Below, one piece after another: positions 1 to 64,000 of a stretch of DNA of 64,000 nt. The notes beneath the pieces are model-generated. The model saw only the letters and a list, made by a program, of their open reading frames with translations. It did not search any database and had not been told where the DNA came from. A program made the position numbers and the translations under genes. The stretch comes from a virus (lineage: Duplodnaviria; Heunggongvirae; Uroviricota; Caudoviricetes): the IMG/VR virus record IMGVR_UViG_3300032280_000361; one strand, given 5' to 3'. Numbering within the stretch: position 1 is the first letter of the stretch; every line of letters starts with the position of its first letter.

Positions 1-297
1 ATCATTTGCTCCATACTTTTGTTTAGAGCAAGTTGGATTTTTACAATTATCCTTTTCCCTTAAAAATTCTCTAGCTGATTGAAATGCTTCGTGGTTCTTT
101 CCTGTTTTTAAAACAAACCCCTCTTTCTGTTCGTATCGGTATGTATCATCTTCCCATACTTCACCAACTTCTCTTTTAATATTAGGATTAGATTTCTCAT
201 ATCCAAATGCTCTGTTTGGGTCTTCCCCTCTAAACACAAAATCCACCAATTCTCGGCGGGTTTTATGCATTAAATTCTTCTTAAATTCTTTAGCCAT
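1..297 (-). CDS. Hypothetical phage protein, 3'-truncated by the window edge
   Basis: Hand translation from ATG at 297 is open to base 1: MAKEFKKNLMHKTRRELVDF...KREVGEVWEDD...DNCKNPTCSKQKYGAND; Cys pair may bind metal. Confidence 0.75.
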   Translation of the reverse strand, partial: MAKEFKKNLMHKTRRELVDFVFRGEDPNRAFGYEKSNPNIKREVGEVWEDDTYRYEQKEGFVLKTGKNHEAFQSAREFLREKDNCKNPTCSKQKYGAND

Positions 298-339
298 ATA
301 ACCTATTTTGTATATCTATATATATTATGGAAAATAAGA

Positions 340-1164
340 TTAAGGTAATTTTACAACCTCAATCTTAATCTTAGGAGTATAACCGTCTGGTAGGTTAACT
401 TTAACTCCTTCAAATGATTCTACTTTGCTTTCAAAGTAATTTATCTGTAATATTCTATCGGTAAGATTCATCACCGTTTGAGAAGATGTCCACATTTCAT
501 CGCTTTGTCTTCTCATATTCAATTGTGAATCTGTTTTAAAAAATTCTTTTCTCATTGCCGCAGCTATCTCTGTCCAATCACTTACCTTATCTACTGATTT
601 TTCAGCGGTTGTTTTTCTCATCTTAGAAGATAGATATTTAATTCCATTTGTATATCCTGCATCTGTAAATACGTGTCCATGATTAGTTCTAACTACAGGA
701 CTTTCAGTATTCTGTAATTTAACATCGGGTTTATGCTTTGATGTAGTTTCAATACTAACCATATGTTTAGGAGATGATACAAATGTATGACCTTTTAAAG
801 ATAATGAACTCTTACCCTTATATGTAAGTGCTGCTTTGATTGCGGCCTTAAGAGTAGGTTGTTTGATGATGTTTCTCATCTTATCACCATCAGGACCAGG
901 TTTACCAATCTTCTTAACCAATTTCTTTTCAGCTTCATCGTGCCCAACTAATAAAGCAGAATTGATAACACCGATACCATTTGCATTCATACCCTCACTC
1001 CAATCGGTGATTATATCATGTAAATAAGCAACTTCCACTCCATCTATAATGGTGTGAACTATTTCTAATTTAGGTTTATATGCTCTATCTCTATTTTTTG
1101 CTAGGATAAATTTATCATTAACCTCCTTAGATACGATAATACACTCTGTTACTGGTTTGCTCAT
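340..1164 (-). CDS. Ntn-hydrolase superfamily protein (C45/AAT- or NRDE-like), Cys nucleophile
   Basis: N-terminal C-I-I-V...AKNRDR, WSEGMNANG and VRTNH motifs typical of Cys Ntn hydrolases; Cys8 follows MSKPVTE. Confidence 0.75.
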   Translation of the reverse strand: MSKPVTECIIVSKEVNDKFILAKNRDRAYKPKLEIVHTIIDGVEVAYLHDIITDWSEGMNANGIGVINSALLVGHDEAEKKLVKKIGKPGPDGDKMRNIIKQPTLKAAIKAALTYKGKSSLSLKGHTFVSSPKHMVSIETTSKHKPDVKLQNTESPVVRTNHGHVFTDAGYTNGIKYLSSKMRKTTAEKSVDKVSDWTEIAAAMRKEFFKTDSQLNMRRQSDEMWTSSQTVMNLTDRILQINYFESKVESFEGVKVNLPDGYTPKIKIEVVKLP

Positions 1165-1181
1165 TAGGGAATAATATAGTA

Positions 1182-1188
1182 ATAAATA
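1182..1188 (-). promoter_or_regulatory. Candidate late promoter motif TATTTAT
   Basis: 17 nt upstream of the Ntn hydrolase ATG. Confidence 0.5.
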
Positions 1189-1194
1189 TTAGAA

Positions 1195-1710
1195 TTAAAC
1201 AAATAGATTATGTCTATCAAAGTTATTTTCCAAAACATTTTTCATAGAACCGGCTTCCCATTTCATATCCAATAGATACGCAACTCTAATAGTATCTCCG
1301 GTATTAATAACATTATGTTCTATTCTCTGTGAATCAAACCAATGTATCTTACCATCTTCAAATTTAGTACTATACTCTACATCATCTATTTTGAACCAAT
1401 TTATACATTTCTCATTTGAAATAATAGGGAGTATAAATCTTCTATATTCATGTCCGCCATCTTTATGCCAATTTAATTTCCCAGATGAATGTGTAAAAAA
1501 TAAAAATATATTATCAATTTCCATTCCTTCAAATGCAGGAAGTACTAATTCGTTGAATGTTTTTAATTTAGGAAGTTGATATATCTTATCTAAATTATGC
1601 ATTGAAACATTTGGTGTTTCAATAGAAATTGAGCTGGTATCATACTCAGCTTTTATTTCTTTTAATAATAACTCCGAATCAAACTTTATTTTTGAAGTGT
1701 ATAATTCCAT
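1195..1710 (-). CDS. 2OG-Fe(II) oxygenase, aspartyl/asparaginyl beta-hydroxylase-like
   Basis: HxD (WHKDG), RFILPI, FDSQRIEHNVINTGDTIRV (distal His and 2OG-binding Arg). Confidence 0.75.
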   Translation of the reverse strand: MELYTSKIKFDSELLLKEIKAEYDTSSISIETPNVSMHNLDKIYQLPKLKTFNELVLPAFEGMEIDNIFLFFTHSSGKLNWHKDGGHEYRRFILPIISNEKCINWFKIDDVEYSTKFEDGKIHWFDSQRIEHNVINTGDTIRVAYLLDMKWEAGSMKNVLENNFDRHNLFV

Positions 1711-4700
1711 TATCTACTAAATGTGAATATTCCTAAGATTTGATTCAATGGTGCAAATGCTCCTGTTAATTTATATGTTGCTCCCTTATAAGAGAATACA
1801 ATACCTTCATTCGGTACAATCTTTTCAAACCCACCTAACGCATTTAACCTAGTCAATTCTATTTCTAATTTAGCTAAGTTTTTCGCATCACCGGTTGCTC
1901 TAATAGATGATATAGCAGTTTCTAATCTACCCACCATCTGTTGTTTAGCCGCTTCTGGATTTGCAGTTAAAACCGATGTCATAAATGAAAGTACATCTGC
2001 TCCAACTCCTAAAAATATCTCTTCAAACTTAAGAAGGTTATCCTTTGTTATTTTAGCCTGGTCTTTCTTATCGGTTTGGTCTGCCCACGCTTTTAATTTA
2101 GCATCTTTAATATCAGCTAAACGGAAACTCTTATCACCAAATGCCCATCTCTTAACTAATCCTATCTTTTGTTGTTCATCTAATGAAGATGCATTCTTAT
2201 CTACAAATTGTCTCCACCAAGCTTGATGGTAATCTGCCACTCCATTCTTATCGTTTAATCCAAACTCAGATTGTAGTTTAGCAATCATTCCTAAATAAAC
2301 TGATTGCTTAGCTTTCAAATCTTTGTTAACAGGTAATTTTTGAATTGGGGGCCCTTGTATTGTAAACTTAGATTGAACATCTGCGTTTATCTTTTTAACC
2401 ATTGCCGCCAACTTAGCACCTGCTGCAGGATTTTCTCCTACTGCATCTCCACTTTCATTGTATTCCATTGTTCCATGAAATACTAATAACGATGTACCAT
2501 ATGGAACTACGTTTGTATTCTCTGGATAAATGATTTCACAATTCATAAAACATTTACCATCTTTGAATATATCTTTTTTATCTTTATCGGATAATCCTTT
2601 TACCGCTGATTCCAAATCTTTAATTGCAAAACTAAATGCATCGGATACAGAACCTCTACCAGCAAACTTACTGATTACATCCTGAACTCCCATTGCATCT
2701 TTACCTTTACTCTTTAGATGTGATTTGTTTCTCGCTGCTACTAATCTTCCGTTGACCCAACTAATAGCCAATGCCTGCCCATCTGTTTTCTCTCTCGCTA
2801 ATTCTAACTTACCACTCAATGCTTTCTTAACAATATTTTTTAAATCACCAAATGTAAGATTCATCTGTACATCAAATGGATGGTTCATGTGACCGTATGC
2901 GCCACCTTCTAATAATAAAGATTCGTTTATTGATTCGTTTGTAGATTCGTATTTTTTATTCCATACATATTGGAATAACTCACCCCATATAGGTCCATCA
3001 ATTTTACCATTCCACTCGTAATTATATATGGGTTTACTATTAAGTGATTTGCCAGTTTTATTAAGAGCGGTTCTACCCAATCCTTTTACATTAGTAGATT
3101 TTGGTTTTACTAATTTCTTACCACCCCAATTTTTTTCGAGTCCTTTATCCTCTTTGTAGTGTAAAAATATCTGATAACCCCTATTGACGTCTTTAACCTT
3201 ATCCACAATTCTCTGCATTAAATCTTCTACCTTTGGATATTTCTTTAAGAATGTTTCAACTCTATTTGGTTCTATATATCTAGCAACTACTTCGGTTGTG
3301 AATACAGGAGTTGCAGATTTGAAATCCGCTTTTCTCATCACCGTTTTAGCAATCAATTTATTAGCCACTTTGATAAATGCTATATTGATTTTAGAACGAT
3401 TATCCGTTACAACAAACTCTCTATATTTTTGTAAGAATTCTAAGAATTTCTTTTTATTTTTTGCTAATCTTTTAAAGAACCCAGTTAATTCAGCAGGGGA
3501 TATTTCCTTACCATTTCTAGGGTCGTTTAACCTTTGAAAGAAATGGTCGGTTTCTTTTCCTAACTCTACATCTTCTGGACTCATCTGAGAGTCTGCATAT
3601 TTCTCCACAGCATCCATATCAGCTTTCGCCATTTCGAATGCTTTGTGTTTAATCTTATACCATCCACCACCTGGAGTTCTGAATATTCTTGCAGGGATTT
3701 TAAATGTAGAACCTATTGGTAATTTACTCTGATATTGTTTATCTATATGAATTACCTTTGTTATAAATTCTTTTGTTTGGTTATCTGCTCCGAATAACTC
3801 TACTTCTATTTTTACAGGTGTTCCTCCGATTTTAATAGTTCCACCATATAATCCTTTTGTAGGCCCTTCGGTTATATTCTCTATCGTTGAGAGTTTATCA
3901 TAATATTTTGGGTCTTCATACAAATGGTCAAACGCTATTTCCTTCGCTATATTAACATCAGTAGTGTGTTCCATTTCAACTTTCATTCCTTTTTTAAGGT
4001 CTTTTACAATAGTATCAACACTTATATTATGTTTTTTTGCAATATCATTAAGTGTCATTCCTTTCGCTAATCCTCCTGGAATTGTACCTTCCCAAAATCT
4101 TTTTATCTTTTTAACTTTCTTCCCCGCATCCACTTCTTCCCAATCTTCAACTTTATGAGGTTGAATTGCAGGGTCTAAATCCGTTCCTTTAATATTCTGA
4201 ACCTTATAGTATAATTTTCTGAATTGTGATTCTTTATCTTTATATCTACCAACTCCTCTCATCGCATCAGCTCTAGGTTTGTCGATTTGTTTCATTCCTA
4301 ACTGCTTTAGCCACGGCTCAGGTTTACCTCTATCTATAATTCTTAGAGTTCCATCTGGAGTATATCCTGATTCAGGCTCACCATCTGATTCGATTCCGTT
4401 ACTACTGGCTATTTCAGATAATACATCCTCCGATAATTTACCCAATTTAAGAGTAATTAGTTTGAATATCTTTTCATCAAATTTAGGATACGCTTTTAGG
4501 AAATCCTTTTTAGATTGCTCATCTCCTGCTTTTAACCAATTTCTAACCTCAGTTCCACTAATTGGGTTTGATTGAGATGGTGATGCATACACATAACCTT
4601 TATCTCTGTATCCCATTTCTACCTTACCTTTATATGGAGTAAAGTACTTACCACTTAATCTCATTTCATCCTTTTCACCAACTACTGTAATAAACCCAGT

Positions 4701-5018
4701 TGTTTCTTCCGGATAATTAGCCAATACCTCCATCGGTGCGTATGGGTTTCTAACCTCTACTATTTTATTAGAAGGAATACCAAACATCTTCTGCATAATC
4801 ATCTTTTTCTCCCTGAAATTGAATGGAGATTTTTGATTATCAGTTTTATTAGATGTTGCAACGTACACACTATCCTTACCAAATTTCTTTATAAGATTCT
4901 CATAGGTTGCAAAGTGTCCCTTATGAAAAGGTTGAAATCTTCCGGAATATACCACTATGGTCTTCTCTATACCTTCCAAAAGAATCCCGTCCACTAAAAA
5001 TTGAGTTAAACTATTCAT
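1710..5018 (-). CDS. Multidomain protein: HIGH nucleotidyltransferase + DUF5661-like + RelE/PBECR-like + ATP-dependent ligase-like domain; putative virion polyprotein
   Basis: GRFQPFHKGH; KGMKVEMEHT..DHLYEDPKYY; HFFQRLNDPRN..IAKTVMRK; EKTDG/CEII/EGIVF/YKLTG ligase motifs. Start set at MNSLTQF (5018) because a TATTTAT motif lies at 5026-5032; the ORF track gives 5036. Confidence 0.75.
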   Translation of the reverse strand: MNSLTQFLVDGILLEGIEKTIVVYSGRFQPFHKGHFATYENLIKKFGKDSVYVATSNKTDNQKSPFNFREKKMIMQKMFGIPSNKIVEVRNPYAPMEVLANYPEETTGFITVVGEKDEMRLSGKYFTPYKGKVEMGYRDKGYVYASPSQSNPISGTEVRNWLKAGDEQSKKDFLKAYPKFDEKIFKLITLKLGKLSEDVLSEIASSNGIESDGEPESGYTPDGTLRIIDRGKPEPWLKQLGMKQIDKPRADAMRGVGRYKDKESQFRKLYYKVQNIKGTDLDPAIQPHKVEDWEEVDAGKKVKKIKRFWEGTIPGGLAKGMTLNDIAKKHNISVDTIVKDLKKGMKVEMEHTTDVNIAKEIAFDHLYEDPKYYDKLSTIENITEGPTKGLYGGTIKIGGTPVKIEVELFGADNQTKEFITKVIHIDKQYQSKLPIGSTFKIPARIFRTPGGGWYKIKHKAFEMAKADMDAVEKYADSQMSPEDVELGKETDHFFQRLNDPRNGKEISPAELTGFFKRLAKNKKKFLEFLQKYREFVVTDNRSKINIAFIKVANKLIAKTVMRKADFKSATPVFTTEVVARYIEPNRVETFLKKYPKVEDLMQRIVDKVKDVNRGYQIFLHYKEDKGLEKNWGGKKLVKPKSTNVKGLGRTALNKTGKSLNSKPIYNYEWNGKIDGPIWGELFQYVWNKKYESTNESINESLLLEGGAYGHMNHPFDVQMNLTFGDLKNIVKKALSGKLELAREKTDGQALAISWVNGRLVAARNKSHLKSKGKDAMGVQDVISKFAGRGSVSDAFSFAIKDLESAVKGLSDKDKKDIFKDGKCFMNCEIIYPENTNVVPYGTSLLVFHGTMEYNESGDAVGENPAAGAKLAAMVKKINADVQSKFTIQGPPIQKLPVNKDLKAKQSVYLGMIAKLQSEFGLNDKNGVADYHQAWWRQFVDKNASSLDEQQKIGLVKRWAFGDKSFRLADIKDAKLKAWADQTDKKDQAKITKDNLLKFEEIFLGVGADVLSFMTSVLTANPEAAKQQMVGRLETAISSIRATGDAKNLAKLEIELTRLNALGGFEKIVPNEGIVFSYKGATYKLTGAFAPLNQILGIFTFSR

Positions 5019-5025
5019 ATCTCTA

Positions 5026-5032
5026 ATAAATA
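5026..5032 (-). promoter_or_regulatory. Candidate late promoter motif TATTTAT
   Basis: 7 nt upstream of the ATG at 5018. Confidence 0.5.
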
Positions 5033-5863
5033 TCAAAAAGTATCGTATTTATCTTTTATGTAACCATGCAATAATTCCGCAAATTTCATATGAGCAAAAT
5101 AACCAGGATGTAAATCCATAGTAAGTAAGTTGGTATCCTCCGCTATAGTAGTTTTGGTATCAACGGAAAATTGGTGAAAATCTGTATAAAGTTTCTTTCC
5201 TTCCTGTAATTTTAACATATTATTCTTTTTGAATATGGAATCTATACCTATGTTAAATTCTCCCTCAAAAAAAATGAATTTTATATTATTGAACTTAAGA
5301 AATGTTAGGAATGTATCCAATTCTCTTTGTATCTTTGTAAACTCCGTTTTTCTACTGTAGAAATTTTCTAAATAAACCTTAAGATTCTTAACCCCAATTG
5401 TGTCAAAATCCTTATAAGTTTCCTTTGTTGAGTATTTTCTAGTTGCAAAAATGTGGTTACATATCTCATCATTATAATCATTTGAGTTATATTGTATATT
5501 AAATATAATATAATCATTGAGTTTTTTAGAAAATAAATCTAATCTAGCCAATGATGGTAATTCTAATATAAGAAATAACTCATCTCTCTGCTTCCAATTA
5601 TTTTTCACAAAATCATAAGCCATTCGGATACTTCTTCCTGTTCCCCCACCACTTGCAGAATCATTTACAACCTCACACCCAATTATATTAGCTAACCTAT
5701 GCGAATAAGTTACTTCTTCTTGAGTATCCCACCATACATTATATCTATCTTTATAATAATCTCTAACAAAGGTTACATTATCACTCAGAGTAGTAATTAA
5801 CTCTAATCCTCCTCCCGCACTATGAGATGAACCATTACAATAAATTAGCTTTATATTCTTCAC
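5033..5863 (-). CDS. SGNH/GDSL-hydrolase-like protein
   Basis: Block I YCNGSSHSAG, block II NDSASGGG, C-terminal DLHP. Confidence 0.65.
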   Translation of the reverse strand: MKNIKLIYCNGSSHSAGGGLELITTLSDNVTFVRDYYKDRYNVWWDTQEEVTYSHRLANIIGCEVVNDSASGGGTGRSIRMAYDFVKNNWKQRDELFLILELPSLARLDLFSKKLNDYIIFNIQYNSNDYNDEICNHIFATRKYSTKETYKDFDTIGVKNLKVYLENFYSRKTEFTKIQRELDTFLTFLKFNNIKFIFFEGEFNIGIDSIFKKNNMLKLQEGKKLYTDFHQFSVDTKTTIAEDTNLLTMDLHPGYFAHMKFAELLHGYIKDKYDTF

Positions 5864-7169
5864 CTAAAATCTCTTTACATAAATTAACTTCTGCCATTTC
5901 ATAATCGAAAGTAAGAAGCTTCATTTGGTTATATAATAAAATATTCTCTATCTCTTTAATTTGTATCTTTAAATCCTCTATAGGTATATTACAAATTCTA
6001 TTGATTTCATTGTTTACCATAGATAATCTTTTCATATCATCCAACTCAGTATCATAACTCTCATCTATAAATCCATCAAATGTTTTGAATCCCATATCTC
6101 TAACCGCTTTTAAATATAGTGGAGGTGCAGCTATTAAGAATGGTTGTAGATACATTATTGGTTTAAATATTTTTTCCGATATGAATCCCTGTTGTTTAAA
6201 AAATATAGTATCACTAATCAAACTTATAAATGATTTTTTATAAACTGATGTATCCTCATAACCATATCCACTTATCTTAAGAGTTGTATCAAAATCTACT
6301 CTATGTTCTGGTAGAGTTAACACATATTGATAATCCTCCCATAATCCTAATTCTTTTATTTGGTTCTCATAATCAAATCTATGCTCTCCTAAACTTTCAT
6401 AAAACTTTGGATTAAATGAAATTAAGAATTTAGATTGTAAATCATTCTTAAACACATTTGTTATAATGTTTATACGATGATGGTGTAACCATTGATTAAA
6501 ACTTAAGAAATGAAATTCTTTTTGTGAGTAATTTAATAGTTCTGGAATATAGTTATCTTTCAAATTACTTTGAAAGTATTTTGCACTTCTGTTTAGATAA
6601 TAATTAAATGGAATGAAACTTATATTCTTAGATGCTATATTAGAGAAATCATTTAGATAATCGTTGTATATAAAAATAACCTTTTTATATTTTAATTTTT
6701 TTAATATCTCTAATATAAAAAATTCATTTAAATGCCCCTCATGTGAATAATTGATTAGGATAGTTGCATTTATCTTTTTTATTTTTTCAAACAATCCGTA
6801 ACTTACTCCCTCATAATTATTCTTAAAGAAATTGATATGACCAAACGGTTCTAATATATAAAAAAACTTCTGCCCTTTATCTTTATATTCATCCCACTTT
6901 TTTATCACATCATCTATATGGTGAGTTTTCATTTTAACATCGTATTTCTGATTATACTCATTCAATGTTAAAATCTGAAACCCCATATTATTACCCATTA
7001 CGGTAATATCATTTGAAAATTTAGAGAATAGATGTTTTACCAAATGTCCACCATCGGTAGATTTGTTTTCGATTATCCACCTCATCGCAGCATCCAATAC
7101 TTCAGGTGGTTGCCCGTTTGGTAGACATAAATCTTTTATCTTATTATCATATACAAAATTAAGATGCAT
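5835..7169 (-). CDS. Putative GT-B glycosyltransferase, GT10 (fucosyltransferase)-like; paralog 1
   Basis: C-terminal SLISDT..FISEKIFKPI..PFL..GFKTF..IDESYD shared with 10453-11673 and 11657-12925; start likely MHLNFVYD (7169), track gives 7190. Confidence 0.55.
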   Translation of the reverse strand: MHLNFVYDNKIKDLCLPNGQPPEVLDAAMRWIIENKSTDGGHLVKHLFSKFSNDITVMGNNMGFQILTLNEYNQKYDVKMKTHHIDDVIKKWDEYKDKGQKFFYILEPFGHINFFKNNYEGVSYGLFEKIKKINATILINYSHEGHLNEFFILEILKKLKYKKVIFIYNDYLNDFSNIASKNISFIPFNYYLNRSAKYFQSNLKDNYIPELLNYSQKEFHFLSFNQWLHHHRINIITNVFKNDLQSKFLISFNPKFYESLGEHRFDYENQIKELGLWEDYQYVLTLPEHRVDFDTTLKISGYGYEDTSVYKKSFISLISDTIFFKQQGFISEKIFKPIMYLQPFLIAAPPLYLKAVRDMGFKTFDGFIDESYDTELDDMKRLSMVNNEINRICNIPIEDLKIQIKEIENILLYNQMKLLTFDYEMAEVNLCKEILGEEYKANLL

Positions 7170-7701
7170 AGTATAGTTCAGGATATTCAACTAAACAATG
7201 TATTCCTACATTATCCATAGCATATTTGTAACCCAACTCTATATCTTGCCACGATTTTAAATCGTGAAATTCTATATTCTTACATAGAGATTTAAATTCA
7301 TCTAAGTAGTTTCCTTTATGCTGGTGTCCAGGGTCTAATGGTTTATCGGAGCCTTTACCTAAACGGATTAAGATGTGAGGTTTAATTCCTGTCATCATTT
7401 CATATTTATCCAAATGATTAACCAACTGATTAGTCGCTGATATAATGAAATCCCAACGAGGGTAGAATGTAACTACACATTTTCCTGCCATAGCCAATCC
7501 TAAACTCATTCCCATTTGAGTTTCTTCCATTACAGGCAATTCAATCATTAAACTTTTATCCACATTATCTAATGTAGTACTCATAGGATTTCCTCTATAG
7601 ATAATCTGTTGTCCGATAAAAACAATATTATCTTTTTTGGCAAGTTCCTCCATCGATTTACTTAACGTATCTTTATATGGGGTATATTCAGGTTGACTCA
7701 T
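7159..7701 (-). CDS. ThDP-dependent enzyme, E1-beta/transketolase pyrimidine-binding domain only
   Basis: IGQQI, ELPVMEETQMGMSLGLAMAG, DFIISATNQLVNH; ATG at 7701 overlaps upstream TGA (ATGA), so the track's 7770 start is unlikely. Confidence 0.8.
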   Translation of the reverse strand: MSQPEYTPYKDTLSKSMEELAKKDNIVFIGQQIIYRGNPMSTTLDNVDKSLMIELPVMEETQMGMSLGLAMAGKCVVTFYPRWDFIISATNQLVNHLDKYEMMTGIKPHILIRLGKGSDKPLDPGHQHKGNYLDEFKSLCKNIEFHDLKSWQDIELGYKYAMDNVGIHCLVEYPELYYAS

Positions 7702-8603
7702 TTTATATATTTTACCAATTCTTCGTTTACAAATTTCTTGTTTAAGATTGATGATGGATGACCATACCAATCAAAGTTTCCATCTAAGTTTTCACTAAAT
7801 AGAACTTTTTTTAACCCATCATAATTATCCACATTTTTTTGGTTTCGAACTGCATATTCATACAATCCTCCTTTTTTCAATCCTTCCTCTTCATAAAACC
7901 AAAATCTATGGAATGGGAGCTTACTCAAATATATGGAAAAATATTGAGAATTCCTAATAAAATAATCCATATTTTCATTCTTAAATATCTTACCCTCATA
8001 TACATCCGTTGTTCTAAACTCCGGCTCATAGAATATATCCTTAAGTGTAAAGTATGTATAATCTATTCGTTCTTTTTCTAAATAGTTTGAAAGGTCTATT
8101 ATAGTTTCCACTAATGAATATGAATGATTTTGGCTTAACATTTGATGATGAGTTTTTAATATCCCATCTATCCCAATATACTTTGAGTTATTGGTTTCAT
8201 AATATCCGCCTGTTAAATACCAAAACTCATCTTTGTAATTCTTAGGTGTAGGTAGATAGTTCACTGTGTGAGAACCTACTTCCAATTCACCTTTGTAATC
8301 CTTTATTAAGAATGAATCTCTATAAGGTTGAGTCCATTGTGCAAATACTTTATCAACTATTCCACCATTTTCTCTGATGTATTCTACCCAATAAGTAATA
8401 CTCCTTTTAATGGTGTTATTGTCGTTCGTAGGGTTACCCAAATTTAAGACGATGTATTCATCTCCTAACATATTTTGCAACCATTCTGGCCACTGCAAAC
8501 CCTCTACATTGTAAAGGTCTTTTGTCATATGGTTTAACGGTCGCAGGTTAGTAAATGAACACCCACCACAAAGGATATATTTCTTATTTTTTGAGATATT
8601 CAC
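7698..8603 (-). CDS. SGNH/GDSL-hydrolase-like protein
   Basis: LCGGCSFT block I, NLGNPTNDN, C-terminal YGHPS. Confidence 0.6.
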   Translation of the reverse strand: MNISKNKKYILCGGCSFTNLRPLNHMTKDLYNVEGLQWPEWLQNMLGDEYIVLNLGNPTNDNNTIKRSITYWVEYIRENGGIVDKVFAQWTQPYRDSFLIKDYKGELEVGSHTVNYLPTPKNYKDEFWYLTGGYYETNNSKYIGIDGILKTHHQMLSQNHSYSLVETIIDLSNYLEKERIDYTYFTLKDIFYEPEFRTTDVYEGKIFKNENMDYFIRNSQYFSIYLSKLPFHRFWFYEEEGLKKGGLYEYAVRNQKNVDNYDGLKKVLFSENLDGNFDWYGHPSSILNKKFVNEELVKYIK

Positions 8604-9543
8604 TCTTATACCAATTTATACTTTTTTCTAATCCTTCCTTTATTGAAGTTTTAGCACTCCATCCTAATTTATCAAAAATCTTAAATGAATCAATTAATCT
8701 TTTTGGAATCATAGGTGCTTTGTTATTTACATAATCAATAGGAGATTCCAATCCTTCTATTTCTTTAAGGTACTCTATTACTTCGTTTACCGAATATCCT
8801 GAATTAGAACCTACATTATAAATTTCATGATGTTCTTCTTTCTCCATTATGATTTGTAAAGCCTCACAGAAATCTTCTACATAAAGAAGGTCTCTAATTT
8901 CAGTTCCATCTCCCCATACAGGAATCGGGTCTAATCTTGTTGCAATTTTAATAATAGAAGCAGGTGTAACATGACACTTATCTAAATCATACTTATCATG
9001 CGGTCCATATAGATTTGCAGGTCTAACTATTACAGTCTGCATTGGATTAATTAAAATCTCTGAGTACATCTTACATAATACTTCCGCATATCTCTTCATC
9101 CAACCAACTGGAAAATATGTTTTGTAAATTGATTCGTAGATGTTATCAGTTTCACATACTGCTCTTTCACCACTCTCAGGATAGATTGTAGATGAAGATA
9201 AGAATATAAATTTCTTAACTCCTTCCTTATATGCCTTTTCCATAGTTAAAGCATTGATGATTACGTTTGGAGTAACATGAAGTAATGGTGCATAGATTGT
9301 ATCTACCGCATTTGAAGTAGATGCTGCACAATGGTACACTACATCAACTCCTTTCATAATTTCCTCTACAAACTTATCATCTCTTAAATCACCCTGAACT
9401 GATTCACCGAAGCCTTCTAACTTTCTATTGAATCCATGATTACGAAGGTTGGTATATCCTTCTTTGTATAATCTTTCCGCTAAGTTTCTACCAACGAAAC
9501 CTGTAGCACCTAAAATTAGGATTTTGCTATTTGTGTTTATCAT
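8584..9543 (-). CDS. NAD-dependent epimerase/dehydratase (extended SDR, GDP-fucose-synthase-like)
   Basis: GATGFVG, SSSTIYP, RPANLYGP, VWGDGTEIRDLLYVED. Confidence 0.85.
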   Translation of the reverse strand: MINTNSKILILGATGFVGRNLAERLYKEGYTNLRNHGFNRKLEGFGESVQGDLRDDKFVEEIMKGVDVVYHCAASTSNAVDTIYAPLLHVTPNVIINALTMEKAYKEGVKKFIFLSSSTIYPESGERAVCETDNIYESIYKTYFPVGWMKRYAEVLCKMYSEILINPMQTVIVRPANLYGPHDKYDLDKCHVTPASIIKIATRLDPIPVWGDGTEIRDLLYVEDFCEALQIIMEKEEHHEIYNVGSNSGYSVNEVIEYLKEIEGLESPIDYVNNKAPMIPKRLIDSFKIFDKLGWSAKTSIKEGLEKSINWYKSEYLKK

Positions 9544-10456
9544 AATATTCGTATGTCTTTTTTAATGCTGATTCGAACCCTAATGTAGGTAATAATCCAA
9601 TTTGTTCTTGTTTAGTTGTATCCATCTGTCTTCTCAAATCTCCATTTGGTTTAGATGTATTCCAATTTATTTTTAAATCTTTTCCACTAATCTTAATAAG
9701 TGTTTCTATCATTGATTTAATTGTAATCTCTTCTCCTGCTCCAAAGTTAATTGTAGTATGAATTTTACTTGTGTACAATCTAAGAATAGCATCTGCCACA
9801 TCTCCTGCATATACAAAATCTCTAATAGGTGTACCATCTCCCCATGCTTCAATCTCATCGGTTACTTCTACAATCTTTTTAATAGTAGATGCAATTACAG
9901 TTCCGTTTCCAGTGAAATCATCATATTCCCCAAAGATATTAGCTGGTCGAATGATAGCCCAATTGTGGTAGTTATACTGAACCGAATAGGCTTCTAATAA
10001 AATCTCACCCATTCTCTTACTCCAAGATGGAAACCAATCTGCTTCTCCAGGTAGAGTTTTCCATACATCATCTTCTACAAACTTTTCAGCCGGTGCATAT
10101 ACCCCTACTGAACTTACGAATACCAGCCAAATGTTTTGTAATGCACATTGGTTGATTATCTCTGTGTTAATTTTAAAAGATGGATAAAGAAAATCTACCG
10201 GCTTTTGTTTTGCTCTGATTGGAGAGCCCTTTACTCCGAAACAATTGAATACTGCATCAAACTTGTGGTTCATAAATAGGTATTCTATTGCAAATGGTTT
10301 TGTCAAATCATCTTGTATGAATTCCCAGCCATTTGATGGGAGTTGTTTTCCTTTTTTCAAATCAACTCCTACTACCTGATACCCCTCATTCAAACATTTT
10401 TTTAATAGGTGAGTTCCCACTAACCCATTTACTCCTGTAATTAAAACCTTTTTCAT
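9527..10456 (-). CDS. NAD-dependent epimerase/dehydratase (extended SDR)
   Basis: GVNGLVG, SSVGVY, RPANIFG, AWGDGTPIRDFVYAGD. Confidence 0.85.
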   Translation of the reverse strand: MKKVLITGVNGLVGTHLLKKCLNEGYQVVGVDLKKGKQLPSNGWEFIQDDLTKPFAIEYLFMNHKFDAVFNCFGVKGSPIRAKQKPVDFLYPSFKINTEIINQCALQNIWLVFVSSVGVYAPAEKFVEDDVWKTLPGEADWFPSWSKRMGEILLEAYSVQYNYHNWAIIRPANIFGEYDDFTGNGTVIASTIKKIVEVTDEIEAWGDGTPIRDFVYAGDVADAILRLYTSKIHTTINFGAGEEITIKSMIETLIKISGKDLKINWNTSKPNGDLRRQMDTTKQEQIGLLPTLGFESALKKTYEYYDKHK

Positions 10457-11673
10457 ATTATATTTTTATAACTTTCAGTTGAACTAAATTGTTTTTTTAA
10501 ATCTTTTATTGTTTCCTTAATCATATCGGAAAACTTATATTCAAAAAACTTACTCTTATTATGTTCTATTTTATCTATGTTTTTTTTATACCATTCTAAG
10601 ATACCATTTCCCCCTATATTATATATTCGGTTTACTTCTTTTAATGCAGAATTTAACCTAATTTCACTATTATCTATTGAATCAAATGAGTAATCTATTA
10701 AATCTTCATATAATTCAAATCCTAAATCTTTTATATGCTTATGGGTGTTAACATCTCCTATAACTAAATATGGATGACAGTTTGCAATCCCCTTAAAACT
10801 CTTCTCTGTTAAATTTAAACTATTGGTATCACAGGTTGTTTCCGTTATTATGTTAAATAGGGTATCAGAATAATGTGATTTAGTGGTATATTTTAAACTA
10901 GAAAATACATCATTATTAACTTCCGGATAATTCCAATCTAATACATTAAATCCCATACCCTCAAACCTATTGTAATACGCAATCAAATCGTACAATTCAT
11001 CTTCCTTTGAACGAAGACGATTTCTATCAAAGTATTCACTCTTTATCAATATGGATACATAACTATCATCTATATATCCCGTCTTCATTAACCACAATAG
11101 TAATTGTATTCTAAATGTTTTTGTGGTATTTTTATTGTAACTTAAGAAAAACTTTTTCTTTTCAGAATTTATATACTCATCAGTTGAAAGTAACCCAATA
11201 ACAGAACCATTATGTTCAATGGGAGTATGTAATATATCTTTATAATGGTCAGCTAAAAATCCTAATAGATATGGTTTATAAATTACATCTATCATTTTTT
11301 TATATACATCCACATTTGCATTATTTGTTATGATACATACCTGATGATTCGATAACCCAACTCTATTCTTTAACTGAATTAGCTTTTCTATAAATTGATT
11401 AGGAGTTCCTCCTTCGTGAAAATTTGTGAATGTTAATTTTATATTAGGTCTTCCCTTCACCGATTCAAATACAGATTTAATGTATTCTATATTTTCATCA
11501 AATATATGAGGTAAAAATCCACCTCTTATGGAGAAATTCCATACTATAGCCTCATCTGTTAGTTTAGTAGTATTCATTTGAAACCCATACTCCCAATCTA
11601 AATTCGATATCTCACAAAACCCATTTCCATTTGGGATATTACGGAAATCTTCATTTTCATAATAGAACTTCAT
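10453..11673 (-). CDS. Putative GT-B glycosyltransferase, GT10-like; paralog 2
   Basis: FNIITET..LTEKSFKGI..HPYLVIG..GFELY..IDYSFD. Confidence 0.55.
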   Translation of the reverse strand: MKFYYENEDFRNIPNGNGFCEISNLDWEYGFQMNTTKLTDEAIVWNFSIRGGFLPHIFDENIEYIKSVFESVKGRPNIKLTFTNFHEGGTPNQFIEKLIQLKNRVGLSNHQVCIITNNANVDVYKKMIDVIYKPYLLGFLADHYKDILHTPIEHNGSVIGLLSTDEYINSEKKKFFLSYNKNTTKTFRIQLLLWLMKTGYIDDSYVSILIKSEYFDRNRLRSKEDELYDLIAYYNRFEGMGFNVLDWNYPEVNNDVFSSLKYTTKSHYSDTLFNIITETTCDTNSLNLTEKSFKGIANCHPYLVIGDVNTHKHIKDLGFELYEDLIDYSFDSIDNSEIRLNSALKEVNRIYNIGGNGILEWYKKNIDKIEHNKSKFFEYKFSDMIKETIKDLKKQFSSTESYKNII

Positions 11674-12925
11674 CTGCTAATTTTTTAAAGTATTCCGTAC
11701 AACTTTCCCGCTTCCAAAAATTGAAAGCAACATTTTGATTGTACTCTAATATATCTTTTGCCTGATAATATAGTTTATGTAACTTATCTCTATCATTTAA
11801 TTCTTTTATTAATGTAACTACTGCATCCATTCTATCTTTAGGGGATACAATATCATCATAACTTTCATCCCACAAATCTCCAAATGTTTTAAATCCATAC
11901 TCTCTCAATCTTTCCAAATGTTTGTATGGTGCTAGAAATACTCCTAAATGTAAATTGATAAATGGTTTAAAACTCTTTTCAGTTAGATGTTCCTCATTAT
12001 TTTCAAAGGATGTTTCTGTTACAATACTACAATATGAATTATCATAACTCTGCTTAAAATGAGTAGTTTTAGTATCACCAAAATATTCAAATATATTTTT
12101 AGATTCAGGTTCGTATATAGTTTTCTTTTTAGTAACAAAAAAGTATCTTAGTTCCTTTTCTAAACTATATAATTCTTTTCTATCAAAGTATTTTGAAAAA
12201 TGTTGAACATCAAATATGTTTTTTCCTTTGTGTTTTGTTTCACCATAAAATGGTAAGAATTCATTAGGAGCAAATAACATAGACCAATCTGTATTAGATA
12301 ATATTCTTTCTTTTGTTAATTTTACCAATAATGAAACTCTATGTGCTTTTGGAACTCTATTAAAACATAAGAAATTAAATTTACGAACTGTATCTTCAAA
12401 AATTCGTTTTTGAAATTTATATCCTAATTCATTTACCTTATTATTTTCTACTGCCTTATTTAATTGAAGTGATGTATGTTCTAATAACCAATCTGTGATG
12501 TGTAGATTCATGCCAACATTACCTATTGATTCCGTATAGTATTTAATTAAATTTTTATTAGCAAAATGAATGTAGAAGGAATCAGTATGTAAGTTATTGT
12601 CTTTTATTAACTGATACAATTTCTTAAAAAATTCTTTATGGTCTCCTCCTCCCTCATGCTCTCTTAATAATAAAACTTTAATTTTCTTATTATACAGAAG
12701 TGATAAAATAGATTGAGAAAAAAATCCTTTTTTAAAAATACAATTGAAATCTTGATTTAATGATACTGGATAATATACATTAGTAGAATTCAACTTATCG
12801 ATAGATAGGTTGTTCGTTTGTATATAATCAGAGCAATATGGTAAAGTACATCCATATTGATTTCCGTTAGGAAGTGGATTTCCATTTTCCCACTTTTCAA
12901 ATAAAAGATTTAGAATGCTATCCAT
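11657..12925 (-). CDS. Putative GT-B glycosyltransferase, GT10-like; paralog 3
   Basis: FLCFNR..KAHR, SIVTET..LTEKSFKPF..GFKTF..WDESYD. Confidence 0.55.
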   Translation of the reverse strand: MDSILNLLFEKWENGNPLPNGNQYGCTLPYCSDYIQTNNLSIDKLNSTNVYYPVSLNQDFNCIFKKGFFSQSILSLLYNKKIKVLLLREHEGGGDHKEFFKKLYQLIKDNNLHTDSFYIHFANKNLIKYYTESIGNVGMNLHITDWLLEHTSLQLNKAVENNKVNELGYKFQKRIFEDTVRKFNFLCFNRVPKAHRVSLLVKLTKERILSNTDWSMLFAPNEFLPFYGETKHKGKNIFDVQHFSKYFDRKELYSLEKELRYFFVTKKKTIYEPESKNIFEYFGDTKTTHFKQSYDNSYCSIVTETSFENNEEHLTEKSFKPFINLHLGVFLAPYKHLERLREYGFKTFGDLWDESYDDIVSPKDRMDAVVTLIKELNDRDKLHKLYYQAKDILEYNQNVAFNFWKRESCTEYFKKLADEVLL

Positions 12926-13539
12926 TTCCCACTTCCGTAATGCGGATATTTTGATTTGTAAGTATAATGAATTACATCAGATGGTACTTCTCTTTTAATA
13001 TTCCAAGTCGCATCTGTAGGTGTATAAGTTGATACTCCATTATCTTCAACTACAAAGTATAATGGTAGGTCAAAGTTTCTAGCATATTTATGAACTTCAT
13101 AAAATATACCACTTTCAAAACTCATATCTCCAACGAATACCCATACCTTATCATTTCCACCATCTATTTTAATGGCATTAGCAACTCCTAACGCAATAGG
13201 TAAAGTTCCACCTACAATAGCGGATGCGTAAAATCTTTCTTCATGCTCACACATTGTAATAGATTTACCTTCCTTAATTATTTCAGTAGCGTAATCAGCG
13301 GATAATCCTTTCAATACCCAATGATAATGTGAACGCCAAGTTGAGAATACCCAATCGGTTTCTTTAATTCTTTTAAAGATTTCGATTAATGGTGCTTCGT
13401 TACCATTTGAAAGATGTACAGGCCCTTTGATTTTACCGGCTTCCCATATATCAACAATCTCTTGTTCAAACCTAATAAGTTTTTCTTCTGTCCAATCGAT
13501 ATCTCTTACTATTGGATATTGTTCTAAATTTTTTATCAT
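12910..13539 (-). CDS. ThDP-dependent enzyme, short E1-alpha-like (diphosphate-binding) subunit
   Basis: VHLSNGNE, STWRSHYH, SAIVGGTLPIALG, GDMS...VVEDN ThDP motif. Confidence 0.8.
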   Translation of the reverse strand: MIKNLEQYPIVRDIDWTEEKLIRFEQEIVDIWEAGKIKGPVHLSNGNEAPLIEIFKRIKETDWVFSTWRSHYHWVLKGLSADYATEIIKEGKSITMCEHEERFYASAIVGGTLPIALGVANAIKIDGGNDKVWVFVGDMSFESGIFYEVHKYARNFDLPLYFVVEDNGVSTYTPTDATWNIKREVPSDVIHYTYKSKYPHYGSGKWIAF

Positions 13540-14393
13540 ATTAAAAGGTCACTTATACAAACTCTGTTTTTATCAGAGCCTCTGTTTAAAGAATTATATT
13601 CATCTCCTCCTATACCAAACATTACACAATCCGTTTCTTCTAATCCCATTTCTGTGCACACTTCGGAATACTTCTCCCCAAATGTGTCCCAATTGTAATC
13701 TACTGAAAAGTTATTCATTAATTCTAACCCCAATGCCGCTCCAAATCTGTTTACCATTTGTTGCTCATTAAAAGCAGTTATACCATCATCTAATGTTCTA
13801 TATTCGTTAACCATTCTAACTCCAACTCTCATGTGTTCCATTCCATAAAACGGCTTAGATAAAGAAAAACATATAGATTGAATACATCTATGGTTTAAAT
13901 TAACGTTTATATTCTTTGCCATTGGATAATATGCAAAATCTAATAAGCATGGGATACTATTTTCATCACAATAATTTAAAAATTCTTCCGTTAATAAAGG
14001 ATGCTGTTTTCCGTAATCTGAAAATGGTACACTTAAGATAACCGCATCACCATTCTTAATTTCATCATCTTCTATGAAGGCCCAATTCCAATCATGTCTG
14101 AATGAACACTTATGATAAAAGAATTCTCCTTTAAAGAAACGGAATCTCTTCTTCTTTTGGATTAAATAAAAATGGTCAAATGCTTGTACAGTTCCATGTA
14201 TATAACTAACATCGTGATAAACTTCTAAACCACTCAATTTGTTATATTTACTACTCTTAATCCAACTTACGAAGTTAGATTTAAATTTATCTAAAACCAA
14301 ATCATCATAAATAAGGTCTGTTCTTTTAAAATCAGTAATGAACTTCCTTACTATTGGGTTTGGTATAGGCTTTGCTCCTCTTAAATTCTTCAT
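13536..14393 (-). CDS. PLP-dependent enzyme (fold type I-like)
   Basis: LLDFAYY (PLP Asp), FSLSKPFY..RVG (Schiff-base Lys and Arg). Confidence 0.6.
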   Translation of the reverse strand: MKNLRGAKPIPNPIVRKFITDFKRTDLIYDDLVLDKFKSNFVSWIKSSKYNKLSGLEVYHDVSYIHGTVQAFDHFYLIQKKKRFRFFKGEFFYHKCSFRHDWNWAFIEDDEIKNGDAVILSVPFSDYGKQHPLLTEEFLNYCDENSIPCLLDFAYYPMAKNINVNLNHRCIQSICFSLSKPFYGMEHMRVGVRMVNEYRTLDDGITAFNEQQMVNRFGAALGLELMNNFSVDYNWDTFGEKYSEVCTEMGLEETDCVMFGIGGDEYNSLNRGSDKNRVCISDLLI

Positions 14394-14862
14394 ATAAACC
14401 TGTTATTTGCATTGTATATTTTGGCTCCATCCCCATATTTCCACTAAGGTGAGGTTGTCCATATCTAATTATTTTAAAACTCATTTTTCCCCAATTAACA
14501 TACGGTTCATTATCAATCTCAAAATAATGCCCCATCTTCCATTCTTCCAAAAAAAAGTTTAATCTACATACATCTTCTTTATTACATTTGTTTTTTTCCG
14601 AAAATTTATAAAATGTATCAAAGTGTTCTGGTATCGTTTGACCAGGCATTTGTTTAATAACACTCACCGAATAATCTGAAAATATCTTTTTAGCAAAAGT
14701 ATGGTATTCATCCGGCAACTCAAATGTTTGGTAATACTGAGTGTTTTTATCAGTATATCCCGCATTTATATATCGTATGTTTTGTTCATCATATTCCGAT
14801 GAATTCCCAACACTTACGTTATTAGATATAGTTTCAAATGTTATATTATGTATTGTTAGCAT
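14332..14862 (-). CDS. Putative 2OG-Fe(II) oxygenase / cupin-fold protein
   Basis: PGQTIPEHFD (HxD), QPHLSGNMG..KYTMQITG (distal His). Confidence 0.6.
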   Translation of the reverse strand: MLTIHNITFETISNNVSVGNSSEYDEQNIRYINAGYTDKNTQYYQTFELPDEYHTFAKKIFSDYSVSVIKQMPGQTIPEHFDTFYKFSEKNKCNKEDVCRLNFFLEEWKMGHYFEIDNEPYVNWGKMSFKIIRYGQPHLSGNMGMEPKYTMQITGLYEEFKRSKAYTKPNSKEVHY

Positions 14863-15814
14863 ATCCTAATGGGAATCCGTTTCTAAATTCAGATGTCATT
14901 CTAGGTATAAGTACTTGATAGGTTTTAATCAACTCTTCGATACCATCATCTAAACTATACTTAGGTTTCCAATCTGTTTTCTCTATCTTTTCATTCGATA
15001 CTATATAATCTCTCTTATCAGGGTCTTCATAGAAATCCGAATAAGTGATTGCAAAATCTGGAATATATTCTTGTATCTTTTCTAATAATTCTTGCTTACT
15101 TAAATTTGCATCACTCAATCCTACATTATACACATTATGTTTCATCGTTTCATAGTTATGTAATCCATGATAGAATACCCTACTAACATCTTGTATATGA
15201 ATGAAGTTTCTTTTAAAATGTCTTTCGAACACCACAATATATTTGTCGGTTAATGCTTTATAAACAAATTCGTTTACTAATAAATCCGTTCTCATTCTTA
15301 AAGATGAACCAAATACGGTTGCTAATCTAAAACAAACCGCAGAAGTTGATTCCATTAATAACTTCTCCGCTGCCACTTTACTTTCCCCATAAACTGATAT
15401 TGGATTAAGAGGTGATTCTTCTGTACAAAACTTACCATCTTCCCCTACACCATATCCACTATTTGTATTAGGATATAATATTATTTGTTGGTCAGATACT
15501 ACCTTTACAATATTATCAATTTGGTTGTAGTTTATTTCCCATGCCAACTTAGGGTCTTTAGCACAAGCAGGAAATCCTACTATTGCAGCTAATGGTATTA
15601 CAACATCATGTGTACCCACTAGCTTCGTTAATAATGCCTCATTCCTAACATCACCATAGATGAAGTTATATCGTTTGTTAGCAGTAAATGCTAAGGGTGA
15701 TATTTGATTAAATGATAAGTTATCCAATACGGTAACTTCGTGCCCTAAACTTAAAAAGTTATCGGTAATTACAGAACCCAAATATCCAGCTCCTCCTGTT
15801 ATTAAAATTTTCAT
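14846..15814 (-). CDS. NAD-dependent epimerase/dehydratase (extended SDR)
   Basis: GGAGYLG, canonical YGESK, FRLATVFG, RNFIHIQD. Confidence 0.88.
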   Translation of the reverse strand: MKILITGGAGYLGSVITDNFLSLGHEVTVLDNLSFNQISPLAFTANKRYNFIYGDVRNEALLTKLVGTHDVVIPLAAIVGFPACAKDPKLAWEINYNQIDNIVKVVSDQQIILYPNTNSGYGVGEDGKFCTEESPLNPISVYGESKVAAEKLLMESTSAVCFRLATVFGSSLRMRTDLLVNEFVYKALTDKYIVVFERHFKRNFIHIQDVSRVFYHGLHNYETMKHNVYNVGLSDANLSKQELLEKIQEYIPDFAITYSDFYEDPDKRDYIVSNEKIEKTDWKPKYSLDDGIEELIKTYQVLIPRMTSEFRNGFPLGYANNT

Positions 15815-16548
15815 TCTCCTTTTATTTTATCTAAAATTCTGTTTTGTATATCATTTACATTATAATCTTGATATAAGAATCCATGATTCCCATTACCACT
15901 ATAATCCCAAACCTTAAATCTGTTAATCTTATCTTTTAGGAATCTATATCTTGCCAAAGTAAATCTTCTAGTTATTTCACTATTGAACAAATCCATTTCT
16001 TCCTTTGATAATGCCTTTTCCATAATAACCACATCATCGATATTACCTTTGTACCACCAACTATATTGTTTCAAATGGTCTTCGATGTAATGGGGTGCAC
16101 CGGCTCCTATATAGAATGGAGTATTATCATAATTTATAACCTCTGTTTTAAACTTATGTTCTCTATCAACTCCATTAACTCTAATTCTAAAAATTTTGTT
16201 AGTGTAATCAACACTATAGAATACTTCATTCCATTCTCTATTAAAATCATACGGGTCGGAAAAAGAAATATTCTCCTTATCTAATACACCGGTTAGCCAT
16301 AATTGATTTGATATTACAAATAAATCATCTTGTTTATTTATAAAACATCCACTATGAAGACCTGATTTTGAGAATAAAGCATATACCTCATTACCCTTTT
16401 CTTCTATCTTAGGAGTTCTAAACTTAGCATAGACCGTAAAATCATGCTGAAAGAATGTTTTAAAGTTTGGTTTCTTAGAAGTATTGAATGATGAATTCTC
16501 CCAAACTTTATAACTCAAATCTTTATCGAAATTTACATAGTTTATCAT
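15811..16548 (-). CDS. Stand-alone LamG/concanavalin-A-like domain protein
   Basis: FTVYAKF, W..V.YSVD..IRVNG, FYIG, YKGNIDDVVIMEKALS, DYSGNGNHG. Confidence 0.75.
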   Translation of the reverse strand: MINYVNFDKDLSYKVWENSSFNTSKKPNFKTFFQHDFTVYAKFRTPKIEEKGNEVYALFSKSGLHSGCFINKQDDLFVISNQLWLTGVLDKENISFSDPYDFNREWNEVFYSVDYTNKIFRIRVNGVDREHKFKTEVINYDNTPFYIGAGAPHYIEDHLKQYSWWYKGNIDDVVIMEKALSKEEMDLFNSEITRRFTLARYRFLKDKINRFKVWDYSGNGNHGFLYQDYNVNDIQNRILDKIKGE

Positions 16549-17933
16549 TATCTAAGGTTTTTACATAAGTTCCAAAATTCTTCTAACTCTGGAAATGTTT
16601 TTAAGAAATCAGTTCCTCTTCTTCTATCATGCTCAGTAAAGAACCTAAAGAAATCTTTTCTATCTCTCTTTAATGAATGTTCTTCTTTTGGTGCAGTTAC
16701 TACATCATAGATTCTTCTTAATTTATGAATCTCCACATCGGTATATCCTATTGGATTTTGCGTTCCTAATGTTTCATAGAAATCCATTAATTGTGCTTGC
16801 TCATAAACTTCTTTGTGCCAATCATCTGTTATAATGTTTGCCGCCTGATGGTTTGGATGTCTTAAATAAGAACTATCCAATCCAATTGGGTAGAACCAAT
16901 ATCTATCTGTGTTAGTAAATTGTTGTTTTAATTTATACACATCTTCTATCAATCCTTTATATGAAGGGATACTTAAAACATTATAAGTTCCCATAATAGA
17001 AATAGTAAGTTTAGGAATCTCTTCTAATAACTCAGCACATCTATCATACCATTGATTATAATCAAATCCATTTCTAATATATTCCGATTGTTTACCTTTA
17101 CCATCACAAGATGTAAATAAGACAAACTCTCTAACTAATCCTTCTCCACTAATTCTTTTAATCTTTTCCTTTGCCATTTGATATAACTTATCAGGTGCAC
17201 CTAAGTTAGAATTGATTGCCAATTTTAACTTTGGGTTAGGATTATCAATTACATAATCAAATACCTTAAAAGTATCTTTGTGTAAAAGGGGTTCACCTCC
17301 AGTAATTCTAAAGTTTAGAAGGTCTTTATATAAATCAGGCCACCACTTCCAAAATGCTTCTACATATGGATTTTGGTCAGCTTGTTTAAATGGTTGCTTA
17401 CCATCTCTGATTAATTGGTCTAAACTATTATGTCGAGTTGAAGTTGGATACGCACCAAATTGTTCAATCTCATCCCACCATTGTGTAGAGAATTGTGGAT
17501 AACAATATGAACACTTAAAGTTACATACATTTGAGAACGATACCTCAACGTATGAAGGGTTCACATCCTCTAAGTAAGAACTATTCTTAATCTCTTCATA
17601 ATAAGGTAATGCCCACTCTTCCGCAGATTTAAAAGTTCTATCTGAAAACTCATTTGAGCTATCTTCAACTTTCCAACAATAATCACATTCATTTGGCTTA
17701 ATACCTTGTAACATTTCTCTTCTCAATTCCTTTTTGTATTTGGTATTGTGAAGTGCAGATGGGTTACCTTCTAATTCTTCAGGTACAATTTTGTGTAATC
17801 CAGGATGGTGACAAGAGTGATTCTGCCCTATATGTAAATGTAGGGTAACTTGTTTCCACTTAGCTAAACAAAATCCTTGTCCAACTGAATTTAGTTTTTT
17901 CCTTATATCGGAATATCTCTCTATATTATCCAT
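16548..17933 (-). CDS. Radical SAM protein with N-terminal twitch/SPASM-like domain; paralog 2
   Basis: CNFKCSYC, ITGGEP, N-terminal FCLAKW..SCHHP..CDYCW. Confidence 0.9.
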   Translation of the reverse strand: MDNIERYSDIRKKLNSVGQGFCLAKWKQVTLHLHIGQNHSCHHPGLHKIVPEELEGNPSALHNTKYKKELRREMLQGIKPNECDYCWKVEDSSNEFSDRTFKSAEEWALPYYEEIKNSSYLEDVNPSYVEVSFSNVCNFKCSYCYPQFSTQWWDEIEQFGAYPTSTRHNSLDQLIRDGKQPFKQADQNPYVEAFWKWWPDLYKDLLNFRITGGEPLLHKDTFKVFDYVIDNPNPKLKLAINSNLGAPDKLYQMAKEKIKRISGEGLVREFVLFTSCDGKGKQSEYIRNGFDYNQWYDRCAELLEEIPKLTISIMGTYNVLSIPSYKGLIEDVYKLKQQFTNTDRYWFYPIGLDSSYLRHPNHQAANIITDDWHKEVYEQAQLMDFYETLGTQNPIGYTDVEIHKLRRIYDVVTAPKEEHSLKRDRKDFFRFFTEHDRRRGTDFLKTFPELEEFWNLCKNLR

Positions 17934-18594
17934 ATTTATTTGGTCTGGCTTTCGAAACGAAATCCATTATTTTATCGTGTTTAAATTTAACCGGCTCAGA
18001 TATTAATCCATGATTACCATTTCCACTATTATCAAATATCTTAAAGTTAGTTTTTGCATCCATATCCAAAGAAGTATAAATTCCTTCTTCTTCTAATACA
18101 ACATCTCTCTTTAAATTAAATAAAATTTCATGTTGTTCTAACGGTCTATCGTAAATAACTAATCTACTTAATTCACCTTCTAATATATTTTCATCGGTTG
18201 TCTTTTCGTGAATATTATCAGCTAAGAATGTAAAGTAGTTATTCTCATCTACTACCTTTGGGTAATCAGGTTTGAAATCAAAACTAACTACCTTATCTCC
18301 ATTGAAGTAAGTAAACTTATGTCTTTTATAATCTATATTGATAAAGAAATCAAATTCATTACCGATATCATCTACAATAAAAGAATGATACGTTCCCAAA
18401 TCCTGAAATTGGAAATGTAATCTATCTTCTGATATAATAAGTGTTTCGGTTGATAGATTTCTTCTAAACAAATACCCCACCTTTTTAGTACAATTATGTG
18501 TACCTGTAAATCTAATAGAATATCCTGCGACTAAGTCTGTAAACTTTTTGGAATTGGTTTTGTTATTAGATTCGTTTTGGATTGTGAATATCAT
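17926..18594 (-). CDS. Stand-alone LamG/concanavalin-A-like domain protein (degenerate)
   Basis: LEGELSRLVIYDRPL, DNSGNGNHG; homologous to 15811-16548. Confidence 0.65.
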   Translation of the reverse strand: MIFTIQNESNNKTNSKKFTDLVAGYSIRFTGTHNCTKKVGYLFRRNLSTETLIISEDRLHFQFQDLGTYHSFIVDDIGNEFDFFINIDYKRHKFTYFNGDKVVSFDFKPDYPKVVDENNYFTFLADNIHEKTTDENILEGELSRLVIYDRPLEQHEILFNLKRDVVLEEEGIYTSLDMDAKTNFKIFDNSGNGNHGLISEPVKFKHDKIMDFVSKARPNKYG

Positions 18595-19985
18595 ACTTTT
18601 CCTTTTCTACATTTTTTATATAATTCGTCAAACTCAGGAAATACTTCCAAAAAGTTTGTTCCTCTTCTCATATCATGATGTCTTACAAAGATAAAGAAAT
18701 CTTTTCGATTTTTCAAGAAAGTTGAGTCATCATCGTGGTTTTTCATCCATTCCGCAATTCTCTTAACTTTTGTAATTTCAATATCGGTAAATCCATAACC
18801 ATCTCCACCCACTCTTACTTGCTCATAGAAATCCATAAGTTGAGCCTGTGAGTTTACTTCATCAATCCACTCCTTATCTAATATCTTAACACTCTGATGC
18901 GGAGGCCATCTTAAGTATGAACTATCTAATATAACCGAACTACCATAATATCTTTCTGCGCTATGATACTTCTTTTTTAATTCATATACATCTTTAATCA
19001 ATCCTTTATACGAAGGTACTGATAAAGCGTTATATGTACTCATTATAATAATAGTAAGTTTAGGATTCTCCGTTAATAAAATGTTTATTCTTTCAATAAA
19101 TAAATCATAGTTAAATCCATGTCTTATATAATTTGCCTGCTCGCCATATGCATCGCAAGATGTAAATAGAATAAATTCATTAACTCTTTCCTCATTCATT
19201 AATTTAGTAATCTTCTCTCTGAACTCATTGAATATCTTTTCAGGAGCATTTAAGTTAGTATTAATGGAAAGGTTTAGTTTTCTATTTGGATTAGGTTCAC
19301 TATTAATGAAATCTAATACATCAAATGTATCCTTTGCTAATAATGGCTCTCCACCTGTAATTCTGAATGTGTGTAAATCCTTATACAAATCCGGCCACCA
19401 TTTCCAAAACGCATCAACGTATGGATTCTTTTTATTATGTGGAATCGGCATTTGGTCGGTACTCTTCAAATAATCTAAGTTGTTAAAATTAGTTGAAGTA
19501 GGATATGAACCATGTTGTTGAATTTCGTCCATCCATTGAGATGAAAATGCAGGTCCACAATATGAACATTTAAAGTTACATACATTTGAGAACGATACTT
19601 CTACATACTTTGGGTTAATATCTTTTTCACCTTTTGTTTTCAATACCTCATCGAAATACTGCATTGACCAGGGTTCTGTAGATTTATATACTCTATCCGA
19701 AAACTCATTTGAATTATCTTCTATATTCCAACAATAATCACACTCTTTAGGTCGTAACCCTTCCATCATTTCTCTTCTTCTATTCTTCTTATAGTTTGTA
19801 TTATGAAGAGCAGATGGATTCTGTGCAACTTCTAATTCAGAAATCTTATGAGTCACCGGATGATGACACGAATGGTTGTGACCCGTTTGGAGTTGAAGTG
19901 TAACCTGCGTCCACTTAGCTAAACAAAATCCTTTTCCAACTTTGTCTAACTTCTCTTTTGTTTTTTCGAAATGTTCGTTTAGCAT
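18591..19985 (-). CDS. Radical SAM protein with N-terminal twitch/SPASM-like domain; paralog 1
   Basis: CNFKCSYC, ITGGEP, FCLAKW..SCHHP..CDYCW. Confidence 0.9.
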   Translation of the reverse strand: MLNEHFEKTKEKLDKVGKGFCLAKWTQVTLQLQTGHNHSCHHPVTHKISELEVAQNPSALHNTNYKKNRRREMMEGLRPKECDYCWNIEDNSNEFSDRVYKSTEPWSMQYFDEVLKTKGEKDINPKYVEVSFSNVCNFKCSYCGPAFSSQWMDEIQQHGSYPTSTNFNNLDYLKSTDQMPIPHNKKNPYVDAFWKWWPDLYKDLHTFRITGGEPLLAKDTFDVLDFINSEPNPNRKLNLSINTNLNAPEKIFNEFREKITKLMNEERVNEFILFTSCDAYGEQANYIRHGFNYDLFIERINILLTENPKLTIIIMSTYNALSVPSYKGLIKDVYELKKKYHSAERYYGSSVILDSSYLRWPPHQSVKILDKEWIDEVNSQAQLMDFYEQVRVGGDGYGFTDIEITKVKRIAEWMKNHDDDSTFLKNRKDFFIFVRHHDMRRGTNFLEVFPEFDELYKKCRKGKV

Positions 19986-21421
19986 TTACAATTTATTAAT
20001 ACTGAATTATTACCAATGTCTTCTATATCCAATAGTTCGTATTTCAAACTACTCATCCCATCATTCTGCCAATTATATTTTCCTTGCTGCATCTCTAACA
20101 CATATCTCTTCTCATTTCTTGCAGTTGTAGCCCCCTTCTTCCATTTACCATTTACTAATCCTTCCGTTTCATGTGGTAAACATTCAAACTTACCATTTCT
20201 TCTATGAGGTATAACCGTTGATGGTATTTCCATTTTCTCTTTGGTAAAAGTAACATTATGTAGTTTACCATTGTTACCATTTCCCGTTTTATCTTCAACC
20301 ATCTCATCGATGAAAGAATCAAAATCATAATGAAGTTGTAAACCATCTTCTTCTAAATGAAATGGAATATCTGCTACCTCACCATCTGTCATACATCTAT
20401 CATACATTCTAACCTCTGCTATTTCTCCTTTAAAGAACTTATTAGGTAATGTACCATTAATAGAAGGTGATGTTCCCATATAAAATCCTTCCGTTCCATA
20501 TCTCTTTAAATCACCACTATATTCCATTGGAGAGGTTACACCTGTTCCGAATCTAGCATCGGTTTCTCTTCCGTTCAAATAGAAGTGAATCTTTTTATTA
20601 TAAGCATCCACTTTCAAAGTTACCCATGTCCATAAATTCTCATACCTCTTCATCCACATATATTGCATCTCCTTCTCACTATTCCATAACATCGAAGTAA
20701 AAGCTCTACTATTGTTATATGATAATCCCCAATCATATCCAGGTCTTCTTAAGATAGGATATTCCCAAAATCTTCTATTCTCATCTCCAATTAGGTAGAT
20801 AGGAATCTTTTCTTCCTGTTGATGTGCCTTTACCAATACTGAAATAGTATGAGAACGATTACACATAAATCTGATAGAACGAGATTGCGGTGTTTCTATA
20901 TAGGATTTAATTCCATCAAAATTAGCTACACTAAATTCATTCGTTGGTTTGATATATGTTTGGTCAGCCATTCCATTTAATGCACATCTCCAAAACAAAT
21001 CATCATCTTCCATACCCCAATCCCAATAATCATTTGAGTAGCCATTTGTTTTATAAACTTGCTCTTTCGTAAACAATACAGCACCCCCAAAATACTCCTC
21101 ATATTTGAGGTTATAATTTGTTTGAGATATTCTTACAGCCAAATGTTTTGGGTTCTCAGGATTGTAACTATAATCACACGAATCATCTTCTGGTATCATA
21201 TCAATATCATGCCATACGATATAATCACATCCATCCTTAAATGCAACATCCGCTGCAATGTTTTTCATCTTACCTCTATTAAAAAGTAAGTTATCACATT
21301 GATGTGCAAAATATATCTTATGCTCAATACCTCTCTCTTCCAAAAATTTATGAACTCTCGGTGAGAACTGAGCTAAATGTTCTTCTCTGTTTCTATATGG
21401 TACACATACTCCTAACTTCAT
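19979..21421 (-). CDS. GT7 (beta-1,4-galactosyltransferase-family) glycosyltransferase with inserted LamG domain; paralog A
   Basis: VPYRNR, FNRG, HDIDM (DxD), YFGG, WDWGMEDDDL; LamG about aa 163-392; GT7 C-terminus GKFECLPH..NDGMSSLKY. Confidence 0.85.
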   Translation of the reverse strand: MKLGVCVPYRNREEHLAQFSPRVHKFLEERGIEHKIYFAHQCDNLLFNRGKMKNIAADVAFKDGCDYIVWHDIDMIPEDDSCDYSYNPENPKHLAVRISQTNYNLKYEEYFGGAVLFTKEQVYKTNGYSNDYWDWGMEDDDLFWRCALNGMADQTYIKPTNEFSVANFDGIKSYIETPQSRSIRFMCNRSHTISVLVKAHQQEEKIPIYLIGDENRRFWEYPILRRPGYDWGLSYNNSRAFTSMLWNSEKEMQYMWMKRYENLWTWVTLKVDAYNKKIHFYLNGRETDARFGTGVTSPMEYSGDLKRYGTEGFYMGTSPSINGTLPNKFFKGEIAEVRMYDRCMTDGEVADIPFHLEEDGLQLHYDFDSFIDEMVEDKTGNGNNGKLHNVTFTKEKMEIPSTVIPHRRNGKFECLPHETEGLVNGKWKKGATTARNEKRYVLEMQQGKYNWQNDGMSSLKYELLDIEDIGNNSVLINCKC

Positions 21422-22854
21422 AACTCTACTGAAATCATTTTAGCTTTATCAGATATTTCTTTTTCTTGTACCTTTTTATATCTTAATGTATTCAATCCTT
21501 CAATCGAATAGAATAACACATCATCTTTAATTGAATTGAATCTTAATTGATTCTTTCTTGTCTCTTCCCAAACCCATCTGTTTCCCTCTACACTATTGGA
21601 TGAATGTTTAAGTGTTTTGAATTTACAATCCTTTTTAGTTGGAATAGTAACCTCTACCATAAACTTACTATTCATCAAAGTGTTAGCCTGGCAATTAATA
21701 ATCTCTGCATCAAAGTTGTTACCCGATATATCAATCAATTTATCTTTTCTATAGTGTCTGAAATCATAATATGTTTTCAAACTCTTAGATGATTTATACT
21801 TACCAAAATTATTCAATAGAGATTTCTTAGCTGAATCTTTATATATCTGATTGATTTCAGGCAATGTTATTGCTTTATCAAATACTGCAAACTCAGATAT
21901 CAATCCTTTGAAATAATAATTCTCATAATTCTTAGATGGGTTAGCAACTCCTAAATAAAAATCCGTTACATTGTAATCATATAAATCTTCTACAAATTCT
22001 TCTCCCACTAATTTACCATTAATATATAACTCAATACTCTTACTACGATAGTTTCTTTTGATAACTGCATGCACCCACATCTCTGGAGTAATATCGGATG
22101 TTATACTTCTACTCTTCTCTTCCTTATCCCATATATCCAATTTGTATCTATTGAAACTATTGTACGATAATGAGAAGTTAAATCCAGGTATTGAGAAGAT
22201 AGTAAATTCATCATATTCTCTATTTGAGTTATTAACTAAATCATCAGCTTTAAACTTAATAGAGATACTGAAATCATCATTCAATATTTTTTTGAATTGA
22301 GGAAATGGTATGCTAACAAATGAATCAATTCCATTAAAATAAAAATAATTCAATACAAAGTTTTCATCCTCTATACCAAATACTTTTTTATCTAATGTTA
22401 AATTACAACTTTCACATCTCTTTAGGAGGTCATCATCCTCAAATCCCCATCCCCAATATTCGTTAGAGTAACCATTGATAATTTTAAAATCTAACTTACT
22501 CAATATAGTAACACCTCCGAAGTAATTGTAAAAACTTTCTTCTCCGTTAAGTGTATTAGCTAAGTGAGTTGGTACATCACAATACGAATAATCCGCATCA
22601 ATCGGTAACATATCCACATCATGAAAACAATAATAATCAAAATCAGGTCCGCTTTCTTTGTAACCAACATTTAATAGCTTACCTCTATTAAAAGGTTTAT
22701 CATCTTTTTGTTCAATGACAAAAACCTTGTAATCAACTTTAGTTCCTAAATATTCTTCGATATATGGAATAAAGATGTTAAGGTGAGATTCCCTATTTCT
22801 ATAAGGAACTATTATTGCTAATTTCTTAGCTGATGTTTTACTGCGGTCTTTCAT
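21418..22854 (-). CDS. GT7 glycosyltransferase with inserted LamG domain; paralog B
   Basis: VPYRNR, FNRG, HDVDM, YFGG, WGWGFEDDDL; LamG core FKGLISEFAVFD; C-terminal EGLNTLRY. Confidence 0.85.
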   Translation of the reverse strand: MKDRSKTSAKKLAIIVPYRNRESHLNIFIPYIEEYLGTKVDYKVFVIEQKDDKPFNRGKLLNVGYKESGPDFDYYCFHDVDMLPIDADYSYCDVPTHLANTLNGEESFYNYFGGVTILSKLDFKIINGYSNEYWGWGFEDDDLLKRCESCNLTLDKKVFGIEDENFVLNYFYFNGIDSFVSIPFPQFKKILNDDFSISIKFKADDLVNNSNREYDEFTIFSIPGFNFSLSYNSFNRYKLDIWDKEEKSRSITSDITPEMWVHAVIKRNYRSKSIELYINGKLVGEEFVEDLYDYNVTDFYLGVANPSKNYENYYFKGLISEFAVFDKAITLPEINQIYKDSAKKSLLNNFGKYKSSKSLKTYYDFRHYRKDKLIDISGNNFDAEIINCQANTLMNSKFMVEVTIPTKKDCKFKTLKHSSNSVEGNRWVWEETRKNQLRFNSIKDDVLFYSIEGLNTLRYKKVQEKEISDKAKMISVEL

Positions 22855-23071
22855 CGTTAGGTCTTTCTGAATCTCTCATTGGTCGAGATACACTTCCTAA
22901 GTTTTTAGCTTTTAAAATTGTGTGGAATTCATGTAAGTACCATTCAACTCTTGTTCCCCAAGCTGATTTATCGATTTCAAACATCCAATCGTTTAAATCT
23001 CTGAAAGATGAAGCAATATCTTCTAATGCTCTTACCTTTCTTTCTTCTAAGTTTTTTTCGTCTACTGCCAT
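22838..23071 (-). CDS. Small Trp-rich hypothetical protein; tandem paralog 1
   Basis: About half of a 58-aa core is identical to 23086-23319, which supports real coding. Confidence 0.8.
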   Translation of the reverse strand: MAVDEKNLEERKVRALEDIASSFRDLNDWMFEIDKSAWGTRVEWYLHEFHTILKAKNLGSVSRPMRDSERPNDERPQ

Positions 23072-23085
23072 AACTTAATGTTTAA

Positions 23086-23319
23086 TTATTGAGGTCTTTC
23101 AGTTCCCTTTTCAGGTCTTCCTGTGTTACCAATAGTTTTCGCTTTTGCAATCATATAGAATTCATTTAAATACCATTCTAATCTTTCCGACCATCCTTTG
23201 GTATCTAATTCATACATCCAATCTTGAATGTTTTCCAATGAACCTGCAATCTTTTCAAAAGCCTTAACTGCTCTCTCTTCGATATTATCGATTTGTTCTG
23301 GTTTTTTAGATGTTGCCAT
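23086..23319 (-). CDS. Small Trp-rich hypothetical protein; tandem paralog 2
   Basis: EER.V.A.E.IA.S..DWM.E.D..W..R.EWYL.EF..KAK..G..RP..ERPQ shared with 22838-23071. Confidence 0.8.
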   Translation of the reverse strand: MATSKKPEQIDNIEERAVKAFEKIAGSLENIQDWMYELDTKGWSERLEWYLNEFYMIAKAKTIGNTGRPEKGTERPQ

Positions 23320-23320
23320 T

Positions 23321-23569
23321 TTATTTATTTTTTAATTTATTTTCTGTTTTGTGTTGGAAAAATGCAGGTGGGAAAGGAGTTGCCTGTCTAGCTGAATAAT
23401 ACTCTCTTAATAATTCTAATGCAGAGAATACTATTGGTTGAACGTATGAGAAGGTTTGAAGTGTTTTATTCTTTTCAAAAACTTCTAATGCTTCTGCTAC
23501 TCTTTCCGCTTTACTAACAAACTCTTCGTTGTTAATAAGTTTTGTTACTATAGAACTATCTTTATCCAT
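23321..23569 (-). CDS. Small hypothetical protein
   Basis: Fills the gap in the co-directional operon with coupled ends; no recognised motif. Confidence 0.65.
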   Translation of the reverse strand: MDKDSSIVTKLINNEEFVSKAERVAEALEVFEKNKTLQTFSYVQPIVFSALELLREYYSARQATPFPPAFFQHKTENKLKNK

Positions 23570-25035
23570 ATTGCTTTTTCATTTATTTGTTCTTCTGATA
23601 AAATCTTATAATTTAGGTAATTCAATCCTACCTCTTTCGTATCCAATCTGTTTGTTAAAACTTCGTTGAAATATATTTGAGAGTTCTGTACAATATCCGG
23701 GTCCCAACTATAGAACTTCTCCGTTATTTGGTCATCACCCTCGTGAATTAATGATTGATACTTTCCTAATATTCTAGATGGTACTGATAATCTGGATGTT
23801 TTTGGTATAGTATCCTTCTTAAGATACTCCGAATAGTTTCCGAATTCAGGTCCATATATTTTAACGTGATTAAGAGTTAATGAATCATCTAAAATAAAAT
23901 CTCTATATGTTTTATCAAATTTAATATTCAATACAGGCTCTAAATCCGTATTCTTTTTCTCATCATTATATCCTTCTAAATAAAGATTATCAATTTCTCT
24001 TTGTTCTAATACATAATCAAATAACAATACATTAGCCATTTTACCATTGTATCTAGCAGTATTCAAACTACTACATCCTAAGAATAGATGTTCGTTTGTA
24101 TAATCATATATAGGTGTTACAATGTAAGGTTGTTGGTCTCCAGTGTAACTTATCTTAACTGAGTTTAAGTACATCTCAATTAATTCTTTATTATAATCAA
24201 CAACAAACACTATATGATTCCAAACATCTGGTTCATACTTCTTATATGCAAAACAATACTGCTTATCATTATCATAAACATTCACTCTTATTGTTCCATC
24301 TTTCTGTAATGATATACCGGTATTAAATCCTTTCCACGCAATTAAGTATTCCTCTTCTTCTACCATATCAGAATTGAACCATAATGCAGCAGTAAAACTA
24401 TCTCTCGTAATATCTCTTAATTGAGAATTAGGAAATATCTTTAGGTACAAATCGTTACCACTAAAGTCCGCGTAGTTTACTTGCTCAATATATTTCTTAT
24501 CTGTTATCTTAATTTTTTCAAATTCATAATACGAATCTATGCGAGGAAAAACCGTCTCTTCATCTAATTCAATTTCGTTTATTCTACATCTGTGGAGTAA
24601 ATCTAAATCAGCGAATCCCCAACCCCAATACTCATTTGAAAATCCATTTATCTTTTCGAAATCTTCTTTACTAAACATAACTACCCCACCCATATATTCT
24701 AAGTAAGGTAACTTAAATTTATGAGCAGATACTCTAGTTGCCATATGAACGGGATATCCACCAATGTGAATGTAATTGTAATCACAATCATCACTTACAG
24801 GTAACATATCAATGTCGTGGAAACAGAAATAATCAAATTTATCTTTCAATAAAGAGAATCCTATATTACAGATTTTACCATAGTTAAATGGTTTATCATC
24901 GGTTTGCTCAACAATAATAATTTCATACTCTACATCTTTGTTCTTAAAGAACTCAATCATGTGAGGTACGAAAGTATCCAACTGCTCTCGCCTATCCCTA
25001 TAGGGTACTATTATCGCTATCTTTTTTCCGTACAT
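23548..25035 (-). CDS. GT7 glycosyltransferase with inserted LamG domain; paralog C
   Basis: VPYRDR, FNYG, HDIDM, YMGG, WGWGFADLDL; LamG core YNGKMANVLLFD; C-terminal GKYQSLIH..GLNYLNY. Confidence 0.82.
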   Translation of the reverse strand: MYGKKIAIIVPYRDRREQLDTFVPHMIEFFKNKDVEYEIIIVEQTDDKPFNYGKICNIGFSLLKDKFDYFCFHDIDMLPVSDDCDYNYIHIGGYPVHMATRVSAHKFKLPYLEYMGGVVMFSKEDFEKINGFSNEYWGWGFADLDLLHRCRINEIELDEETVFPRIDSYYEFEKIKITDKKYIEQVNYADFSGNDLYLKIFPNSQLRDITRDSFTAALWFNSDMVEEEEYLIAWKGFNTGISLQKDGTIRVNVYDNDKQYCFAYKKYEPDVWNHIVFVVDYNKELIEMYLNSVKISYTGDQQPYIVTPIYDYTNEHLFLGCSSLNTARYNGKMANVLLFDYVLEQREIDNLYLEGYNDEKKNTDLEPVLNIKFDKTYRDFILDDSLTLNHVKIYGPEFGNYSEYLKKDTIPKTSRLSVPSRILGKYQSLIHEGDDQITEKFYSWDPDIVQNSQIYFNEVLTNRLDTKEVGLNYLNYKILSEEQINEKAIWIKIVL

Positions 25036-25037
25036 TA

Positions 25038-25892
25038 TTATATTGAAACTATGTGTTTAGATAGTTTATTCCAATTACTGAAAGATACGAAGGATTTTTC
25101 AGATTTCCAAGTGAATTCTTTGTATTTTTCCAAATCTATACAATACCCATACTCCTCTATACCATTCAACATTATCTGATATTCTCTTGAGTAAGAATAA
25201 TCTTGTCCAATTTTAGCTACTTCTTTTAATCTATCTACTACACTTTTATCCCATTTGAAATGGTGAACTTGTACAAATCCCTTATTAATTGGATATCTCA
25301 ATGGGTGATTCCAACCTTGCCATCTCCAAGTTGATTGCCCTTCTATTTGAGCATAATGTTGACCGGATGTTACTTCAATTCTACCTTTACATAGTGTAAC
25401 TTTATTTGGGCAAGCTCCACTCATTGGATATCTAAAAAATGAACTGATAGGAAATACTTCCCATAAATCCGTATTCTCATCTACGAAAGGAAAACTACCA
25501 TCTTCACCAATCTTATCTATAAATCCACCGGTTACAAATTCCCACCCATTATCTTCACACTCTTCTATTATAGAATTTACATCATCCCAATACAAATGTA
25601 ATTCATCATCATCCGCTACAATCCACCAATCATTAGGATATAAGTTTTTAATTTCATTATAGAAATGTGTTACTGAAATCCAATTGAATGCATCCGATTC
25701 TCTTTCGTGCACAATACAACCAAACTCTTCTGCAATTTCGTTAACTCTATCAAATGATTCTTTATTGTTTACATCAAGAGTTCTATAATTAACCAAATGA
25801 ATTTCACTCACCATATCCTTATAATGAGATAGCATCTGTCGTAGAGTATTTGTTCTATGACCAGTAACGGTTATTAATCGAGGTTTTTTCAT
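25038..25892 (-). CDS. GT-A fold glycosyltransferase (GT2-like)
   Basis: WWIVADDDELH (DxD), PNKV..GQH, VHHFKW. Confidence 0.65.
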   Translation of the reverse strand: MKKPRLITVTGHRTNTLRQMLSHYKDMVSEIHLVNYRTLDVNNKESFDRVNEIAEEFGCIVHERESDAFNWISVTHFYNEIKNLYPNDWWIVADDDELHLYWDDVNSIIEECEDNGWEFVTGGFIDKIGEDGSFPFVDENTDLWEVFPISSFFRYPMSGACPNKVTLCKGRIEVTSGQHYAQIEGQSTWRWQGWNHPLRYPINKGFVQVHHFKWDKSVVDRLKEVAKIGQDYSYSREYQIMLNGIEEYGYCIDLEKYKEFTWKSEKSFVSFSNWNKLSKHIVSI

Positions 25893-26647
25893 TTTCTTCT
25901 TATGAGTGTTAATCCAGTAGATGATGGTTTATTTTTTACAATACCAAAGTTGAATAGATTGAATATTTCCCAATCTTTATTATCTTCCAATTCTTTTACA
26001 AATTGAATAGGGCCACTCCAATCATCGTGGTCACCTCTATCTTTTATTTCTTTTGTTACAATATAGCTATCAGCATATTTTGAATCAGTATCATGTATTG
26101 AGATGATACCATTTTCTGATAATATTTGTGAGTATAATTCAAAATCTTGTTTAACATTTTCATAACTATGTCCTGCATCTATGTGTAAGTAATCAATTTT
26201 AATATCGTTTAATACAAAATAATTGTGAAATGCCTCTTCTGTAGTTGTACTAATAATTCTAGGATGAAATGTTCTTCTATAAAATGATTCTTCTGCAAAC
26301 CAATCTACATTACCACCGATACCATTCATTGCATCAACTACATAAGTTGTTCCAATATCTCCCCAATTGTAATCAGCATTTCCTTCAAAGATTCCTTGCG
26401 TGTGTAAATCGTATCTAGATTGTGTCATTAGACGAGGAATGAATCCACCCCCACTTCCTAAACATACACATACTTTGGCTCTCATATATTGTATAATAGA
26501 ATATATGATTAAACCATCGCCTAAGTGTACATCGGTTGCTCCGTGAGACCATCTATAAGGAACAGGATGCTCCTCTTCTTCACCTCTAAAATCAAACTCT
26601 AAATTGTTTGTGAGGTACTTCTTTATGTAGTTTAAATCTTGTAACAT
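25889..26647 (-). CDS. Class I SAM-dependent methyltransferase (Methyltransf_24-like)
   Basis: VCLGSGGGF motif I; IDYLHIDAGHSYENV..GIISIHD. Confidence 0.85.
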   Translation of the reverse strand: MLQDLNYIKKYLTNNLEFDFRGEEEEHPVPYRWSHGATDVHLGDGLIIYSIIQYMRAKVCVCLGSGGGFIPRLMTQSRYDLHTQGIFEGNADYNWGDIGTTYVVDAMNGIGGNVDWFAEESFYRRTFHPRIISTTTEEAFHNYFVLNDIKIDYLHIDAGHSYENVKQDFELYSQILSENGIISIHDTDSKYADSYIVTKEIKDRGDHDDWSGPIQFVKELEDNKDWEIFNLFNFGIVKNKPSSTGLTLIRRK

Positions 26648-26676
26648 CTATTGAATATAACTATTATAATATACTA

Positions 26677-26707
26677 CAAAGATACTAAAAATTTAGCACT
26701 TTTCCAA
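26677..26707 (-). promoter_or_regulatory. Bacteroidota-type housekeeping promoter heading the glycan island
   Basis: Minus strand TTG (26707-26705), 20 nt, TATCTTTG (26684-26677); 29 nt before the methyltransferase ATG. Confidence 0.65.
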
Positions 26708-27677
26708 CTTTATTTTTCCAATTTTCTAAGGATGCAAACCCCTCCATATACTCTCTTAACTTATTGAATTCCAATACTTTAGAGTCATATGTTTCGGTTA
26801 CAATTTCCTTCACAATTTCATCAAAATCTTCCTTAGTTTCTACTCTATATTTGTAATCACATTCTATTCCCCAATCTTTATGAAGGATAGGAAGTTTACC
26901 ATAGTTTACCGCATCAAATACTGAATACCCAAATGGTTCGTTTTTATAAGCCGAATGAAATGTTTGCCAACTCTTATCTATGAACCATTGACGGTGAATA
27001 CTCATATCAAACTCATAAAACTTACATCTCTTAAAATCGTATTGCTCCGATATATTATAATAATCATATTTGTGAGTGAGAACTTTTGCACTATGCCCAC
27101 TTAACCAATGTGGATTCTTTCTACTTTCAAATCGTGCGGCGTATCCAATAGTTTCCGTATCTACATCAACCAATTCTCTATTCTCCGTAAATTTATAATA
27201 GTTTGGTATAGTAATACAATCCCATTCATCTAAAAGTGAAGAATGATTTAATCCTATCCAAATTCTATTCTTACACTTTCTTAATAGAAGATTTTGCCAA
27301 CCCAAATCAATCTTTGTTGGATATAATTTAAAATCAGTTCCAGCTTCTGTTATATCTTTTGCGTATGCCTGAATGAATACCGAATCCCATTTATCTTGAT
27401 ATTCCATAAGATACTCTCTATGTGAATACGGTGGATGTAGAAAGATTATTCTATCACATTTATCCAATGTATCCTCCACTAACTTAGGGTTCTCTAAACG
27501 GAAGATATGGGGTATAGAAATGGATGATTGAATATGCTTAGCAGGTCTCTTATTATCGATTATCAAACATACTTCTTCTTCGATGGTAGGAATGATATGT
27601 TGAATAAAATTATTTACCCATATATCCCCGCCACCGATAATTTGATTACCCGCAGATGTCGTAACAAATACTATCAT
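26685..27677 (-). CDS. GT-B glycosyltransferase (GT4-like)
   Basis: GGGDIWV N-terminal loop, YAARFESRKNP, EPFGYSVFDA..GKLPI. Confidence 0.75.
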   Translation of the reverse strand: MIVFVTTSAGNQIIGGGDIWVNNFIQHIIPTIEEEVCLIIDNKRPAKHIQSSISIPHIFRLENPKLVEDTLDKCDRIIFLHPPYSHREYLMEYQDKWDSVFIQAYAKDITEAGTDFKLYPTKIDLGWQNLLLRKCKNRIWIGLNHSSLLDEWDCITIPNYYKFTENRELVDVDTETIGYAARFESRKNPHWLSGHSAKVLTHKYDYYNISEQYDFKRCKFYEFDMSIHRQWFIDKSWQTFHSAYKNEPFGYSVFDAVNYGKLPILHKDWGIECDYKYRVETKEDFDEIVKEIVTETYDSKVLEFNKLREYMEGFASLENWKNKVGKVLNF

Positions 27678-27683
27678 AACTTT

Positions 27684-27941
27684 TTAATAAGGAGATTCCC
27701 CTAACAATTCCACATTCCAAATTTGTTTCAATTCATCTAATGTAGAAATGTTACTAATATCTATATCAGTTATATCTCTTAATGCTTGTTTTTTAGCGCC
27801 AATTTCAGCCGATAGAGTGGTATTACCCACTTCCAACGCTTTCATAAATTGTACATCCAAATCTTTGAAAACCAATTCTCTTTTTTCTCTAATTTTACTT
27901 TTATGAATTTCCAGTGCTTTATTTAAATCAATTCTTATCAT
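27684..27941 (-). CDS. Putative tail-fibre assembly chaperone
   Basis: KIREKR..LDVQFMKALE..KKQALRDIT pattern typical of chaperones encoded downstream of fibres. Confidence 0.6.
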   Translation of the reverse strand: MIRIDLNKALEIHKSKIREKRELVFKDLDVQFMKALEVGNTTLSAEIGAKKQALRDITDIDISNISTLDELKQIWNVELLGESPY

Positions 27942-27945
27942 AATA

Positions 27946-28227
27946 TTAATAGTTTTCAGTATGTTGTGCTTCTTCCATTGCTATTCTAAATTTTTCATTT
28001 ATACCATAATCAGTTGGGTTAGACCAATCAGGGTCATATGCGGTATGAAATACTTTATCATAATATTCATATTCAACCAATATAAATGGCCACCCTTCTG
28101 GTACAGTTTGTTTTGCTATTGATGTAGCTGTTTTAAAATCATTCGCCAGAATACTCGCAGAGCCTAACATTATTTTTGTTCCTAAACTTTGTTTACGAGA
28201 AGGAAATATACTTACATATCTTGTCAT
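27946..28227 (-). CDS. Putative tail-fibre assembly/accessory protein
   Basis: IAKQTVPEGWPFILV..DW resembles the 'KDVPxGxP' fibre-assembly proteins; directly follows the fibre gene. Confidence 0.45.
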   Translation of the reverse strand: MTRYVSIFPSRKQSLGTKIMLGSASILANDFKTATSIAKQTVPEGWPFILVEYEYYDKVFHTAYDPDWSNPTDYGINEKFRIAMEEAQHTENY

Positions 28228-28240
28228 ATTTTTATTTTTT

Positions 28241-31200
28241 TTATTTGTAAACTAATAAATTAATTCTACTACCACTATTATCTTCATTAGTTAATTCTAT
28301 TTTAAAACTAGTGTTATATGTATCAAACACTCTTACTATTTGTGGTACTGGACCAGTTGCTGTTCCATTTGCCGCAACTACTACTCCATAGAAACCCGCA
28401 GCTGCAGTTACATTAGGATATGTTGATGAATCCTGTAATGCTTCTACAAAGAAAACTTGAAATGTATTTGTTGTTACATAAGTTATTTGTTCTATATTAA
28501 AAGAATAACCAATTACCCATACATCGGAATAAACAGATGTACAGTTTGTACTTGCATCCGGTTCAAACATTGCATATGCTCTTAACATTTGGAAAGCTCT
28601 GTTATATCCTCCAAAAAAGTGCGATGTCATAAAGTTACCACCCGCAGAACGGTTCGAACGAGGATATAATGCATTATTAATATAAATCCTTTGCATTGCA
28701 TTATGCCACTCAATTGCATTATGATTTAATAATAGGAATGTTCCGCCAATGTGTCCAACTGTTCTTCTTTTTTGGAATGAATTGTTTGTATTTGAAGCAT
28801 TGGTTGGAAAATTAGTAGTATCTAGTGAATCTAAAAAATCCGGTCTAGTTAAAAAATATCTATCGGTATCCTGCCCAACGTTAATTCCAACCTGATTAAT
28901 CGCTGTAGATGCTACTGATGCAGCATAATTTATATTTATATTAGGCATATAATAATTAACAGTGAAATAGTTATCATATGCTATATTATAAACTATATAT
29001 TGAACGGTAACAGTATATGCTTGCCCTGCTACCATATTTACTCCAGACATATATAATACTATATTAGCAGGTGGAGATGCGGGGCTGATTTGTTCATAAA
29101 AGTTACCGGCAAAATCCGCATCAAATACAGGAGTATTTACATACTCGGCTCCACCAAAACCACTATACACACTAGTACCCGTACTATCTTTTACATAAAG
29201 TCTCATATCAACATAAGGACCATTAGTCTTTGTTCCACTTATCCAAGTAGTTTTTCTTAAAGAAGTTACAGGAATACTTAATGTTAATTCAAATGCTGCA
29301 GTTAATGGTGATATTATCACGTTATCAACATTCCATGTAGGTGCAAATGGCCAATCACCTGCAACATAAGTTGTTCCACTGGTGGGGTCACCCGTAGCAG
29401 TTCCATACGGTACTTGTAAATAACCATTCGAACCTTGTCCTGATAATACACCATTTTGGAATGTAGCTACGCCGGCTGCAAATCCCGTAATTGCTAGTGT
29501 ACCGTTAAATGCGTTAGCGGGGTCTGCCGTTGATGTAGTACTATTATCTAAAAGAACTTTTGCAACACCATTAGTATCTTTTAATTTAATTGTACCATCA
29601 TTAGCTAAAACGGTTCTACCACTATTAGCGGTTAGTGTAGTTGGATTAATTGTCCATCCACCAATTGTTCCTGCTTGATTCGCGGTTAAAGTTGTAGCGG
29701 TCAATGCACCACTCAATGTTACGTTTGATGCATTTATATTACCACTTGTATCCAATGAAAAGTTACCCGCTGCAATTGAAAGGTTCTCCCCATCCCATAA
29801 AATATACTTACTTCCAGCAGTATTTTTTACAGATATTTTTGAAGTAGATGCATCAGTTCCTAAGAATATACCCTTTCCTGCTGCAGCATATCCTTTTGTT
29901 GCACCTTGTCCAATTGAAATATATGGTGAACCATCTCCTCCCCATATTGTTATATTCGCCGCATTTCCTGCTGCATTAGTACCAACATTAATTGTGTTTT
30001 GTACATAAGATTCTTCTGCAATTAAGAGTCCCGTTGATATTGCACTAAATGATGTGAACTCTTCCCAATTCGAATCACCTCCATTTGTCGGAGTAGATGT
30101 TGCACCAATCGTTGTTAAATCTGCACCTCTAAACGCATAGAATTTTCCACTATGTTTAACTGCATCTTTTTTAGTAGCATTATTATTTAATACAAATCCA
30201 GGGTCGGCCGCTTTCTTAGTTGCATAATCACCTATGAATAAAAGACCAGGCCCTTGTCTACCTTCTTTTGATACTGATACTTTATGAGTTCTGGTTTCAC
30301 TTCCTGCTACACCTTCTGAATTTACATAACTAATTGTAACCGATACGGTAATTCCCGCATCTGTTGTGGGTGTGTTTGGTGTAATAGTTCCGTTAGCATT
30401 ATTAGTTCCACCGGTAATAGCAGAAACATAATAAGTACTTGCTCCTCCACCTGTTGAATATGAATATGAAGTTGTTTCCTTAACAGTTATACTAAAGTTA
30501 GAAGGAGCTGCATATGTCGATGATGATGCAACGTTCTGTGAATCCGCTGAGAAACTTACTAATGTTGTAGGTGGTGCGTTTTTAATTTTTGATAATGAAA
30601 CGGTATCAGTTACACTTCTACTAGTTGATTCACTATCAGTTATCGTAGCACTTATAGAAACTATCGTACTATCAGTTCCATTTGCTAAAGTTCTACCACT
30701 TAATGTAATCGTTCCTGTTCCAGCAGTTGTTACGATTGTTGCGATATCACCTGATGTTGCAGTTAAGGCAGTAATTGTTTTTGTTGTAGTAGCTCCGTTA
30801 TATGTTTCACTAACTGTCACAACGGGATTACTAAACCCTCCGATTTGAACACCGGTTGATTTAGCAGTTACACTTTGTGATTTATTTGTTATTTCTATTT
30901 TTAATACGGGTGCCGCTTTTCTTGATTTAGAAATTGTTGCAGTTCCTACCACAGTTCTAACTACTCCCTCCGAATCAGTTACAACTCCGGTAATGGTTAA
31001 TACCGAACTATCTGTTCCATTTGCTAAAGCCGCCAATGTAATAGTTGTAGCATTTGTTGCACTAAATCCAGTATATGAATTTGTAGCAGTAACGGTTGCC
31101 GCAGAATTTAAGTTTCTGTCCGTAGTAGTTCCCTGATATGTATCCTTAACACTTAAAGTAATATTACCAAATGCAGTTATCTGTTCTCCGGTTGATTTTG

Positions 31201-34081
31201 CATCAGTTGTTTGAGAACGATTGTTTATTACAAAATCTAAAACAGGTGCCGCTCTTTTTGATTTGGAATAAACTATTGTTTTAGAATATGTTTCAACTGC
31301 ACCACTACCATCTTTATAAGTTATAGTTACAGAAACGGTTGCGGTATCAGTAGCGGTTGGGAAAGATGATATACCAACGGTTGCAGAGTTCGATGTTACC
31401 CCTAATGTTTTTATTACAGGTGTGCCTACATTACCCGCTATTGTATATGAACTTACATACCATCTATTATTTACTAAGTTAGTAGAATTAGTTGCACTAC
31501 TATCATAATTAATCTGTTCATCCCCAATAAATGCAGTTATTACCGAATCTCCATTTGTATATGTATCTTCAAATTCTCCGGTTGATTTTGCGGTAAATGT
31601 ATGTGATTCCTTTGAGAACTTAGTTAACAATGGAGTTTGTAAAATCACAGGGTCAATAGTTACTGAACCGGTATATGCAACTCCTCTTCTATCTAATTGT
31701 TGAAATATATAAGTAGTCGAACCAAACCCACTACCTGTTACAAAAGTTGTAGCAGAGTTAGTTCCTGCATCTAATACAAAAGTTAATGGTGAAGTATTAG
31801 CAGAACCACTTAGGGTTGCTAATAAGTTTCCTCCACTCTTTGTATGATTGATAGGGAATACTGATGATGATGGTAGGTTTAATCTATCAACTGATAATAC
31901 TATTCGTTGACTCGATGGGTCTGGAGCTAATGTAGTTCTCTTATATGTAAATTGATTTTTATTTGCTCTCGCTAAAACTTGCTTATCTTTCTCACCATCC
32001 GATTGTCTAAATATTGTAAAGTTTTTAGTAGCCGGTAATGATGAAGATGTTTCGGTTAAAGTGTAAACAATTCTATCTACTATTACCGAACCATATGGTG
32101 TTCCACCTAATGTTACATTGTTAATAGCAGGATTACTATGTCTACTTCCAGTAAAACTATTTAGAGTTAATACTGCACTTCCACTATAAAGGTTTTCCGA
32201 ATAAGTTCCAAATGAACCCGGATATTTGTTAAATGGCGAAGGTAATGCAGAGTATGATGCAGGAGGAATTGGAACTCCACCGGTATCAAATGCTTGAGAT
32301 GTAATCAACAAATCACCTAATACTCTATTTTTACTGATAGAGATATTAACTTGCTGAGTATCTGGTATTGCAATTAAATCAGAATCGAATGAGAAATAGT
32401 TTTTATCCGCATCTACTATAATTTCTTTATCAATTAATTTTATGTTTCCACTAACAAATTGTTGTTGAGCGAATACATCAATTGGAACATAGTTGTTATT
32501 GATATCGAAATATTCAAATCTGAAATCAAATGTTTCTTGCTCTAATTGTCTATCAATTGGAATAATAAAGTTAAATGAATCAGGAGAATAACCCAACTCA
32601 TTACTTGTTTTTAAACTTACTGAACCTACTTGCCAATAAGAATTTGCAGTTGTAGTATTTGATTTAAAATTAAGAGTCCAATCATCTGTTTTAGTTGGTA
32701 TAAAATTAACAGAACGTTTTGCTGCATTTCTAAATTGATTTGAACCAGTGAGATATTCTAAACTTTGTGTTTCATAATAATTTACTATTCCACTTCCACT
32801 TCTTAAAGTAGATGTTAAATATACACTTAAAGAATCATCAACATTATTTGAAGAAGAATCATATAAAGTATAATATTCTAATGTATATTCACTACCACTG
32901 TATAATCTTAAATCATTTCCTAAATTTGATGATATTGTATTATTTTTAAATTTAACCGCTTTGTATATCTTAGAAGAATCTAATGATGTATTTGCACTAC
33001 TAGCTGTACTCCAATAGGTATTCCAACTTGTTCCATCTAAATAAGAACCCGTAAAGAATCCAACTCTTTCAATTGAACCTGAAATCACATTTGTAAGTAT
33101 CTCAGATGAATCAACTCTTATATCTTGTATTACAGAATAATCTAAATTACTTGCTCTACTTTTACGGAATACTTTTAATCTTTCAACATCACCGACAAAT
33201 GTAGCTAAATTGCTAATGGAAAATCTACCGAATGAACCTAATATTGGAGATTCAGTAGGGTTAGTAAAATATTGATAATTTAATGCATATGAACCACTTT
33301 CGAATCTTTGTATCGTATTATCCGAACCTGTATATGGAACTCTTACGATTACCGTTTTTTCGTTTAAATATTCTAATACATCTGCATCTTGTATTCCTGT
33401 TCCTGCTACAGAAATAATTGTACCCGCATCTTTAAATGAACCACTTTGAATTTCTAAGTAATATCTAATTGCTCCTCTGTACCCTCTTATATCAGTTCCC
33501 TCAGATGGAGTTAATGCATAACCTCTAACGGTTGAAGATGATTGAGCAGTTGATATTAAATTCTTTGCGTAAAAACTTTCATCTAACTCTTCAATTTCTA
33601 CGATTGGTCTTTTAATAAATCTAACTCTAGTTTCGTTGGGTATATTTTTATTTATCTTTATATCCTTTTCCCACTTTATATTATATACACCTACCCACTC
33701 ATCAGGAACGGGTTGTTCAAATCCATTCTCATCAATATAACTCTTCAATTCTCCTAATACGGTGATTTTACCAATACCAATTGGAGTGGTTTGATAAACA
33801 TGAGCAGTTACTAATTTTGATAGACCCTCATAATACTCTGGAATACCTTCTCCAGCTTGTGTGAATAATGGGTTACCAATTGTATCTAATATCTCTATTT
33901 TGATTTCAGTATCTCCTTTTAAAAATGGCGAACCTTCTATAAGAAATCCATTTTTACCTGCAGTAAACGTATCCGCTAATTCCGATATTCTAAAATATTG
34001 AGAAGTTGCAGATGTATCATTAAGAAAAACTTGAAAGTTTTGCAAACTGAGTAAGGGTGATGTTTTTTGGATTTTTGCCAT
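28241..34081 (-). CDS. Long tail fibre / receptor-binding protein (1946 aa) with tandem Ig-like repeats
   Basis: Ser/Thr/Gly-rich; about 112-aa repeats (AKSTG, SKxxxAAPVL); C-terminal RAYAMF..SFNIEQIT..TFQVFF fibre-tip pattern; followed by chaperone genes. Confidence 0.7.
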   Translation of the reverse strand: MAKIQKTSPLLSLQNFQVFLNDTSATSQYFRISELADTFTAGKNGFLIEGSPFLKGDTEIKIEILDTIGNPLFTQAGEGIPEYYEGLSKLVTAHVYQTTPIGIGKITVLGELKSYIDENGFEQPVPDEWVGVYNIKWEKDIKINKNIPNETRVRFIKRPIVEIEELDESFYAKNLISTAQSSSTVRGYALTPSEGTDIRGYRGAIRYYLEIQSGSFKDAGTIISVAGTGIQDADVLEYLNEKTVIVRVPYTGSDNTIQRFESGSYALNYQYFTNPTESPILGSFGRFSISNLATFVGDVERLKVFRKSRASNLDYSVIQDIRVDSSEILTNVISGSIERVGFFTGSYLDGTSWNTYWSTASSANTSLDSSKIYKAVKFKNNTISSNLGNDLRLYSGSEYTLEYYTLYDSSSNNVDDSLSVYLTSTLRSGSGIVNYYETQSLEYLTGSNQFRNAAKRSVNFIPTKTDDWTLNFKSNTTTANSYWQVGSVSLKTSNELGYSPDSFNFIIPIDRQLEQETFDFRFEYFDINNNYVPIDVFAQQQFVSGNIKLIDKEIIVDADKNYFSFDSDLIAIPDTQQVNISISKNRVLGDLLITSQAFDTGGVPIPPASYSALPSPFNKYPGSFGTYSENLYSGSAVLTLNSFTGSRHSNPAINNVTLGGTPYGSVIVDRIVYTLTETSSSLPATKNFTIFRQSDGEKDKQVLARANKNQFTYKRTTLAPDPSSQRIVLSVDRLNLPSSSVFPINHTKSGGNLLATLSGSANTSPLTFVLDAGTNSATTFVTGSGFGSTTYIFQQLDRRGVAYTGSVTIDPVILQTPLLTKFSKESHTFTAKSTGEFEDTYTNGDSVITAFIGDEQINYDSSATNSTNLVNNRWYVSSYTIAGNVGTPVIKTLGVTSNSATVGISSFPTATDTATVSVTITYKDGSGAVETYSKTIVYSKSKRAAPVLDFVINNRSQTTDAKSTGEQITAFGNITLSVKDTYQGTTTDRNLNSAATVTATNSYTGFSATNATTITLAALANGTDSSVLTITGVVTDSEGVVRTVVGTATISKSRKAAPVLKIEITNKSQSVTAKSTGVQIGGFSNPVVTVSETYNGATTTKTITALTATSGDIATIVTTAGTGTITLSGRTLANGTDSTIVSISATITDSESTSRSVTDTVSLSKIKNAPPTTLVSFSADSQNVASSSTYAAPSNFSITVKETTSYSYSTGGGASTYYVSAITGGTNNANGTITPNTPTTDAGITVSVTISYVNSEGVAGSETRTHKVSVSKEGRQGPGLLFIGDYATKKAADPGFVLNNNATKKDAVKHSGKFYAFRGADLTTIGATSTPTNGGDSNWEEFTSFSAISTGLLIAEESYVQNTINVGTNAAGNAANITIWGGDGSPYISIGQGATKGYAAAGKGIFLGTDASTSKISVKNTAGSKYILWDGENLSIAAGNFSLDTSGNINASNVTLSGALTATTLTANQAGTIGGWTINPTTLTANSGRTVLANDGTIKLKDTNGVAKVLLDNSTTSTADPANAFNGTLAITGFAAGVATFQNGVLSGQGSNGYLQVPYGTATGDPTSGTTYVAGDWPFAPTWNVDNVIISPLTAAFELTLSIPVTSLRKTTWISGTKTNGPYVDMRLYVKDSTGTSVYSGFGGAEYVNTPVFDADFAGNFYEQISPASPPANIVLYMSGVNMVAGQAYTVTVQYIVYNIAYDNYFTVNYYMPNININYAASVASTAINQVGINVGQDTDRYFLTRPDFLDSLDTTNFPTNASNTNNSFQKRRTVGHIGGTFLLLNHNAIEWHNAMQRIYINNALYPRSNRSAGGNFMTSHFFGGYNRAFQMLRAYAMFEPDASTNCTSVYSDVWVIGYSFNIEQITYVTTNTFQVFFVEALQDSSTYPNVTAAAGFYGVVVAANGTATGPVPQIVRVFDTYNTSFKIELTNEDNSGSRINLLVYK
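30270..31640 (-). repeat. About four tandem 112-aa Ig-like protein repeats in the tail fibre
   Basis: SQ..AKSTG three times; SKSKRAAPVL, SKSRKAAPVL and SKIKNAPP spaced about 336-339 nt apart. Confidence 0.75.
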
Positions 34082-34100
34082 TCTGTATAATTTCTTATAG

Positions 34101-34107
34101 ATAAATA
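34101..34107 (-). promoter_or_regulatory. Candidate late promoter motif TATTTAT
   Basis: 19 nt upstream of the tail fibre ATG. Confidence 0.55.
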
Positions 34108-34118
34108 CCTTTTCGTTG

Positions 34119-34134
34119 TATTTATTTATAAATA
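34119..34134. promoter_or_regulatory. Overlapping TATTTAT motifs on both strands of the fibre/RHH divergent gap
   Basis: TATTTATTTATAAATA: plus-strand TATTTAT at 34119 and 34123, minus-strand copy at 34128-34134. Confidence 0.45.
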
Positions 34135-34136
34135 TA

Positions 34137-34167
34137 CTAAAGAAATCTAAAGAATGATAAAGAAATC
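34137..34167 (+). repeat. 10-bp-period direct repeats over the RHH start codon (candidate operator)
   Basis: CTAAAGAAAT / CTAAAGAATG / ATAAAGAAAT at 34137, 34147 and 34157. Confidence 0.5.
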
Positions 34168-34339
34168 AGAAAGATATGCTATGTTACAACTCCCAAAAGA
34201 GATTCATACTGCATTAAAAGACTATTGCGATGAGAGAGGTTATAAAATGAGTAGGTTCGTATCTAACCTAATTAAGGATAAAATACGAACCACTAATAAA
34301 GCTAGGAATGTTCTTCCTGTGGATAAAATTAGAATTTAA
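34154..34339 (+). CDS. Ribbon-helix-helix (Arc/CopG-like) DNA-binding protein
   Basis: beta strand YAMLQLP, helix KEIHTALKDYCDERG, helix MSRFVSNLI; only credible plus-strand gene. Confidence 0.7.
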   Translation: MIKKSERYAMLQLPKEIHTALKDYCDERGYKMSRFVSNLIKDKIRTTNKARNVLPVDKIRI

Positions 34340-37300
34340 CTGAACTGAATCCGTTATCTTTTTTAATCTCCAATAAACTATCTACTACATCCCTCATTGA
34401 ATCGATGTGTGAAATTACTATTACGAACTCAAATTGAGTCTTAAGATATGCAAATGCCATAAATAGGGATTGTAAGTTTTCACTATCCAATGTCCCAAAC
34501 CCTTCATCGATTACTAAGAAGTTTGGCCGCGGTAGATTACATATATTGATTAAAGCAACTCTAATTGCCAATCCACTTACGAATTTTTCCATACCACTAC
34601 ACATCTCTAACGGCCACTTTCGGTTATCACCGTAATTGATATAAGCATTAACATTCTTACCATCCATTTGTAAGTTCATACTGAAATCTACAATCTGACC
34701 TAAAATGTTATTAATTTCCCCTTCAATTGCGGGTAGGGTTCTACTAATTAGTTCATATGATATACCATCTCTCTTAACTGCATCCAAATAGTAATCATAT
34801 AGTTTGTTAGTTTCTTCTAACTTCTTAATTTGAGAAATCCTATCTTCAATTCCTTCTTTTTCTTGCTTTGCTTTAGAAACTATACTATTGATAGATAATT
34901 TTTCATCATCAACTTCTTTGATTTGTTTTTTAATACCATTGATAATCTCTTTAGTATCGGTAATATCTTTACGAAATTTTTTATTTAATTCTATCTGCTC
35001 TTTGTTTCTATGATACTCTTCAATCTTAGTAGTTGAATCTCTTATACCATCTTCAGAATCTCTTATATCTAATTTAGTCTTAGAAATATACTCTTTGATT
35101 CTACTAACTAAAGTTTTAGAATCATTTACCTCTTTATGTTTAGATTGATATGATTTATATGCTTCCTCAACATCATCCCATCTATCCAAAGTTTGCTGAA
35201 TACCGGTAGCATCAACCATTGCCTGTTTAACTATTGATTCCAATTCAGGTAATGCATTTTTTGCAACCATCGCATCTTTAACAAATGTATTATCACAACA
35301 ATATTTACAATTTGGGTCATATTCATGTTTATCCAAATGTTTTATCTTTTCTTCAGCTAAACTTAAATATAATTTTGCATTTGAATATACTTTCTCTGCT
35401 TCAATTAGTTTTTTCTGTTCTTCTTGATAATTTGAATATACAATTTCTATATCAATATTATTATATTTGGATAGAAAGGATTGTGATTCAATTAACTCCG
35501 ATACTATACCTTCTGCCTGTATCAATTGTTCATCCATCTTTACAAGTTTACCATTATTGATTTCCAATGAACTTGTAAAAGATTCTAATCGTTTTGTTTC
35601 AACATCTAAATCAATTGAAAGAGTGGTTTGTTGAATTTGAGATTCTAAATTAGATAACTTCCTTTCTACTTCTGTTTTATCTTGCTCAATCTCATCCTTC
35701 TTTTCAACTAACTCATTAAATATCTTTCCGTTGATTTTAACAATTTCATCCAATTCGGCTAATCTCAAAGAGAAATCATCCTTCTTAAAATTCTTTAATA
35801 GGATTGCAGCTTCTTTATTATCTTCACTAATTACATCAAATAACTTATCAAATACATTTACTCCAATGTATTGTGCGAGAATATCTTTTCTTTCCGATTG
35901 TGATTTATCTATGAATAAAGCATTGTTACCTTGCAATGAAAGTGAGGTCATTACGAAATCTTCATAAGTACCTAAATACTTTTTGATTACATCATTTGTA
36001 TTTCTTCTCTCATCTCCATTAAGTGATTCATCTACTCCATCAACTACTCTCCAAAAATTAACATTTACCTTAACTTTTTCAGTTTTGGTTGTATGAGCTT
36101 CTCTTTCAATAAAATAATCTATACCATCAATCTCAAAATTAAATTTACAACTGAATGTATCTTTTTGATTATTCATAATGTGAGTAGCCTTAAATGCTCT
36201 ACTACACTTATCGAATATACAAAATGAAAGTGAATCAAATAGTGATGATTTACCTTGTGTGTTTGGTGCAAATAAACCAATGATTCCTTTTGCTCTATCA
36301 AATTCTATTTTATTTCCTTCACCGTATGAGAACATATTACTGAATTCAAACTTCTTAGGAATCCAAAGGATATTATCCGTATCTTCGTGAGTAATTTTTG
36401 TATTAACATTATTGTTAATCTCAATTACTTTATTTACAGTCTCATTATCTAAAAGGAATTGCCTTTCTAAATATTCTTTAATTAATCCATTCTGAACATT
36501 TACATCTCTAACATTACCCGCTAAGTTTCTAGCGTTTCTGTTTTTAGTTTTAAGAGAGTTCAAAGTATCTTGTCGAGTTACGGTAATCTCAGATATGTTA
36601 AACATCTTTTGTAGTTCGGTTGATACTAACTTAATATCACCTCCCTCCGTTTCCTGAAATCTAACTCTTAGTCGAGGTTGTTTAGGTAATTTAGTTCCTA
36701 TCTCATCGTGAACCCATTGAGGAATAACTCCATTGGTTACATCAATAGTTAGATAACCATAATCATTGTGAATATTAAACTCTTCAAAGGTTTCATTCTT
36801 CACATCCCATAATAAGTAACCATGATTCTCTAAGTATTCTCCGTGATTTTGCTGAACAACTGAACCGGCATAAACTACAATTGGTTTACCATTTGCTTTA
36901 TCTCTTTGTTGAACAATTTGTCTTTTATGAATATCTCCCATCAATACCATATCAAACCCATCGAACATATCGGGTGTGAAATTGTTAGATGATACTACAT
37001 AGCCAATATCGGTTCTCGCAGCATCTACCGGTCCATGAAAGAAACATATTTTAGTTTTACCTTCTACATCTTTTCCCAACGGCCAATTCGCTTTCTTATC
37101 TAAGATTGAATAGACTGTAAAAGTTAATTCATCATTGATATGAGTTGTACCCGTATCTCTTAAATAATATAAGTTTGGATTGTTTAGGTTATCACAGATA
37201 GGAGTTAATACATCCAATCTATCCATATTGTTTAAGTTACAATCGTGGTTTCCTGTGATTACAAATGTAGGGAATCGATTTGCACATTCATTAAAGAACC

Positions 37301-37508
37301 AAGTGATTTCTCTAACTAATTCCGGACTCATTTCCGTTTTAGCGTGTGCAATATCTCCTGCTAAATAAATAACTGCGTTCTTCTTCTTTTGTGAATCTAC
37401 ATCCGCTAAGAATTTATTTAGAATCTCTCTATACTCCTTATGACGTTTTAAGTTACGGATATGTAAATCCGCTAAGTGATAGATGTAATCTACTTTTAGG
37501 TTAAGCAT
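34329..37508 (-). CDS. Mre11/SbcD nuclease fused to Rad50/SbcC ATPase (T4 gp47+gp46-like)
   Basis: LADLH, AGDIAH, GNHD, FHG, GDIH; Walker A APNTQGKS, hook CKYC, signature CSGME, Walker B VIDEG, ISH. Confidence 0.92.
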   Translation of the reverse strand: MLNLKVDYIYHLADLHIRNLKRHKEYREILNKFLADVDSQKKKNAVIYLAGDIAHAKTEMSPELVREITWFFNECANRFPTFVITGNHDCNLNNMDRLDVLTPICDNLNNPNLYYLRDTGTTHINDELTFTVYSILDKKANWPLGKDVEGKTKICFFHGPVDAARTDIGYVVSSNNFTPDMFDGFDMVLMGDIHKRQIVQQRDKANGKPIVVYAGSVVQQNHGEYLENHGYLLWDVKNETFEEFNIHNDYGYLTIDVTNGVIPQWVHDEIGTKLPKQPRLRVRFQETEGGDIKLVSTELQKMFNISEITVTRQDTLNSLKTKNRNARNLAGNVRDVNVQNGLIKEYLERQFLLDNETVNKVIEINNNVNTKITHEDTDNILWIPKKFEFSNMFSYGEGNKIEFDRAKGIIGLFAPNTQGKSSLFDSLSFCIFDKCSRAFKATHIMNNQKDTFSCKFNFEIDGIDYFIEREAHTTKTEKVKVNVNFWRVVDGVDESLNGDERRNTNDVIKKYLGTYEDFVMTSLSLQGNNALFIDKSQSERKDILAQYIGVNVFDKLFDVISEDNKEAAILLKNFKKDDFSLRLAELDEIVKINGKIFNELVEKKDEIEQDKTEVERKLSNLESQIQQTTLSIDLDVETKRLESFTSSLEINNGKLVKMDEQLIQAEGIVSELIESQSFLSKYNNIDIEIVYSNYQEEQKKLIEAEKVYSNAKLYLSLAEEKIKHLDKHEYDPNCKYCCDNTFVKDAMVAKNALPELESIVKQAMVDATGIQQTLDRWDDVEEAYKSYQSKHKEVNDSKTLVSRIKEYISKTKLDIRDSEDGIRDSTTKIEEYHRNKEQIELNKKFRKDITDTKEIINGIKKQIKEVDDEKLSINSIVSKAKQEKEGIEDRISQIKKLEETNKLYDYYLDAVKRDGISYELISRTLPAIEGEINNILGQIVDFSMNLQMDGKNVNAYINYGDNRKWPLEMCSGMEKFVSGLAIRVALINICNLPRPNFLVIDEGFGTLDSENLQSLFMAFAYLKTQFEFVIVISHIDSMRDVVDSLLEIKKDNGFSSVKF

Positions 37509-37530
37509 GTTTATACTATATGTTGTGTTA

Positions 37531-37562
37531 CAAAGATACGAAAAAAAGGTGAGACTACCAAA
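37531..37562 (-). promoter_or_regulatory. Bacteroidota-type housekeeping promoter for Mre11-Rad50
   Basis: TTTG (37562-37559), 20 nt, TATCTTTG (37538-37531); matches the -33/-7 consensus. Confidence 0.8.
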
Positions 37563-37955
37563 TTATTTACCAATTAAATCCATTGGTGTGTTGCGGAATA
37601 TTCTGTATGAATCCTCATTAAAGTGTTGAGTACTAACCTCGTATATAGTAGATAAATCATCTATAGCTTGCAGTTGATGTGGTAATCCTCTTTCTATTGT
37701 TACTGAATCTCCTACTTTGATTATTTGTGATATTAATTTACCATCTTCTACATCTAACCAACTGAATATAAAACTACCCTGCTGAACATACCAACTCTCC
37801 TTTTTCTTTAAGTGATAATGCATTGAGAACTTATCACCGGTATGGTTGAATACTAATAATTTTCCACAATACTCTTCGTTATTGTGAACCCATAATTCGT
37901 AACCCCATGCCTTTTCTATTTTAAGGGGTTGTTTAATTTCTACTTCTAATTTCAT
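37563..37955 (-). CDS. Cupin protein (type II mannose-6-phosphate-isomerase C-terminal-like)
   Basis: EKAWGYE, SMHYHLKKKESWYV, PHQL, EVST..EDSYR. Confidence 0.7.
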   Translation of the reverse strand: MKLEVEIKQPLKIEKAWGYELWVHNNEEYCGKLLVFNHTGDKFSMHYHLKKKESWYVQQGSFIFSWLDVEDGKLISQIIKVGDSVTIERGLPHQLQAIDDLSTIYEVSTQHFNEDSYRIFRNTPMDLIGK

Positions 37956-37956
37956 A

Positions 37957-39003
37957 TTAATTACTTAATGGTGCTTTAATTTTTGGATGTGATTCGTATC
38001 CTATTAATTCGAAGCAATCAGGTCTATAACTTTTAAGTTTTTCATCTAAAGTTTTTTCACCCAATCTTTCTTTAACCAATTGATGCTGATACCAATTCCT
38101 TTCGGTGATTTGTATTGTTGGTAAATCAAATGATGTTCTACTGATTTGTTCTTTTGCTTGTTCGATGTGGTTTTTATATAAATGAACATCTCCTAAGTTT
38201 CCAATCAATTCATCGGGTATCATATTCACTTCCTTTGCAATAATCTCCAATAGTAATCCATAAGAAGCAATGTTAAATGGTAATCCTAAAAATGTATCTA
38301 CACTTCTTTGATTCCACATTAGGGAGATTGCTCTATATTTTCCAGGATGAACTATCTTTTCATCTCTTGTTGTTTTTCTCGTATACAATTGAAATCCATA
38401 ATGACAAGGAGGTAATACCATTTTGTCTAACTCTCCCACATTCCAAGCGGATACCATTAATCTTCTACTATCTGGATTTGTTTTAAGTTCGTTGATTAGG
38501 TTTTGTATTTGGTCAGTATCTTTACTACTCCAATCTTCTTGCCAATACTGACTTGTATCTACACTTTCCCAATTTCTCCATTGCTTACCATAGATTGGTC
38601 CTAACTCACCCCATTTTTCAGCAAATGTTTCATCGGTTTTGATTTTGTTTGTGAATTGTTCCTTTGTTAAACAAACATTATCATATGGCCCAGAGAATGG
38701 TGGATTTTCTTTTAACCATTCTGTTTGATAGTTTTTATAAGCATCACCATCCCAAATATGGCAATCGTAATCCAATAAGAATTTGATGTTAGTATCACCT
38801 CTTAAAAACCATAGGAGTTCTGTTACAATAGAATTCCAATGCATTTTCTTTGTGGTAAGTAATGGAAACCCCTCACTCATTTTATGTCGAAATTGATGTC
38901 CGAATTCTGATATAGTACCAGTTCCGGTTCTATCTTCTTTCTCTACACCAAATTCAATTATATCACTTAATAGTTGTTGATATTTTTTGTCTAAGTTATT
39001 CAT
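37957..39003 (-). CDS. thyA: Thymidylate synthase
   Basis: RTGTGT, PLLTTKK, LPPCH, WNQRSVDTFLGLPFNIASY, GDVHLY. Confidence 0.97.
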   Translation of the reverse strand: MNNLDKKYQQLLSDIIEFGVEKEDRTGTGTISEFGHQFRHKMSEGFPLLTTKKMHWNSIVTELLWFLRGDTNIKFLLDYDCHIWDGDAYKNYQTEWLKENPPFSGPYDNVCLTKEQFTNKIKTDETFAEKWGELGPIYGKQWRNWESVDTSQYWQEDWSSKDTDQIQNLINELKTNPDSRRLMVSAWNVGELDKMVLPPCHYGFQLYTRKTTRDEKIVHPGKYRAISLMWNQRSVDTFLGLPFNIASYGLLLEIIAKEVNMIPDELIGNLGDVHLYKNHIEQAKEQISRTSFDLPTIQITERNWYQHQLVKERLGEKTLDEKLKSYRPDCFELIGYESHPKIKAPLSN

Positions 39004-39932
39004 TATGTGAACGATAGTTTTAATCTTATTAAATCCTCAAATGATGAGGTTGTGTTTTGTTCTATTTGTTTTGTTACTTCTACAAATCCCATTTCCGAAG
39101 GGTCTTTACCACTCAATCTAACTAACTTACAATCTATTCCATTTGCAGTTAAGTATTCATAGTGCCTAATAGCATCTCCCATTGCATCATCATCTAATAC
39201 AATATTGATTGATGGTTTCTCCGTTAGGATTTTATCAGTTAATTCTTTGGAAAGTGTTTTACCTAACACCGGAGAAGCATTTCGTTTGATTGCTATTGCA
39301 TCAAATGCTCCTTCACAAAGTGTTACTGGCATTTTCCAATTTATCATTGATTCAAATCCAATTATATTTTTCGATACAGGTGGATTTTTATATTTCAATT
39401 TCTCATCTGGATAAATACTTCTAGCCAAAAAGAAATTAAGTTGATGAAGTGAATTGTAAGATGGTACGATGATTCTTCCTTTGTACATTCCACCATCACA
39501 ATATCCTATTTTATGTTTAAGAATATCCTTATCTGTTATCCCTCTTTTCTTTAGATAATTATAAGCAACTCTGAACTCTATAATATGTTGATTATCTAAA
39601 AGAGTTTTGTACTCCGATGGTAATTTTATTTCTACAAATTCTTCATCTTCGGCTTTTGCTATATATCCAGATTCATCATAGATTTTCATTATCCTTTGGA
39701 TAACATCATAATCTACACTCAACTTCTTTAATAGAGAGTGAACCTTTTTGCCCCTAGCATTACAAACCCAACATCTCCACTTCTGTGATTCTAAGTTGAC
39801 CTGTAATTTAGGTTTATGATGTGAACAAAATGGGCAATAGTATTGGATTTCGGAACTACCTAAGTTTCTTCCTTCTCCCAAAACTACATTCATTTGGCCT
39901 AGCACATATTGTTTATCTATTTCAGATATCAT
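39003..39932 (-). CDS. DNA primase (zinc finger + TOPRIM)
   Basis: CPFC..CWVC zinc finger, LCEGAFD, LDDD, KDPSEM. Confidence 0.9.
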   Translation of the reverse strand: MISEIDKQYVLGQMNVVLGEGRNLGSSEIQYYCPFCSHHKPKLQVNLESQKWRCWVCNARGKKVHSLLKKLSVDYDVIQRIMKIYDESGYIAKAEDEEFVEIKLPSEYKTLLDNQHIIEFRVAYNYLKKRGITDKDILKHKIGYCDGGMYKGRIIVPSYNSLHQLNFFLARSIYPDEKLKYKNPPVSKNIIGFESMINWKMPVTLCEGAFDAIAIKRNASPVLGKTLSKELTDKILTEKPSINIVLDDDAMGDAIRHYEYLTANGIDCKLVRLSGKDPSEMGFVEVTKQIEQNTTSSFEDLIRLKLSFT

Positions 39933-40644
39933 ATCTTTCTTTTAACCAATTAATATACCATTTGTTTCCATTGTTATTAAAATGAATATCTAATTTAGAT
40001 ACAAAGTATTCAGGACGATTTTCTGCAATATACGATTGTAAACTATGATGTTCATCAAACATAATGTGTTCACTTTTAGATAGTTGTTCACCACCATATT
40101 TTATACTGCTCAATTTTTTATCAAAATCAGATGAGTATAATAAGTATTCTAATTTTACTCCGATTGTTTCTGCCAACTTTTTTAATAACGATATTTCTAA
40201 AATCAAATCATTAAAAATTCTAACTTCATTTTGATTAATAAAAAATCCTAAATACGGCATAAAAGCCATCTTTATTAAATCGGATTCAATTGAAGACATA
40301 TTAGGATATAAAGTATGATATTTGTTCTTAAAGATATCGGTATCACCATACTTAACCATATTATCTTCGTATTTATACACACTTTGCATAAATTCTCTCG
40401 TTCCATTTATGTTAGATTGTAAAACACAAATTCTACTACAAACGGTTAATTGTATCAATATCGTAGAACCACTCACATCAATATTTCCTTTTAGTAATTT
40501 ATTGAGTTTTAATTTTACTAATTTAAGAATATGGTCGTTTGATAGTGAATGATGTGTATTAAATTCTATATCATTTAGATAATAGTCTTTAATATCCTCC
40601 GTAAATAACGAGAATGAATCTCCGAAAAGATACAATTTTTTCAT
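39922..40644 (-). CDS. SGNH/GDSL-hydrolase-like protein
   Basis: LFGDSFS, DIHFN; start MKKLYLF at 40644 (track's 40650 is a TTG inside the promoter). Confidence 0.55.
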   Translation of the reverse strand: MKKLYLFGDSFSLFTEDIKDYYLNDIEFNTHHSLSNDHILKLVKLKLNKLLKGNIDVSGSTILIQLTVCSRICVLQSNINGTREFMQSVYKYEDNMVKYGDTDIFKNKYHTLYPNMSSIESDLIKMAFMPYLGFFINQNEVRIFNDLILEISLLKKLAETIGVKLEYLLYSSDFDKKLSSIKYGGEQLSKSEHIMFDEHHSLQSYIAENRPEYFVSKLDIHFNNNGNKWYINWLKERYDI

Positions 40645-40647
40645 ACC

Positions 40648-40679
40648 CAAATATACGAAATTATTTGGAGATTTCCAAA
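40648..40679 (-). promoter_or_regulatory. Bacteroidota-type housekeeping promoter for SGNH-primase-thyA-cupin
   Basis: TTTG (40679-40676), 20 nt, TATATTTG (40655-40648). Confidence 0.78.
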
Positions 40680-41485
40680 TATTTTTTGTAAAGCTGATTA
40701 GCTAACCAATTGTGTGATTCTAAACAAGGATGGTCATCATTTACTCCTATATTTTCTCTTAGAGTGAGAGAACACTTTCTATTCATTATATCCCAACTTT
40801 CATAGGGAACATCATTGTATATGGTAGGTAGATAATGCTCATCATTCTTAACTATATCATATATAAGATTTCTCGAATACTCTTCAACTGAACCAAGTAG
40901 GAATATACATTTACATCCATATTTCTCCTCTAATATAGTGAATCTTTTTTTAACTTCCAAAAGCATTGTGTTAAATATTTTCACAAGTGTTGGATTCATT
41001 TTTTCTATATCACTTTTTGTTTGAATATGAGTAGGGTTTAATCTAGCTACTGCATATTTTATATCTTCATAGAGTTCAGCACCGAATACTCCACCGGTAT
41101 TTCTGTATTTACTCTGAGTATGTCCAATATCTCTGATAATATTAGTAAACTGAAATACACATAATTTTGGAGTTAGTGTGGTTTCAAGTTTTAGATAATC
41201 CAACCAAATATCCATAGTTTCCAGTGCACCATAGTTACTGCCACCATTTCCAAAGTTATATACTCTGTTAACCCCTATAAGTTTTCCTAATACTCCACTA
41301 TAGTTATTAGCCATTCTATATTCATAAAATTCCGAAAAAGTTTCACTTACAGTTTGACATGGTTCATATGAAGTTTTACCTTTGAATTTATCAAACGTAT
41401 TACTATACTTATCTTTCCATAAATGAAATTGTAATCCCTCACCATAAGTAAATGAATCACCTATTGTAATTAATAAATCACTCAT
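40661..41485 (-). CDS. SGNH/GDSL-hydrolase-like protein
   Basis: IGDSFTYGEG, NFGNGGSN, DDHP. Confidence 0.7.
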   Translation of the reverse strand: MSDLLITIGDSFTYGEGLQFHLWKDKYSNTFDKFKGKTSYEPCQTVSETFSEFYEYRMANNYSGVLGKLIGVNRVYNFGNGGSNYGALETMDIWLDYLKLETTLTPKLCVFQFTNIIRDIGHTQSKYRNTGGVFGAELYEDIKYAVARLNPTHIQTKSDIEKMNPTLVKIFNTMLLEVKKRFTILEEKYGCKCIFLLGSVEEYSRNLIYDIVKNDEHYLPTIYNDVPYESWDIMNRKCSLTLRENIGVNDDHPCLESHNWLANQLYKKYLEISK

Positions 41486-41924
41486 ATGTTGGTAAATCTT
41501 TTCGGAAAAACTTTCCTAATATATTATCATTAAAATAAACATCTCCATTTTCCAATACCCCCAATGAGAATAAGTACTTTGTTTCTAAATAAGTAAGATG
41601 CTTTGGGGCAAAGGCAAATTCAAGAATCTTTCTTTCAAATTCTTCTTGCTTACCTTCTTTTATAAGTTGTTTGATTTCAGAGTGAGAACCATAATATGTT
41701 TTCCAATCACTCTCCTTTTGAATCTTCTTTTTCTTACTAGCTCTTTTATCAGTTATTTCAGCTAGTTCTTTTTTACCTAATGCTTTTGTAGTTACTGATA
41801 TAAGTTGTTTCCTTCCGATATATTTCTTACCAGATGATTTATGTAATACCTCATATACAAACCCAAATGCTCCGTAGGGAATCTCACTTATATCTGAGAT
41901 TTCCTTATTATCATATTTCCACAT
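41478..41924 (-). CDS. GIY-YIG family endonuclease
   Basis: GFVY..KKYIGRKQ, WKTYYGS, YLE, FNDNI. Confidence 0.75.
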   Translation of the reverse strand: MWKYDNKEISDISEIPYGAFGFVYEVLHKSSGKKYIGRKQLISVTTKALGKKELAEITDKRASKKKKIQKESDWKTYYGSHSEIKQLIKEGKQEEFERKILEFAFAPKHLTYLETKYLFSLGVLENGDVYFNDNILGKFFRKDLPTYE

Positions 41925-41939
41925 AACCTTTATTTTTTA

Positions 41940-42173
41940 CTATCTCTTAGTAGAGGATGAATATTTGGTTGAATTAACTTTACCTTTTCTTGCACCTTCT
42001 AATACTTTTTCATCGGTATTATATCCGCTGATACCTATTGTTGCTTTTGGTCTAAATCCCTCTACGGCTATTTGTCCGTTAATTTTAGGTTGGCTAAAAT
42101 CTATCGCTTGTCCAGAAGCGTTCTTCTCCTTTATTCTAGAAGTCTTGTATAAATCAATAATTTGCTTTGCCAT
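41940..42173 (-). CDS. Small basic hypothetical protein (probably late)
   Basis: Own TATTTAT motif 17 nt upstream; fills the gap between flanking genes. Confidence 0.65.
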   Translation of the reverse strand: MAKQIIDLYKTSRIKEKNASGQAIDFSQPKINGQIAVEGFRPKATIGISGYNTDEKVLEGARKGKVNSTKYSSSTKR

Positions 42174-42190
42174 ATGTGTGTATGTTTTAT

Positions 42191-42197
42191 ATAAATA
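42191..42197 (-). promoter_or_regulatory. Candidate late promoter motif TATTTAT
   Basis: 17 nt upstream of the ATG at 42173. Confidence 0.5.
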
Positions 42198-42212
42198 TTA
42201 CTTCGTAACAGA

Positions 42213-43754
42213 TTAAGTATCAAAACGAACTACTATGTTCACTGGATAATCAGGTGTTGATTTTGGTTTGGATGGTAACTTTGCTACTGCAACTAAATTC
42301 ATCTCATCATCGTACAACCCAACGGTTGTTATGTATGGTGCCAGATATGAACCTGTTGAATCTAGAGAGGAGCTAAACTCATATTCATCAAATCCTATTG
42401 AACGAGTAACAGAGGTGCCAGGTGCCCCCCACGATGAGGTATAATTGAATGTGTGTTGTGATTTAATTCTAAAATCCAAATCAAAGAAAGAACCACTATC
42501 ACCCAATGCAGTTGGTTTGGTTTCTATGTATTTGTTTATGTACAATCCCCCACTATAATGGGTAGTAGCAGATGGGTTAGTAGATATATTGAATTCGTTT
42601 GGTTTAACTTCTAAAAACAATTCATTTTCAAATATTGTTTTTGTAGATTGAAAACTCATCTGATACCCAGCACTTCCAAAATTATAATTAGTTCCTTCTA
42701 CATACACTCCACTACTTGTACTAAATCCAGTTTGCCACGTTACTGTCGCTATACCATTTGCGTAAAATATATTACCTAATGATTTTTTTGGGTTCTGTAT
42801 TGGATATGGTAAATCCCAATCTTCATCAGCAAACATAGTTCCCATCATCATATCTATTTCATCTATATCACGTGTATCTACACCATATGGTCTATCATTT
42901 GCGTATTGATATGTTAATATCTCATCATTATCAATGATATCATTACCGAAATCATTTTCATATAAATTAAATGTATAATCCAATCCTTCGGTAGTTCTAA
43001 TAATCATACTTCCAGTATCATTACTCCCACTAAAATCTAACTCTATAACTCCTAAAAAGTCTCTATCATTATCAATTAAATTAGATTTACCATCATCAAC
43101 TATAGTTATAAATTCTCCTTTTTTACCTTTTGTATTTCTTGTTCTACCATAATCTGTTACTCTAAACGAACCTGGTTTTATACCCTCTCCTATAAATTTA
43201 TTTGGTATATTCCATAAAAAAAATCTATTTCCTATTTGTCTTTCCTGCACCGAACCCAAACTATTCATACTACCATACATTTTGGTAATATCGGTATATT
43301 TTCCTGCTAATATTTGCCCCTTATCACTAACAATATAACCATGATTATCTAAATATGATTGGAATTCATTTATATAAGAATCGGTATTGATATCATAATA
43401 GTATTCGTATGTAGTAGTATTATTAGTGATATCATTGATATTTTGTACTAAGTAATACCTTTGCTTTTTAGCCCTATGCTTTTCTAAATTCCAATTGGTT
43501 ACAACCGCTACTAATTTAGGTGCATTGTTGTAGAACATAGCTCTAATACTTCTATCAGTTGCATATTCGTTATATGAATATTGGAAATCATAATTACTAC
43601 CAGAACCATTTAGATTGAATCCTTCAAAATCTTCAAATGCACCCTCCCTACGTTCAATAGCGTGAAGATTTATTGTATCCTCATTGAAGGTCCAATTTTT
43701 GAAGACTTTAAAAGGTCTAACGGTGATATCGGATTTTGGAATTGACTTAAACAT
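42213..43754 (-). CDS. Putative baseplate/tail structural protein, tail-collar-like C-terminus
   Basis: C-terminal PYITTVGLYDDEMNLVAVAKL shared with 43841-45088; within the structural block. Confidence 0.55.
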   Translation of the reverse strand: MFKSIPKSDITVRPFKVFKNWTFNEDTINLHAIERREGAFEDFEGFNLNGSGSNYDFQYSYNEYATDRSIRAMFYNNAPKLVAVVTNWNLEKHRAKKQRYYLVQNINDITNNTTTYEYYYDINTDSYINEFQSYLDNHGYIVSDKGQILAGKYTDITKMYGSMNSLGSVQERQIGNRFFLWNIPNKFIGEGIKPGSFRVTDYGRTRNTKGKKGEFITIVDDGKSNLIDNDRDFLGVIELDFSGSNDTGSMIIRTTEGLDYTFNLYENDFGNDIIDNDEILTYQYANDRPYGVDTRDIDEIDMMMGTMFADEDWDLPYPIQNPKKSLGNIFYANGIATVTWQTGFSTSSGVYVEGTNYNFGSAGYQMSFQSTKTIFENELFLEVKPNEFNISTNPSATTHYSGGLYINKYIETKPTALGDSGSFFDLDFRIKSQHTFNYTSSWGAPGTSVTRSIGFDEYEFSSSLDSTGSYLAPYITTVGLYDDEMNLVAVAKLPSKPKSTPDYPVNIVVRFDT

Positions 43755-43760
43755 ATACCA

Positions 43761-43767
43761 ATAAATA
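43761..43767 (-). promoter_or_regulatory. Candidate late promoter motif TATTTAT
   Basis: 6 nt upstream of the ATG at 43754, just past the terminator. Confidence 0.55.
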
Positions 43768-43775
43768 TCATAATT

Positions 43776-43798
43776 AAAAAAACCCGCCGAAGCGGGTT
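43776..43798 (-). terminator. Rho-independent terminator
   Basis: Minus strand AACCCGC-TTCG-GCGGGTT then a U tract; C(UUCG)G tetraloop. Confidence 0.9.
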
Positions 43799-43810
43799 CT
43801 ATTAAAATTA

Positions 43811-43849
43811 AAGTTTAAAAATTAAGTTTAAAAATTAAGTTTAAAAATC
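43811..43849. repeat. 13-bp tandem repeat x3 (AAGTTTAAAAATT)
   Basis: Copies at 43811, 43824 and 43837 (last ends in C); overlaps the stop codon of 43841-45088. Confidence 0.9.
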
Positions 43850-45088
43850 AAGCTTTACCTTAATTAATACCTCCTTATCGAAGGATTTCGCTATTGGTTG
43901 TGAAGTTTTAGCCACAGCCATTAATTCGTTAGAATCGTTGAATAAACCAACTGATGTAATATATGTTTTAGGGTCTGTTTCGAAAGAAGGTTCTCTTAGA
44001 GTACCATCTGAACCACTTGTGAATGTAGGATTGTTAGAGAAGTTAAACTCTCTATTAGTTGCTCTTACAAAGAAGTGTTGAGTTGATACATTTTCAGTTC
44101 TTCTCATTTCAAAATCACCTCCACCTTTAATTGCGTTGAATATTCTTCTGTGATTATAAGTTTCAGCAGTAGGAGTTGTAGCAGTAGATGGTACTAACTC
44201 AGTACCTACTACTTGTGCAATAGCCGCGGGATTTAATAAAATTATACCTAAATGTGGATAGAATTTACCAAATCCTTGTTGGTTAGCTGCTACATATGAA
44301 TGAATCGTAGCATTTAATTCAGTTCCTAAATTATTAGAACCCGATACTATATTGAACACAGTTCCAGCTTTTCCTGCTTTATCAGAGAATTTCTTACCAC
44401 TATCATCGATGAAAGTAAACGAAGTACCATTAGAACCACTTAATGTGATTTTAATATTACCTGCATCTGCTTGTTGTCTATATCTAGCTCTAGCTAAGTT
44501 AATAACATAGATTTGGTCAGCTTGATACCCATCTTCTACCGATGATGAATAAAAAGTGAAGAAATCATCTGCATCACCCTCAAAGTTATTATTTAATAAA
44601 ATTCTATATTGAGAGTATATCGCCTTAGTAGGTAATAACGCGGAATCCGAAGTTGTTAACTGAACCGAACCACTGCCATATTTGTGTCCGTATGCTACAG
44701 CGAATTCTATTGGTGCAGTAGAACCTGTATTAGAACCGGTTAAGAATACATTTAAATAATACTTTGATGCATCCGAACCACTTTGTCCTGCTATAGTTGA
44801 GGTAGAACCGGTTGCAATTGCAGCATTTAAACTACCACTGCCATTACTCCATAACCCTTCGGTTACCACTTCTATTTTATTTGAAATAACATCGAAGTCT
44901 CCGAACTTTTTATATATTCCGTTTGAAATAACGCCACCACTTGATAATCCCACTTTTTCGTTAGCAGGTAAGTATTGGTTCAATAAATTAGCTACCGTAG
45001 TAGAATCTATTAAGCCCGCATTATCTACTAAATATTGGGAAAGTTTCTGGGTTAAATCTGCTCCCTGTGCTCCTGTAATTTGTGCCAT
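43841..45088 (-). CDS. Putative baseplate/tail structural protein, tail-collar-like C-terminus
   Basis: TYITSVGLFNDSNELMAVAKTSQP. Confidence 0.55.
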   Translation of the reverse strand: MAQITGAQGADLTQKLSQYLVDNAGLIDSTTVANLLNQYLPANEKVGLSSGGVISNGIYKKFGDFDVISNKIEVVTEGLWSNGSGSLNAAIATGSTSTIAGQSGSDASKYYLNVFLTGSNTGSTAPIEFAVAYGHKYGSGSVQLTTSDSALLPTKAIYSQYRILLNNNFEGDADDFFTFYSSSVEDGYQADQIYVINLARARYRQQADAGNIKITLSGSNGTSFTFIDDSGKKFSDKAGKAGTVFNIVSGSNNLGTELNATIHSYVAANQQGFGKFYPHLGIILLNPAAIAQVVGTELVPSTATTPTAETYNHRRIFNAIKGGGDFEMRRTENVSTQHFFVRATNREFNFSNNPTFTSGSDGTLREPSFETDPKTYITSVGLFNDSNELMAVAKTSQPIAKSFDKEVLIKVKLDF

Positions 45089-45105
45089 CTTATTATATTA
45101 TATTT

Positions 45106-45720
45106 TTATGCTACATAGTTTACTGTCACAGGAATAGAAATCGAACCACCTGTTTCGTTTCCATAAACTGTCAATGTTGTTACAACTGCCGAAGTTAAAT
45201 TCGGATTAGGGATGAATTCGAAAGTTAAACCTTTCTTAACATCCGCTGTTGCAGTTACATTATCACTAACAGAAATTTGTCCTGATGATGCAATACCAAT
45301 TCCTACCAAAGTACCTGCTGTCTTATCAGCTAATACCGCAGTATAACCGCTTGTTGAGTTACCCGCTGGTGAAGTTGTTGGTGAAATAGTAACTTTACCT
45401 CTTGTCTGATTAGTAGTAATTCCTGTCATAGAAATTGATACTTGAGGTATTTTAGTTGTGTTTTTTGGAAGAGTTACAAGTTTGTATCTCAAAACCTGTG
45501 TTTCATCTGGAGAAGCTTCTAATATAGGAGTAGCTTTAATTGCCGCATCATAATATGCAGAACCCTTTGGGTGTGCTGCATCAAATAATTGGTAATCAAT
45601 TTCATCATCACCCAATGCGAATTGAGTAATACCTAATTGTTGACCAGCTGCTAATTTTTCTCTACCTTTCTTTGTTAGAATAGCATCTACAATGATTTCC
45701 GAGTTATCTAAGTATGCCAT
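45106..45720 (-). CDS. Putative baseplate/tail-collar-like structural protein
   Basis: AILTKKGREKLA..ITQFALGD resembles the N-terminus of tail-collar/fibre-attachment domains. Confidence 0.5.
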   Translation of the reverse strand: MAYLDNSEIIVDAILTKKGREKLAAGQQLGITQFALGDDEIDYQLFDAAHPKGSAYYDAAIKATPILEASPDETQVLRYKLVTLPKNTTKIPQVSISMTGITTNQTRGKVTISPTTSPAGNSTSGYTAVLADKTAGTLVGIGIASSGQISVSDNVTATADVKKGLTFEFIPNPNLTSAVVTTLTVYGNETGGSISIPVTVNYVA

Positions 45721-45749
45721 GTTTTGGTTTTCTTTTTGTTATTTCTATT

Positions 45750-45756
45750 ATAAATA
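45750..45756 (-). promoter_or_regulatory. Candidate late promoter motif TATTTAT
   Basis: 29 nt upstream of the ATG at 45720. Confidence 0.45.
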
Positions 45757-45785
45757 TATAACTTATTCGTTTTATACAAAATCTT

Positions 45786-48700
45786 TTAATCTACCTCTAA
45801 AATTGGTTCTCCACTACCTCTTCCCGTAGGTCCAACTCTTAATCTATTAGGGTTAGTTGAGAATGTTTCAACCGCCGGTGTTCCATCTAATGTTGTTCTA
45901 GATGTTTGTTTAGCACCTACATAAAAACTATTTTCTAAACCTCTAGATGTATCCTTTGTGTTACTATAATGACCCGATGTTAATCCTACAAATGGTTCAA
46001 TTGCAGTTATTACACCATTTTTATATGGATATACTCCTAAATTAGCTAATATATCTATATAGAATGAATGTTGCAATGGTGCTCTAAAAGCAGGTGTAAC
46101 TAAAGAATAGTCTATTGGTTCTATTAAAATTAATTTCTTTTCGTATCTTTCTATCTTTTCTAATACTACCTTATCGGTTGGGCTCAATTTACTTGTATTG
46201 AATAATGAACCCGATAACCCATTCGCTGGTACTCTCTTAGGAACTTTTCTAGTATATTTAACCGTTATTATATATGAGTTATATCTTTCAGTTAGTACTA
46301 AATTACCAGAATCTTTATAATAAGTTCTATCAACTGCTCCGTTAAATCCTACTATTCCAAATCCTTTAATGAATGGAGAATCTGCATCATTACCCACTTG
46401 TTGATATGAATCTTCTAAATCAACTTCACCCAAAACAGTAGGATTCTGTAATCCACACTCTATTTCTATTACAATACCTCCTGCATTTGGAATATTTGAT
46501 AATATAGATGCACTCGATGTAATATTTCCGATAACACTATAATTTCCTCCAAAAGTAGGATACTCTGTTGTTATATTTAAATTTTCAATTATATCATAAC
46601 TTCCTGAATAATATGGAAGAGTTGCTTCAAAACTTATACCTTCGTTCATATTAAGAGAACCGGTATATGAAGGAACACTCATTTCTATTAGAGTGGTTTC
46701 CATTGTATTAATAGAAGCAGTATGTAATATATTTTCACCTATCGGTCTATTAATTTTAATTTTACTTCTTTCTAATAATGATGGTTCTATTAATAAACCC
46801 TTAGATACATTAGCTCTTACAGGAATTACCTGCTCTAACATATCAAACATAGATTTATCAATTGATTTAATAAGTTTTATATATTCATCAAAATTTAATT
46901 GAGTTCTCTCAAAATAATAATTTCTAAGTTGGTCTAAATCTCTATAAGTATCAGTTCCGTATTCATCATCCCAATCTCCGATATAATCTCCAATATTAAT
47001 AGGGCCTAAAGAACGAAGAATATCCAAATTCAATTCTTTAACAGGTGAGAAAAATAATCCCAATCTGTTTGAATCAATTGGTGCTCTATCATAAGCCTTT
47101 TTAGTTGCTCTTTGTTTATATGATAATTGACCGGTTAATGTAATATCTTCCGTTCTTACTTTATCCTTTCCTACAAATCCAATCGAAGGAACTTCAGCAG
47201 TTACAAATCTTTCATATACATCATAATGATATGGGTAAGAACTTGCAGTTGTAAAAATACTCGCAGTAGCATAACCACTATATCCACTAACTACAATTTG
47301 TTTATTATTAGCATCTAATGAAGAGGTATATGTTACAAATGGTGCTACGTTTTTTATAAATGCATCACCACTTCCAGTTTGTCTATTCTTAGGATATTCG
47401 AAATCTGAACGGAAGAAAAGGTCTGATGTGGATGAATATACATCGTTTCCAAATATGGTATCAGGATTTAATGTATGGGATGTTATAACAGATTCACTTA
47501 ATGCACCTCCCCAAATTCTAACCTCATCTATTGAACCACTTATACCTCCTGCATTTTGTCCACCGAAGTTAACATTACTGCCACTTAACCAACCTATACC
47601 AGTATAATATTTTGCATTGGAAACTAATGAACCTGAATTAGATGTGATTAATAAATCTAATGTATCAGATTCACTTAATGATATTCTATCACCATTAGCT
47701 TGTTTATAAAACATTGAATATTGTTCATAATCTAAACTTCTAGTTAATGTATTACCAATATATTCATTTCTACTAATAACTTCTCTTTGAATAGTAAAGT
47801 GTTTGTAGGTATTATCAAATATAGGAACATTTTGAATACTCATTGATACCAATTCAGAACCGGAAGTAACTACACCAGGACCTATGTAAACATTACTACT
47901 CGCACTCATTTGAAATACTATATCACCATATATCGTAGAACCAGATGGAACTAATTTAACATTCCATATACCACTACCAGCTCCACCAATGTTTACTAAA
48001 CTTTGTGTGTGATAAAGTGTAGTAGATTGCGATACAAACGGTAATACAGATGTTTTAAATCTTAATTCAATTGCATCCGGGTCATTAAATGATGTTCCCT
48101 CTTTCCAATCAACAGTAAGATATTCATCTCTAGCAATATTAAGTGCCGCAGTTCTATCTTCGTATGTATATTTAGTGCTCTGAGACCCACTATTCGCCGG
48201 TCCTCCAAATTCAACTATTGTTAATAATGAAGATGGTACACCATAACAAGCCATAATTGCATTAATAGCTTTCCTAGTTCCTTTGTGTTTTAATAGGTAT
48301 GGTAAATTATTAAGAATTCTTCTCCAAACTTGATTTCTTGCTTCTTCCGGTGTATAAGAAGGTGAAACGTTATTACCCAATGAGTTTTTATTCTGTGTGG
48401 TAGTTCCATCTTCATTTAAACCAAACGCATACTTCCATAATTGTTGCCCACTAAATGGTGTTTTAGGGTCCCATCCAAAGTTTTCTAATAATGTGTAAAC
48501 TAATTTATCGGATATACCATCCGTTGATTTATTAGTTACTTTTCGTATTCTATTGATACCATTTATATAAGACCATATAATATCAAAATGTTGACCTATC
48601 ATTTCTAAGAATGAAAGGAATTCTAAATTACCAGAGTCTTCTTTTATAAACTGAGGAGTATGTTTTACTAAGTAGTTTACATTTCCTCTATCATATACTT

Positions 48701-50651
48701 CCGCATAATCTTTTTGAATTGTAAAAAATTGAGAATTTGAAGAATCTACTCCATATTGATTATACATTTTAGTTTCAAATCCATCAAACCCATTTTTTAT
48801 AATTCGTATCTTATCATCATATGATGCACTAGTCAATAAGGATATCGATGCTGTAGATAATGTAGAACCAGAATAAAGAGTAGTCGTTAATTTATTTTGC
48901 CAATTCTCAATTGTTTCAATTTTATATTGAAAGTTTTCTAAACGAGTTTGTGCACTTGAAAAGTTTACAAAGTTTTCGAATTTTAAAAAATACGATGAAG
49001 TTACATCACTACCACTGGTATATTCAATATTAAGGTCTTCTAAATTAAATTGAGATTTTGATAAATATTGATTTACTATATCATTGGAAGTAACTGAACC
49101 ACTTCCTACAATTTGATTAAAAAACTCATAGCCTGTTTCATCTACCACATCTATTCCAAAATTTGGTTTTAATGGAATGCAAGTATTTTCATCACTATCA
49201 TTTATAATAATAGTTTCTACAATAGATGGTATTATTTGTTTAGTAACCCAAATTAATTGATTTGGAACTATGGTTTCTGCTACCGGTTCTAATAATTTAA
49301 CTATTAGTGAATAATAATCTCGTTGTTCTCTTACCCTTACGGTGTTTCCAGTCTGTGGGTCTATCTCATATCTTGTAGGAACAATTTTTTCACCCTCTAA
49401 TGAAAATGTAGCATCATCAGCTCCTGTATTTGTTATAAGATATGTTTCATCATTATCTGTTTTAACTTGATAATACAAATGTTTATCATCTTCAAATACG
49501 ATGTTATCTTCAAAATCTTTTTTAGTTGTTTCTCCTGAGAATAATTGTGAAAACACATTTGAAAGTGTATCCAATACTTCTCCATTTGAAACGAGATATT
49601 TAGCCTTTTGAACAAAAACAGTAAAACTTTCTCTCTTACCTACTATTTTACCATTTATACCATTGAAATATGGTTGTAAGGTAAATGTTATTTCATACGA
49701 GTCATCATCTTCATTAAAATAAGATTTATATGAATTATATAATTCCTTTGCCTTTAATGTGATTTTAGCCTCTCCATTTACGATTGGAGTGTTAAAAATT
49801 TTATTATCACCTAAAAATACATCAACTCCTTCGGAATCTACGGTATCAATATCAAAATTAAAATCAAAATCTAAAGGTCTTAAATCGGCCTCTATAATAT
49901 TTCTATCAAAAATAATATTGGTTACATCCGGTTGACCGTATGTTTTTTCTACATATACATTTATTCTAGCCCTCTGTTCCTCACCATCTTTTAATAAATC
50001 ATTTCCGGCGATAACTACTAATCCATATATTCCAACCGCGTTCGGATTATTTAATACAATTGTAGCAGTTCCGTCAACAACCGGAGTAATTTTTGCACCA
50101 TTGGAATTAGCTCCCGATTGATTTGGGAAATAGTATTTTACATATGTAGCATTTTGTACTCCTACACTTATGGAAAGTTCATTACTTAATTCAGTATTCC
50201 ATTTGTATATTGGTTGTAATACATTTGAAAATTTAGCTATATTATCAGTAGTTACATTTTGTTGACTTGTTACATTTATTGTGTAACTTTCTATAATATT
50301 TTCTAAATCAAATAAATTTGCAGAACTATCTTTTATTAAAGTTCCATCACTTTTTGATACCTTAATACCAGTGATATTAAAATTTATAGCATCTGCTCTA
50401 CCTATAGATAATTTAGTATTCTGTAATACCTCAATAGTTTTAGTGGTAGTTATAGTTTCTTGAATATCTATCGATGATGCATTCTTATAATAAACTCTTA
50501 TCGAAGGTGTCGCTATAGAGTTAATAATAGTTATAGGAATGGCTTGAGGAAGAGCCGGTTCAACAACTGGAATATTTCCCTCAAATGGAACATCCAATAC
50601 TATATCAGCTCTGTAGTCGTTAAACGGTATTTTTATCTCTCTCTGTGCCAT
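45786..50651 (-). CDS. Large baseplate wedge protein (gp7/P2 gpI-like segment plus LamG-like domain)
   Basis: LPYLLKHKGTRKAINAIMACYG; GSIDEVRIWGGALS; beta-rich N-terminus; baseplate context. Confidence 0.6.
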   Translation of the reverse strand: MAQREIKIPFNDYRADIVLDVPFEGNIPVVEPALPQAIPITIINSIATPSIRVYYKNASSIDIQETITTTKTIEVLQNTKLSIGRADAINFNITGIKVSKSDGTLIKDSSANLFDLENIIESYTINVTSQQNVTTDNIAKFSNVLQPIYKWNTELSNELSISVGVQNATYVKYYFPNQSGANSNGAKITPVVDGTATIVLNNPNAVGIYGLVVIAGNDLLKDGEEQRARINVYVEKTYGQPDVTNIIFDRNIIEADLRPLDFDFNFDIDTVDSEGVDVFLGDNKIFNTPIVNGEAKITLKAKELYNSYKSYFNEDDDSYEITFTLQPYFNGINGKIVGKRESFTVFVQKAKYLVSNGEVLDTLSNVFSQLFSGETTKKDFEDNIVFEDDKHLYYQVKTDNDETYLITNTGADDATFSLEGEKIVPTRYEIDPQTGNTVRVREQRDYYSLIVKLLEPVAETIVPNQLIWVTKQIIPSIVETIIINDSDENTCIPLKPNFGIDVVDETGYEFFNQIVGSGSVTSNDIVNQYLSKSQFNLEDLNIEYTSGSDVTSSYFLKFENFVNFSSAQTRLENFQYKIETIENWQNKLTTTLYSGSTLSTASISLLTSASYDDKIRIIKNGFDGFETKMYNQYGVDSSNSQFFTIQKDYAEVYDRGNVNYLVKHTPQFIKEDSGNLEFLSFLEMIGQHFDIIWSYINGINRIRKVTNKSTDGISDKLVYTLLENFGWDPKTPFSGQQLWKYAFGLNEDGTTTQNKNSLGNNVSPSYTPEEARNQVWRRILNNLPYLLKHKGTRKAINAIMACYGVPSSLLTIVEFGGPANSGSQSTKYTYEDRTAALNIARDEYLTVDWKEGTSFNDPDAIELRFKTSVLPFVSQSTTLYHTQSLVNIGGAGSGIWNVKLVPSGSTIYGDIVFQMSASSNVYIGPGVVTSGSELVSMSIQNVPIFDNTYKHFTIQREVISRNEYIGNTLTRSLDYEQYSMFYKQANGDRISLSESDTLDLLITSNSGSLVSNAKYYTGIGWLSGSNVNFGGQNAGGISGSIDEVRIWGGALSESVITSHTLNPDTIFGNDVYSSTSDLFFRSDFEYPKNRQTGSGDAFIKNVAPFVTYTSSLDANNKQIVVSGYSGYATASIFTTASSYPYHYDVYERFVTAEVPSIGFVGKDKVRTEDITLTGQLSYKQRATKKAYDRAPIDSNRLGLFFSPVKELNLDILRSLGPINIGDYIGDWDDEYGTDTYRDLDQLRNYYFERTQLNFDEYIKLIKSIDKSMFDMLEQVIPVRANVSKGLLIEPSLLERSKIKINRPIGENILHTASINTMETTLIEMSVPSYTGSLNMNEGISFEATLPYYSGSYDIIENLNITTEYPTFGGNYSVIGNITSSASILSNIPNAGGIVIEIECGLQNPTVLGEVDLEDSYQQVGNDADSPFIKGFGIVGFNGAVDRTYYKDSGNLVLTERYNSYIITVKYTRKVPKRVPANGLSGSLFNTSKLSPTDKVVLEKIERYEKKLILIEPIDYSLVTPAFRAPLQHSFYIDILANLGVYPYKNGVITAIEPFVGLTSGHYSNTKDTSRGLENSFYVGAKQTSRTTLDGTPAVETFSTNPNRLRVGPTGRGSGEPILEVD

Positions 50652-50657
50652 TAATTA

Positions 50658-50664
50658 ATAAATA
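50658..50664 (-). promoter_or_regulatory. Candidate late promoter motif TATTTAT
   Basis: 6 nt upstream of the ATG at 50651. Confidence 0.5.
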
Positions 50665-50667
50665 TTT

Positions 50668-51336
50668 TTATTGTAGGTTTTCTCTTTGTGTTACATCAGC
50701 TAATCCAAATCCTGCTCCTCTGAAATCATTTGGGTTAACTTCTCTCATTCCTCCACCGCCACCGCCAAAACCTCCGCCAGTTCCACCACCAGAGCCTCCT
50801 CCACTTCCATCAAACTGCCCACCGGTTGTATCAACAAATCCACCACCAAACCTTTCTCCTACCAATACAGGTGTTCCTTCAACAGGATTTACGTTTGTGG
50901 TATTATCATACTCTATTATAGAAACTTCATTTTCAATATCTTTTCTAGATTGAATTATAAAATATTTTTGTGGTTTCAAATCCCCACTAACTAATGTTAA
51001 TACAGATGGGTCTAAGAATCTTTGTTCAGGTAAACTAAATGTAATTCTTCCTTTTGAATTTGATTGGTCTTCTATTTCAATTCCATTTAAATAAGCCTTT
51101 GCTAATACATCAGTTCTACTTAAATTAGTATATGTGTTTATTGTGAAAAAAATTCTTCGTGGAGTTATATATGGGCTTGTATATGGGTCAAAAGCTAGAA
51201 TATCTCCGCCTGGCGCTCTTCCTCCCCCGCCTCCACCGCTTCCATTTGAAGTTAATATAGCATCGCTAATACCTCCTGGATTTGTACCACCATAAGTAAA
51301 ATCGTTAGCTAATTCTTCTATAGTTCTTTGTGCCAT
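50668..51336 (-). CDS. Gly-rich hypothetical (structural block)
   Basis: Two poly-Gly tracts flank a beta-rich core. Confidence 0.7.
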   Translation of the reverse strand: MAQRTIEELANDFTYGGTNPGGISDAILTSNGSGGGGGGRAPGGDILAFDPYTSPYITPRRIFFTINTYTNLSRTDVLAKAYLNGIEIEDQSNSKGRITFSLPEQRFLDPSVLTLVSGDLKPQKYFIIQSRKDIENEVSIIEYDNTTNVNPVEGTPVLVGERFGGGFVDTTGGQFDGSGGGSGGGTGGGFGGGGGGMREVNPNDFRGAGFGLADVTQRENLQ

Positions 51337-51343
51337 CTTTTAT

Positions 51344-52735
51344 TTATTTTTGGTTATTTCTTTTATTTCTTAACCTTTCAGCAATAGATGGTGGGGTTAA
51401 CCCCGTTCTACTAACTTCCACAGTACTCTGAGGAGTTCCTCCTCCTATTCCTCCACTATCTACATTACGATTTCCTCCAAATAAACCAAGTTTCTTTTTA
51501 GTTATATCTTTATTTAAAAATCCAGTTTTAGGTTTATTTCCTTTTTTTCTAAATTTACTTAAGAATCCACCTTCGCCTCTTTCGTTAATCACATCTGATA
51601 CAGTTGTCGCAGGAGTTTCTATAACAGGAGTTTCTATTATTACAGGAGTTTCTACGCCAGGAACAATAACTTCTGTTTTAGTCACAGATGTTACCGCATC
51701 TTTAATTTCTCCATATGTTGGAATTGGAACTGATACTCTTTCAGTAGAAACATTTTCTGTAACCTTATCAGATTCTAATTTTTGAATCAATGTGGTTAAT
51801 TTATCTATACTTTCCTGTGTTTGTGCATCTATTAATACCTCATTTGCCAAAGTTCTAGTAGGAAGATGAAATTCACATGCATCTCTAAATTTTTTATTAA
51901 GGAGGTTCACAATATCATTTTTATTATAATATGTAAAATCAACTTCATCTCCTAAAGGTTTACCAAAATCCGAACTTCCTATAGTTGAATTTTTATGAAG
52001 TAATGCATGTCTAACTGATTGAGCCATAGATTCCAATACTTTACTAAAAAATTGGTCATAATTAGTAATACCAAATTCATATTGTATTCTATCTATATAA
52101 TCTTTTGATTTTATTTTAGAAAATGTATCTTGTAATCGTTGAACATCTAATCTGTTTATAATTTCATTTATTTCAGAATAAACTTCATCTCCGCTAAATC
52201 TACCTACTACAAAACTTTCATATGCCTGATTTAAATCTCTTTCTATATCAGCTTCATACTCAATATTCGTATTGAAATTATTATAAGGTAATAATCTTAA
52301 TTCAGTTCTAGATGGTGATATTTCATGCACCCACAATCTATCCATTTCTATTTTAGAACCAATTCTATTATTTACAAAATTAAATTGTACTCTAAATACT
52401 CCCGTATTATACCCTGCTTCTTTTACTAATTTTTTAACATCTATAAGAAATCCTCCTCCATCATATATTGTATCCAATACATTTTCACTTCTTATAATAT
52501 AATTTGATATTTCATTTGCATTGATATAACGAACATTACCATAATCTTTTTGTTCTAATACATTACTAGTAGAATCATATAATACAAATTCTAAAACATC
52601 ATTATTACCGATTAAAAAAGGAGTTGCAATAAATCCCTTATCTATTAACTTAAGCTCAGTAGCAGTTAATTCGGTAGTAAGAGATGTTCCCTTCTTTAAT
52701 ACATCATCAATATTTTTAAATTTATCTAAACTCAT
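51344..52735 (-). CDS. Hypothetical virion-associated protein
   Basis: Long intact ORF in the baseplate operon; no recognised motif. Confidence 0.6.
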   Translation of the reverse strand: MSLDKFKNIDDVLKKGTSLTTELTATELKLIDKGFIATPFLIGNNDVLEFVLYDSTSNVLEQKDYGNVRYINANEISNYIIRSENVLDTIYDGGGFLIDVKKLVKEAGYNTGVFRVQFNFVNNRIGSKIEMDRLWVHEISPSRTELRLLPYNNFNTNIEYEADIERDLNQAYESFVVGRFSGDEVYSEINEIINRLDVQRLQDTFSKIKSKDYIDRIQYEFGITNYDQFFSKVLESMAQSVRHALLHKNSTIGSSDFGKPLGDEVDFTYYNKNDIVNLLNKKFRDACEFHLPTRTLANEVLIDAQTQESIDKLTTLIQKLESDKVTENVSTERVSVPIPTYGEIKDAVTSVTKTEVIVPGVETPVIIETPVIETPATTVSDVINERGEGGFLSKFRKKGNKPKTGFLNKDITKKKLGLFGGNRNVDSGGIGGGTPQSTVEVSRTGLTPPSIAERLRNKRNNQK

Positions 52736-52740
52736 ATTTT

Positions 52741-53754
52741 TTAACTTCTATGTTTGTATAAATCACAGCTTAAAGAAACTTCTCCATTTTTACTTTTAAA
52801 TGATACGGTTCCGGTATAGTTTGTAGCTTTACCACCTCCTGCTATTCCTAAGAATGTTCTAGGTCTAGGGTCTAATCCATTAATTACACCAAAATCAGGC
52901 TGCATCGTTACTTCAACCTTTTGTTGAGGTTCTATATTAACTATTGATGGTCCTTTAATCCAAGCCTGAGTACCTTTAATTTTTATATCAACCGTTATTG
53001 GCTCTAATGTTGTATTAAATAATTCTACAGTTGGGCCATTTGTCCATTTACCAGTTGAATCACCTGTTTTTACATCAAACGCCAATTCTTTTTGTTCAGG
53101 AGCTCCTTTTTCAATTACTCTAATAGTAAAATCTGCCGCCGCTTTAGCTCCTTCCGCTAATCTCGCATTTTTACCATTTAATTGTTGAGTTAAACTATCT
53201 ACTTGCTTTCCAAGAGATTGAACAGTTGCACTCTGTCCCTCATTTCTAGCTTGTAATCCAGTTTTTTCAATACCCTCACTAACTGAACGTTGTAATGCGG
53301 TTTGCATTGTATCATTTATCAACACAAATTGTTTTCTAAGTTGTTCTGCATTTGATTCTGCAGTAACTCTTAACAATCTTTCATTATCTAATTGTATATC
53401 CAATGATGCTGATATTGAAGTTAATTCTGATACTTGTGCCTCTAATCCTCCAATTACTATGGATTGTGATAATATAGTTTCGTTTGCAAGTTGTAGCGAA
53501 CGAGTTACATCGTTATATAATACTCGTGGAACTAAATCTAATTGTGTTTCTAATCTGTCTGGAATTAATTCAACTACATTTATATCAATCGTTTTCTTTA
53601 ATTCATCGGTATTATATACTCTTTTTTTAGAGGGAGCATATACAAACCCACCTTTCTCATCTTCAATGTTTGTTTGAAAATAAGAGTTTGGTTTATTTTT
53701 AGCTACTAATGAACCACTATTCTGTAAATCTTTTTTAATTAATTCGAATTCCAT
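52741..53754 (-). CDS. Hypothetical structural protein (coiled coil + Ig-like C-terminus)
   Basis: Heptad-rich middle region; beta-rich C-terminus. Confidence 0.55.
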   Translation of the reverse strand: MEFELIKKDLQNSGSLVAKNKPNSYFQTNIEDEKGGFVYAPSKKRVYNTDELKKTIDINVVELIPDRLETQLDLVPRVLYNDVTRSLQLANETILSQSIVIGGLEAQVSELTSISASLDIQLDNERLLRVTAESNAEQLRKQFVLINDTMQTALQRSVSEGIEKTGLQARNEGQSATVQSLGKQVDSLTQQLNGKNARLAEGAKAAADFTIRVIEKGAPEQKELAFDVKTGDSTGKWTNGPTVELFNTTLEPITVDIKIKGTQAWIKGPSIVNIEPQQKVEVTMQPDFGVINGLDPRPRTFLGIAGGGKATNYTGTVSFKSKNGEVSLSCDLYKHRS

Positions 53755-54722
53755 TATTTAATTATAAAAGTTAAATCATCTTCAATAAATTCACTTATAC
53801 CATCCCTAACTATCTTAAACAATAATCTATAAACTCTATTCTTAGGAAAGTTAGAAGTGTTTAAATTAATGTAATTACCATTCGCATCACAGCTGATTTT
53901 TGTGTAATCCGAAAAATCTATTATATTAACTTTTGTTATCTCATCTCTAATTCCATAATATGAAGTTTGAGGTAAATATTTAATATCACCATATGAAAAA
54001 GCGTTTGTAAAAGTTTTAGTTGGATACAAACTTCTTCCTATTATTTTTATCTTAACTTTATTACCCTCAGTATAATTATCCCTTAATTCTTTACTTCTAA
54101 CTATAATTTGTGAATCAGTTAATGCAGTAAGTGAGCCTGTTATAAATTGAGAATCATCCCATTCTAATTTAATAAGTGGTTGGAATATAGTATTTGTTTC
54201 CTTTGAATAATATCGCAATACCCCATAATCCAATGAAGAACTTTCCGCAGATGATGTATGTGATAATCTAATTCCATAGTTATCAGAAGTTTTCCAATAT
54301 TCATAGATGGATTTAATATCCATATTAATATCCGCACCAACATATGTAAAAGTTTGCGCAGCTTCTATATTTAAATTTACTTCACTCTGATTATCCCAAT
54401 TTATACCATCGGTTGCAATATTTTCAGGCAATTGTTTGCCTCTACCCATTTCCCAACTTTCGCTTACTGGATATCCATAAATAGAATAACTTACTGCTAG
54501 TTCTTCCGGTTCTATAAGATTTAAATGTAAAGTTACAGATGATGCAGTTACATATAATGGAACATTTTCTATATCAAATTGAATAAATGTTCTAGCATTA
54601 TCTCTTTCCCCAAAGCGTGAATAATGTTTGGATACCGTTAGTATTTCATCTAATCCGGTATTCAATGGTGTGTATAAACTATAAATAGATGCATCTTTTG
54701 ATGCCGTTACAAAGTATATCAT
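53754..54722 (-). CDS. Structural protein with DNRLRE/CBM96-like N-terminal domain
   Basis: KDASIY..RTFIQFD..LHL..SESWEMG..W pattern. Confidence 0.45.
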   Translation of the reverse strand: MIYFVTASKDASIYSLYTPLNTGLDEILTVSKHYSRFGERDNARTFIQFDIENVPLYVTASSVTLHLNLIEPEELAVSYSIYGYPVSESWEMGRGKQLPENIATDGINWDNQSEVNLNIEAAQTFTYVGADINMDIKSIYEYWKTSDNYGIRLSHTSSAESSSLDYGVLRYYSKETNTIFQPLIKLEWDDSQFITGSLTALTDSQIIVRSKELRDNYTEGNKVKIKIIGRSLYPTKTFTNAFSYGDIKYLPQTSYYGIRDEITKVNIIDFSDYTKISCDANGNYINLNTSNFPKNRVYRLLFKIVRDGISEFIEDDLTFIIK

Positions 54723-56755
54723 TATATCGCTTTACCTTTAATATCTTTATCAGGAAACTTAACTTCAAAGATAGATGGGTCTAACGATGGGTAGATAATC
54801 TTATTCTTTGTTGCTGCTTGTATATCGTAACTATTTCTCGCATATATACCACCACACTTATTTACAATCTCCACCCTTTGAACGGATGCAACACCTTCAA
54901 CCATAGCTATAGTTAATTCTATATCAGAAAGATTTATAGTTTGGTTAAATTGCCAATTGTTTATATCGAAGAAAGATTTTAACTCATTTATACAAGTTAA
55001 GATTACTTCTCTTTGATTAAAGTTTTTATATGTGGTTATTTCAAAATTAACACCTATATTAATAATAAATCCATCGATTATATTAACACCATCGGTTAAC
55101 ATTCTATATTCATTAATATATGTCTTAAGATTTTCTTTTACAGCTCTATTTAATATAGTTAAATTTCCGTTTGAATCATATCCTAATGTATAAAGATTAA
55201 TAGCAAAAGGATTTACCAACTCTGCATTTTGTGTTGTTTTTTGTACAAAGTTTCTAACTAAATCTTTTATATCATTTGTAGTTGGTATATTACCTCCATT
55301 AGCAATTGCGGATTTGGTTATAGTTTTTACTATTTCAGTAAATTGGTCTACATTATCCGTTGAGTTTAAAATACTTTCAGGTGAGTTTGAGTTAAGAGAA
55401 TTATCACCAACTGCAACTACTTTAGCAATTGCACCAAACTTTGAAGGCATTGATAAAGCTCTTACTTGATAATCCTTTGATGTTACTGCTCTATTTTGTG
55501 ATGCAAAATTAGCTAATGCACTCTCTCTAATCTCTTCTATTGTATCAAACCCTCTTCCTCCTTTTGCAGGTATTTCGTTTTCAACTGCAACTGAATTTCT
55601 GATAAATGTGTATACTGTATCATCTAAATCTAACATATCTACTAAATCATTATCAAATGTAATTGATGATATAGTTGTCAAATCTCCTTGTGGTACGTTC
55701 GAACTAATGCCTCCTCCTACTAAATAACTTATCGTTAATGTAGTATTAGAAGGTGATTGCCCATATGTTTTTGTTTTTAAAAAATTAGTTGGGTCATATG
55801 ATTCCCCCATTCTATCGATTGAACTATTTAATCCTAATCCTACATTCTTAACATTTGGTATTAAAAGTTCATCTGATAAAGAACTATCACCTCCTCCAAA
55901 ATGAATTGATGTGGTAAAATCATCGTTTACTCTACTTACAAATCTTCTACTAGTTTTTAACAATTTTAAAAGATATGGTACAGTTTCTTTAAACTGATAT
56001 AAATCAGGGTCATTAGATTCTGCATTAGGATAATCAATATAAATAGTTTCTTGTGCCAAATAAGGAACTTCATAATATTTATTACCTTCATCATCTATAA
56101 CAGATTCAATTGAAATAACATTTGTTTCCGGTATAGTCAATGATGCAAATGATTCAGCTGAAGTAAAAACCTGAGTATATTCTTTTTCTGTAGCTGATAT
56201 TGCCTGAATTTGTTTCTTTACTAAATAATAGTTTGGAACGTTAAAATCTGATAAATTATATACAGAGATTTCTCTATCAGTTGGGTCATTAAAATCTAAA
56301 GATTCAACCGTTCTAAACGTAATTTCAGAGTTTGATGTAGATGTTATAGTTAATCCAGAATTAAGTCTCAATAAGTATCTATTATCCAACTCACCTGCTG
56401 CATCTGCTTTACATAACTGATATACAGATAATGTTGTTACTGCAGGTGCTGATGATTTTGGTTTGTATCCTAATAAGTTGGCTAATGCAAATACGTTTTT
56501 CTCTTCCGATGCATATTGTATCAAACTCTCTTTTAAAGAAGCATCGGTATAGTAACCTAATACATCTCCTATGTATGATGCCATTTCAATGAACATCATA
56601 CCAGGTGAAGTTTCGTTAAAATCGTTATATGTACTCGGGAAATATGTTTTAGCATACTCCATTAAGTTATTTCTAAACGAATCGAAATCCTTACCTAAAT
56701 AAGAAATATCTCTACTATTTCTACCTATATTTTTATTTGTTACTTTAAATGCCAT
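54722..56755 (-). CDS. Baseplate wedge protein (T4 gp6 / baseplate J-like)
   Basis: YLGKDFDSFR..YNDFNETSPG, QNRAVTSKDY, IYPSLDPSIFEVK; follows gp25. Confidence 0.8.
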   Translation of the reverse strand: MAFKVTNKNIGRNSRDISYLGKDFDSFRNNLMEYAKTYFPSTYNDFNETSPGMMFIEMASYIGDVLGYYTDASLKESLIQYASEEKNVFALANLLGYKPKSSAPAVTTLSVYQLCKADAAGELDNRYLLRLNSGLTITSTSNSEITFRTVESLDFNDPTDREISVYNLSDFNVPNYYLVKKQIQAISATEKEYTQVFTSAESFASLTIPETNVISIESVIDDEGNKYYEVPYLAQETIYIDYPNAESNDPDLYQFKETVPYLLKLLKTSRRFVSRVNDDFTTSIHFGGGDSSLSDELLIPNVKNVGLGLNSSIDRMGESYDPTNFLKTKTYGQSPSNTTLTISYLVGGGISSNVPQGDLTTISSITFDNDLVDMLDLDDTVYTFIRNSVAVENEIPAKGGRGFDTIEEIRESALANFASQNRAVTSKDYQVRALSMPSKFGAIAKVVAVGDNSLNSNSPESILNSTDNVDQFTEIVKTITKSAIANGGNIPTTNDIKDLVRNFVQKTTQNAELVNPFAINLYTLGYDSNGNLTILNRAVKENLKTYINEYRMLTDGVNIIDGFIINIGVNFEITTYKNFNQREVILTCINELKSFFDINNWQFNQTINLSDIELTIAMVEGVASVQRVEIVNKCGGIYARNSYDIQAATKNKIIYPSLDPSIFEVKFPDKDIKGKAI

Positions 56756-57186
56756 TATTCATTTATATTAAATGTTACTGTTTCTAAATTTTGTTGTCCA
56801 GCAACTCTAAAATTCAATGTAACCGTAAAGAAATAGGTATCTCTGTTTGTGTTTGATTGGTCTACCAATATTTCATCAATTGATATATACGGCATCCATT
56901 CTTGAATAGCTCTATCAATCGAACGTTCAATTTCTGTTTCTAAATCATCTGTATTTTGATTAAATAACGTATTATATAAATCCGTACCAAAAGTGGGATG
57001 CATCAATCTTTCACCCTTTCGAGTTAAAATTAAGTTTTTTATATTAGATTTAACCTGCTCTGAAGTTTGGTAAGATTGGGCAAAGAATCCACCATTCCCT
57101 CTTTGGATTGGTAGAGTGATTCCTATTGCCACCCTATCCTTTTCAGGTAGGTCTTTTACTAACTTAGGGCCGGTTATAATTGCCAT
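56755..57186 (-). CDS. Baseplate protein gp25/GPW-like
   Basis: QVKSNIKNLILTRKGERLMHPTFG, WMPYI. Confidence 0.88.
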   Translation of the reverse strand: MAIITGPKLVKDLPEKDRVAIGITLPIQRGNGGFFAQSYQTSEQVKSNIKNLILTRKGERLMHPTFGTDLYNTLFNQNTDDLETEIERSIDRAIQEWMPYISIDEILVDQSNTNRDTYFFTVTLNFRVAGQQNLETVTFNINE

Positions 57187-57683
57187 TATCTATTTTTATC
57201 TTTACTTGCAGCCAAAACCTTAGCACTTCTCGCTATTGCTTTATCCAAAATATCGTTTCCGGTACTGATTGGAGCAGAAGGAGTTGCGTACTGATTAGTT
57301 GATTGATATCCCATCTGAGCGTCACCATATCCAACCATTTCAGGAGTTAAAGTACCCCATCCACCATCATCCATAGAATAATTAGGTCTAATTCCTGCCA
57401 TTGCAGTTTCATTAAGAACCTGATTTAACATTGGATTCTTAACGTAAGTTTTTTGCTCAGGCTGAGATTCTCTATCTCTGCTTAAGATTTTGTTAGCTAA
57501 ATCGAACGGGTCAGCACTTTCCTCTACTAATGATTTAAGAGAAGATTGTTGCTTAACCGGTTGTGTTTTCTTAACCTCTGCTAACACCTCTTTTCTTATT
57601 TCTTCTTTAATAAGAGAAATTTCTTTTTTTACTTCCTCCTGAACGATTATTTGAATTGCTTTAAATAGTTTGTTCGTGTCCAT
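57186..57683 (-). CDS. Hypothetical late protein
   Basis: Intact ORF with TATTTAT motif upstream; NPMLNQVLNETA. Confidence 0.65.
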   Translation of the reverse strand: MDTNKLFKAIQIIVQEEVKKEISLIKEEIRKEVLAEVKKTQPVKQQSSLKSLVEESADPFDLANKILSRDRESQPEQKTYVKNPMLNQVLNETAMAGIRPNYSMDDGGWGTLTPEMVGYGDAQMGYQSTNQYATPSAPISTGNDILDKAIARSAKVLAASKDKNR

Positions 57684-57701
57684 ACATTGTTTGTTGTTTA
57701 T

Positions 57702-57708
57702 ATAAATA
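57702..57708 (-). promoter_or_regulatory. Candidate late promoter motif TATTTAT
   Basis: 18 nt upstream of the ATG at 57683. Confidence 0.5.
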
Positions 57709-57730
57709 TGTTAATTCAATAATATCCAAT

Positions 57731-59173
57731 TTACCCCCCAACGGTTGTTCCTGTTTGTGTATTCGTATTCTTAGCTAAAAAATCTGTGTTTTTGGCACTT
57801 AATTGTGCTGCGTAATTATTAGCTTTGCGTAAGGCGGTGGTTGTTAAGAATCCTGACCCACCTCTATCGATAATACTTCCTGCAACAATACTTGTTACCA
57901 AATGGGTAGCGTTTTCTTGAGTTATATTCGTTGGGTCTAAATTCATATTCTTAGCAAACCTACCTAAACTTCTATTTACGAACCATGCAGTTGCTTCGGC
58001 TGCTGCTGTTGCGTTATTTAATAAATCTGGATTTACAACCAATCTATCATCACCATATAATGCTTTAGATACTGCAGTATAGTTCGCTCTTCCAGTAATT
58101 TGAATGAATCCTCTTCCTCTGAATTTGTAGCCATCTCCTGGTTCTGTATTTCCCAAAGAGTTTCCAGCTGTGCCATAAACATAATTTGCAAATGTTATAG
58201 GAGTAGCTTGAATTGCAGCTAATTCGGCATCGGATAATCTTCTAATTCTAGCACCAAAAATTTCTTCAAGTCTTGCTCTACTATTTTTAGTATAATCAAC
58301 ATTTTCTACTATTACTCTACCACCTGTTTCTTTAAGAGCATTTGCCTGCATTGCTATAATCATCTGAGGATTAGTAATACCAAATTTAATAGCTGCTTTA
58401 CGAATTTCCTCTAAGTTAGCATCTTGATTACCACCATAGGATTCCCCTCCACCTGCACCACCACCAGCCGCCGCATTGTAAGCAGCCACTATAGCTTCAG
58501 CATTTCCTTCTGCGTTTCCTAATAAATCAGGTCTATCTCCTAATCCTAATGCTAAGAACGCTGCATCGAAAGCTATTTGATTGGCTGCTATAGCTGAACT
58601 CGCGTTTGTAGTAAATCCTAACCAGGGTACTATTCCAGGTCCAGTTACGGCGGTAGGTGCAACTCCGTATATTGCCGTAACATTAAATATTCCACTTACA
58701 GTTCGCAAATGTATATCCGCTGCAGTTATGAAATTGTTTATAAAGGTATCCACATTCGGTTCTCCTTTATAAACAAAAGTAGGTATTTGTGCAGTTGTTC
58801 CTGGATTAGTACACAATATACTTAATACTGCTACGGACGGTGGAGTTGCAGTTGGTGGGGCTAGTGCAAGTGGTTTCATTGGAGCAAGCGTTGCACCTGT
58901 CCAATACGTTAGAAATCCATTTGATAAAAGTTTAATTAAATCTAATTGGTCAGGTGATGTAGCTTGTTGTAAAAATACAATTTTAAACATTGCCTCCATT
59001 CCTGCAACATTACCTGCTAAAACGGGGTTACCTGCTATTAAATCTCCAGCTGGTGGCACTTTCATTGCCATATCATATGCAATCGCCAATTGTTTAGGTA
59101 ACACATCGTAATCTAATGGATATGATTCCATTACCGCTCTTACTTGTGTTTTAAACCCATCCCATCCTGGCAT
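57731..59173 (-). CDS. Structural N-terminal domain fused to GH19 (chitinase-like) lysozyme
   Basis: ANALKETGG (catalytic Glu), YKFRGRGFIQITGRANY; AAAGGGAGGG linker near 58450. Confidence 0.8.
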   Translation of the reverse strand: MPGWDGFKTQVRAVMESYPLDYDVLPKQLAIAYDMAMKVPPAGDLIAGNPVLAGNVAGMEAMFKIVFLQQATSPDQLDLIKLLSNGFLTYWTGATLAPMKPLALAPPTATPPSVAVLSILCTNPGTTAQIPTFVYKGEPNVDTFINNFITAADIHLRTVSGIFNVTAIYGVAPTAVTGPGIVPWLGFTTNASSAIAANQIAFDAAFLALGLGDRPDLLGNAEGNAEAIVAAYNAAAGGGAGGGESYGGNQDANLEEIRKAAIKFGITNPQMIIAMQANALKETGGRVIVENVDYTKNSRARLEEIFGARIRRLSDAELAAIQATPITFANYVYGTAGNSLGNTEPGDGYKFRGRGFIQITGRANYTAVSKALYGDDRLVVNPDLLNNATAAAEATAWFVNRSLGRFAKNMNLDPTNITQENATHLVTSIVAGSIIDRGGSGFLTTTALRKANNYAAQLSAKNTDFLAKNTNTQTGTTVGG

Positions 59174-59186
59174 ATATTAAAATTTA

Positions 59187-60425
59187 TTAAGCTACTCCAA
59201 CTTTTTTTGATAAGATTGAACCTAATCTTCCTTTAATTTGTTCAAGCTTTTTCGCCATTTCTGGATTCATACCACTAACAGGTCCTGCTGGTGTAAGTAA
59301 ACCACCTGCTTTAAGGTTTTCCATTTCAGTTATTATTTCTATTAAAATATTTTTTAATGATTCACCTAATACCGCTGGTTGTACCAATGTATCACCCAAA
59401 CGTATCTGTCCAGCGTTTCCTATATATAAAGTTATGTTCTTATCTGGAGCTTGAATATCAATATTACCTTTTGAATTTATATTTGCACCTAACTCAGTAT
59501 CAACTGAAAAAATTCCATCAGTAATTACGCCGTAATGGCCTTTGGACCAAAATATCATCTCATTTATTCTAGATGAAAAAACTAATCTATCGGATGATAT
59601 TATAATCTGATTACCATCTAATGATGGAGGATATTTTTCAAATGCATAAGATTTTTTGGGTAAAAAACCTGGTAAAGGTATTGCTTTCTGTGGGTTCATC
59701 TTAAAATTAGTAGTTCCTACAATCGGAAGAGGTGTTCCAGGTGAAAACGGAGATGAATAATTCCCACTACTTATTGCAATAGTAGAACCATCTTTATTTA
59801 CATCTTCTTCTACTTCACCACCTCCTAATATTCCCGATACAATTCCACCTAATAATCCTTTTTTAGCTTCTCCATTTCTTATAATCAAAATTGGGCTACC
59901 ACTACCTGCACCACTACTCATTCGAATCGATTGTCCATATCTAGATTGAATAACAGTATCTCCTTCGTATAATTTTAATCGTTTAGCGGGTTTAGCGCCT
60001 GTTAACCCTGCTAAACCACCCCCTCCTGATAATGCCAATGATTTAAAAGAACCCAAATCAGTAAGAGGAGATTTTGACAATCCTTGTCTACCCTTCATTA
60101 CACTTGAACTGATGGAATCGTTGAAATTGAATCTCCTATAAGAAGGTACGTTTGAATCATTAAAAACTTCAACTATCTCCCCTACCATCGGTACAGTTAA
60201 ACACATTTCATCAATTGGATATGCCGTTTTTGCAATACCTTTATTGTTAAGACCCAATCCTTTTACAGATACCGAGCCTGGAATTATATTGTTTCCAGTA
60301 GCATCTTTTTCTATTGAAAGGTACACTTTTTCAACAACCCCTAAATAAGTTGTTGGTTTACTTTGTACATTGTTGGAACTTGCGCTTACTCTATACTCAC
60401 TCTTTGTGCTTAATAAATCTGCCAT
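59187..60425 (-). CDS. Baseplate central spike/hub (gp5/VgrG-like)
   Basis: OB-like N-terminus (VPMVGEIVEV), YEGDTVIQSRYGQSIR, beta-helix-like C-terminal repeats, PAVLGE. Confidence 0.65.
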   Translation of the reverse strand: MADLLSTKSEYRVSASSNNVQSKPTTYLGVVEKVYLSIEKDATGNNIIPGSVSVKGLGLNNKGIAKTAYPIDEMCLTVPMVGEIVEVFNDSNVPSYRRFNFNDSISSSVMKGRQGLSKSPLTDLGSFKSLALSGGGGLAGLTGAKPAKRLKLYEGDTVIQSRYGQSIRMSSGAGSGSPILIIRNGEAKKGLLGGIVSGILGGGEVEEDVNKDGSTIAISSGNYSSPFSPGTPLPIVGTTNFKMNPQKAIPLPGFLPKKSYAFEKYPPSLDGNQIIISSDRLVFSSRINEMIFWSKGHYGVITDGIFSVDTELGANINSKGNIDIQAPDKNITLYIGNAGQIRLGDTLVQPAVLGESLKNILIEIITEMENLKAGGLLTPAGPVSGMNPEMAKKLEQIKGRLGSILSKKVGVA

Positions 60426-60856
60426 TATTTTTTAGTTTCTTCAAGTTTCCTTTGGATTTCTTCCAATTCATATTCAATATCATCTACTTTATCCATAGTT
60501 TTAGCTTGAACATCTTTTGAAATCTTTTCCAATTCACCCAGTAACTCTTCTTTTTCTCTATCAGTCAATAATCCACCATCGTTAGTTCCCTTATATTCCA
60601 TAGCAACAAATCTTTGTCCAATTGTTGCCAACCTAATTAGGATATCATCATTTTCTACTGAGAACTTAACCAAATCCTTAATAACCGGTCCTATCGATGC
60701 TATATCCCCCGCATGTCTGATTTGTTTTTTGAATTCCTCAATCAAATCACTTATTTTCTGTTTTTTTGAATGTTGGTTAGAATATATCTCACCGAATAAG
60801 TCAGATAACTTCTTTTCCCCAAACATTACAAAATCTGTAGATTGTTGTTTTGCCAT
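60425..60856 (-). CDS. Helical hypothetical late protein
   Basis: Intact ORF; TATTTAT motif 4 nt upstream. Confidence 0.65.
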   Translation of the reverse strand: MAKQQSTDFVMFGEKKLSDLFGEIYSNQHSKKQKISDLIEEFKKQIRHAGDIASIGPVIKDLVKFSVENDDILIRLATIGQRFVAMEYKGTNDGGLLTDREKEELLGELEKISKDVQAKTMDKVDDIEYELEEIQRKLEETKK

Positions 60857-60860
60857 ACTA

Positions 60861-60867
60861 ATAAATA
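60861..60867 (-). promoter_or_regulatory. Candidate late promoter motif TATTTAT
   Basis: 4 nt upstream of the ATG at 60856, head of the baseplate operon. Confidence 0.5.
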
Positions 60868-60872
60868 CCTTA

Positions 60873-61655
60873 TTATATAATTTTTTGTGAATCTATAAAT
60901 CTATAGAATTCTTCGGATAATAATCTATACCCCTCTGAGTTGGGATGTTGTGTTCCACGTGTATCCCATCGTTCTGCGTGTTCCCATAAATCAACCCTAT
61001 TAAACGTATTTAAATACCCTCTAGCGGTTTGTTTTCGGAATTCCCAATAAACTCTACCATCTATTAAATCCGTCTTATCATAGTGAGGTAATATACCCAT
61101 AAACATATCTTCTATACCATCTATAAAGATATGAGATATCTTATAATGTTTAAAAAACTCCTGTAGGAATACAATGTAGTTTTGGTTAACTATGCTATAA
61201 TAATTCTCCTCATATAGATTAACTAAATAGAACTTCTTATAATCTTCCATAAAGAAATCATAGTATCTATTTTCTGTTTGAGTGGATGTAAAAAATCTAT
61301 CAGGTGTTTCCATTAAATGCTTCGTACTCCAACTTAACCATTCACCTTTAGGCCCTTTTGGGAAAAATGGTAAGTAATCTCTTAAGGATGAACTCCACAT
61401 TACAACAACCAAATCATTTTTAGTTGTCTCACCACTCTTTACATCATCAACTATCTGATTGAATATAACATTATTGGGATTACCACTTATCCCATTATTT
61501 TGATAAGGTAATCCCAATTTATCACTTAAGTATCTAACCCAACTATTTTCTTTTTGGAAGATTATCTTTTCGTGTTTAGAGAGGGTATCCTCAATTTCTC
61601 GATTACATCCCTCTCCAACTGTCCAACTATCTCCGTATGCAACTATTCGTTTCAT
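60873..61655 (-). CDS. SGNH/GDSL-hydrolase-like protein
   Basis: AYGDSWTVGEG, NNGISGNPN, TQHP. Confidence 0.7.
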   Translation of the reverse strand: MKRIVAYGDSWTVGEGCNREIEDTLSKHEKIIFQKENSWVRYLSDKLGLPYQNNGISGNPNNVIFNQIVDDVKSGETTKNDLVVVMWSSSLRDYLPFFPKGPKGEWLSWSTKHLMETPDRFFTSTQTENRYYDFFMEDYKKFYLVNLYEENYYSIVNQNYIVFLQEFFKHYKISHIFIDGIEDMFMGILPHYDKTDLIDGRVYWEFRKQTARGYLNTFNRVDLWEHAERWDTRGTQHPNSEGYRLLSEEFYRFIDSQKII

Positions 61656-63343
61656 TTCTTAGTTATAACATAATCTTCTAATACCAACATATCTAATCCA
61701 ATATCCAAAAATGTATCTATTGCAGTTTTAGGGTCTCTAATCATTGTTTTGTCTTTAATATTGAATGATGTGTTAAGAACTATTGGATATTCGTTTTGTT
61801 TTTCTAATTCAGTAAGTAAATCATAAATTCTTACACATTGTTCTCTATCTAAAGTTTGTATCCTAGCAGTTCCATCAACATGAGTAATCGCAGGTAACAT
61901 ATCTCTAAATTCTCTTTTCACACCAACTATCTGATTCATATATGGAACTGATTTATCCCATTCGAAATATTTAGAAACATCTTCCAATTTTACTATCGGT
62001 GCAAATGGTCTAAATCCTTCTCTCTTTTTTACTATTTTATTTATTCTATTTTTCATTTCCCCATTTGTAGGGTCAGCCAAAATAGAACGATGCCCAAGGG
62101 CTCTAGCACCAAACTCCAATCTACCTTCGAACCAAGCCACAACTTCACCATTTGATATTGCATTTGCAACAACTGAAATAATTTCATCATCGGATAATTT
62201 ATTGTATATTAATTTTTTATTATAATTCTGTAATTCTTTTTTGATAATATTAGTAGAATACTTTGGACCTAAATAAGGATTTGTATTATCAACTCTATAA
62301 GAAGAGTTATTATCATTCCCACAATATGAAATTAAACACGCTCCTATTGCAGAACCTGCATCTGATGGTGCTGATGGTATCCATATATTTTTAAATCCAG
62401 TCTTCTTTGAAATCTTTCCATTAGCAGTTCCGTTGTATGCACATCCTCCACCTAATACTAAATTATCACACTTAGTTCTACGATGTAAATCTTTCAATAA
62501 ACGAAAAAAGTACATCTCATAAATGAATTGTACCGTTGCTGCTAAATCCTTATGTTCTTGTGTTATTTCTTCTTCAGATAATCTAGGTAATATTCCTAAA
62601 TGTTCTGATAATTTAGATGTGAACATAATCTCATCACTCTTATGGTAATCAAACATTTCCATATTCAAAGTGTAACCACCTTTTTTAGATGGATAAATTA
62701 TTTCTCTAAATTTATGTGAAAATGTTTTAGGGTTACCATACGGTGCTAATCCCATTACTTTATATTCCCCTTCGTTTGGTTTGAATCCTAAGAAGGCAGT
62801 AAATGTAGAATATAACATTCCTAATGAATGTGGAAATTTTGTAGTCTCTAATATTTCCCAATCATTTCCTTTTCCATGTGCTAAAACGGTTGTATCCCAT
62901 TCTCCAACTCCATCAACACTTAATATAGCTGATTCTCTATATGGAGAAGTTAAATATGAGTATCCAATATGTGAATCATGATGTGATGTAAATTTAATTT
63001 GGGCTTTGGAAAACATCCATTTTGTTTTCTTTATCAAATTAAAATATTGGCGGATTCCTTTTATTCCAAATTTAAATGCATCTTTGATTTGGAAATTCTT
63101 AAGACAAGTTGTTACAACTCTATGCGTTTTAATTAAAGGTTTTTCATAAAAACAAACCTCTTCAATATCTTCAAAACTAAATCCGGATTCTTCAATAATC
63201 CATTTAATTGATTTTTCTGGAAACGAACTATCATGCTTTATCCCACTAAATCTTTCTTCCTCTACTGCCAATATCACTTTACCATCCTTAATTAAACATG
63301 CGGATGAATCGTGATAATAACAACTTATTCCTATTTGTATCAT
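61652..63343 (-). CDS. O-carbamoyltransferase (NodU/CmcH/TobZ family)
   Basis: HDSSA, EEERFS..KHD, HHDSH, DGVGE, GGCAYN, EFGARALGHRS, FRPFAP, HVDGTARIQT, LNTSFN. Confidence 0.93.
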   Translation of the reverse strand: MIQIGISCYYHDSSACLIKDGKVILAVEEERFSGIKHDSSFPEKSIKWIIEESGFSFEDIEEVCFYEKPLIKTHRVVTTCLKNFQIKDAFKFGIKGIRQYFNLIKKTKWMFSKAQIKFTSHHDSHIGYSYLTSPYRESAILSVDGVGEWDTTVLAHGKGNDWEILETTKFPHSLGMLYSTFTAFLGFKPNEGEYKVMGLAPYGNPKTFSHKFREIIYPSKKGGYTLNMEMFDYHKSDEIMFTSKLSEHLGILPRLSEEEITQEHKDLAATVQFIYEMYFFRLLKDLHRRTKCDNLVLGGGCAYNGTANGKISKKTGFKNIWIPSAPSDAGSAIGACLISYCGNDNNSSYRVDNTNPYLGPKYSTNIIKKELQNYNKKLIYNKLSDDEIISVVANAISNGEVVAWFEGRLEFGARALGHRSILADPTNGEMKNRINKIVKKREGFRPFAPIVKLEDVSKYFEWDKSVPYMNQIVGVKREFRDMLPAITHVDGTARIQTLDREQCVRIYDLLTELEKQNEYPIVLNTSFNIKDKTMIRDPKTAIDTFLDIGLDMLVLEDYVITKK

Positions 63344-64000
63344 CTATAAAAAATATCTTCTTCTATGGTAATATCTCCTGTGTTTAAGTACTCTTCTAAG
63401 ATGTTATCCTGATGTACTTTCATAGTTGAAATTACCTTTGTTATGTAATGTGTTTTATGCCCTGTCATTTCTCTTATCAACAGGTATAAACTTTTTTTGT
63501 TAAAATTTTCAATGTAATCAACTCTTCTAAACAATTCTAATATCGCATCTGCAATTTGAATATCTCTTTTCTTATCGAATACCACATTTAGTTTAACATC
63601 CCAATATGATAACATAAGGGTTCTAAATTCAACATGAGTACTATCTGTTTCAATTGCTAATGTATCTTCTGATGGATTCCAACTTTCAGGCATTACAGAC
63701 ATCAATTCATTCTGCTTGTACCTTTTATAGTTTGAATTATTTAGTAGAATTAAATGGTTCAATGCCATTCTAGTAAAGTAAGAGAATGCTTTACCTTTAC
63801 CCTCCTGAAACATGTGGATTTTATAAATCATCTGAGATACTACTTCTCTTTTTACATCTCCATGTCCATCATCAAAATAAGAAAACTTATAAGTATTCAA
63901 AACGTTTTCCGCTATTTTTTCAAATGGATATTTTATTTTTTCCACATATAATGTATTTTTTTCTCTTTGATTTTCGGATTTATTGTAAGCTATTATTGCT
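63340..64000 (-). CDS. Sigma-like protein, T4 gp55 late-sigma-like; 5'-truncated by the window edge
   Basis: Frame is open to 64000 (..AIIAYNKSENQREKNTLYVEKIKYPF); KAFSYFTRMA resembles the gp55-family AFAYFT motif. Confidence 0.6.
   Translation of the reverse strand, partial: AIIAYNKSENQREKNTLYVEKIKYPFEKIAENVLNTYKFSYFDDGHGDVKREVVSQMIYKIHMFQEGKGKAFSYFTRMALNHLILLNNSNYKRYKQNELMSVMPESWNPSEDTLAIETDSTHVEFRTLMLSYWDVKLNVVFDKKRDIQIADAILELFRRVDYIENFNKKSLYLLIREMTGHKTHYITKVISTMKVHQDNILEEYLNTGDITIEEDIFYR

Follow-up and report, generated by a model that had tools for sequence, protein, structure and literature searches.

A leader-bearing mosaic protein with Glu joints, encoded beside the packaging genes of large T4-like phages: a possible prohead-protease-delimited cargo protein

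Prohead proteases of the T4 family cut after Glu, in T4 at L/I-X-E and in phiKZ at S/A/G-X-E (PMC9026906, PMC5694885). The T4 proteins IPI, IPII, IPIII and Alt carry a short leader that ends with hydrophobic-x-Glu and has key positions 4, 7, 8 and 10 (Mullaney & Black 1996, reviewed in PMC9026906 and PMC3012670). In this capsid targeting sequence, targeting depends on residues 4 and 7 and processing on residues 8 and 10; a variant with Asp10 still targets (PMC9026906). In phiKZ, 201phi2-1 and SPN3US, a homologous protease also requires little more than the Glu after which it cuts, and several cuts are made in some of the head proteins (PMC5694885, PMC10052503). The polyvalent proteins (Iyer, Burroughs, Anand, de Souza, Aravind 2017, PMC5512222) combine unrelated effector-type domains, have virion and packaging genes as neighbours, are mosaic in their domains and, by prediction, enter the host along with the DNA; their typical members include BECR-type RNases and domains that metabolise nucleotides. 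In the literature on DUF5661, DUF6267 and polyproteins with a prohead protease, no description of the family treated here was found.

The window is the whole analyzed stretch of 64,000 nt from a Caudoviricetes virus (IMG/VR record IMGVR_UViG_3300032280_000361). For an open reading frame at 1710..5036 on its minus strand, the initial annotation had proposed a packaged precursor that is cut during head maturation. The frame is present, and its best start, ATG 5018, leads to a product of 1102 aa in one frame, which is identical to the product on record from a 293-kb contig (P0002). Homologs start with MNSL... or MSEL..., and the upstream extension LIFIRD (to 5036) is not conserved; therefore, ATG 5018 was taken as the conserved start. 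Residues are numbered from this ATG, six lower than in the earlier numbering from TTG 5036. Every Glu site that had been listed is present in the ORF, namely ILLE15↓G, LSE197, LSE202↓I, FWE310↓G, ITE384↓G, AFE462↓M, TTE576↓V, INE699↓S and LLE704↓GGAYGH (arrows mark the joints). The TATTTAT motif reported ahead of the gene was found as well (Table 1). Nine of the 20 coding-strand copies in the window lie at most 40 nt upstream of ORF starts, compared with about 0.7 expected by length, and the motif is a candidate late-promoter or initiation signal.

Table 1. Features of the gene and its modules in the window (residue numbers from ATG 5018)
Feature	Position	Strand	Description
Whole gene	1710..5018	-	1102 aa, 124 kDa, pI 9.4; stop codon 1710-1712
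TATTTAT motif	5026..5032	-	7 nt upstream of ATG; inside LIFIRD extension
Leader, candidate capsid targeting sequence	4974..5018	-	MNSLTQFLVDGILLE, 15 aa, end I-L-L-E↓G; by consensus and T4 likeness
M1, HIGH-motif nucleotidyltransferase, NMNAT-like	4413..4973	-	residues 16-202; HxGH 32-35, ISGTEVR 153-159; end KLSE197↓DVLSE202↓
M2, basic module, predicted disordered	4089..4412	-	residues 203-310; end RFWE310↓; often duplicated in homologs
M3, DUF5661 helical domain	3867..4088	-	residues 311-384; end N-I-T-E384↓
M4, small beta-sheet domain	3633..3866	-	residues 385-462; end K-A-F-E462↓
M5, conserved module	3291..3632	-	residues 463-576; invariant H, R, D, R, N, K, T, R; end F-T-T-E576↓
M6, basic, mostly disordered	2907..3290	-	residues 577-704; absent from most homologs; end linker ESTNE-SINE699-SLLLE704↓
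M7, covalent-nucleotidyltransferase (RNA-ligase) fold with helical insertion	1713..2906	-	residues 705-1102; GGAYGH 705-710, motif I K744-x-D-G, EGIVF 1071-1075, K1083

The N-terminus follows the T4 rules (PMC9026906), as a putative propeptide within the range of 10-20 residues, with targeting residues 4 and 7 and an L/I-x-Glu end, is found in MNSLTQFLVDGILLE↓G. The consensus of 95 distinct leaders is M..L4[ST].[FY]7L8[VI][ED]10.[IL][LI].E15, and L4, F/Y7, L8, E/D10 and E15 are kept in homologs down to about 40% identity. The pattern agrees with the N-terminus of T4 IPII/IPIII, MKTYQEFIAE↓A, at positions 4, 7, 8 and 10. Position 10 is Asp in the protein from the window, which leaves E15 as the usable site. 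In the AlphaFold model, the leader helix has a pLDDT of 60-66, compared with more than 90 in the domain behind it. Thirteen homologs have no leader; one of them (P0139) has the same terminase/portal gene neighbourhood.

Within the single protein, [LI]xE occurs nine times, about ten being expected from the composition, and 5 of the 9 lie in low-confidence regions (P=0.07). Site counting and placement were thus rejected as stand-alone evidence: a single sequence is weak evidence for cut sites, and the support comes from the comparison of homologs. More than 2700 homologs of 660-1900 aa retain the N-terminal NMNAT-like and the C-terminal RNA-ligase-fold domains, and the middle modules have been gained, lost, duplicated and swapped at the borders proposed in the initial annotation. 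These borders were reproduced independently by BLAST breakpoints of the query against 119 homologs (q310/313, q380-389, q462, q576/578 and q691-699), for instance by a precise deletion of residues 577-698. Glu precedes the module starts whatever lies upstream, and it ends the modules whatever comes next. Among 268 sequences, the fraction of distinct upstream contexts with Glu at P1 was 39/47 for M2, 33/44 for M3, 26/34 for M4, 40/44 for M5 and 136/164 for M7. Pooled, 274 of 333 distinct junctions (82%) have Glu at this position, against a background of 6.4%, and the expectation that homologs shuffle their domains at the same Glu sites was strongly borne out. P3 was hydrophobic in 91% of the junctions, compared with 31%. 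At the junctions of the variable cassettes (starts of M3-M5), the commonest residue at P8 to P2 mostly stayed below 45%. When the ends of all-against-all HSPs were inspected without bias, Glu was present in both sequences at 14-19% of the terminal columns versus 1-9% of the inner columns within 12 residues of the end. The junction sites of the window protein lie inside low-pLDDT linkers of the AlphaFold model (198-315, 381-385, 457-465, 565-588 and 607-706). A further example is the small separate protein gp190 of Flavobacterium phage immuto, which is encoded upstream of TerL. It combines DUF5661 and M5, preceded by a leader of its own (MKKSQLRQIIKE↓A), and has the joints ..PNE↓IPGG, ..IEE↓MADM and ..ALE↓V.

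Folds could be assigned to the two end domains. For M1, the annotated HIGH nucleotidyltransferase was recovered by Pfam (CTP_transf_like, PF01467, 1e-7, 32.6 bits at a cut-off of 21) and by Foldseek, which returned NMNAT, NaMNAT and PPAT structures with a probability of 1.0. The motifs H32-K-G-H35 and ISGTEVR lie on an NMNAT fold, placing M1 in the HIGH-motif superfamily, and HxGH, ISxTxxR and the fold are shared with NMN/NaMN adenylyltransferases; every equivalog NCBIfam model scored far under its cut-off for M1. The C-terminus is likewise ligase-like. M7 appears to have an RNA-ligase fold, with VIA-align Z scores of 9.0-7.0 versus NgrRnl, Trl1, Rnl2, REL1 and Rnl1, and weak Foldseek E-values of 5e-3 to 0.1. 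Conservation reaches at least 90% at K744, D746 and G747, and extends to E828, E1071-G1072 and K1083. The KxDG, the EG-hydrophobic motif and the late Lys are shared with the best structural matches, the ATP-dependent RNA ligases (T4 Rnl1/Rnl2, fungal Trl1, Naegleria NgrRnl). In contrast, sequence identity to the NMNATs and RNA ligases is only 9-19% for M1 and M7, and a sequence-level match to M7 was not found in PDB or Pfam; its Atlas neighbours bear DUF6267. M7 also differs by a helical insertion of about 200 residues and by the invariant N-terminal GGxxGHxxHP, which has no obvious counterpart in the best-matching ligases.

The region between the end domains was not uniform. The annotated DUF5661-like domain was verified for residues 325-380 (PF18905, 53.8 bits at a gathering cut-off of 27), and the beta-rich domain corresponds to residues 386-456, modelled by AlphaFold with a pLDDT of about 90. 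The two regions listed as unknown domains (203-310 and 577-704) are recognizable as modules and are predicted to be largely disordered. Seven domains are better read as four folded domains, one weakly modelled domain and two disordered modules. The RelE-like assignment of M5 was not confirmed. Seven of 32 members gave weak matches to PF10715 RegB_T4 (best E 5.4e-4), hhalign to T4 RegB was not significant (probability 0.13%), a PDB sequence search returned nothing significant, and the pLDDT of the model (44-67) was too low for a fold search; there is a weak hint of an affinity to RegB/BECR RNases. Atlas searches with M4 and M5 gave no usable named match. M5 and DUF5661 also occur as stand-alone phage genes amid early or replication genes, and thus the modules need not be virion proteins.

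The protease gene lies outside the window, and the evidence on protease and synteny comes from the nearest record (G001) and from IMG/VR loci. Across 80 IMG/VR loci, a p222 homolog and TerL lie directly downstream of the gene wherever the contig reaches, joined by the portal gene where there is enough sequence. The homolog of Mel-JY01 likewise lies upstream of TerL. In this phage group, a gp21-type S77 protease is encoded a few kb downstream of the gene; of 25 related loci whose contigs continue for 9 kb or more past the gene, 24 contain it. In the nearest record, it was identified as Peptidase_S77 (7.6e-31, 103.7 bits), and Gp23 is also encoded. The family is very large, as 7955 clusters (50% identity) match with E<=0.001 and 818 with E<=1e-30.

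The phage group resembles T4 in encoding an S77 protease, a portal protein and the capsid protein gp23. The gene product resembles the internal proteins of T4 in being basic and in placing varied, putative cargo behind a conserved leader. However, T4 has one cargo per gene, whereas here the sequence reveals a 124-kDa chain in which as many as seven or more units are joined at internal Glu residues, and large enzymes are among the putative cargo. As in polyvalent proteins, at least two unrelated effector domains are combined, are mosaic among relatives and lie beside virion genes. Scans with Pfam, PHROG and NCBIfam detected no embedded peptidase, MuF or portal anchor, which are common in that class but not obligatory. 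In contrast to polyvalent proteins, release would be mediated by a trans-acting prohead protease at Glu joints, and entry by a T4-like leader. The systems of phiKZ, 201phi2-1 and SPN3US differ in having S/A/G-X-E or A-X-E motifs and long propeptides, and a cassette-swapping polyprotein with enzyme modules has not been described for them.

We hypothesize that the gene encodes a prohead-protease-delimited, capsid-addressed polyvalent cargo protein of a large T4-like environmental phage, and from the sequences we give this proposal an even chance. The gene would be expressed alongside the head and packaging genes, and the leader of 10-15 residues would dock the precursor on the scaffolding core of the prohead, like the capsid targeting sequence of T4. 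The activated gp21-type protease would then cut after Glu at hydrophobic-x-Glu. Cuts at the canonical sites E15, E197/E202 and E699/E704 would free the NMNAT-like nucleotidyltransferase and the RNA-ligase-fold enzyme, and the looser sites E310, E384, E462 and E576 may part the small variable modules. The fragments would remain inside the capsid until ejection, accompany the DNA into the host and help there, early on, with counter-defence or take-over. They might take part in NAD salvage or nucleotidylation and in the repair or ligation of RNA, and one may be an RNase. Related phages swap, duplicate and delete the middle cassettes precisely at the Glu joints. The earlier interpretation as a packaged precursor is only partly supported because of the loose inner sites, the leaderless homologs, the disordered modules and variation at the last joint. 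In about 25% of the 50%-identity cluster representatives, which are distant homologs, Cys, Met or Ala takes the place of the Glu ahead of GGAYGH, and one homolog starts with MTELLTE↓GGAAGH; because of both, LLxE-GG may belong to the ligase domain itself and not be a site dedicated to cutting.

The strongest competitor, which we regard as unlikely though by no means negligible, is a cytoplasmic multidomain enzyme that joins NMNAT-like, RNA-ligase-like and accessory modules and is never packaged. Its Glu joints and N-terminal helix would serve folding, linkage or recombination, and its place beside the terminase would merely be conserved gene order. NMNAT-like enzymes and RNA ligases usually act in the cytoplasm, which counts against packaging. 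The leaderless homolog P0204 adjoins NUDIX and DNA-polymerase-exonuclease genes and yet retains ...LLLE↓GGAFGH, the end domains are directly fused in Mel-JY01 and many more, and M5 stands alone amid early genes in Melnitz. A joint at the DNA level is hinted at by the ES[IV]NE linkers, in which the Asn codon is AAC in 22 of 26 cases compared with 31% in the background. However, this bias was confined to these linkers; general silent-site conservation was not found at the joints, where neither the base ahead of the Glu codon nor the choice of GAA or GAG departed from the background. A cytoplasmic enzyme would also not account for a leader that matches the T4 sequence at the functional positions and is an add-on outside the fold, for the adjacency to terminase, portal and S77 protease in each of the 80 loci that reach far enough, or for a junction logo, hydrophobic-x-Glu, that equals the specificity of the locally encoded protease.

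A protein that is packaged via its leader but stays essentially one chain appears less probable still. As in T4 Alt, which is trimmed at its ends only (PMC9026906), processing would be limited to removal of the N-terminal propeptide, with possible further cuts at the canonical sites flanking the enzymes, and the inner Glu joints would be relics of former leaders or linker conventions in cassette exchange. N4 vRNAP, like other polyvalent proteins, travels without being cut (PMC5512222). The initial annotation had itself cautioned that FWE, AFE and TTE agree only loosely with the T4 consensus; they do not match L/I-x-E, and P3 is Leu or Ile only at E15, E197/E202 and E699/E704, whereas it is F, K, V, A or T at the inner junctions, which are hydrophobic-x-E at best. 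On the other hand, Glu persists at P1 in 75-90% of heterologous inner-junction contexts while its neighbours drift, which is hard to explain without selection on Glu, and even with the M7 junctions set aside, P3 is hydrophobic in 83%. Production of the modules from several genes or internal starts (e.g., at E462↓M463), without any proteolysis, is very improbable. M5 does open with Met-Ala-Lys, resembling a free N-terminus, and modules are found as separate genes elsewhere, but the other modules start with Gly, Ile or Val codons, and the frame is open across all modules in all homologs listed. Translation from M463 was rejected, as no Shine-Dalgarno-like sequence precedes ATG 3632.

If the cargo reading is true, the idea of the T4 internal protein would extend from single small proteins to enzyme arrays in one precursor, and a readable code, hydrophobic-x-Glu at joints, would join gp21 and targeting-sequence head biology to Aravind's polyvalent proteins. 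For thousands of genomes of uncultured phages, the cargo would become predictable from sequence, the code would indicate modules that are likely first-minute counter-defence factors, and nature would offer a design rule by which T4-type capsids could be loaded with several foreign proteins. A broader and somewhat more doubtful generalization is that aquatic T4-like large phages might use an undescribed cargo-loading scheme. A leader and a string of unrelated enzymes and mini-proteins would be linked by joints that are both prohead-protease Glu sites and cassette-exchange borders, and one late gene would deliver a rapidly changeable counter-defence set with the DNA (candidates are the NAD-related nucleotidyltransferase, the RNA-ligase-fold enzyme and a possible RNase).

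As a genome-wide marker, an N-terminal [LIVMF][LIVM]xE was rejected, because it occurred in 22 of 196 ORFs compared with a background of 9% and was not enriched overall; it is informative only through the genes that bear it. In the nearest record, three further proteins start with MI[RK][LI][TS].IL[NS]E, and proteins encoded between portal and protease start with ...REILSE and ...EVLQE.

The polyprotein gene lies in an AT-rich window (~31% GC), which is transcribed almost wholly from the minus strand. Its conserved start is the ATG at 5018, and the homologs open MNSL... or MSEL...; the N-terminal extension LIFIRD was seen in alternative gene calls only. As the start was placed at this ATG, the residue numbers of the initial annotation equal the present ones plus 6. 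All Glu sites that it had listed were present in the translation at the module borders, and these borders recur as breakpoints among the homologs.

Modules, joints and neighbours of the polyprotein gene (window positions unless residues or other records are named; a slash marks a putative cut after Glu, and P1 is the position before it)
Feature	Position	Strand	Detail
Longest ORF	1710..5036	(-)	TTG first codon
Polyprotein gene	1710..5018	(-)	1102 aa
Leader	residues 1-15	(-)	
M1	residues 16-202	(-)	
M2	residues 203-310	(-)	P1 = Glu at start, 39/47
M3	residues 311-384	(-)	P1 = Glu at start, 33/44
M4	residues 385-462	(-)	P1 = Glu at start, 26/34
M5	residues 463-576	(-)	P1 = Glu at start, 40/44
M6	residues 577-704	(-)	
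M7	residues 705-1102	(-)	P1 = Glu at start, 136/164
Glu sites in translation	ILLE15/G, LSE197, LSE202/I, FWE310/G, ITE384/G, AFE462/M, TTE576/V, INE699/S, LLE704/GGAYGH	(-)	
Linker ESTNE-SINE-SLLLE (E-S-[IV]-N-E unit)	2907-2948, residues 691-704	(-)	also in loci L020-L099
Glu-less joints before ligase-fold domain	P0144, P0164, P0166, P0173, P0176, others		LLLC/GG, LLQC/GG, LLLM/GG
Leaderless homolog P0139	L105:1263-4754		
Leaderless homolog P0204	L102:3641-5485		
TATTTAT upstream of ORF starts	60867, 57708, 50664, 45756, 43767, 42197, 34107, 5032, 1188	coding strand	
171-aa protein	1195-1710	(-)	Asp/Arg beta-hydroxylase match (PF05118, E 6.5e-6)
274-aa neighbour	340-1164	(-)	weak DUF6641 match; own TATTTAT at 1188
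Three leader-sharing proteins	G001:C1:126873-130133 (L017:12873-16133)	(-)	outside window; 182, 189, 352 aa
DUF5661 in 422-aa DUF2213 protein	L108, Vibrio phage VPs20, OP056089.1 27628-28896		

An AlphaFold2 model based on a 71-sequence alignment had a mean pLDDT of 72.7, with confident regions at 19-197, 316-380, 386-456 and 707-1102, a weak region at 466-565 (pLDDT 44-67), and low-confidence stretches at 198-315, 381-385, 457-465, 565-588 and 607-706. Every Glu site named in the initial annotation mapped to a low-confidence stretch or to the N-terminal helix. By motif and model, M1 is a HIGH-motif nucleotidyltransferase, as originally proposed, with a PF01467 match at 32.6 bits, HxGH at 32-35, ISGTEVR at 153-159, and Foldseek matches to NMN/NaMN adenylyltransferases and PPAT (probability 1.0). 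The assignments of M3 as DUF5661-like (53.8 bits) and of M4 as a small beta domain, for which no known relatives were found, also held. M7 was additionally modelled alone (pLDDT 93). No family matched it at the sequence level, and its Atlas neighbours bear DUF6267. Its best structural matches were RNA ligases (VIA-align Z of 9.0 for NgrRnl, 8.5 for Trl1, 8.1 for T4 Rnl2, 8.0 for REL1 and 7.7 for T4 Rnl1), and conservation is 90% or higher at K744-x-D746-G747, E828, E1071-G1072 and K1083, in agreement with the ligase-like C-terminus proposed initially, although the Foldseek E-values were only 5e-3 or weaker. The RelE-like assignment of M5 could not be confirmed: weak RegB_T4 matches occurred in 7/32 members, and the hhalign comparison with T4 RegB was not significant; its invariant residues are H, R, D, R, N, K, T and R. 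M2 and M6, which had been taken for two further domains, are basic and predicted to be disordered; their borders at Glu sites stood.

In the single sequence, the number of sites is unremarkable, as the 73 Glu residues include 9 [LI]xE motifs and about 10 are expected from composition; 5/9 lie in low-confidence or leader regions (P=0.07). The homologs were more informative. The family comprises more than 2779 matches in a 90%-identity database, with lengths from ~470 to 1930 aa; in a 50%-identity library, 7955 clusters matched at the threshold of E<=0.001 and 818 at that of E<=1e-30. M1 and M7 are kept in relatives, and the modules between them differ. When the query was compared by BLAST with 119 close homologs, breakpoints recurred at q310/313, q380-389, q462, q576/578 and q691-699. 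Exact loss of 577-698 is frequent in the homologs, as is duplication of 231-310. When the module borders were projected onto the homologs, Glu was seen to precede [DG]xIPGG, [GA]xTKG, MAKAD and GGAYGH whichever module lies upstream, the heterologous contexts including ...PFRE/, ...MKKE/, ...KIKE/, ...KLSE/, ...GLTE/, ...PVKE/, ...FVSE/, ...EMAE/, ...LFSE/ and ...ILGE/. Likewise, RFWE, AFE, FTTE/YVSE and I(N/T)E close their modules irrespective of the downstream module.

P1 was counted on distinct upstream 8-mers over 268 sequences, and the non-Glu exceptions were mostly one-residue offsets. At 333 distinct pooled junctions, Glu occupied P1 in 82% (background 6.4%), and P3 was hydrophobic in 91% (83% without M7, background 31%) and Leu or Ile in 73%. 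The commonest residue at P8-P2 of the M3-M5 junctions stayed below 45%. An independent analysis, made without the sites of the initial annotation, used the ends of all-against-all HSPs at which both partners continue into unrelated sequence. Glu was present in both sequences at the terminal column in 14-19%, compared to 1-9% at inner columns up to 12 residues from the end. The P1 and P3 statistics yield the junction logo hydrophobic-x-Glu/(G/A/M/D/I/V), which, as a sequence pattern, is a relaxed form of the T4 gp21-type site, L/I-X-E (PMC9026906). Whether homologs shuffle modules at the same Glu sites, the question raised in the initial annotation, was thus answered positively by the breakpoints and the P1 fraction.

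The leader consensus of 95 distinct long N-termini was M1-x-x-L4-[ST]-x-[FY]7-L8-[VI]-[ED]10-x-[IL]-[LI]-x-E15, and the T4 internal proteins IPII and IPIII begin with MKTYQEFIAE/A (NC_000866). Capsid targeting in T4 needs no more than the first 10 residues of the targeting sequence; positions 4 and 7 are important in targeting and positions 8 and 10 in processing, and Asp10 blocks cutting while targeting is kept (PMC9026906). The window leader contains L4, F7, L8 and D10, followed by ILLE15; by analogy, D10 probably renders the first site dead and leaves E15 usable. In most relatives, residues 10 and 15 are both Glu. In the AlphaFold2 model, the leader helix has a lower confidence than the domain that follows, and 13 homologs without a leader begin directly at beta-strand 1, so the leader is an add-on outside the fold. 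The leaderless P0139 lies within the usual terminase/portal neighbourhood, which speaks against a capsid-addressing role of the leader, and a miscalled start is excluded because a stop codon is found five codons upstream.

The nearest genome compared, G001 (164 kb), encodes a polyprotein homolog that is 89-96% identical. Three other proteins of this phage open MIRLTEILNE, MIKLSDILSE and MIRITSILSE. The pattern M..[LIV][STA].[FIYLW][LI].[ED], derived after the four leaders had been seen, occurred in all six frames of G001 at these four ORF starts only. The three proteins, alike in this 10-aa leader, are otherwise unrelated to one another, had no significant Pfam match, and look like this phage's equivalent of the T4 internal proteins. 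The gene order is polyprotein, 171-aa, 274-aa and 222-aa proteins, TerL, portal protein, proteins of 292, 151 and 254 aa, protease (Peptidase_S77, 7.6e-31), a 71-aa protein, an acidic scaffold-like protein and the major capsid protein (Gp23, 3.1e-77). Proteins between portal and protease open ...REILSE/I and ...EVLQE/E, and the protease itself starts with MKSLLIE/T, compared to MNEPQLLIE/T in T4 gp21. In the capsid protein, ...QQLLSE/ATQTG stands six residues ahead of a block that is aligned to T4 gp23 just after FLTE/AEIGG, the site at which gp23 is cut in T4.

In 80 IMG/VR loci (58-97% identity in M7), a homolog of the 222-aa protein follows ~60 nt after the polyprotein gene and is itself followed by TerL wherever the contig is long enough; where 9 kb or more of downstream sequence was available (25 loci), TerL and portal were present in 25/25 and the protease in 24/25. 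The homolog of Microcystis phage Mel-JY01, a few genes upstream of TerL, consists of M1 and M7 only, with the leader ...HIFSE/D and the joint ...NIIAE/GG. In Flavobacterium phage immuto, DUF5661 and M5 form a separate 252-aa protein upstream of TerL, which opens with a leader of its own, MKKSQLRQIIKE/A, and whose joints read PNE/IPGG, IEE/MADM and ALE/V. In the head-gene region of VPs20, a member of an unrelated phage family, the DUF2213 protein with embedded DUF5661 has the large terminase on one side and a DUF2184 protein on the other.

From sequence patterns and the T4 analogy, we propose a capsid-addressed, protease-delimited cargo polyprotein, a reading that we hold with even confidence; its cargo would be released by the prohead protease, cutting in trans at the Glu joints. 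The packaged, Glu-cut precursor of the initial annotation is partly supported, by the shuffling at Glu joints, but the inner sites FWE, AFE and TTE lie outside the T4 consensus. The latter bears on the alternative that the protein is packaged and not cut internally, which we regard as quite improbable. Moreover, Cys, Met or Ala stands in place of the Glu before GGAYGH in ~1/4 of the distant 50%-identity representatives, and one homolog opens MTELLTE/GGAAGH; these variants suggest that LLxE-GG may belong to the ligase domain. Conservation at the DNA level was not general at the joints of this family; a bias was seen only in the ES[IV]NE linkers, in which Asn is AAC in 22/26 (9/12 distinct 15-mers) versus a background of 31%.

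A cytoplasmic enzyme is also unlikely, albeit somewhat less so. The leaderless P0204 adjoins NUDIX and DNA-polymerase-exonuclease genes, a setting that suggests a cytoplasmic two-domain ancestor, and Melnitz and Cr30 carry stand-alone M5 and DUF5661 genes among their early genes; the leader and the conserved head-gene neighbourhood speak for the capsid-addressed polyprotein. T4 internal proteins and Alt are the source of the leader and gp21 logic, head proteins of phiKZ-like phages are cut at several Glu-specific sites (PMC5694885), and polyvalent proteins, as defined by Iyer et al. (PMC5512222), are multidomain mosaics that are predicted to be injected and that usually contain embedded peptidases. 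The present family unites a T4-like leader and a cargo-domain mosaic with the proposed release by a trans-acting prohead protease at Glu joints. A literature search found no paper describing it.

The initial annotation had also placed TATTTAT before the gene. The motif (5032-5026) ends 7 nt before ATG 5018 and is indeed upstream of this start, but it lies within the ORF as extended to TTG 5036, inside LIFIRD. The window contains 20 coding-strand copies, nine of which stand 11-36 nt upstream of ORF starts (~0.7 expected by length). The genes concerned belong mostly to the tail/baseplate region, plus the polyprotein gene and its 274-aa neighbour, and none of the nine lies in the sugar/glycosyltransferase (sugar-modification) block at 5-34 kb. 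No ORF start in the window is preceded by the T4 late promoter TATAAATA. TATTTAT may be a candidate late promoter or initiation signal. The 171-aa and 274-aa genes, both missing in most related contigs, are inserted between the polyprotein and terminase genes, and the G001 homolog of the 274-aa protein opens MSKPVTE, followed by Cys8.

Follow-up and report, generated by a model that had tools for sequence, protein, structure and literature searches.

Glycosyltransferase family GT7 is among the best understood families of its kind, and its acceptor specificity is re-programmed by alpha-lactalbumin and by a mobile loop. Together with alpha-lactalbumin, beta4GalT1 constitutes lactose synthase (1NF5, 4L41), in which an extra module by the acceptor site redirects the acceptor choice; a lectin module restricts or redirects the acceptor also in ppGalNAc-T enzymes (ricin-type lectin) and in B4GALNT3/4 (PA14). 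There the module forms a subunit of its own or a domain at one end of the chain, whereas in the phage enzymes described here a LamG domain, of another fold, is spliced into the catalytic chain. According to our analysis, this LamG-split GT7 design occurs widely among uncultured phages and is so far uncharacterised, and by analogy the insert may be functionally comparable to the ppGalNAc-T lectin domain or to alpha-lactalbumin on beta4GalT1.

Among phages, marine pelagimyophages and cyanomyophages carry a glycosyltransferase-rich host-recognition cluster (PMC7029224), and virion glycosylation is described for mycobacteriophages (Freeman et al. 2023, cited in PMC12619734). Our locus resembles these systems in belonging to a large aquatic myovirus with glycosyltransferase and radical SAM cassettes beside fibre-like genes, but GT7 or LamG-split enzymes are described in neither work.

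The window, i.e. the whole 64,000-nt stretch of DNA of an uncultured aquatic phage that was analysed, encodes three such enzymes, paralogues A, B and C (Table 1). A sequence-only reading had placed here three GT7 enzymes with LamG inside the catalytic domain, and this is borne out by the open reading frames, which lie exactly where it had put them, and by their Pfam matches: Glyco_transf_7N with E 2e-18 to 2e-24 (66.8-86.4 bits, curated cut-off 27 bits), Laminin_G_3 with E 2e-10 to 3e-16, and Glyco_transf_7C with E 1e-17 to 1e-19 (63-70.8 bits, cut-off 23 bits; in A and B only profile positions 1-63 of 78 are spanned). As all three domains exceed their curated cut-offs, the matches are far beyond chance. 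In a phmmer search against PDB, B4GALT1 is matched by residues 2-152 of A with E 6e-31 and, weakly, at its C-terminal hairpin by residues 447-467; the B-clade profile picks out two corresponding stretches on B4GALT1, 3-156 and 431-474. Each gene is predicted to encode a single-chain GT7-type GT-A glycosyltransferase.

Table 1. Positions of the GT7-LamG genes, their parts and the neighbouring cassette genes
Feature	Positions	Strand	Description
Paralogue A, P0001, 480 aa	19979-21421	minus	GT7-type GT-A glycosyltransferase (predicted), internal LamG domain
A N-terminal catalytic part, aa 1-156	20954-21421	minus	VPYR, HDIDM (DxD), YFGG, WDWGMEDDD, helix 138-148
A insert, aa ~157-402	20216-20953	minus	LamG/pentraxin-like jelly roll
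A C-terminal catalytic part, aa 403-480	19982-20215	minus	strand GKFECLPH with His417, helix 431-444, DGMSSLKY hairpin
Paralogue B, P0002, 478 aa	21418-22854	minus	architecture as A; HDVDM, WGWGFEDDD, His417
B insert, aa ~158-402	~21649-22383	minus	placed by alignment to A
Paralogue C, P0003, 495 aa	23548-25035	minus	architecture as A; WGWGFADLD (degenerate acceptor loop), His431
C insert, aa ~154-418	~23782-24576	minus	
Small helical Trp-rich 77-aa paralogues P0274, P0275	23086-23319, 22838-23071	minus	between C and B
284-aa GT-A-like protein	25038-25892	minus	language-model lead only; in 75/80 loci
Methyltransf_24 methyltransferase	25889-26647	minus	Pfam match; in 70/80 loci
330-aa GT-B-like protein	26685-27677	minus	language-model lead only; in 62/80 loci
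N-twitch radical SAM enzymes (two)	18591-19985, 16548-17933	minus	NF033640, E 1e-97
Free LamG-like proteins, one after each radical SAM	17926-18594, 15811-16548	minus	

In the predicted structure, the N-terminal part of A lies on GT7 structures with an rmsd of 1.1-1.9 over 151 residues (Foldseek), and the GT-A fold superposes on beta4GalT1/7, with the His strand, helix and hairpin of the C part covered too, in one superposition that takes the N and C parts together. The contiguous GT-A fold with LamG looped out, which the sequence-only reading had expected, is thereby recovered in the model, and so is the jelly roll: the insert is predicted to be a LamG/pentraxin-like beta-sandwich, in line with its Laminin_G_3 match, and is packed rigidly on the catalytic domain (pTM 0.91). 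The best structural match of the insert is the PAPP-A LamG domain; known LamG/pentraxin/ConA-like domains (PAPP-A N-terminal LamG, BACOVA_03559 4DQA, SAP/CRP/PTX3) are only 10-21% identical to it and are not, unlike the phage domain, looped out of an enzyme.

Core identity to the animal beta-1,4-galactosyltransferases 1 and 7 (CAZy GT7; 1TVY, 1NF5, 1O0R, 4IRQ, 3LW6) is 30-36%, and the DxD, YFGG, the WGWGxEDDD-type loop, the metal His and the C-terminal hairpin are common to both groups. Unlike the animal proteins, the phage enzymes possess 245-265 aa of LamG (~245 in A and B, ~265 in C) instead of a ~10-residue connector before the His strand, lack the transmembrane/stem region and the first ~45 positions of Pfam 7N, and are predicted to be soluble and cytoplasmic, with neither signal peptide nor membrane anchor. 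The enzyme without the insert can be seen in minimal GT7s of bacteria and giant viruses (215-250 aa; P0212, P0215, P0256; a Megaviridae 'Glycosyltransferase group 7-like protein'), which are 35-39% identical to A and have the same truncated N-terminus and core motifs; in these relatives the ...DDLxxRC-helix runs directly, over ~10 residues, to the G.Y.SLPH strand. With the insertion point assigned from this connector and from the alignment and superposition ranges, the insert, as judged from sequence and model, stands in for the ~10 residues between the helix that follows WGWGxEDDD and the metal-His strand. The junction had been proposed to lie just before the flexible loop, and it is found ~10 residues ahead of the metal-His strand and the long B4GalT1 loop; the extent first given for the insert in A (aa 163-392, ~230 aa) had been drawn slightly too short.

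The catalytic motifs had been described as shared by all three paralogues, which is correct for the DxD (HDIDM in A and C, HDVDM in B) and for the metal His, but the others are not uniform: the acceptor-loop motif reads WDWGMEDDD in A, is full also in B and is partial in C (WGWGFADLD), C has YMGG where YFGG is usual, and the GLxxLxY named earlier is DGMSSLKY in A. We take the Trp, Glu and catalytic Asp of WGWGxEDDD to be bovine W314, E317 and D318, and the His of the strand G.[FY]..L.H to be presumably bovine H347, where the long flexible loop begins; the latter was equated by motif, and it falls in the superposed C part. This His is invariant in the B clade, and P405, H417 and W427 (A numbering) are invariant in the alignment of A, B and C. 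Thus A and B retain the DxD, the acceptor-loop Trp/Glu/Asp, the Tyr before FGG and the His; in C, which has lost the Glu of EDDD, the DxD, the central Asp and the His remain.

The family is abundant in uncultured aquatic phages, but it is missing from PHROGs, NCBIfam, PDB and the full-text literature searched, and BFVD too gave no characterised enzyme of this architecture. The earlier remark that the architecture is not known from characterised enzymes holds, although it is common in metagenomes. GT7 is mainly eukaryotic, as it was called, among characterised members, but many homologues are bacterial, giant-viral or phage-borne. Sequence comparison divides the paralogues into three old clades, A, B and C (support 98/93, 89/87 and 93/84, respectively). 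HD[IV]DM is kept in 79/80 A and 69/72 B orthologues, WDWGMEDDD in 79/80 of A, WGWG[FY]ED.D is the form in B orthologues, and xYFGG is present in nearly all of both. In the C clade, where the acceptor-loop consensus is YWGxGFxDLD, the acceptor-loop Trp, the second Asp of DxD and the His are each below 90% conserved, and some C copies may be inactive. Identity by segment (N core 46-62%, insert 23-37%, C core 23-44%) indicates that divergence is much faster on the acceptor side, i.e. in the insert and the C part, than in the N part on the donor side; across the three clades the insert contains no invariant residue, and a common ligand site is not evident.

The genes belong to a cassette of conserved order: GT-B-like, methyltransferase, GT-A-like, C (not always present), small helical protein, B, A and N-twitch radical SAM. 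B, A and the radical SAM gene occur in 80/80 related IMG/VR loci and C in 33/80, and the order C-small-B-A recurs in a lineage only 31% identical. A homologue of the small protein, whose core LEERKVKALEKIA..W..E...W..R..WYL.EF is conserved while its tails vary, stands directly upstream of B in 76/80 loci; here the end of P0275 runs into the beginning of B. Both free LamG proteins are similar to the insert of A in its C-terminal half (E 4e-7 and 2e-4). Just upstream of the cassette a Ser/Thr-rich, fibre-like protein of 1946 aa (23% Ser+Thr) is encoded, and its homologue precedes the cassette in many loci. The cassette, which contains also sugar-nucleotide SDRs and a carbamoyltransferase, is surrounded by structural genes.

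Spirochaete-labelled MAGs carry single GT7-LamG genes in polysaccharide loci of bacterial type, one with an ABC-transporter ATPase, GT4 and GT2 enzymes, an FkbM methyltransferase and a radical SAM enzyme, another with a carbamoyltransferase, a polysaccharide deacetylase and an FkbM-radical SAM fusion. These enzyme classes are found in the phage cassette as well, and the single copies in such loci suggest that the acceptor of GT7-LamG enzymes is a glycan.

It would be logical to suggest that A, B and C are Mn2+-dependent inverting transferases that use a UDP-sugar to add a hexose to a sugar acceptor, with donor, acceptor and linkage extrapolated from animal GT7 enzymes of only ~31-36% core identity. 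In the sequence-only reading the insert chooses the acceptor or attaches the enzyme to a partner; this may be so, and indirect support comes from its faster divergence together with the C part, from its rigid packing in the model and from the related free LamG beside the radical SAM. We would place it on the acceptor side, holding the growing glycan or its carrier. The three old paralogues would work on one glycan, in consecutive or otherwise distinct steps, and its assembly and tailoring would fall to the GT-B-like protein, the methyltransferase, the GT-A-like protein, GT7 C/B/A, radical SAM with free LamG, SDRs and carbamoyltransferase; the LamG-split enzymes probably steer this stepwise building of a complex glycan. 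The final phage target would most likely be a virion-protein glycan, for instance on the 1946-aa protein, with host lipid-linked surface polysaccharide as the main alternative. Taken as a whole, we lend somewhat more belief than doubt to the explanation that LamG is a built-in acceptor-recognition module of GT7s that build one cassette glycan, likely on a virion protein.

The LamG insert could instead be a protein-protein docking module, tethering the enzymes to a virion fibre or capsid substrate or into a multi-enzyme complex with the radical SAM-LamG pairs and the 77-aa protein, which we regard as possible, though unlikely. Protein binding is common for LamG and pentraxin folds, PAPP-A is a protein-recognising protease, five LamG modules are crowded within 9 kb, of which two are proteins of their own beside radical SAM genes, and the small protein is translationally coupled to B; but the bacterial members, single and accompanied by neither small protein nor free LamG, fit better with a glycan acceptor, and many LamG_3/ConA-like domains of microbial enzymes (sialidases, BACOVA_03559) bind carbohydrate. 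With a similar degree of doubt we view a remodelling of the host surface polysaccharide (lipid-carried O-antigen or capsule) for superinfection exclusion or against re-adsorption, where LamG would bind the host chain and the virion would not be glycosylated. The polysaccharide loci of the cellular homologues are of ABC-transporter type, the enzymes are cytoplasmic and soluble as bacterial O-antigen glycosyltransferases are, and such a role was proposed for glycosyltransferases of the pelagimyophage cluster (PMC7029224). Against it speak the strict link of the cassette to the giant Ser/Thr-rich gene among structural genes, the little gain that a slow surface change would bring to a large lytic phage, and the lack of any export gene, flippase, ABC transporter or ligase in the window.

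We find it very improbable that the enzymes glycosylate hypermodified DNA bases, like T4 alpha-/beta-glucosyltransferases and arabinosyl/glycan systems. Phage glycosyltransferases are classically DNA-modifying and the 330-aa neighbour has language-model likeness to clusters including DNA alpha-glucosyltransferase, but the thymidylate-synthase-family gene 13 kb away is canonical above equivalog cut-offs and not a hydroxymethylase, neither a hydroxymethylase nor a base-modifying kinase turned up in the window, GT7 acceptors are sugars, and the bacterial homologues are housed in polysaccharide loci. Just as hard to credit is the idea that the proteins lack catalysis and serve the virion as glycan-binding structural or receptor-binding components on a GT7-like fold: phage structural proteins often contain LamG domains and the motifs of C are eroded, but those of A and B (DxD, acceptor loop, His) are near invariant in 80 loci at 40-60% identity, and the genes sit amid sugar-nucleotide and tailoring enzymes.

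Beyond the acceptor-recognition module that we favour, we may even speculate, at rather long odds, that LamG is a reusable 'address' module, acting in cis in GT7s as an alpha-lactalbumin-like switch before the acceptor loop and in trans with N-twitch radical SAM, and gathering unrelated enzymes on one virion-fibre glycan. LamG swap or divergence would then re-programme which sugar is extended, a modular glycan-synthesis code not known from cellular glycosyltransferases. An abundant natural lineage with a lectin-like domain directly before the mobile loop is in any case a ready-made experiment on hard-wired acceptor choice, and these small soluble enzymes may be useful for glyco-engineering, should their specificities turn out to be distinct. 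The lineage is also the mark of a conserved, unstudied glycan pathway of large aquatic phages (glycosyltransferases, methyltransferase, N-twitch radical SAM, carbamoyltransferase), whose product might end up on virions or change host surfaces, with possible consequences for host range and phage-host recognition at sea. The nearest cultured relative of the phage is Microcystis phage Mel-JY01, at ~40% protein identity.

The claim of the sequence-only reading, that this virus carries three paralogous GT7-type glycosyltransferase genes (A, B and C) with an internal LamG domain, is borne out: the open reading frames lie where the table places them, and Glyco_transf_7N, Glyco_transf_7C and Laminin_G_3 are each well over the curated Pfam cut-offs in all three proteins, whose pairwise identity is about 30%. 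In A and B the 7C match ends at profile position 63 of 78, immediately ahead of the LamG match. A search of PDB sequences aligned human and bovine beta4GalT1 to A residues 2-152 (E 6e-31), the C-terminal hairpin of beta4GalT1 being matched weakly by residues 447-467, and a B-clade profile retrieved the same two stretches. In the tails, the metal-His strand (GKFECLPH, CKFKTLKH, GKYQSLIH) and the DG[LM]xxLxY hairpin can be recognised by eye.

Genes and regions of the window considered in this part
Feature	Coordinates	Strand	Length
A, GT7-LamG	19979-21421	minus	480 aa
B, GT7-LamG	21418-22854	minus	478 aa
C, GT7-LamG	23548-25035	minus	495 aa
Sugar chemistry: three SDR epimerase/dehydratases, E1-alpha-like ThDP fragment, WbuC-like cupin	1-15000 and 61652-63343		
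Same sugar-chemistry neighbourhood: cytidylyltransferase-containing protein (1108 aa) and an Asp/Asn beta-hydroxylase-like protein	1-15000 and 61652-63343		
Pair of radical SAM enzymes of the N-terminal-twitch type (NF033640, E 1e-97), each with a free LamG-like protein after it	15811-19985		
Two paralogous helical Trp-rich proteins, between C and B	22838-23319		77 aa each
ORF, likewise between C and B	23321-23569		82 aa
Ser/Thr-rich protein, upstream	28241-34081		1946 aa
Thymidylate synthase	37957-39003		348 aa
Nol/NodU-like carbamoyltransferase	61652-63343		

An AlphaFold2 model of A, built from a 70-sequence alignment and of very high confidence (pLDDT 95.4, pTM 0.91), agrees with the expectation of a contiguous fold: the predicted structure shows one GT7 GT-A fold, from which a rigidly packed LamG domain is looped out ahead of the His strand. 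With its penalty on long gaps, Foldseek aligns A to beta4GalT1 and beta4GalT7 over the first 151 residues alone (rmsd 1.1-1.9 A), and about 60 residues past the insert sit in canonical GT7 places in the model. In natural homologues of 215-250 aa that have no insert, about ten residues join the helix that follows WGWGxEDDD to the G.Y.SLPH strand, and the phage enzymes have therefore swapped a short connector for 245-265 residues. From the PDB-sequence and structural alignment ranges the junction corresponds approximately to bovine residues 330-340, just ahead of His347 of beta4GalT1 and its long flexible loop (bovine numbering).

A circular permutation of the insert, an idea prompted by a canonical-looking strand at its end (LHYDFD...D.TGNGNNG), was rejected, as the alignments to pentraxins and to 4dqa are sequential across the entire insert. 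The pairing by MAFFT of the insert-less G.Y.SLPH strand with the first LamG strand of A (FDGIKSYIETP) was judged a misalignment, because the His-bearing GKFECLPH strand comes after the insert and superposes on B4GalT1.

Of the possibility that such an architecture is already common and characterised, only the first half stood. A word-indexed search gave 1878 relatives; every one among the 120 matches listed lacks a name or is called 'hypothetical protein' and nothing more, and many of these are on 100-265 kb contigs. An exhaustive search gave about 70 full-length clusters at 50% identity plus many insert-less GT7 proteins, and in the ESM Atlas the same three Pfam domains occur together in at least five clusters of 50-73 members each, all labelled Uroviricota. 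Among AlphaFold DB clusters there is one full-length cluster only, A0A2E0BNI5, named just by domain. No match to A was obtained by tblastn in 50,697 GenBank phage records, a set from which the window's own record or close ones may be absent; NCBIfam gave none either, and BFVD none spanning the full length; PHROGs offer nothing equivalent, A receiving marginal matches only (E above 5e-4), and full-text literature searches for Glyco_transf_7C with Laminin_G_3, GT7 with LamG, and Glyco_transf_7C with phage found nothing. Metagenomic abundance, taken with these empty reference sets and literature, means that the architecture is common in sequence space yet uncharacterised; a cultured member is not known.

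As for the origin of the insert, a maximum-likelihood tree of the N part (the donor-side GT7 half before the insert) separates three insert-bearing clades, A (98/93), B (89/87) and C (93/84); apparent 'no-insert' rows within them are fragments of truncated genes. Support for the backbone is 37/59, so this tree alone cannot show one origin of the insert. An insertion point that is the same throughout, and motifs common to the inserts, nevertheless argue for a single insertion followed by duplications. Pairwise identity is 46-62% in the N core, 23-37% in the insert and 23-44% in the C part, and such faster divergence of the last two is what one would expect were the functional differences held by the acceptor side. 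Catalytic motifs are nearly invariant in A and B orthologues. The Glu of the acceptor-loop motif is gone in C and the Trp is lost in its clade, where the consensus YWGxGFxDLD represents an eroded motif and the second DxD Asp and the His are each below 90% conserved. Missing from 44 of 80 related loci, C may be a specialised copy or one that is in part inactive.

Gene order was scored in the 80 IMG/VR loci having an A orthologue, and it is kept from a giant protein to the SDR enzymes; the order C-small-B-A recurs even in a lineage only 31% identical.

Order of the conserved cassette in the 80 loci
Position	Gene	Occurrence or basis
1	Giant protein, 1200-1900 aa	
2	330-aa protein	GT-B glycosyltransferase-like, language-model similarity only
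3	Methyltransferase	
4	284-aa protein	GT-A glycosyltransferase-like, language-model similarity only
5	C	present in 33/80, absent from 44/80
6	One or two 77-aa helical proteins	76/80
7-8	B, then A	
9	One or more N-twitch radical SAM enzymes	80/80, often several copies
10	SDR sugar-nucleotide enzymes	

About eleven split-architecture loci were found among 185,579 prokaryote species genomes, all in MAGs, and several of them represent the phage cassette, binned into MAGs that are labelled Pelagibacterales, Flavobacteri or Anaeromicropila. In Spirochaete-labelled MAGs, GT7-LamG genes stand in bacterial-type glycan loci (L096:532-12637 and L093:1373-12303), and so phages are not the only carriers of the split architecture. 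In one such locus a single GT7-LamG gene is accompanied by GT4 and GT2 enzymes, an FkbM methyltransferase, a radical SAM enzyme and the ATPase of an ABC transporter; in the other, two GT7-LamG genes occur with a carbamoyltransferase, a polysaccharide deacetylase and a fusion of FkbM with radical SAM. Around the phage genes the enzyme classes are the same (methyltransferase, radical SAM, Nol-like carbamoyltransferase, three SDRs), and this recurrent association points to a sugar chain as the probable acceptor and to a heavily tailored glycan, not to DNA. Glycosylation of DNA by these enzymes is weakened further by the nearby ThyA homologue, which is a canonical thymidylate synthase. The bacterial locus contexts can also be read in favour of an alternative, that the GT7-LamG enzymes remodel the host surface, which is kept alive by the pelagimyophage literature (PMC7029224). 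Virion glycosylation, in turn, fits the Ser/Thr-rich upstream protein, a candidate fibre and glycosylation target: Ser and Thr make up 23% of it and up to 47% of one 60-aa stretch, it has no match in Pfam or PHROG, and in many loci the glycosyltransferase cassette comes after a homologue of it, 1100-1800 aa long.

In beta4GalT1 the Tyr before FGG restricts the donor to Gal rather than GalNAc, and this Tyr is conserved here. We propose that A, B and C would be Mn2+-dependent inverting hexosyl transferases, that the paralogues may act stepwise, and that the insert may serve as an acceptor-recognition module. The interpretation given in the sequence-only reading is thus supported in part.

The window is from a large aquatic myovirus with 31% GC and a single coding strand for all genes, and its baseplate and SbcCD-like proteins share about 40% identity with their counterparts in Microcystis phage Mel-JY01. 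No tRNA genes, looked for as a clue to the host, were found, and a promoter and terminator scan of 15000-34800 gave sites no more numerous than in shuffles. The thymidylate synthase is longer than its profiles (264-318 positions) and includes an additional segment of some 30-80 residues, still scoring over equivalog cut-offs.

The 77-aa family, always immediately upstream of B, keeps the core LEERKVKALEKIA..W..E...W..R..WYL.EF, and its C-terminal tails, ERPQ end included, are not conserved. Complex prediction of B with the upstream 77-aa protein from paired alignments scored 0.00, which is no evidence either way. The free LamG proteins, present in just 8-20 of the 80 loci, match the GT7 insert in its C-terminal half (E 4e-7 and 2e-4), and by this likeness LamG may be a means of addressing one and the same substrate, in cis as well as in trans.
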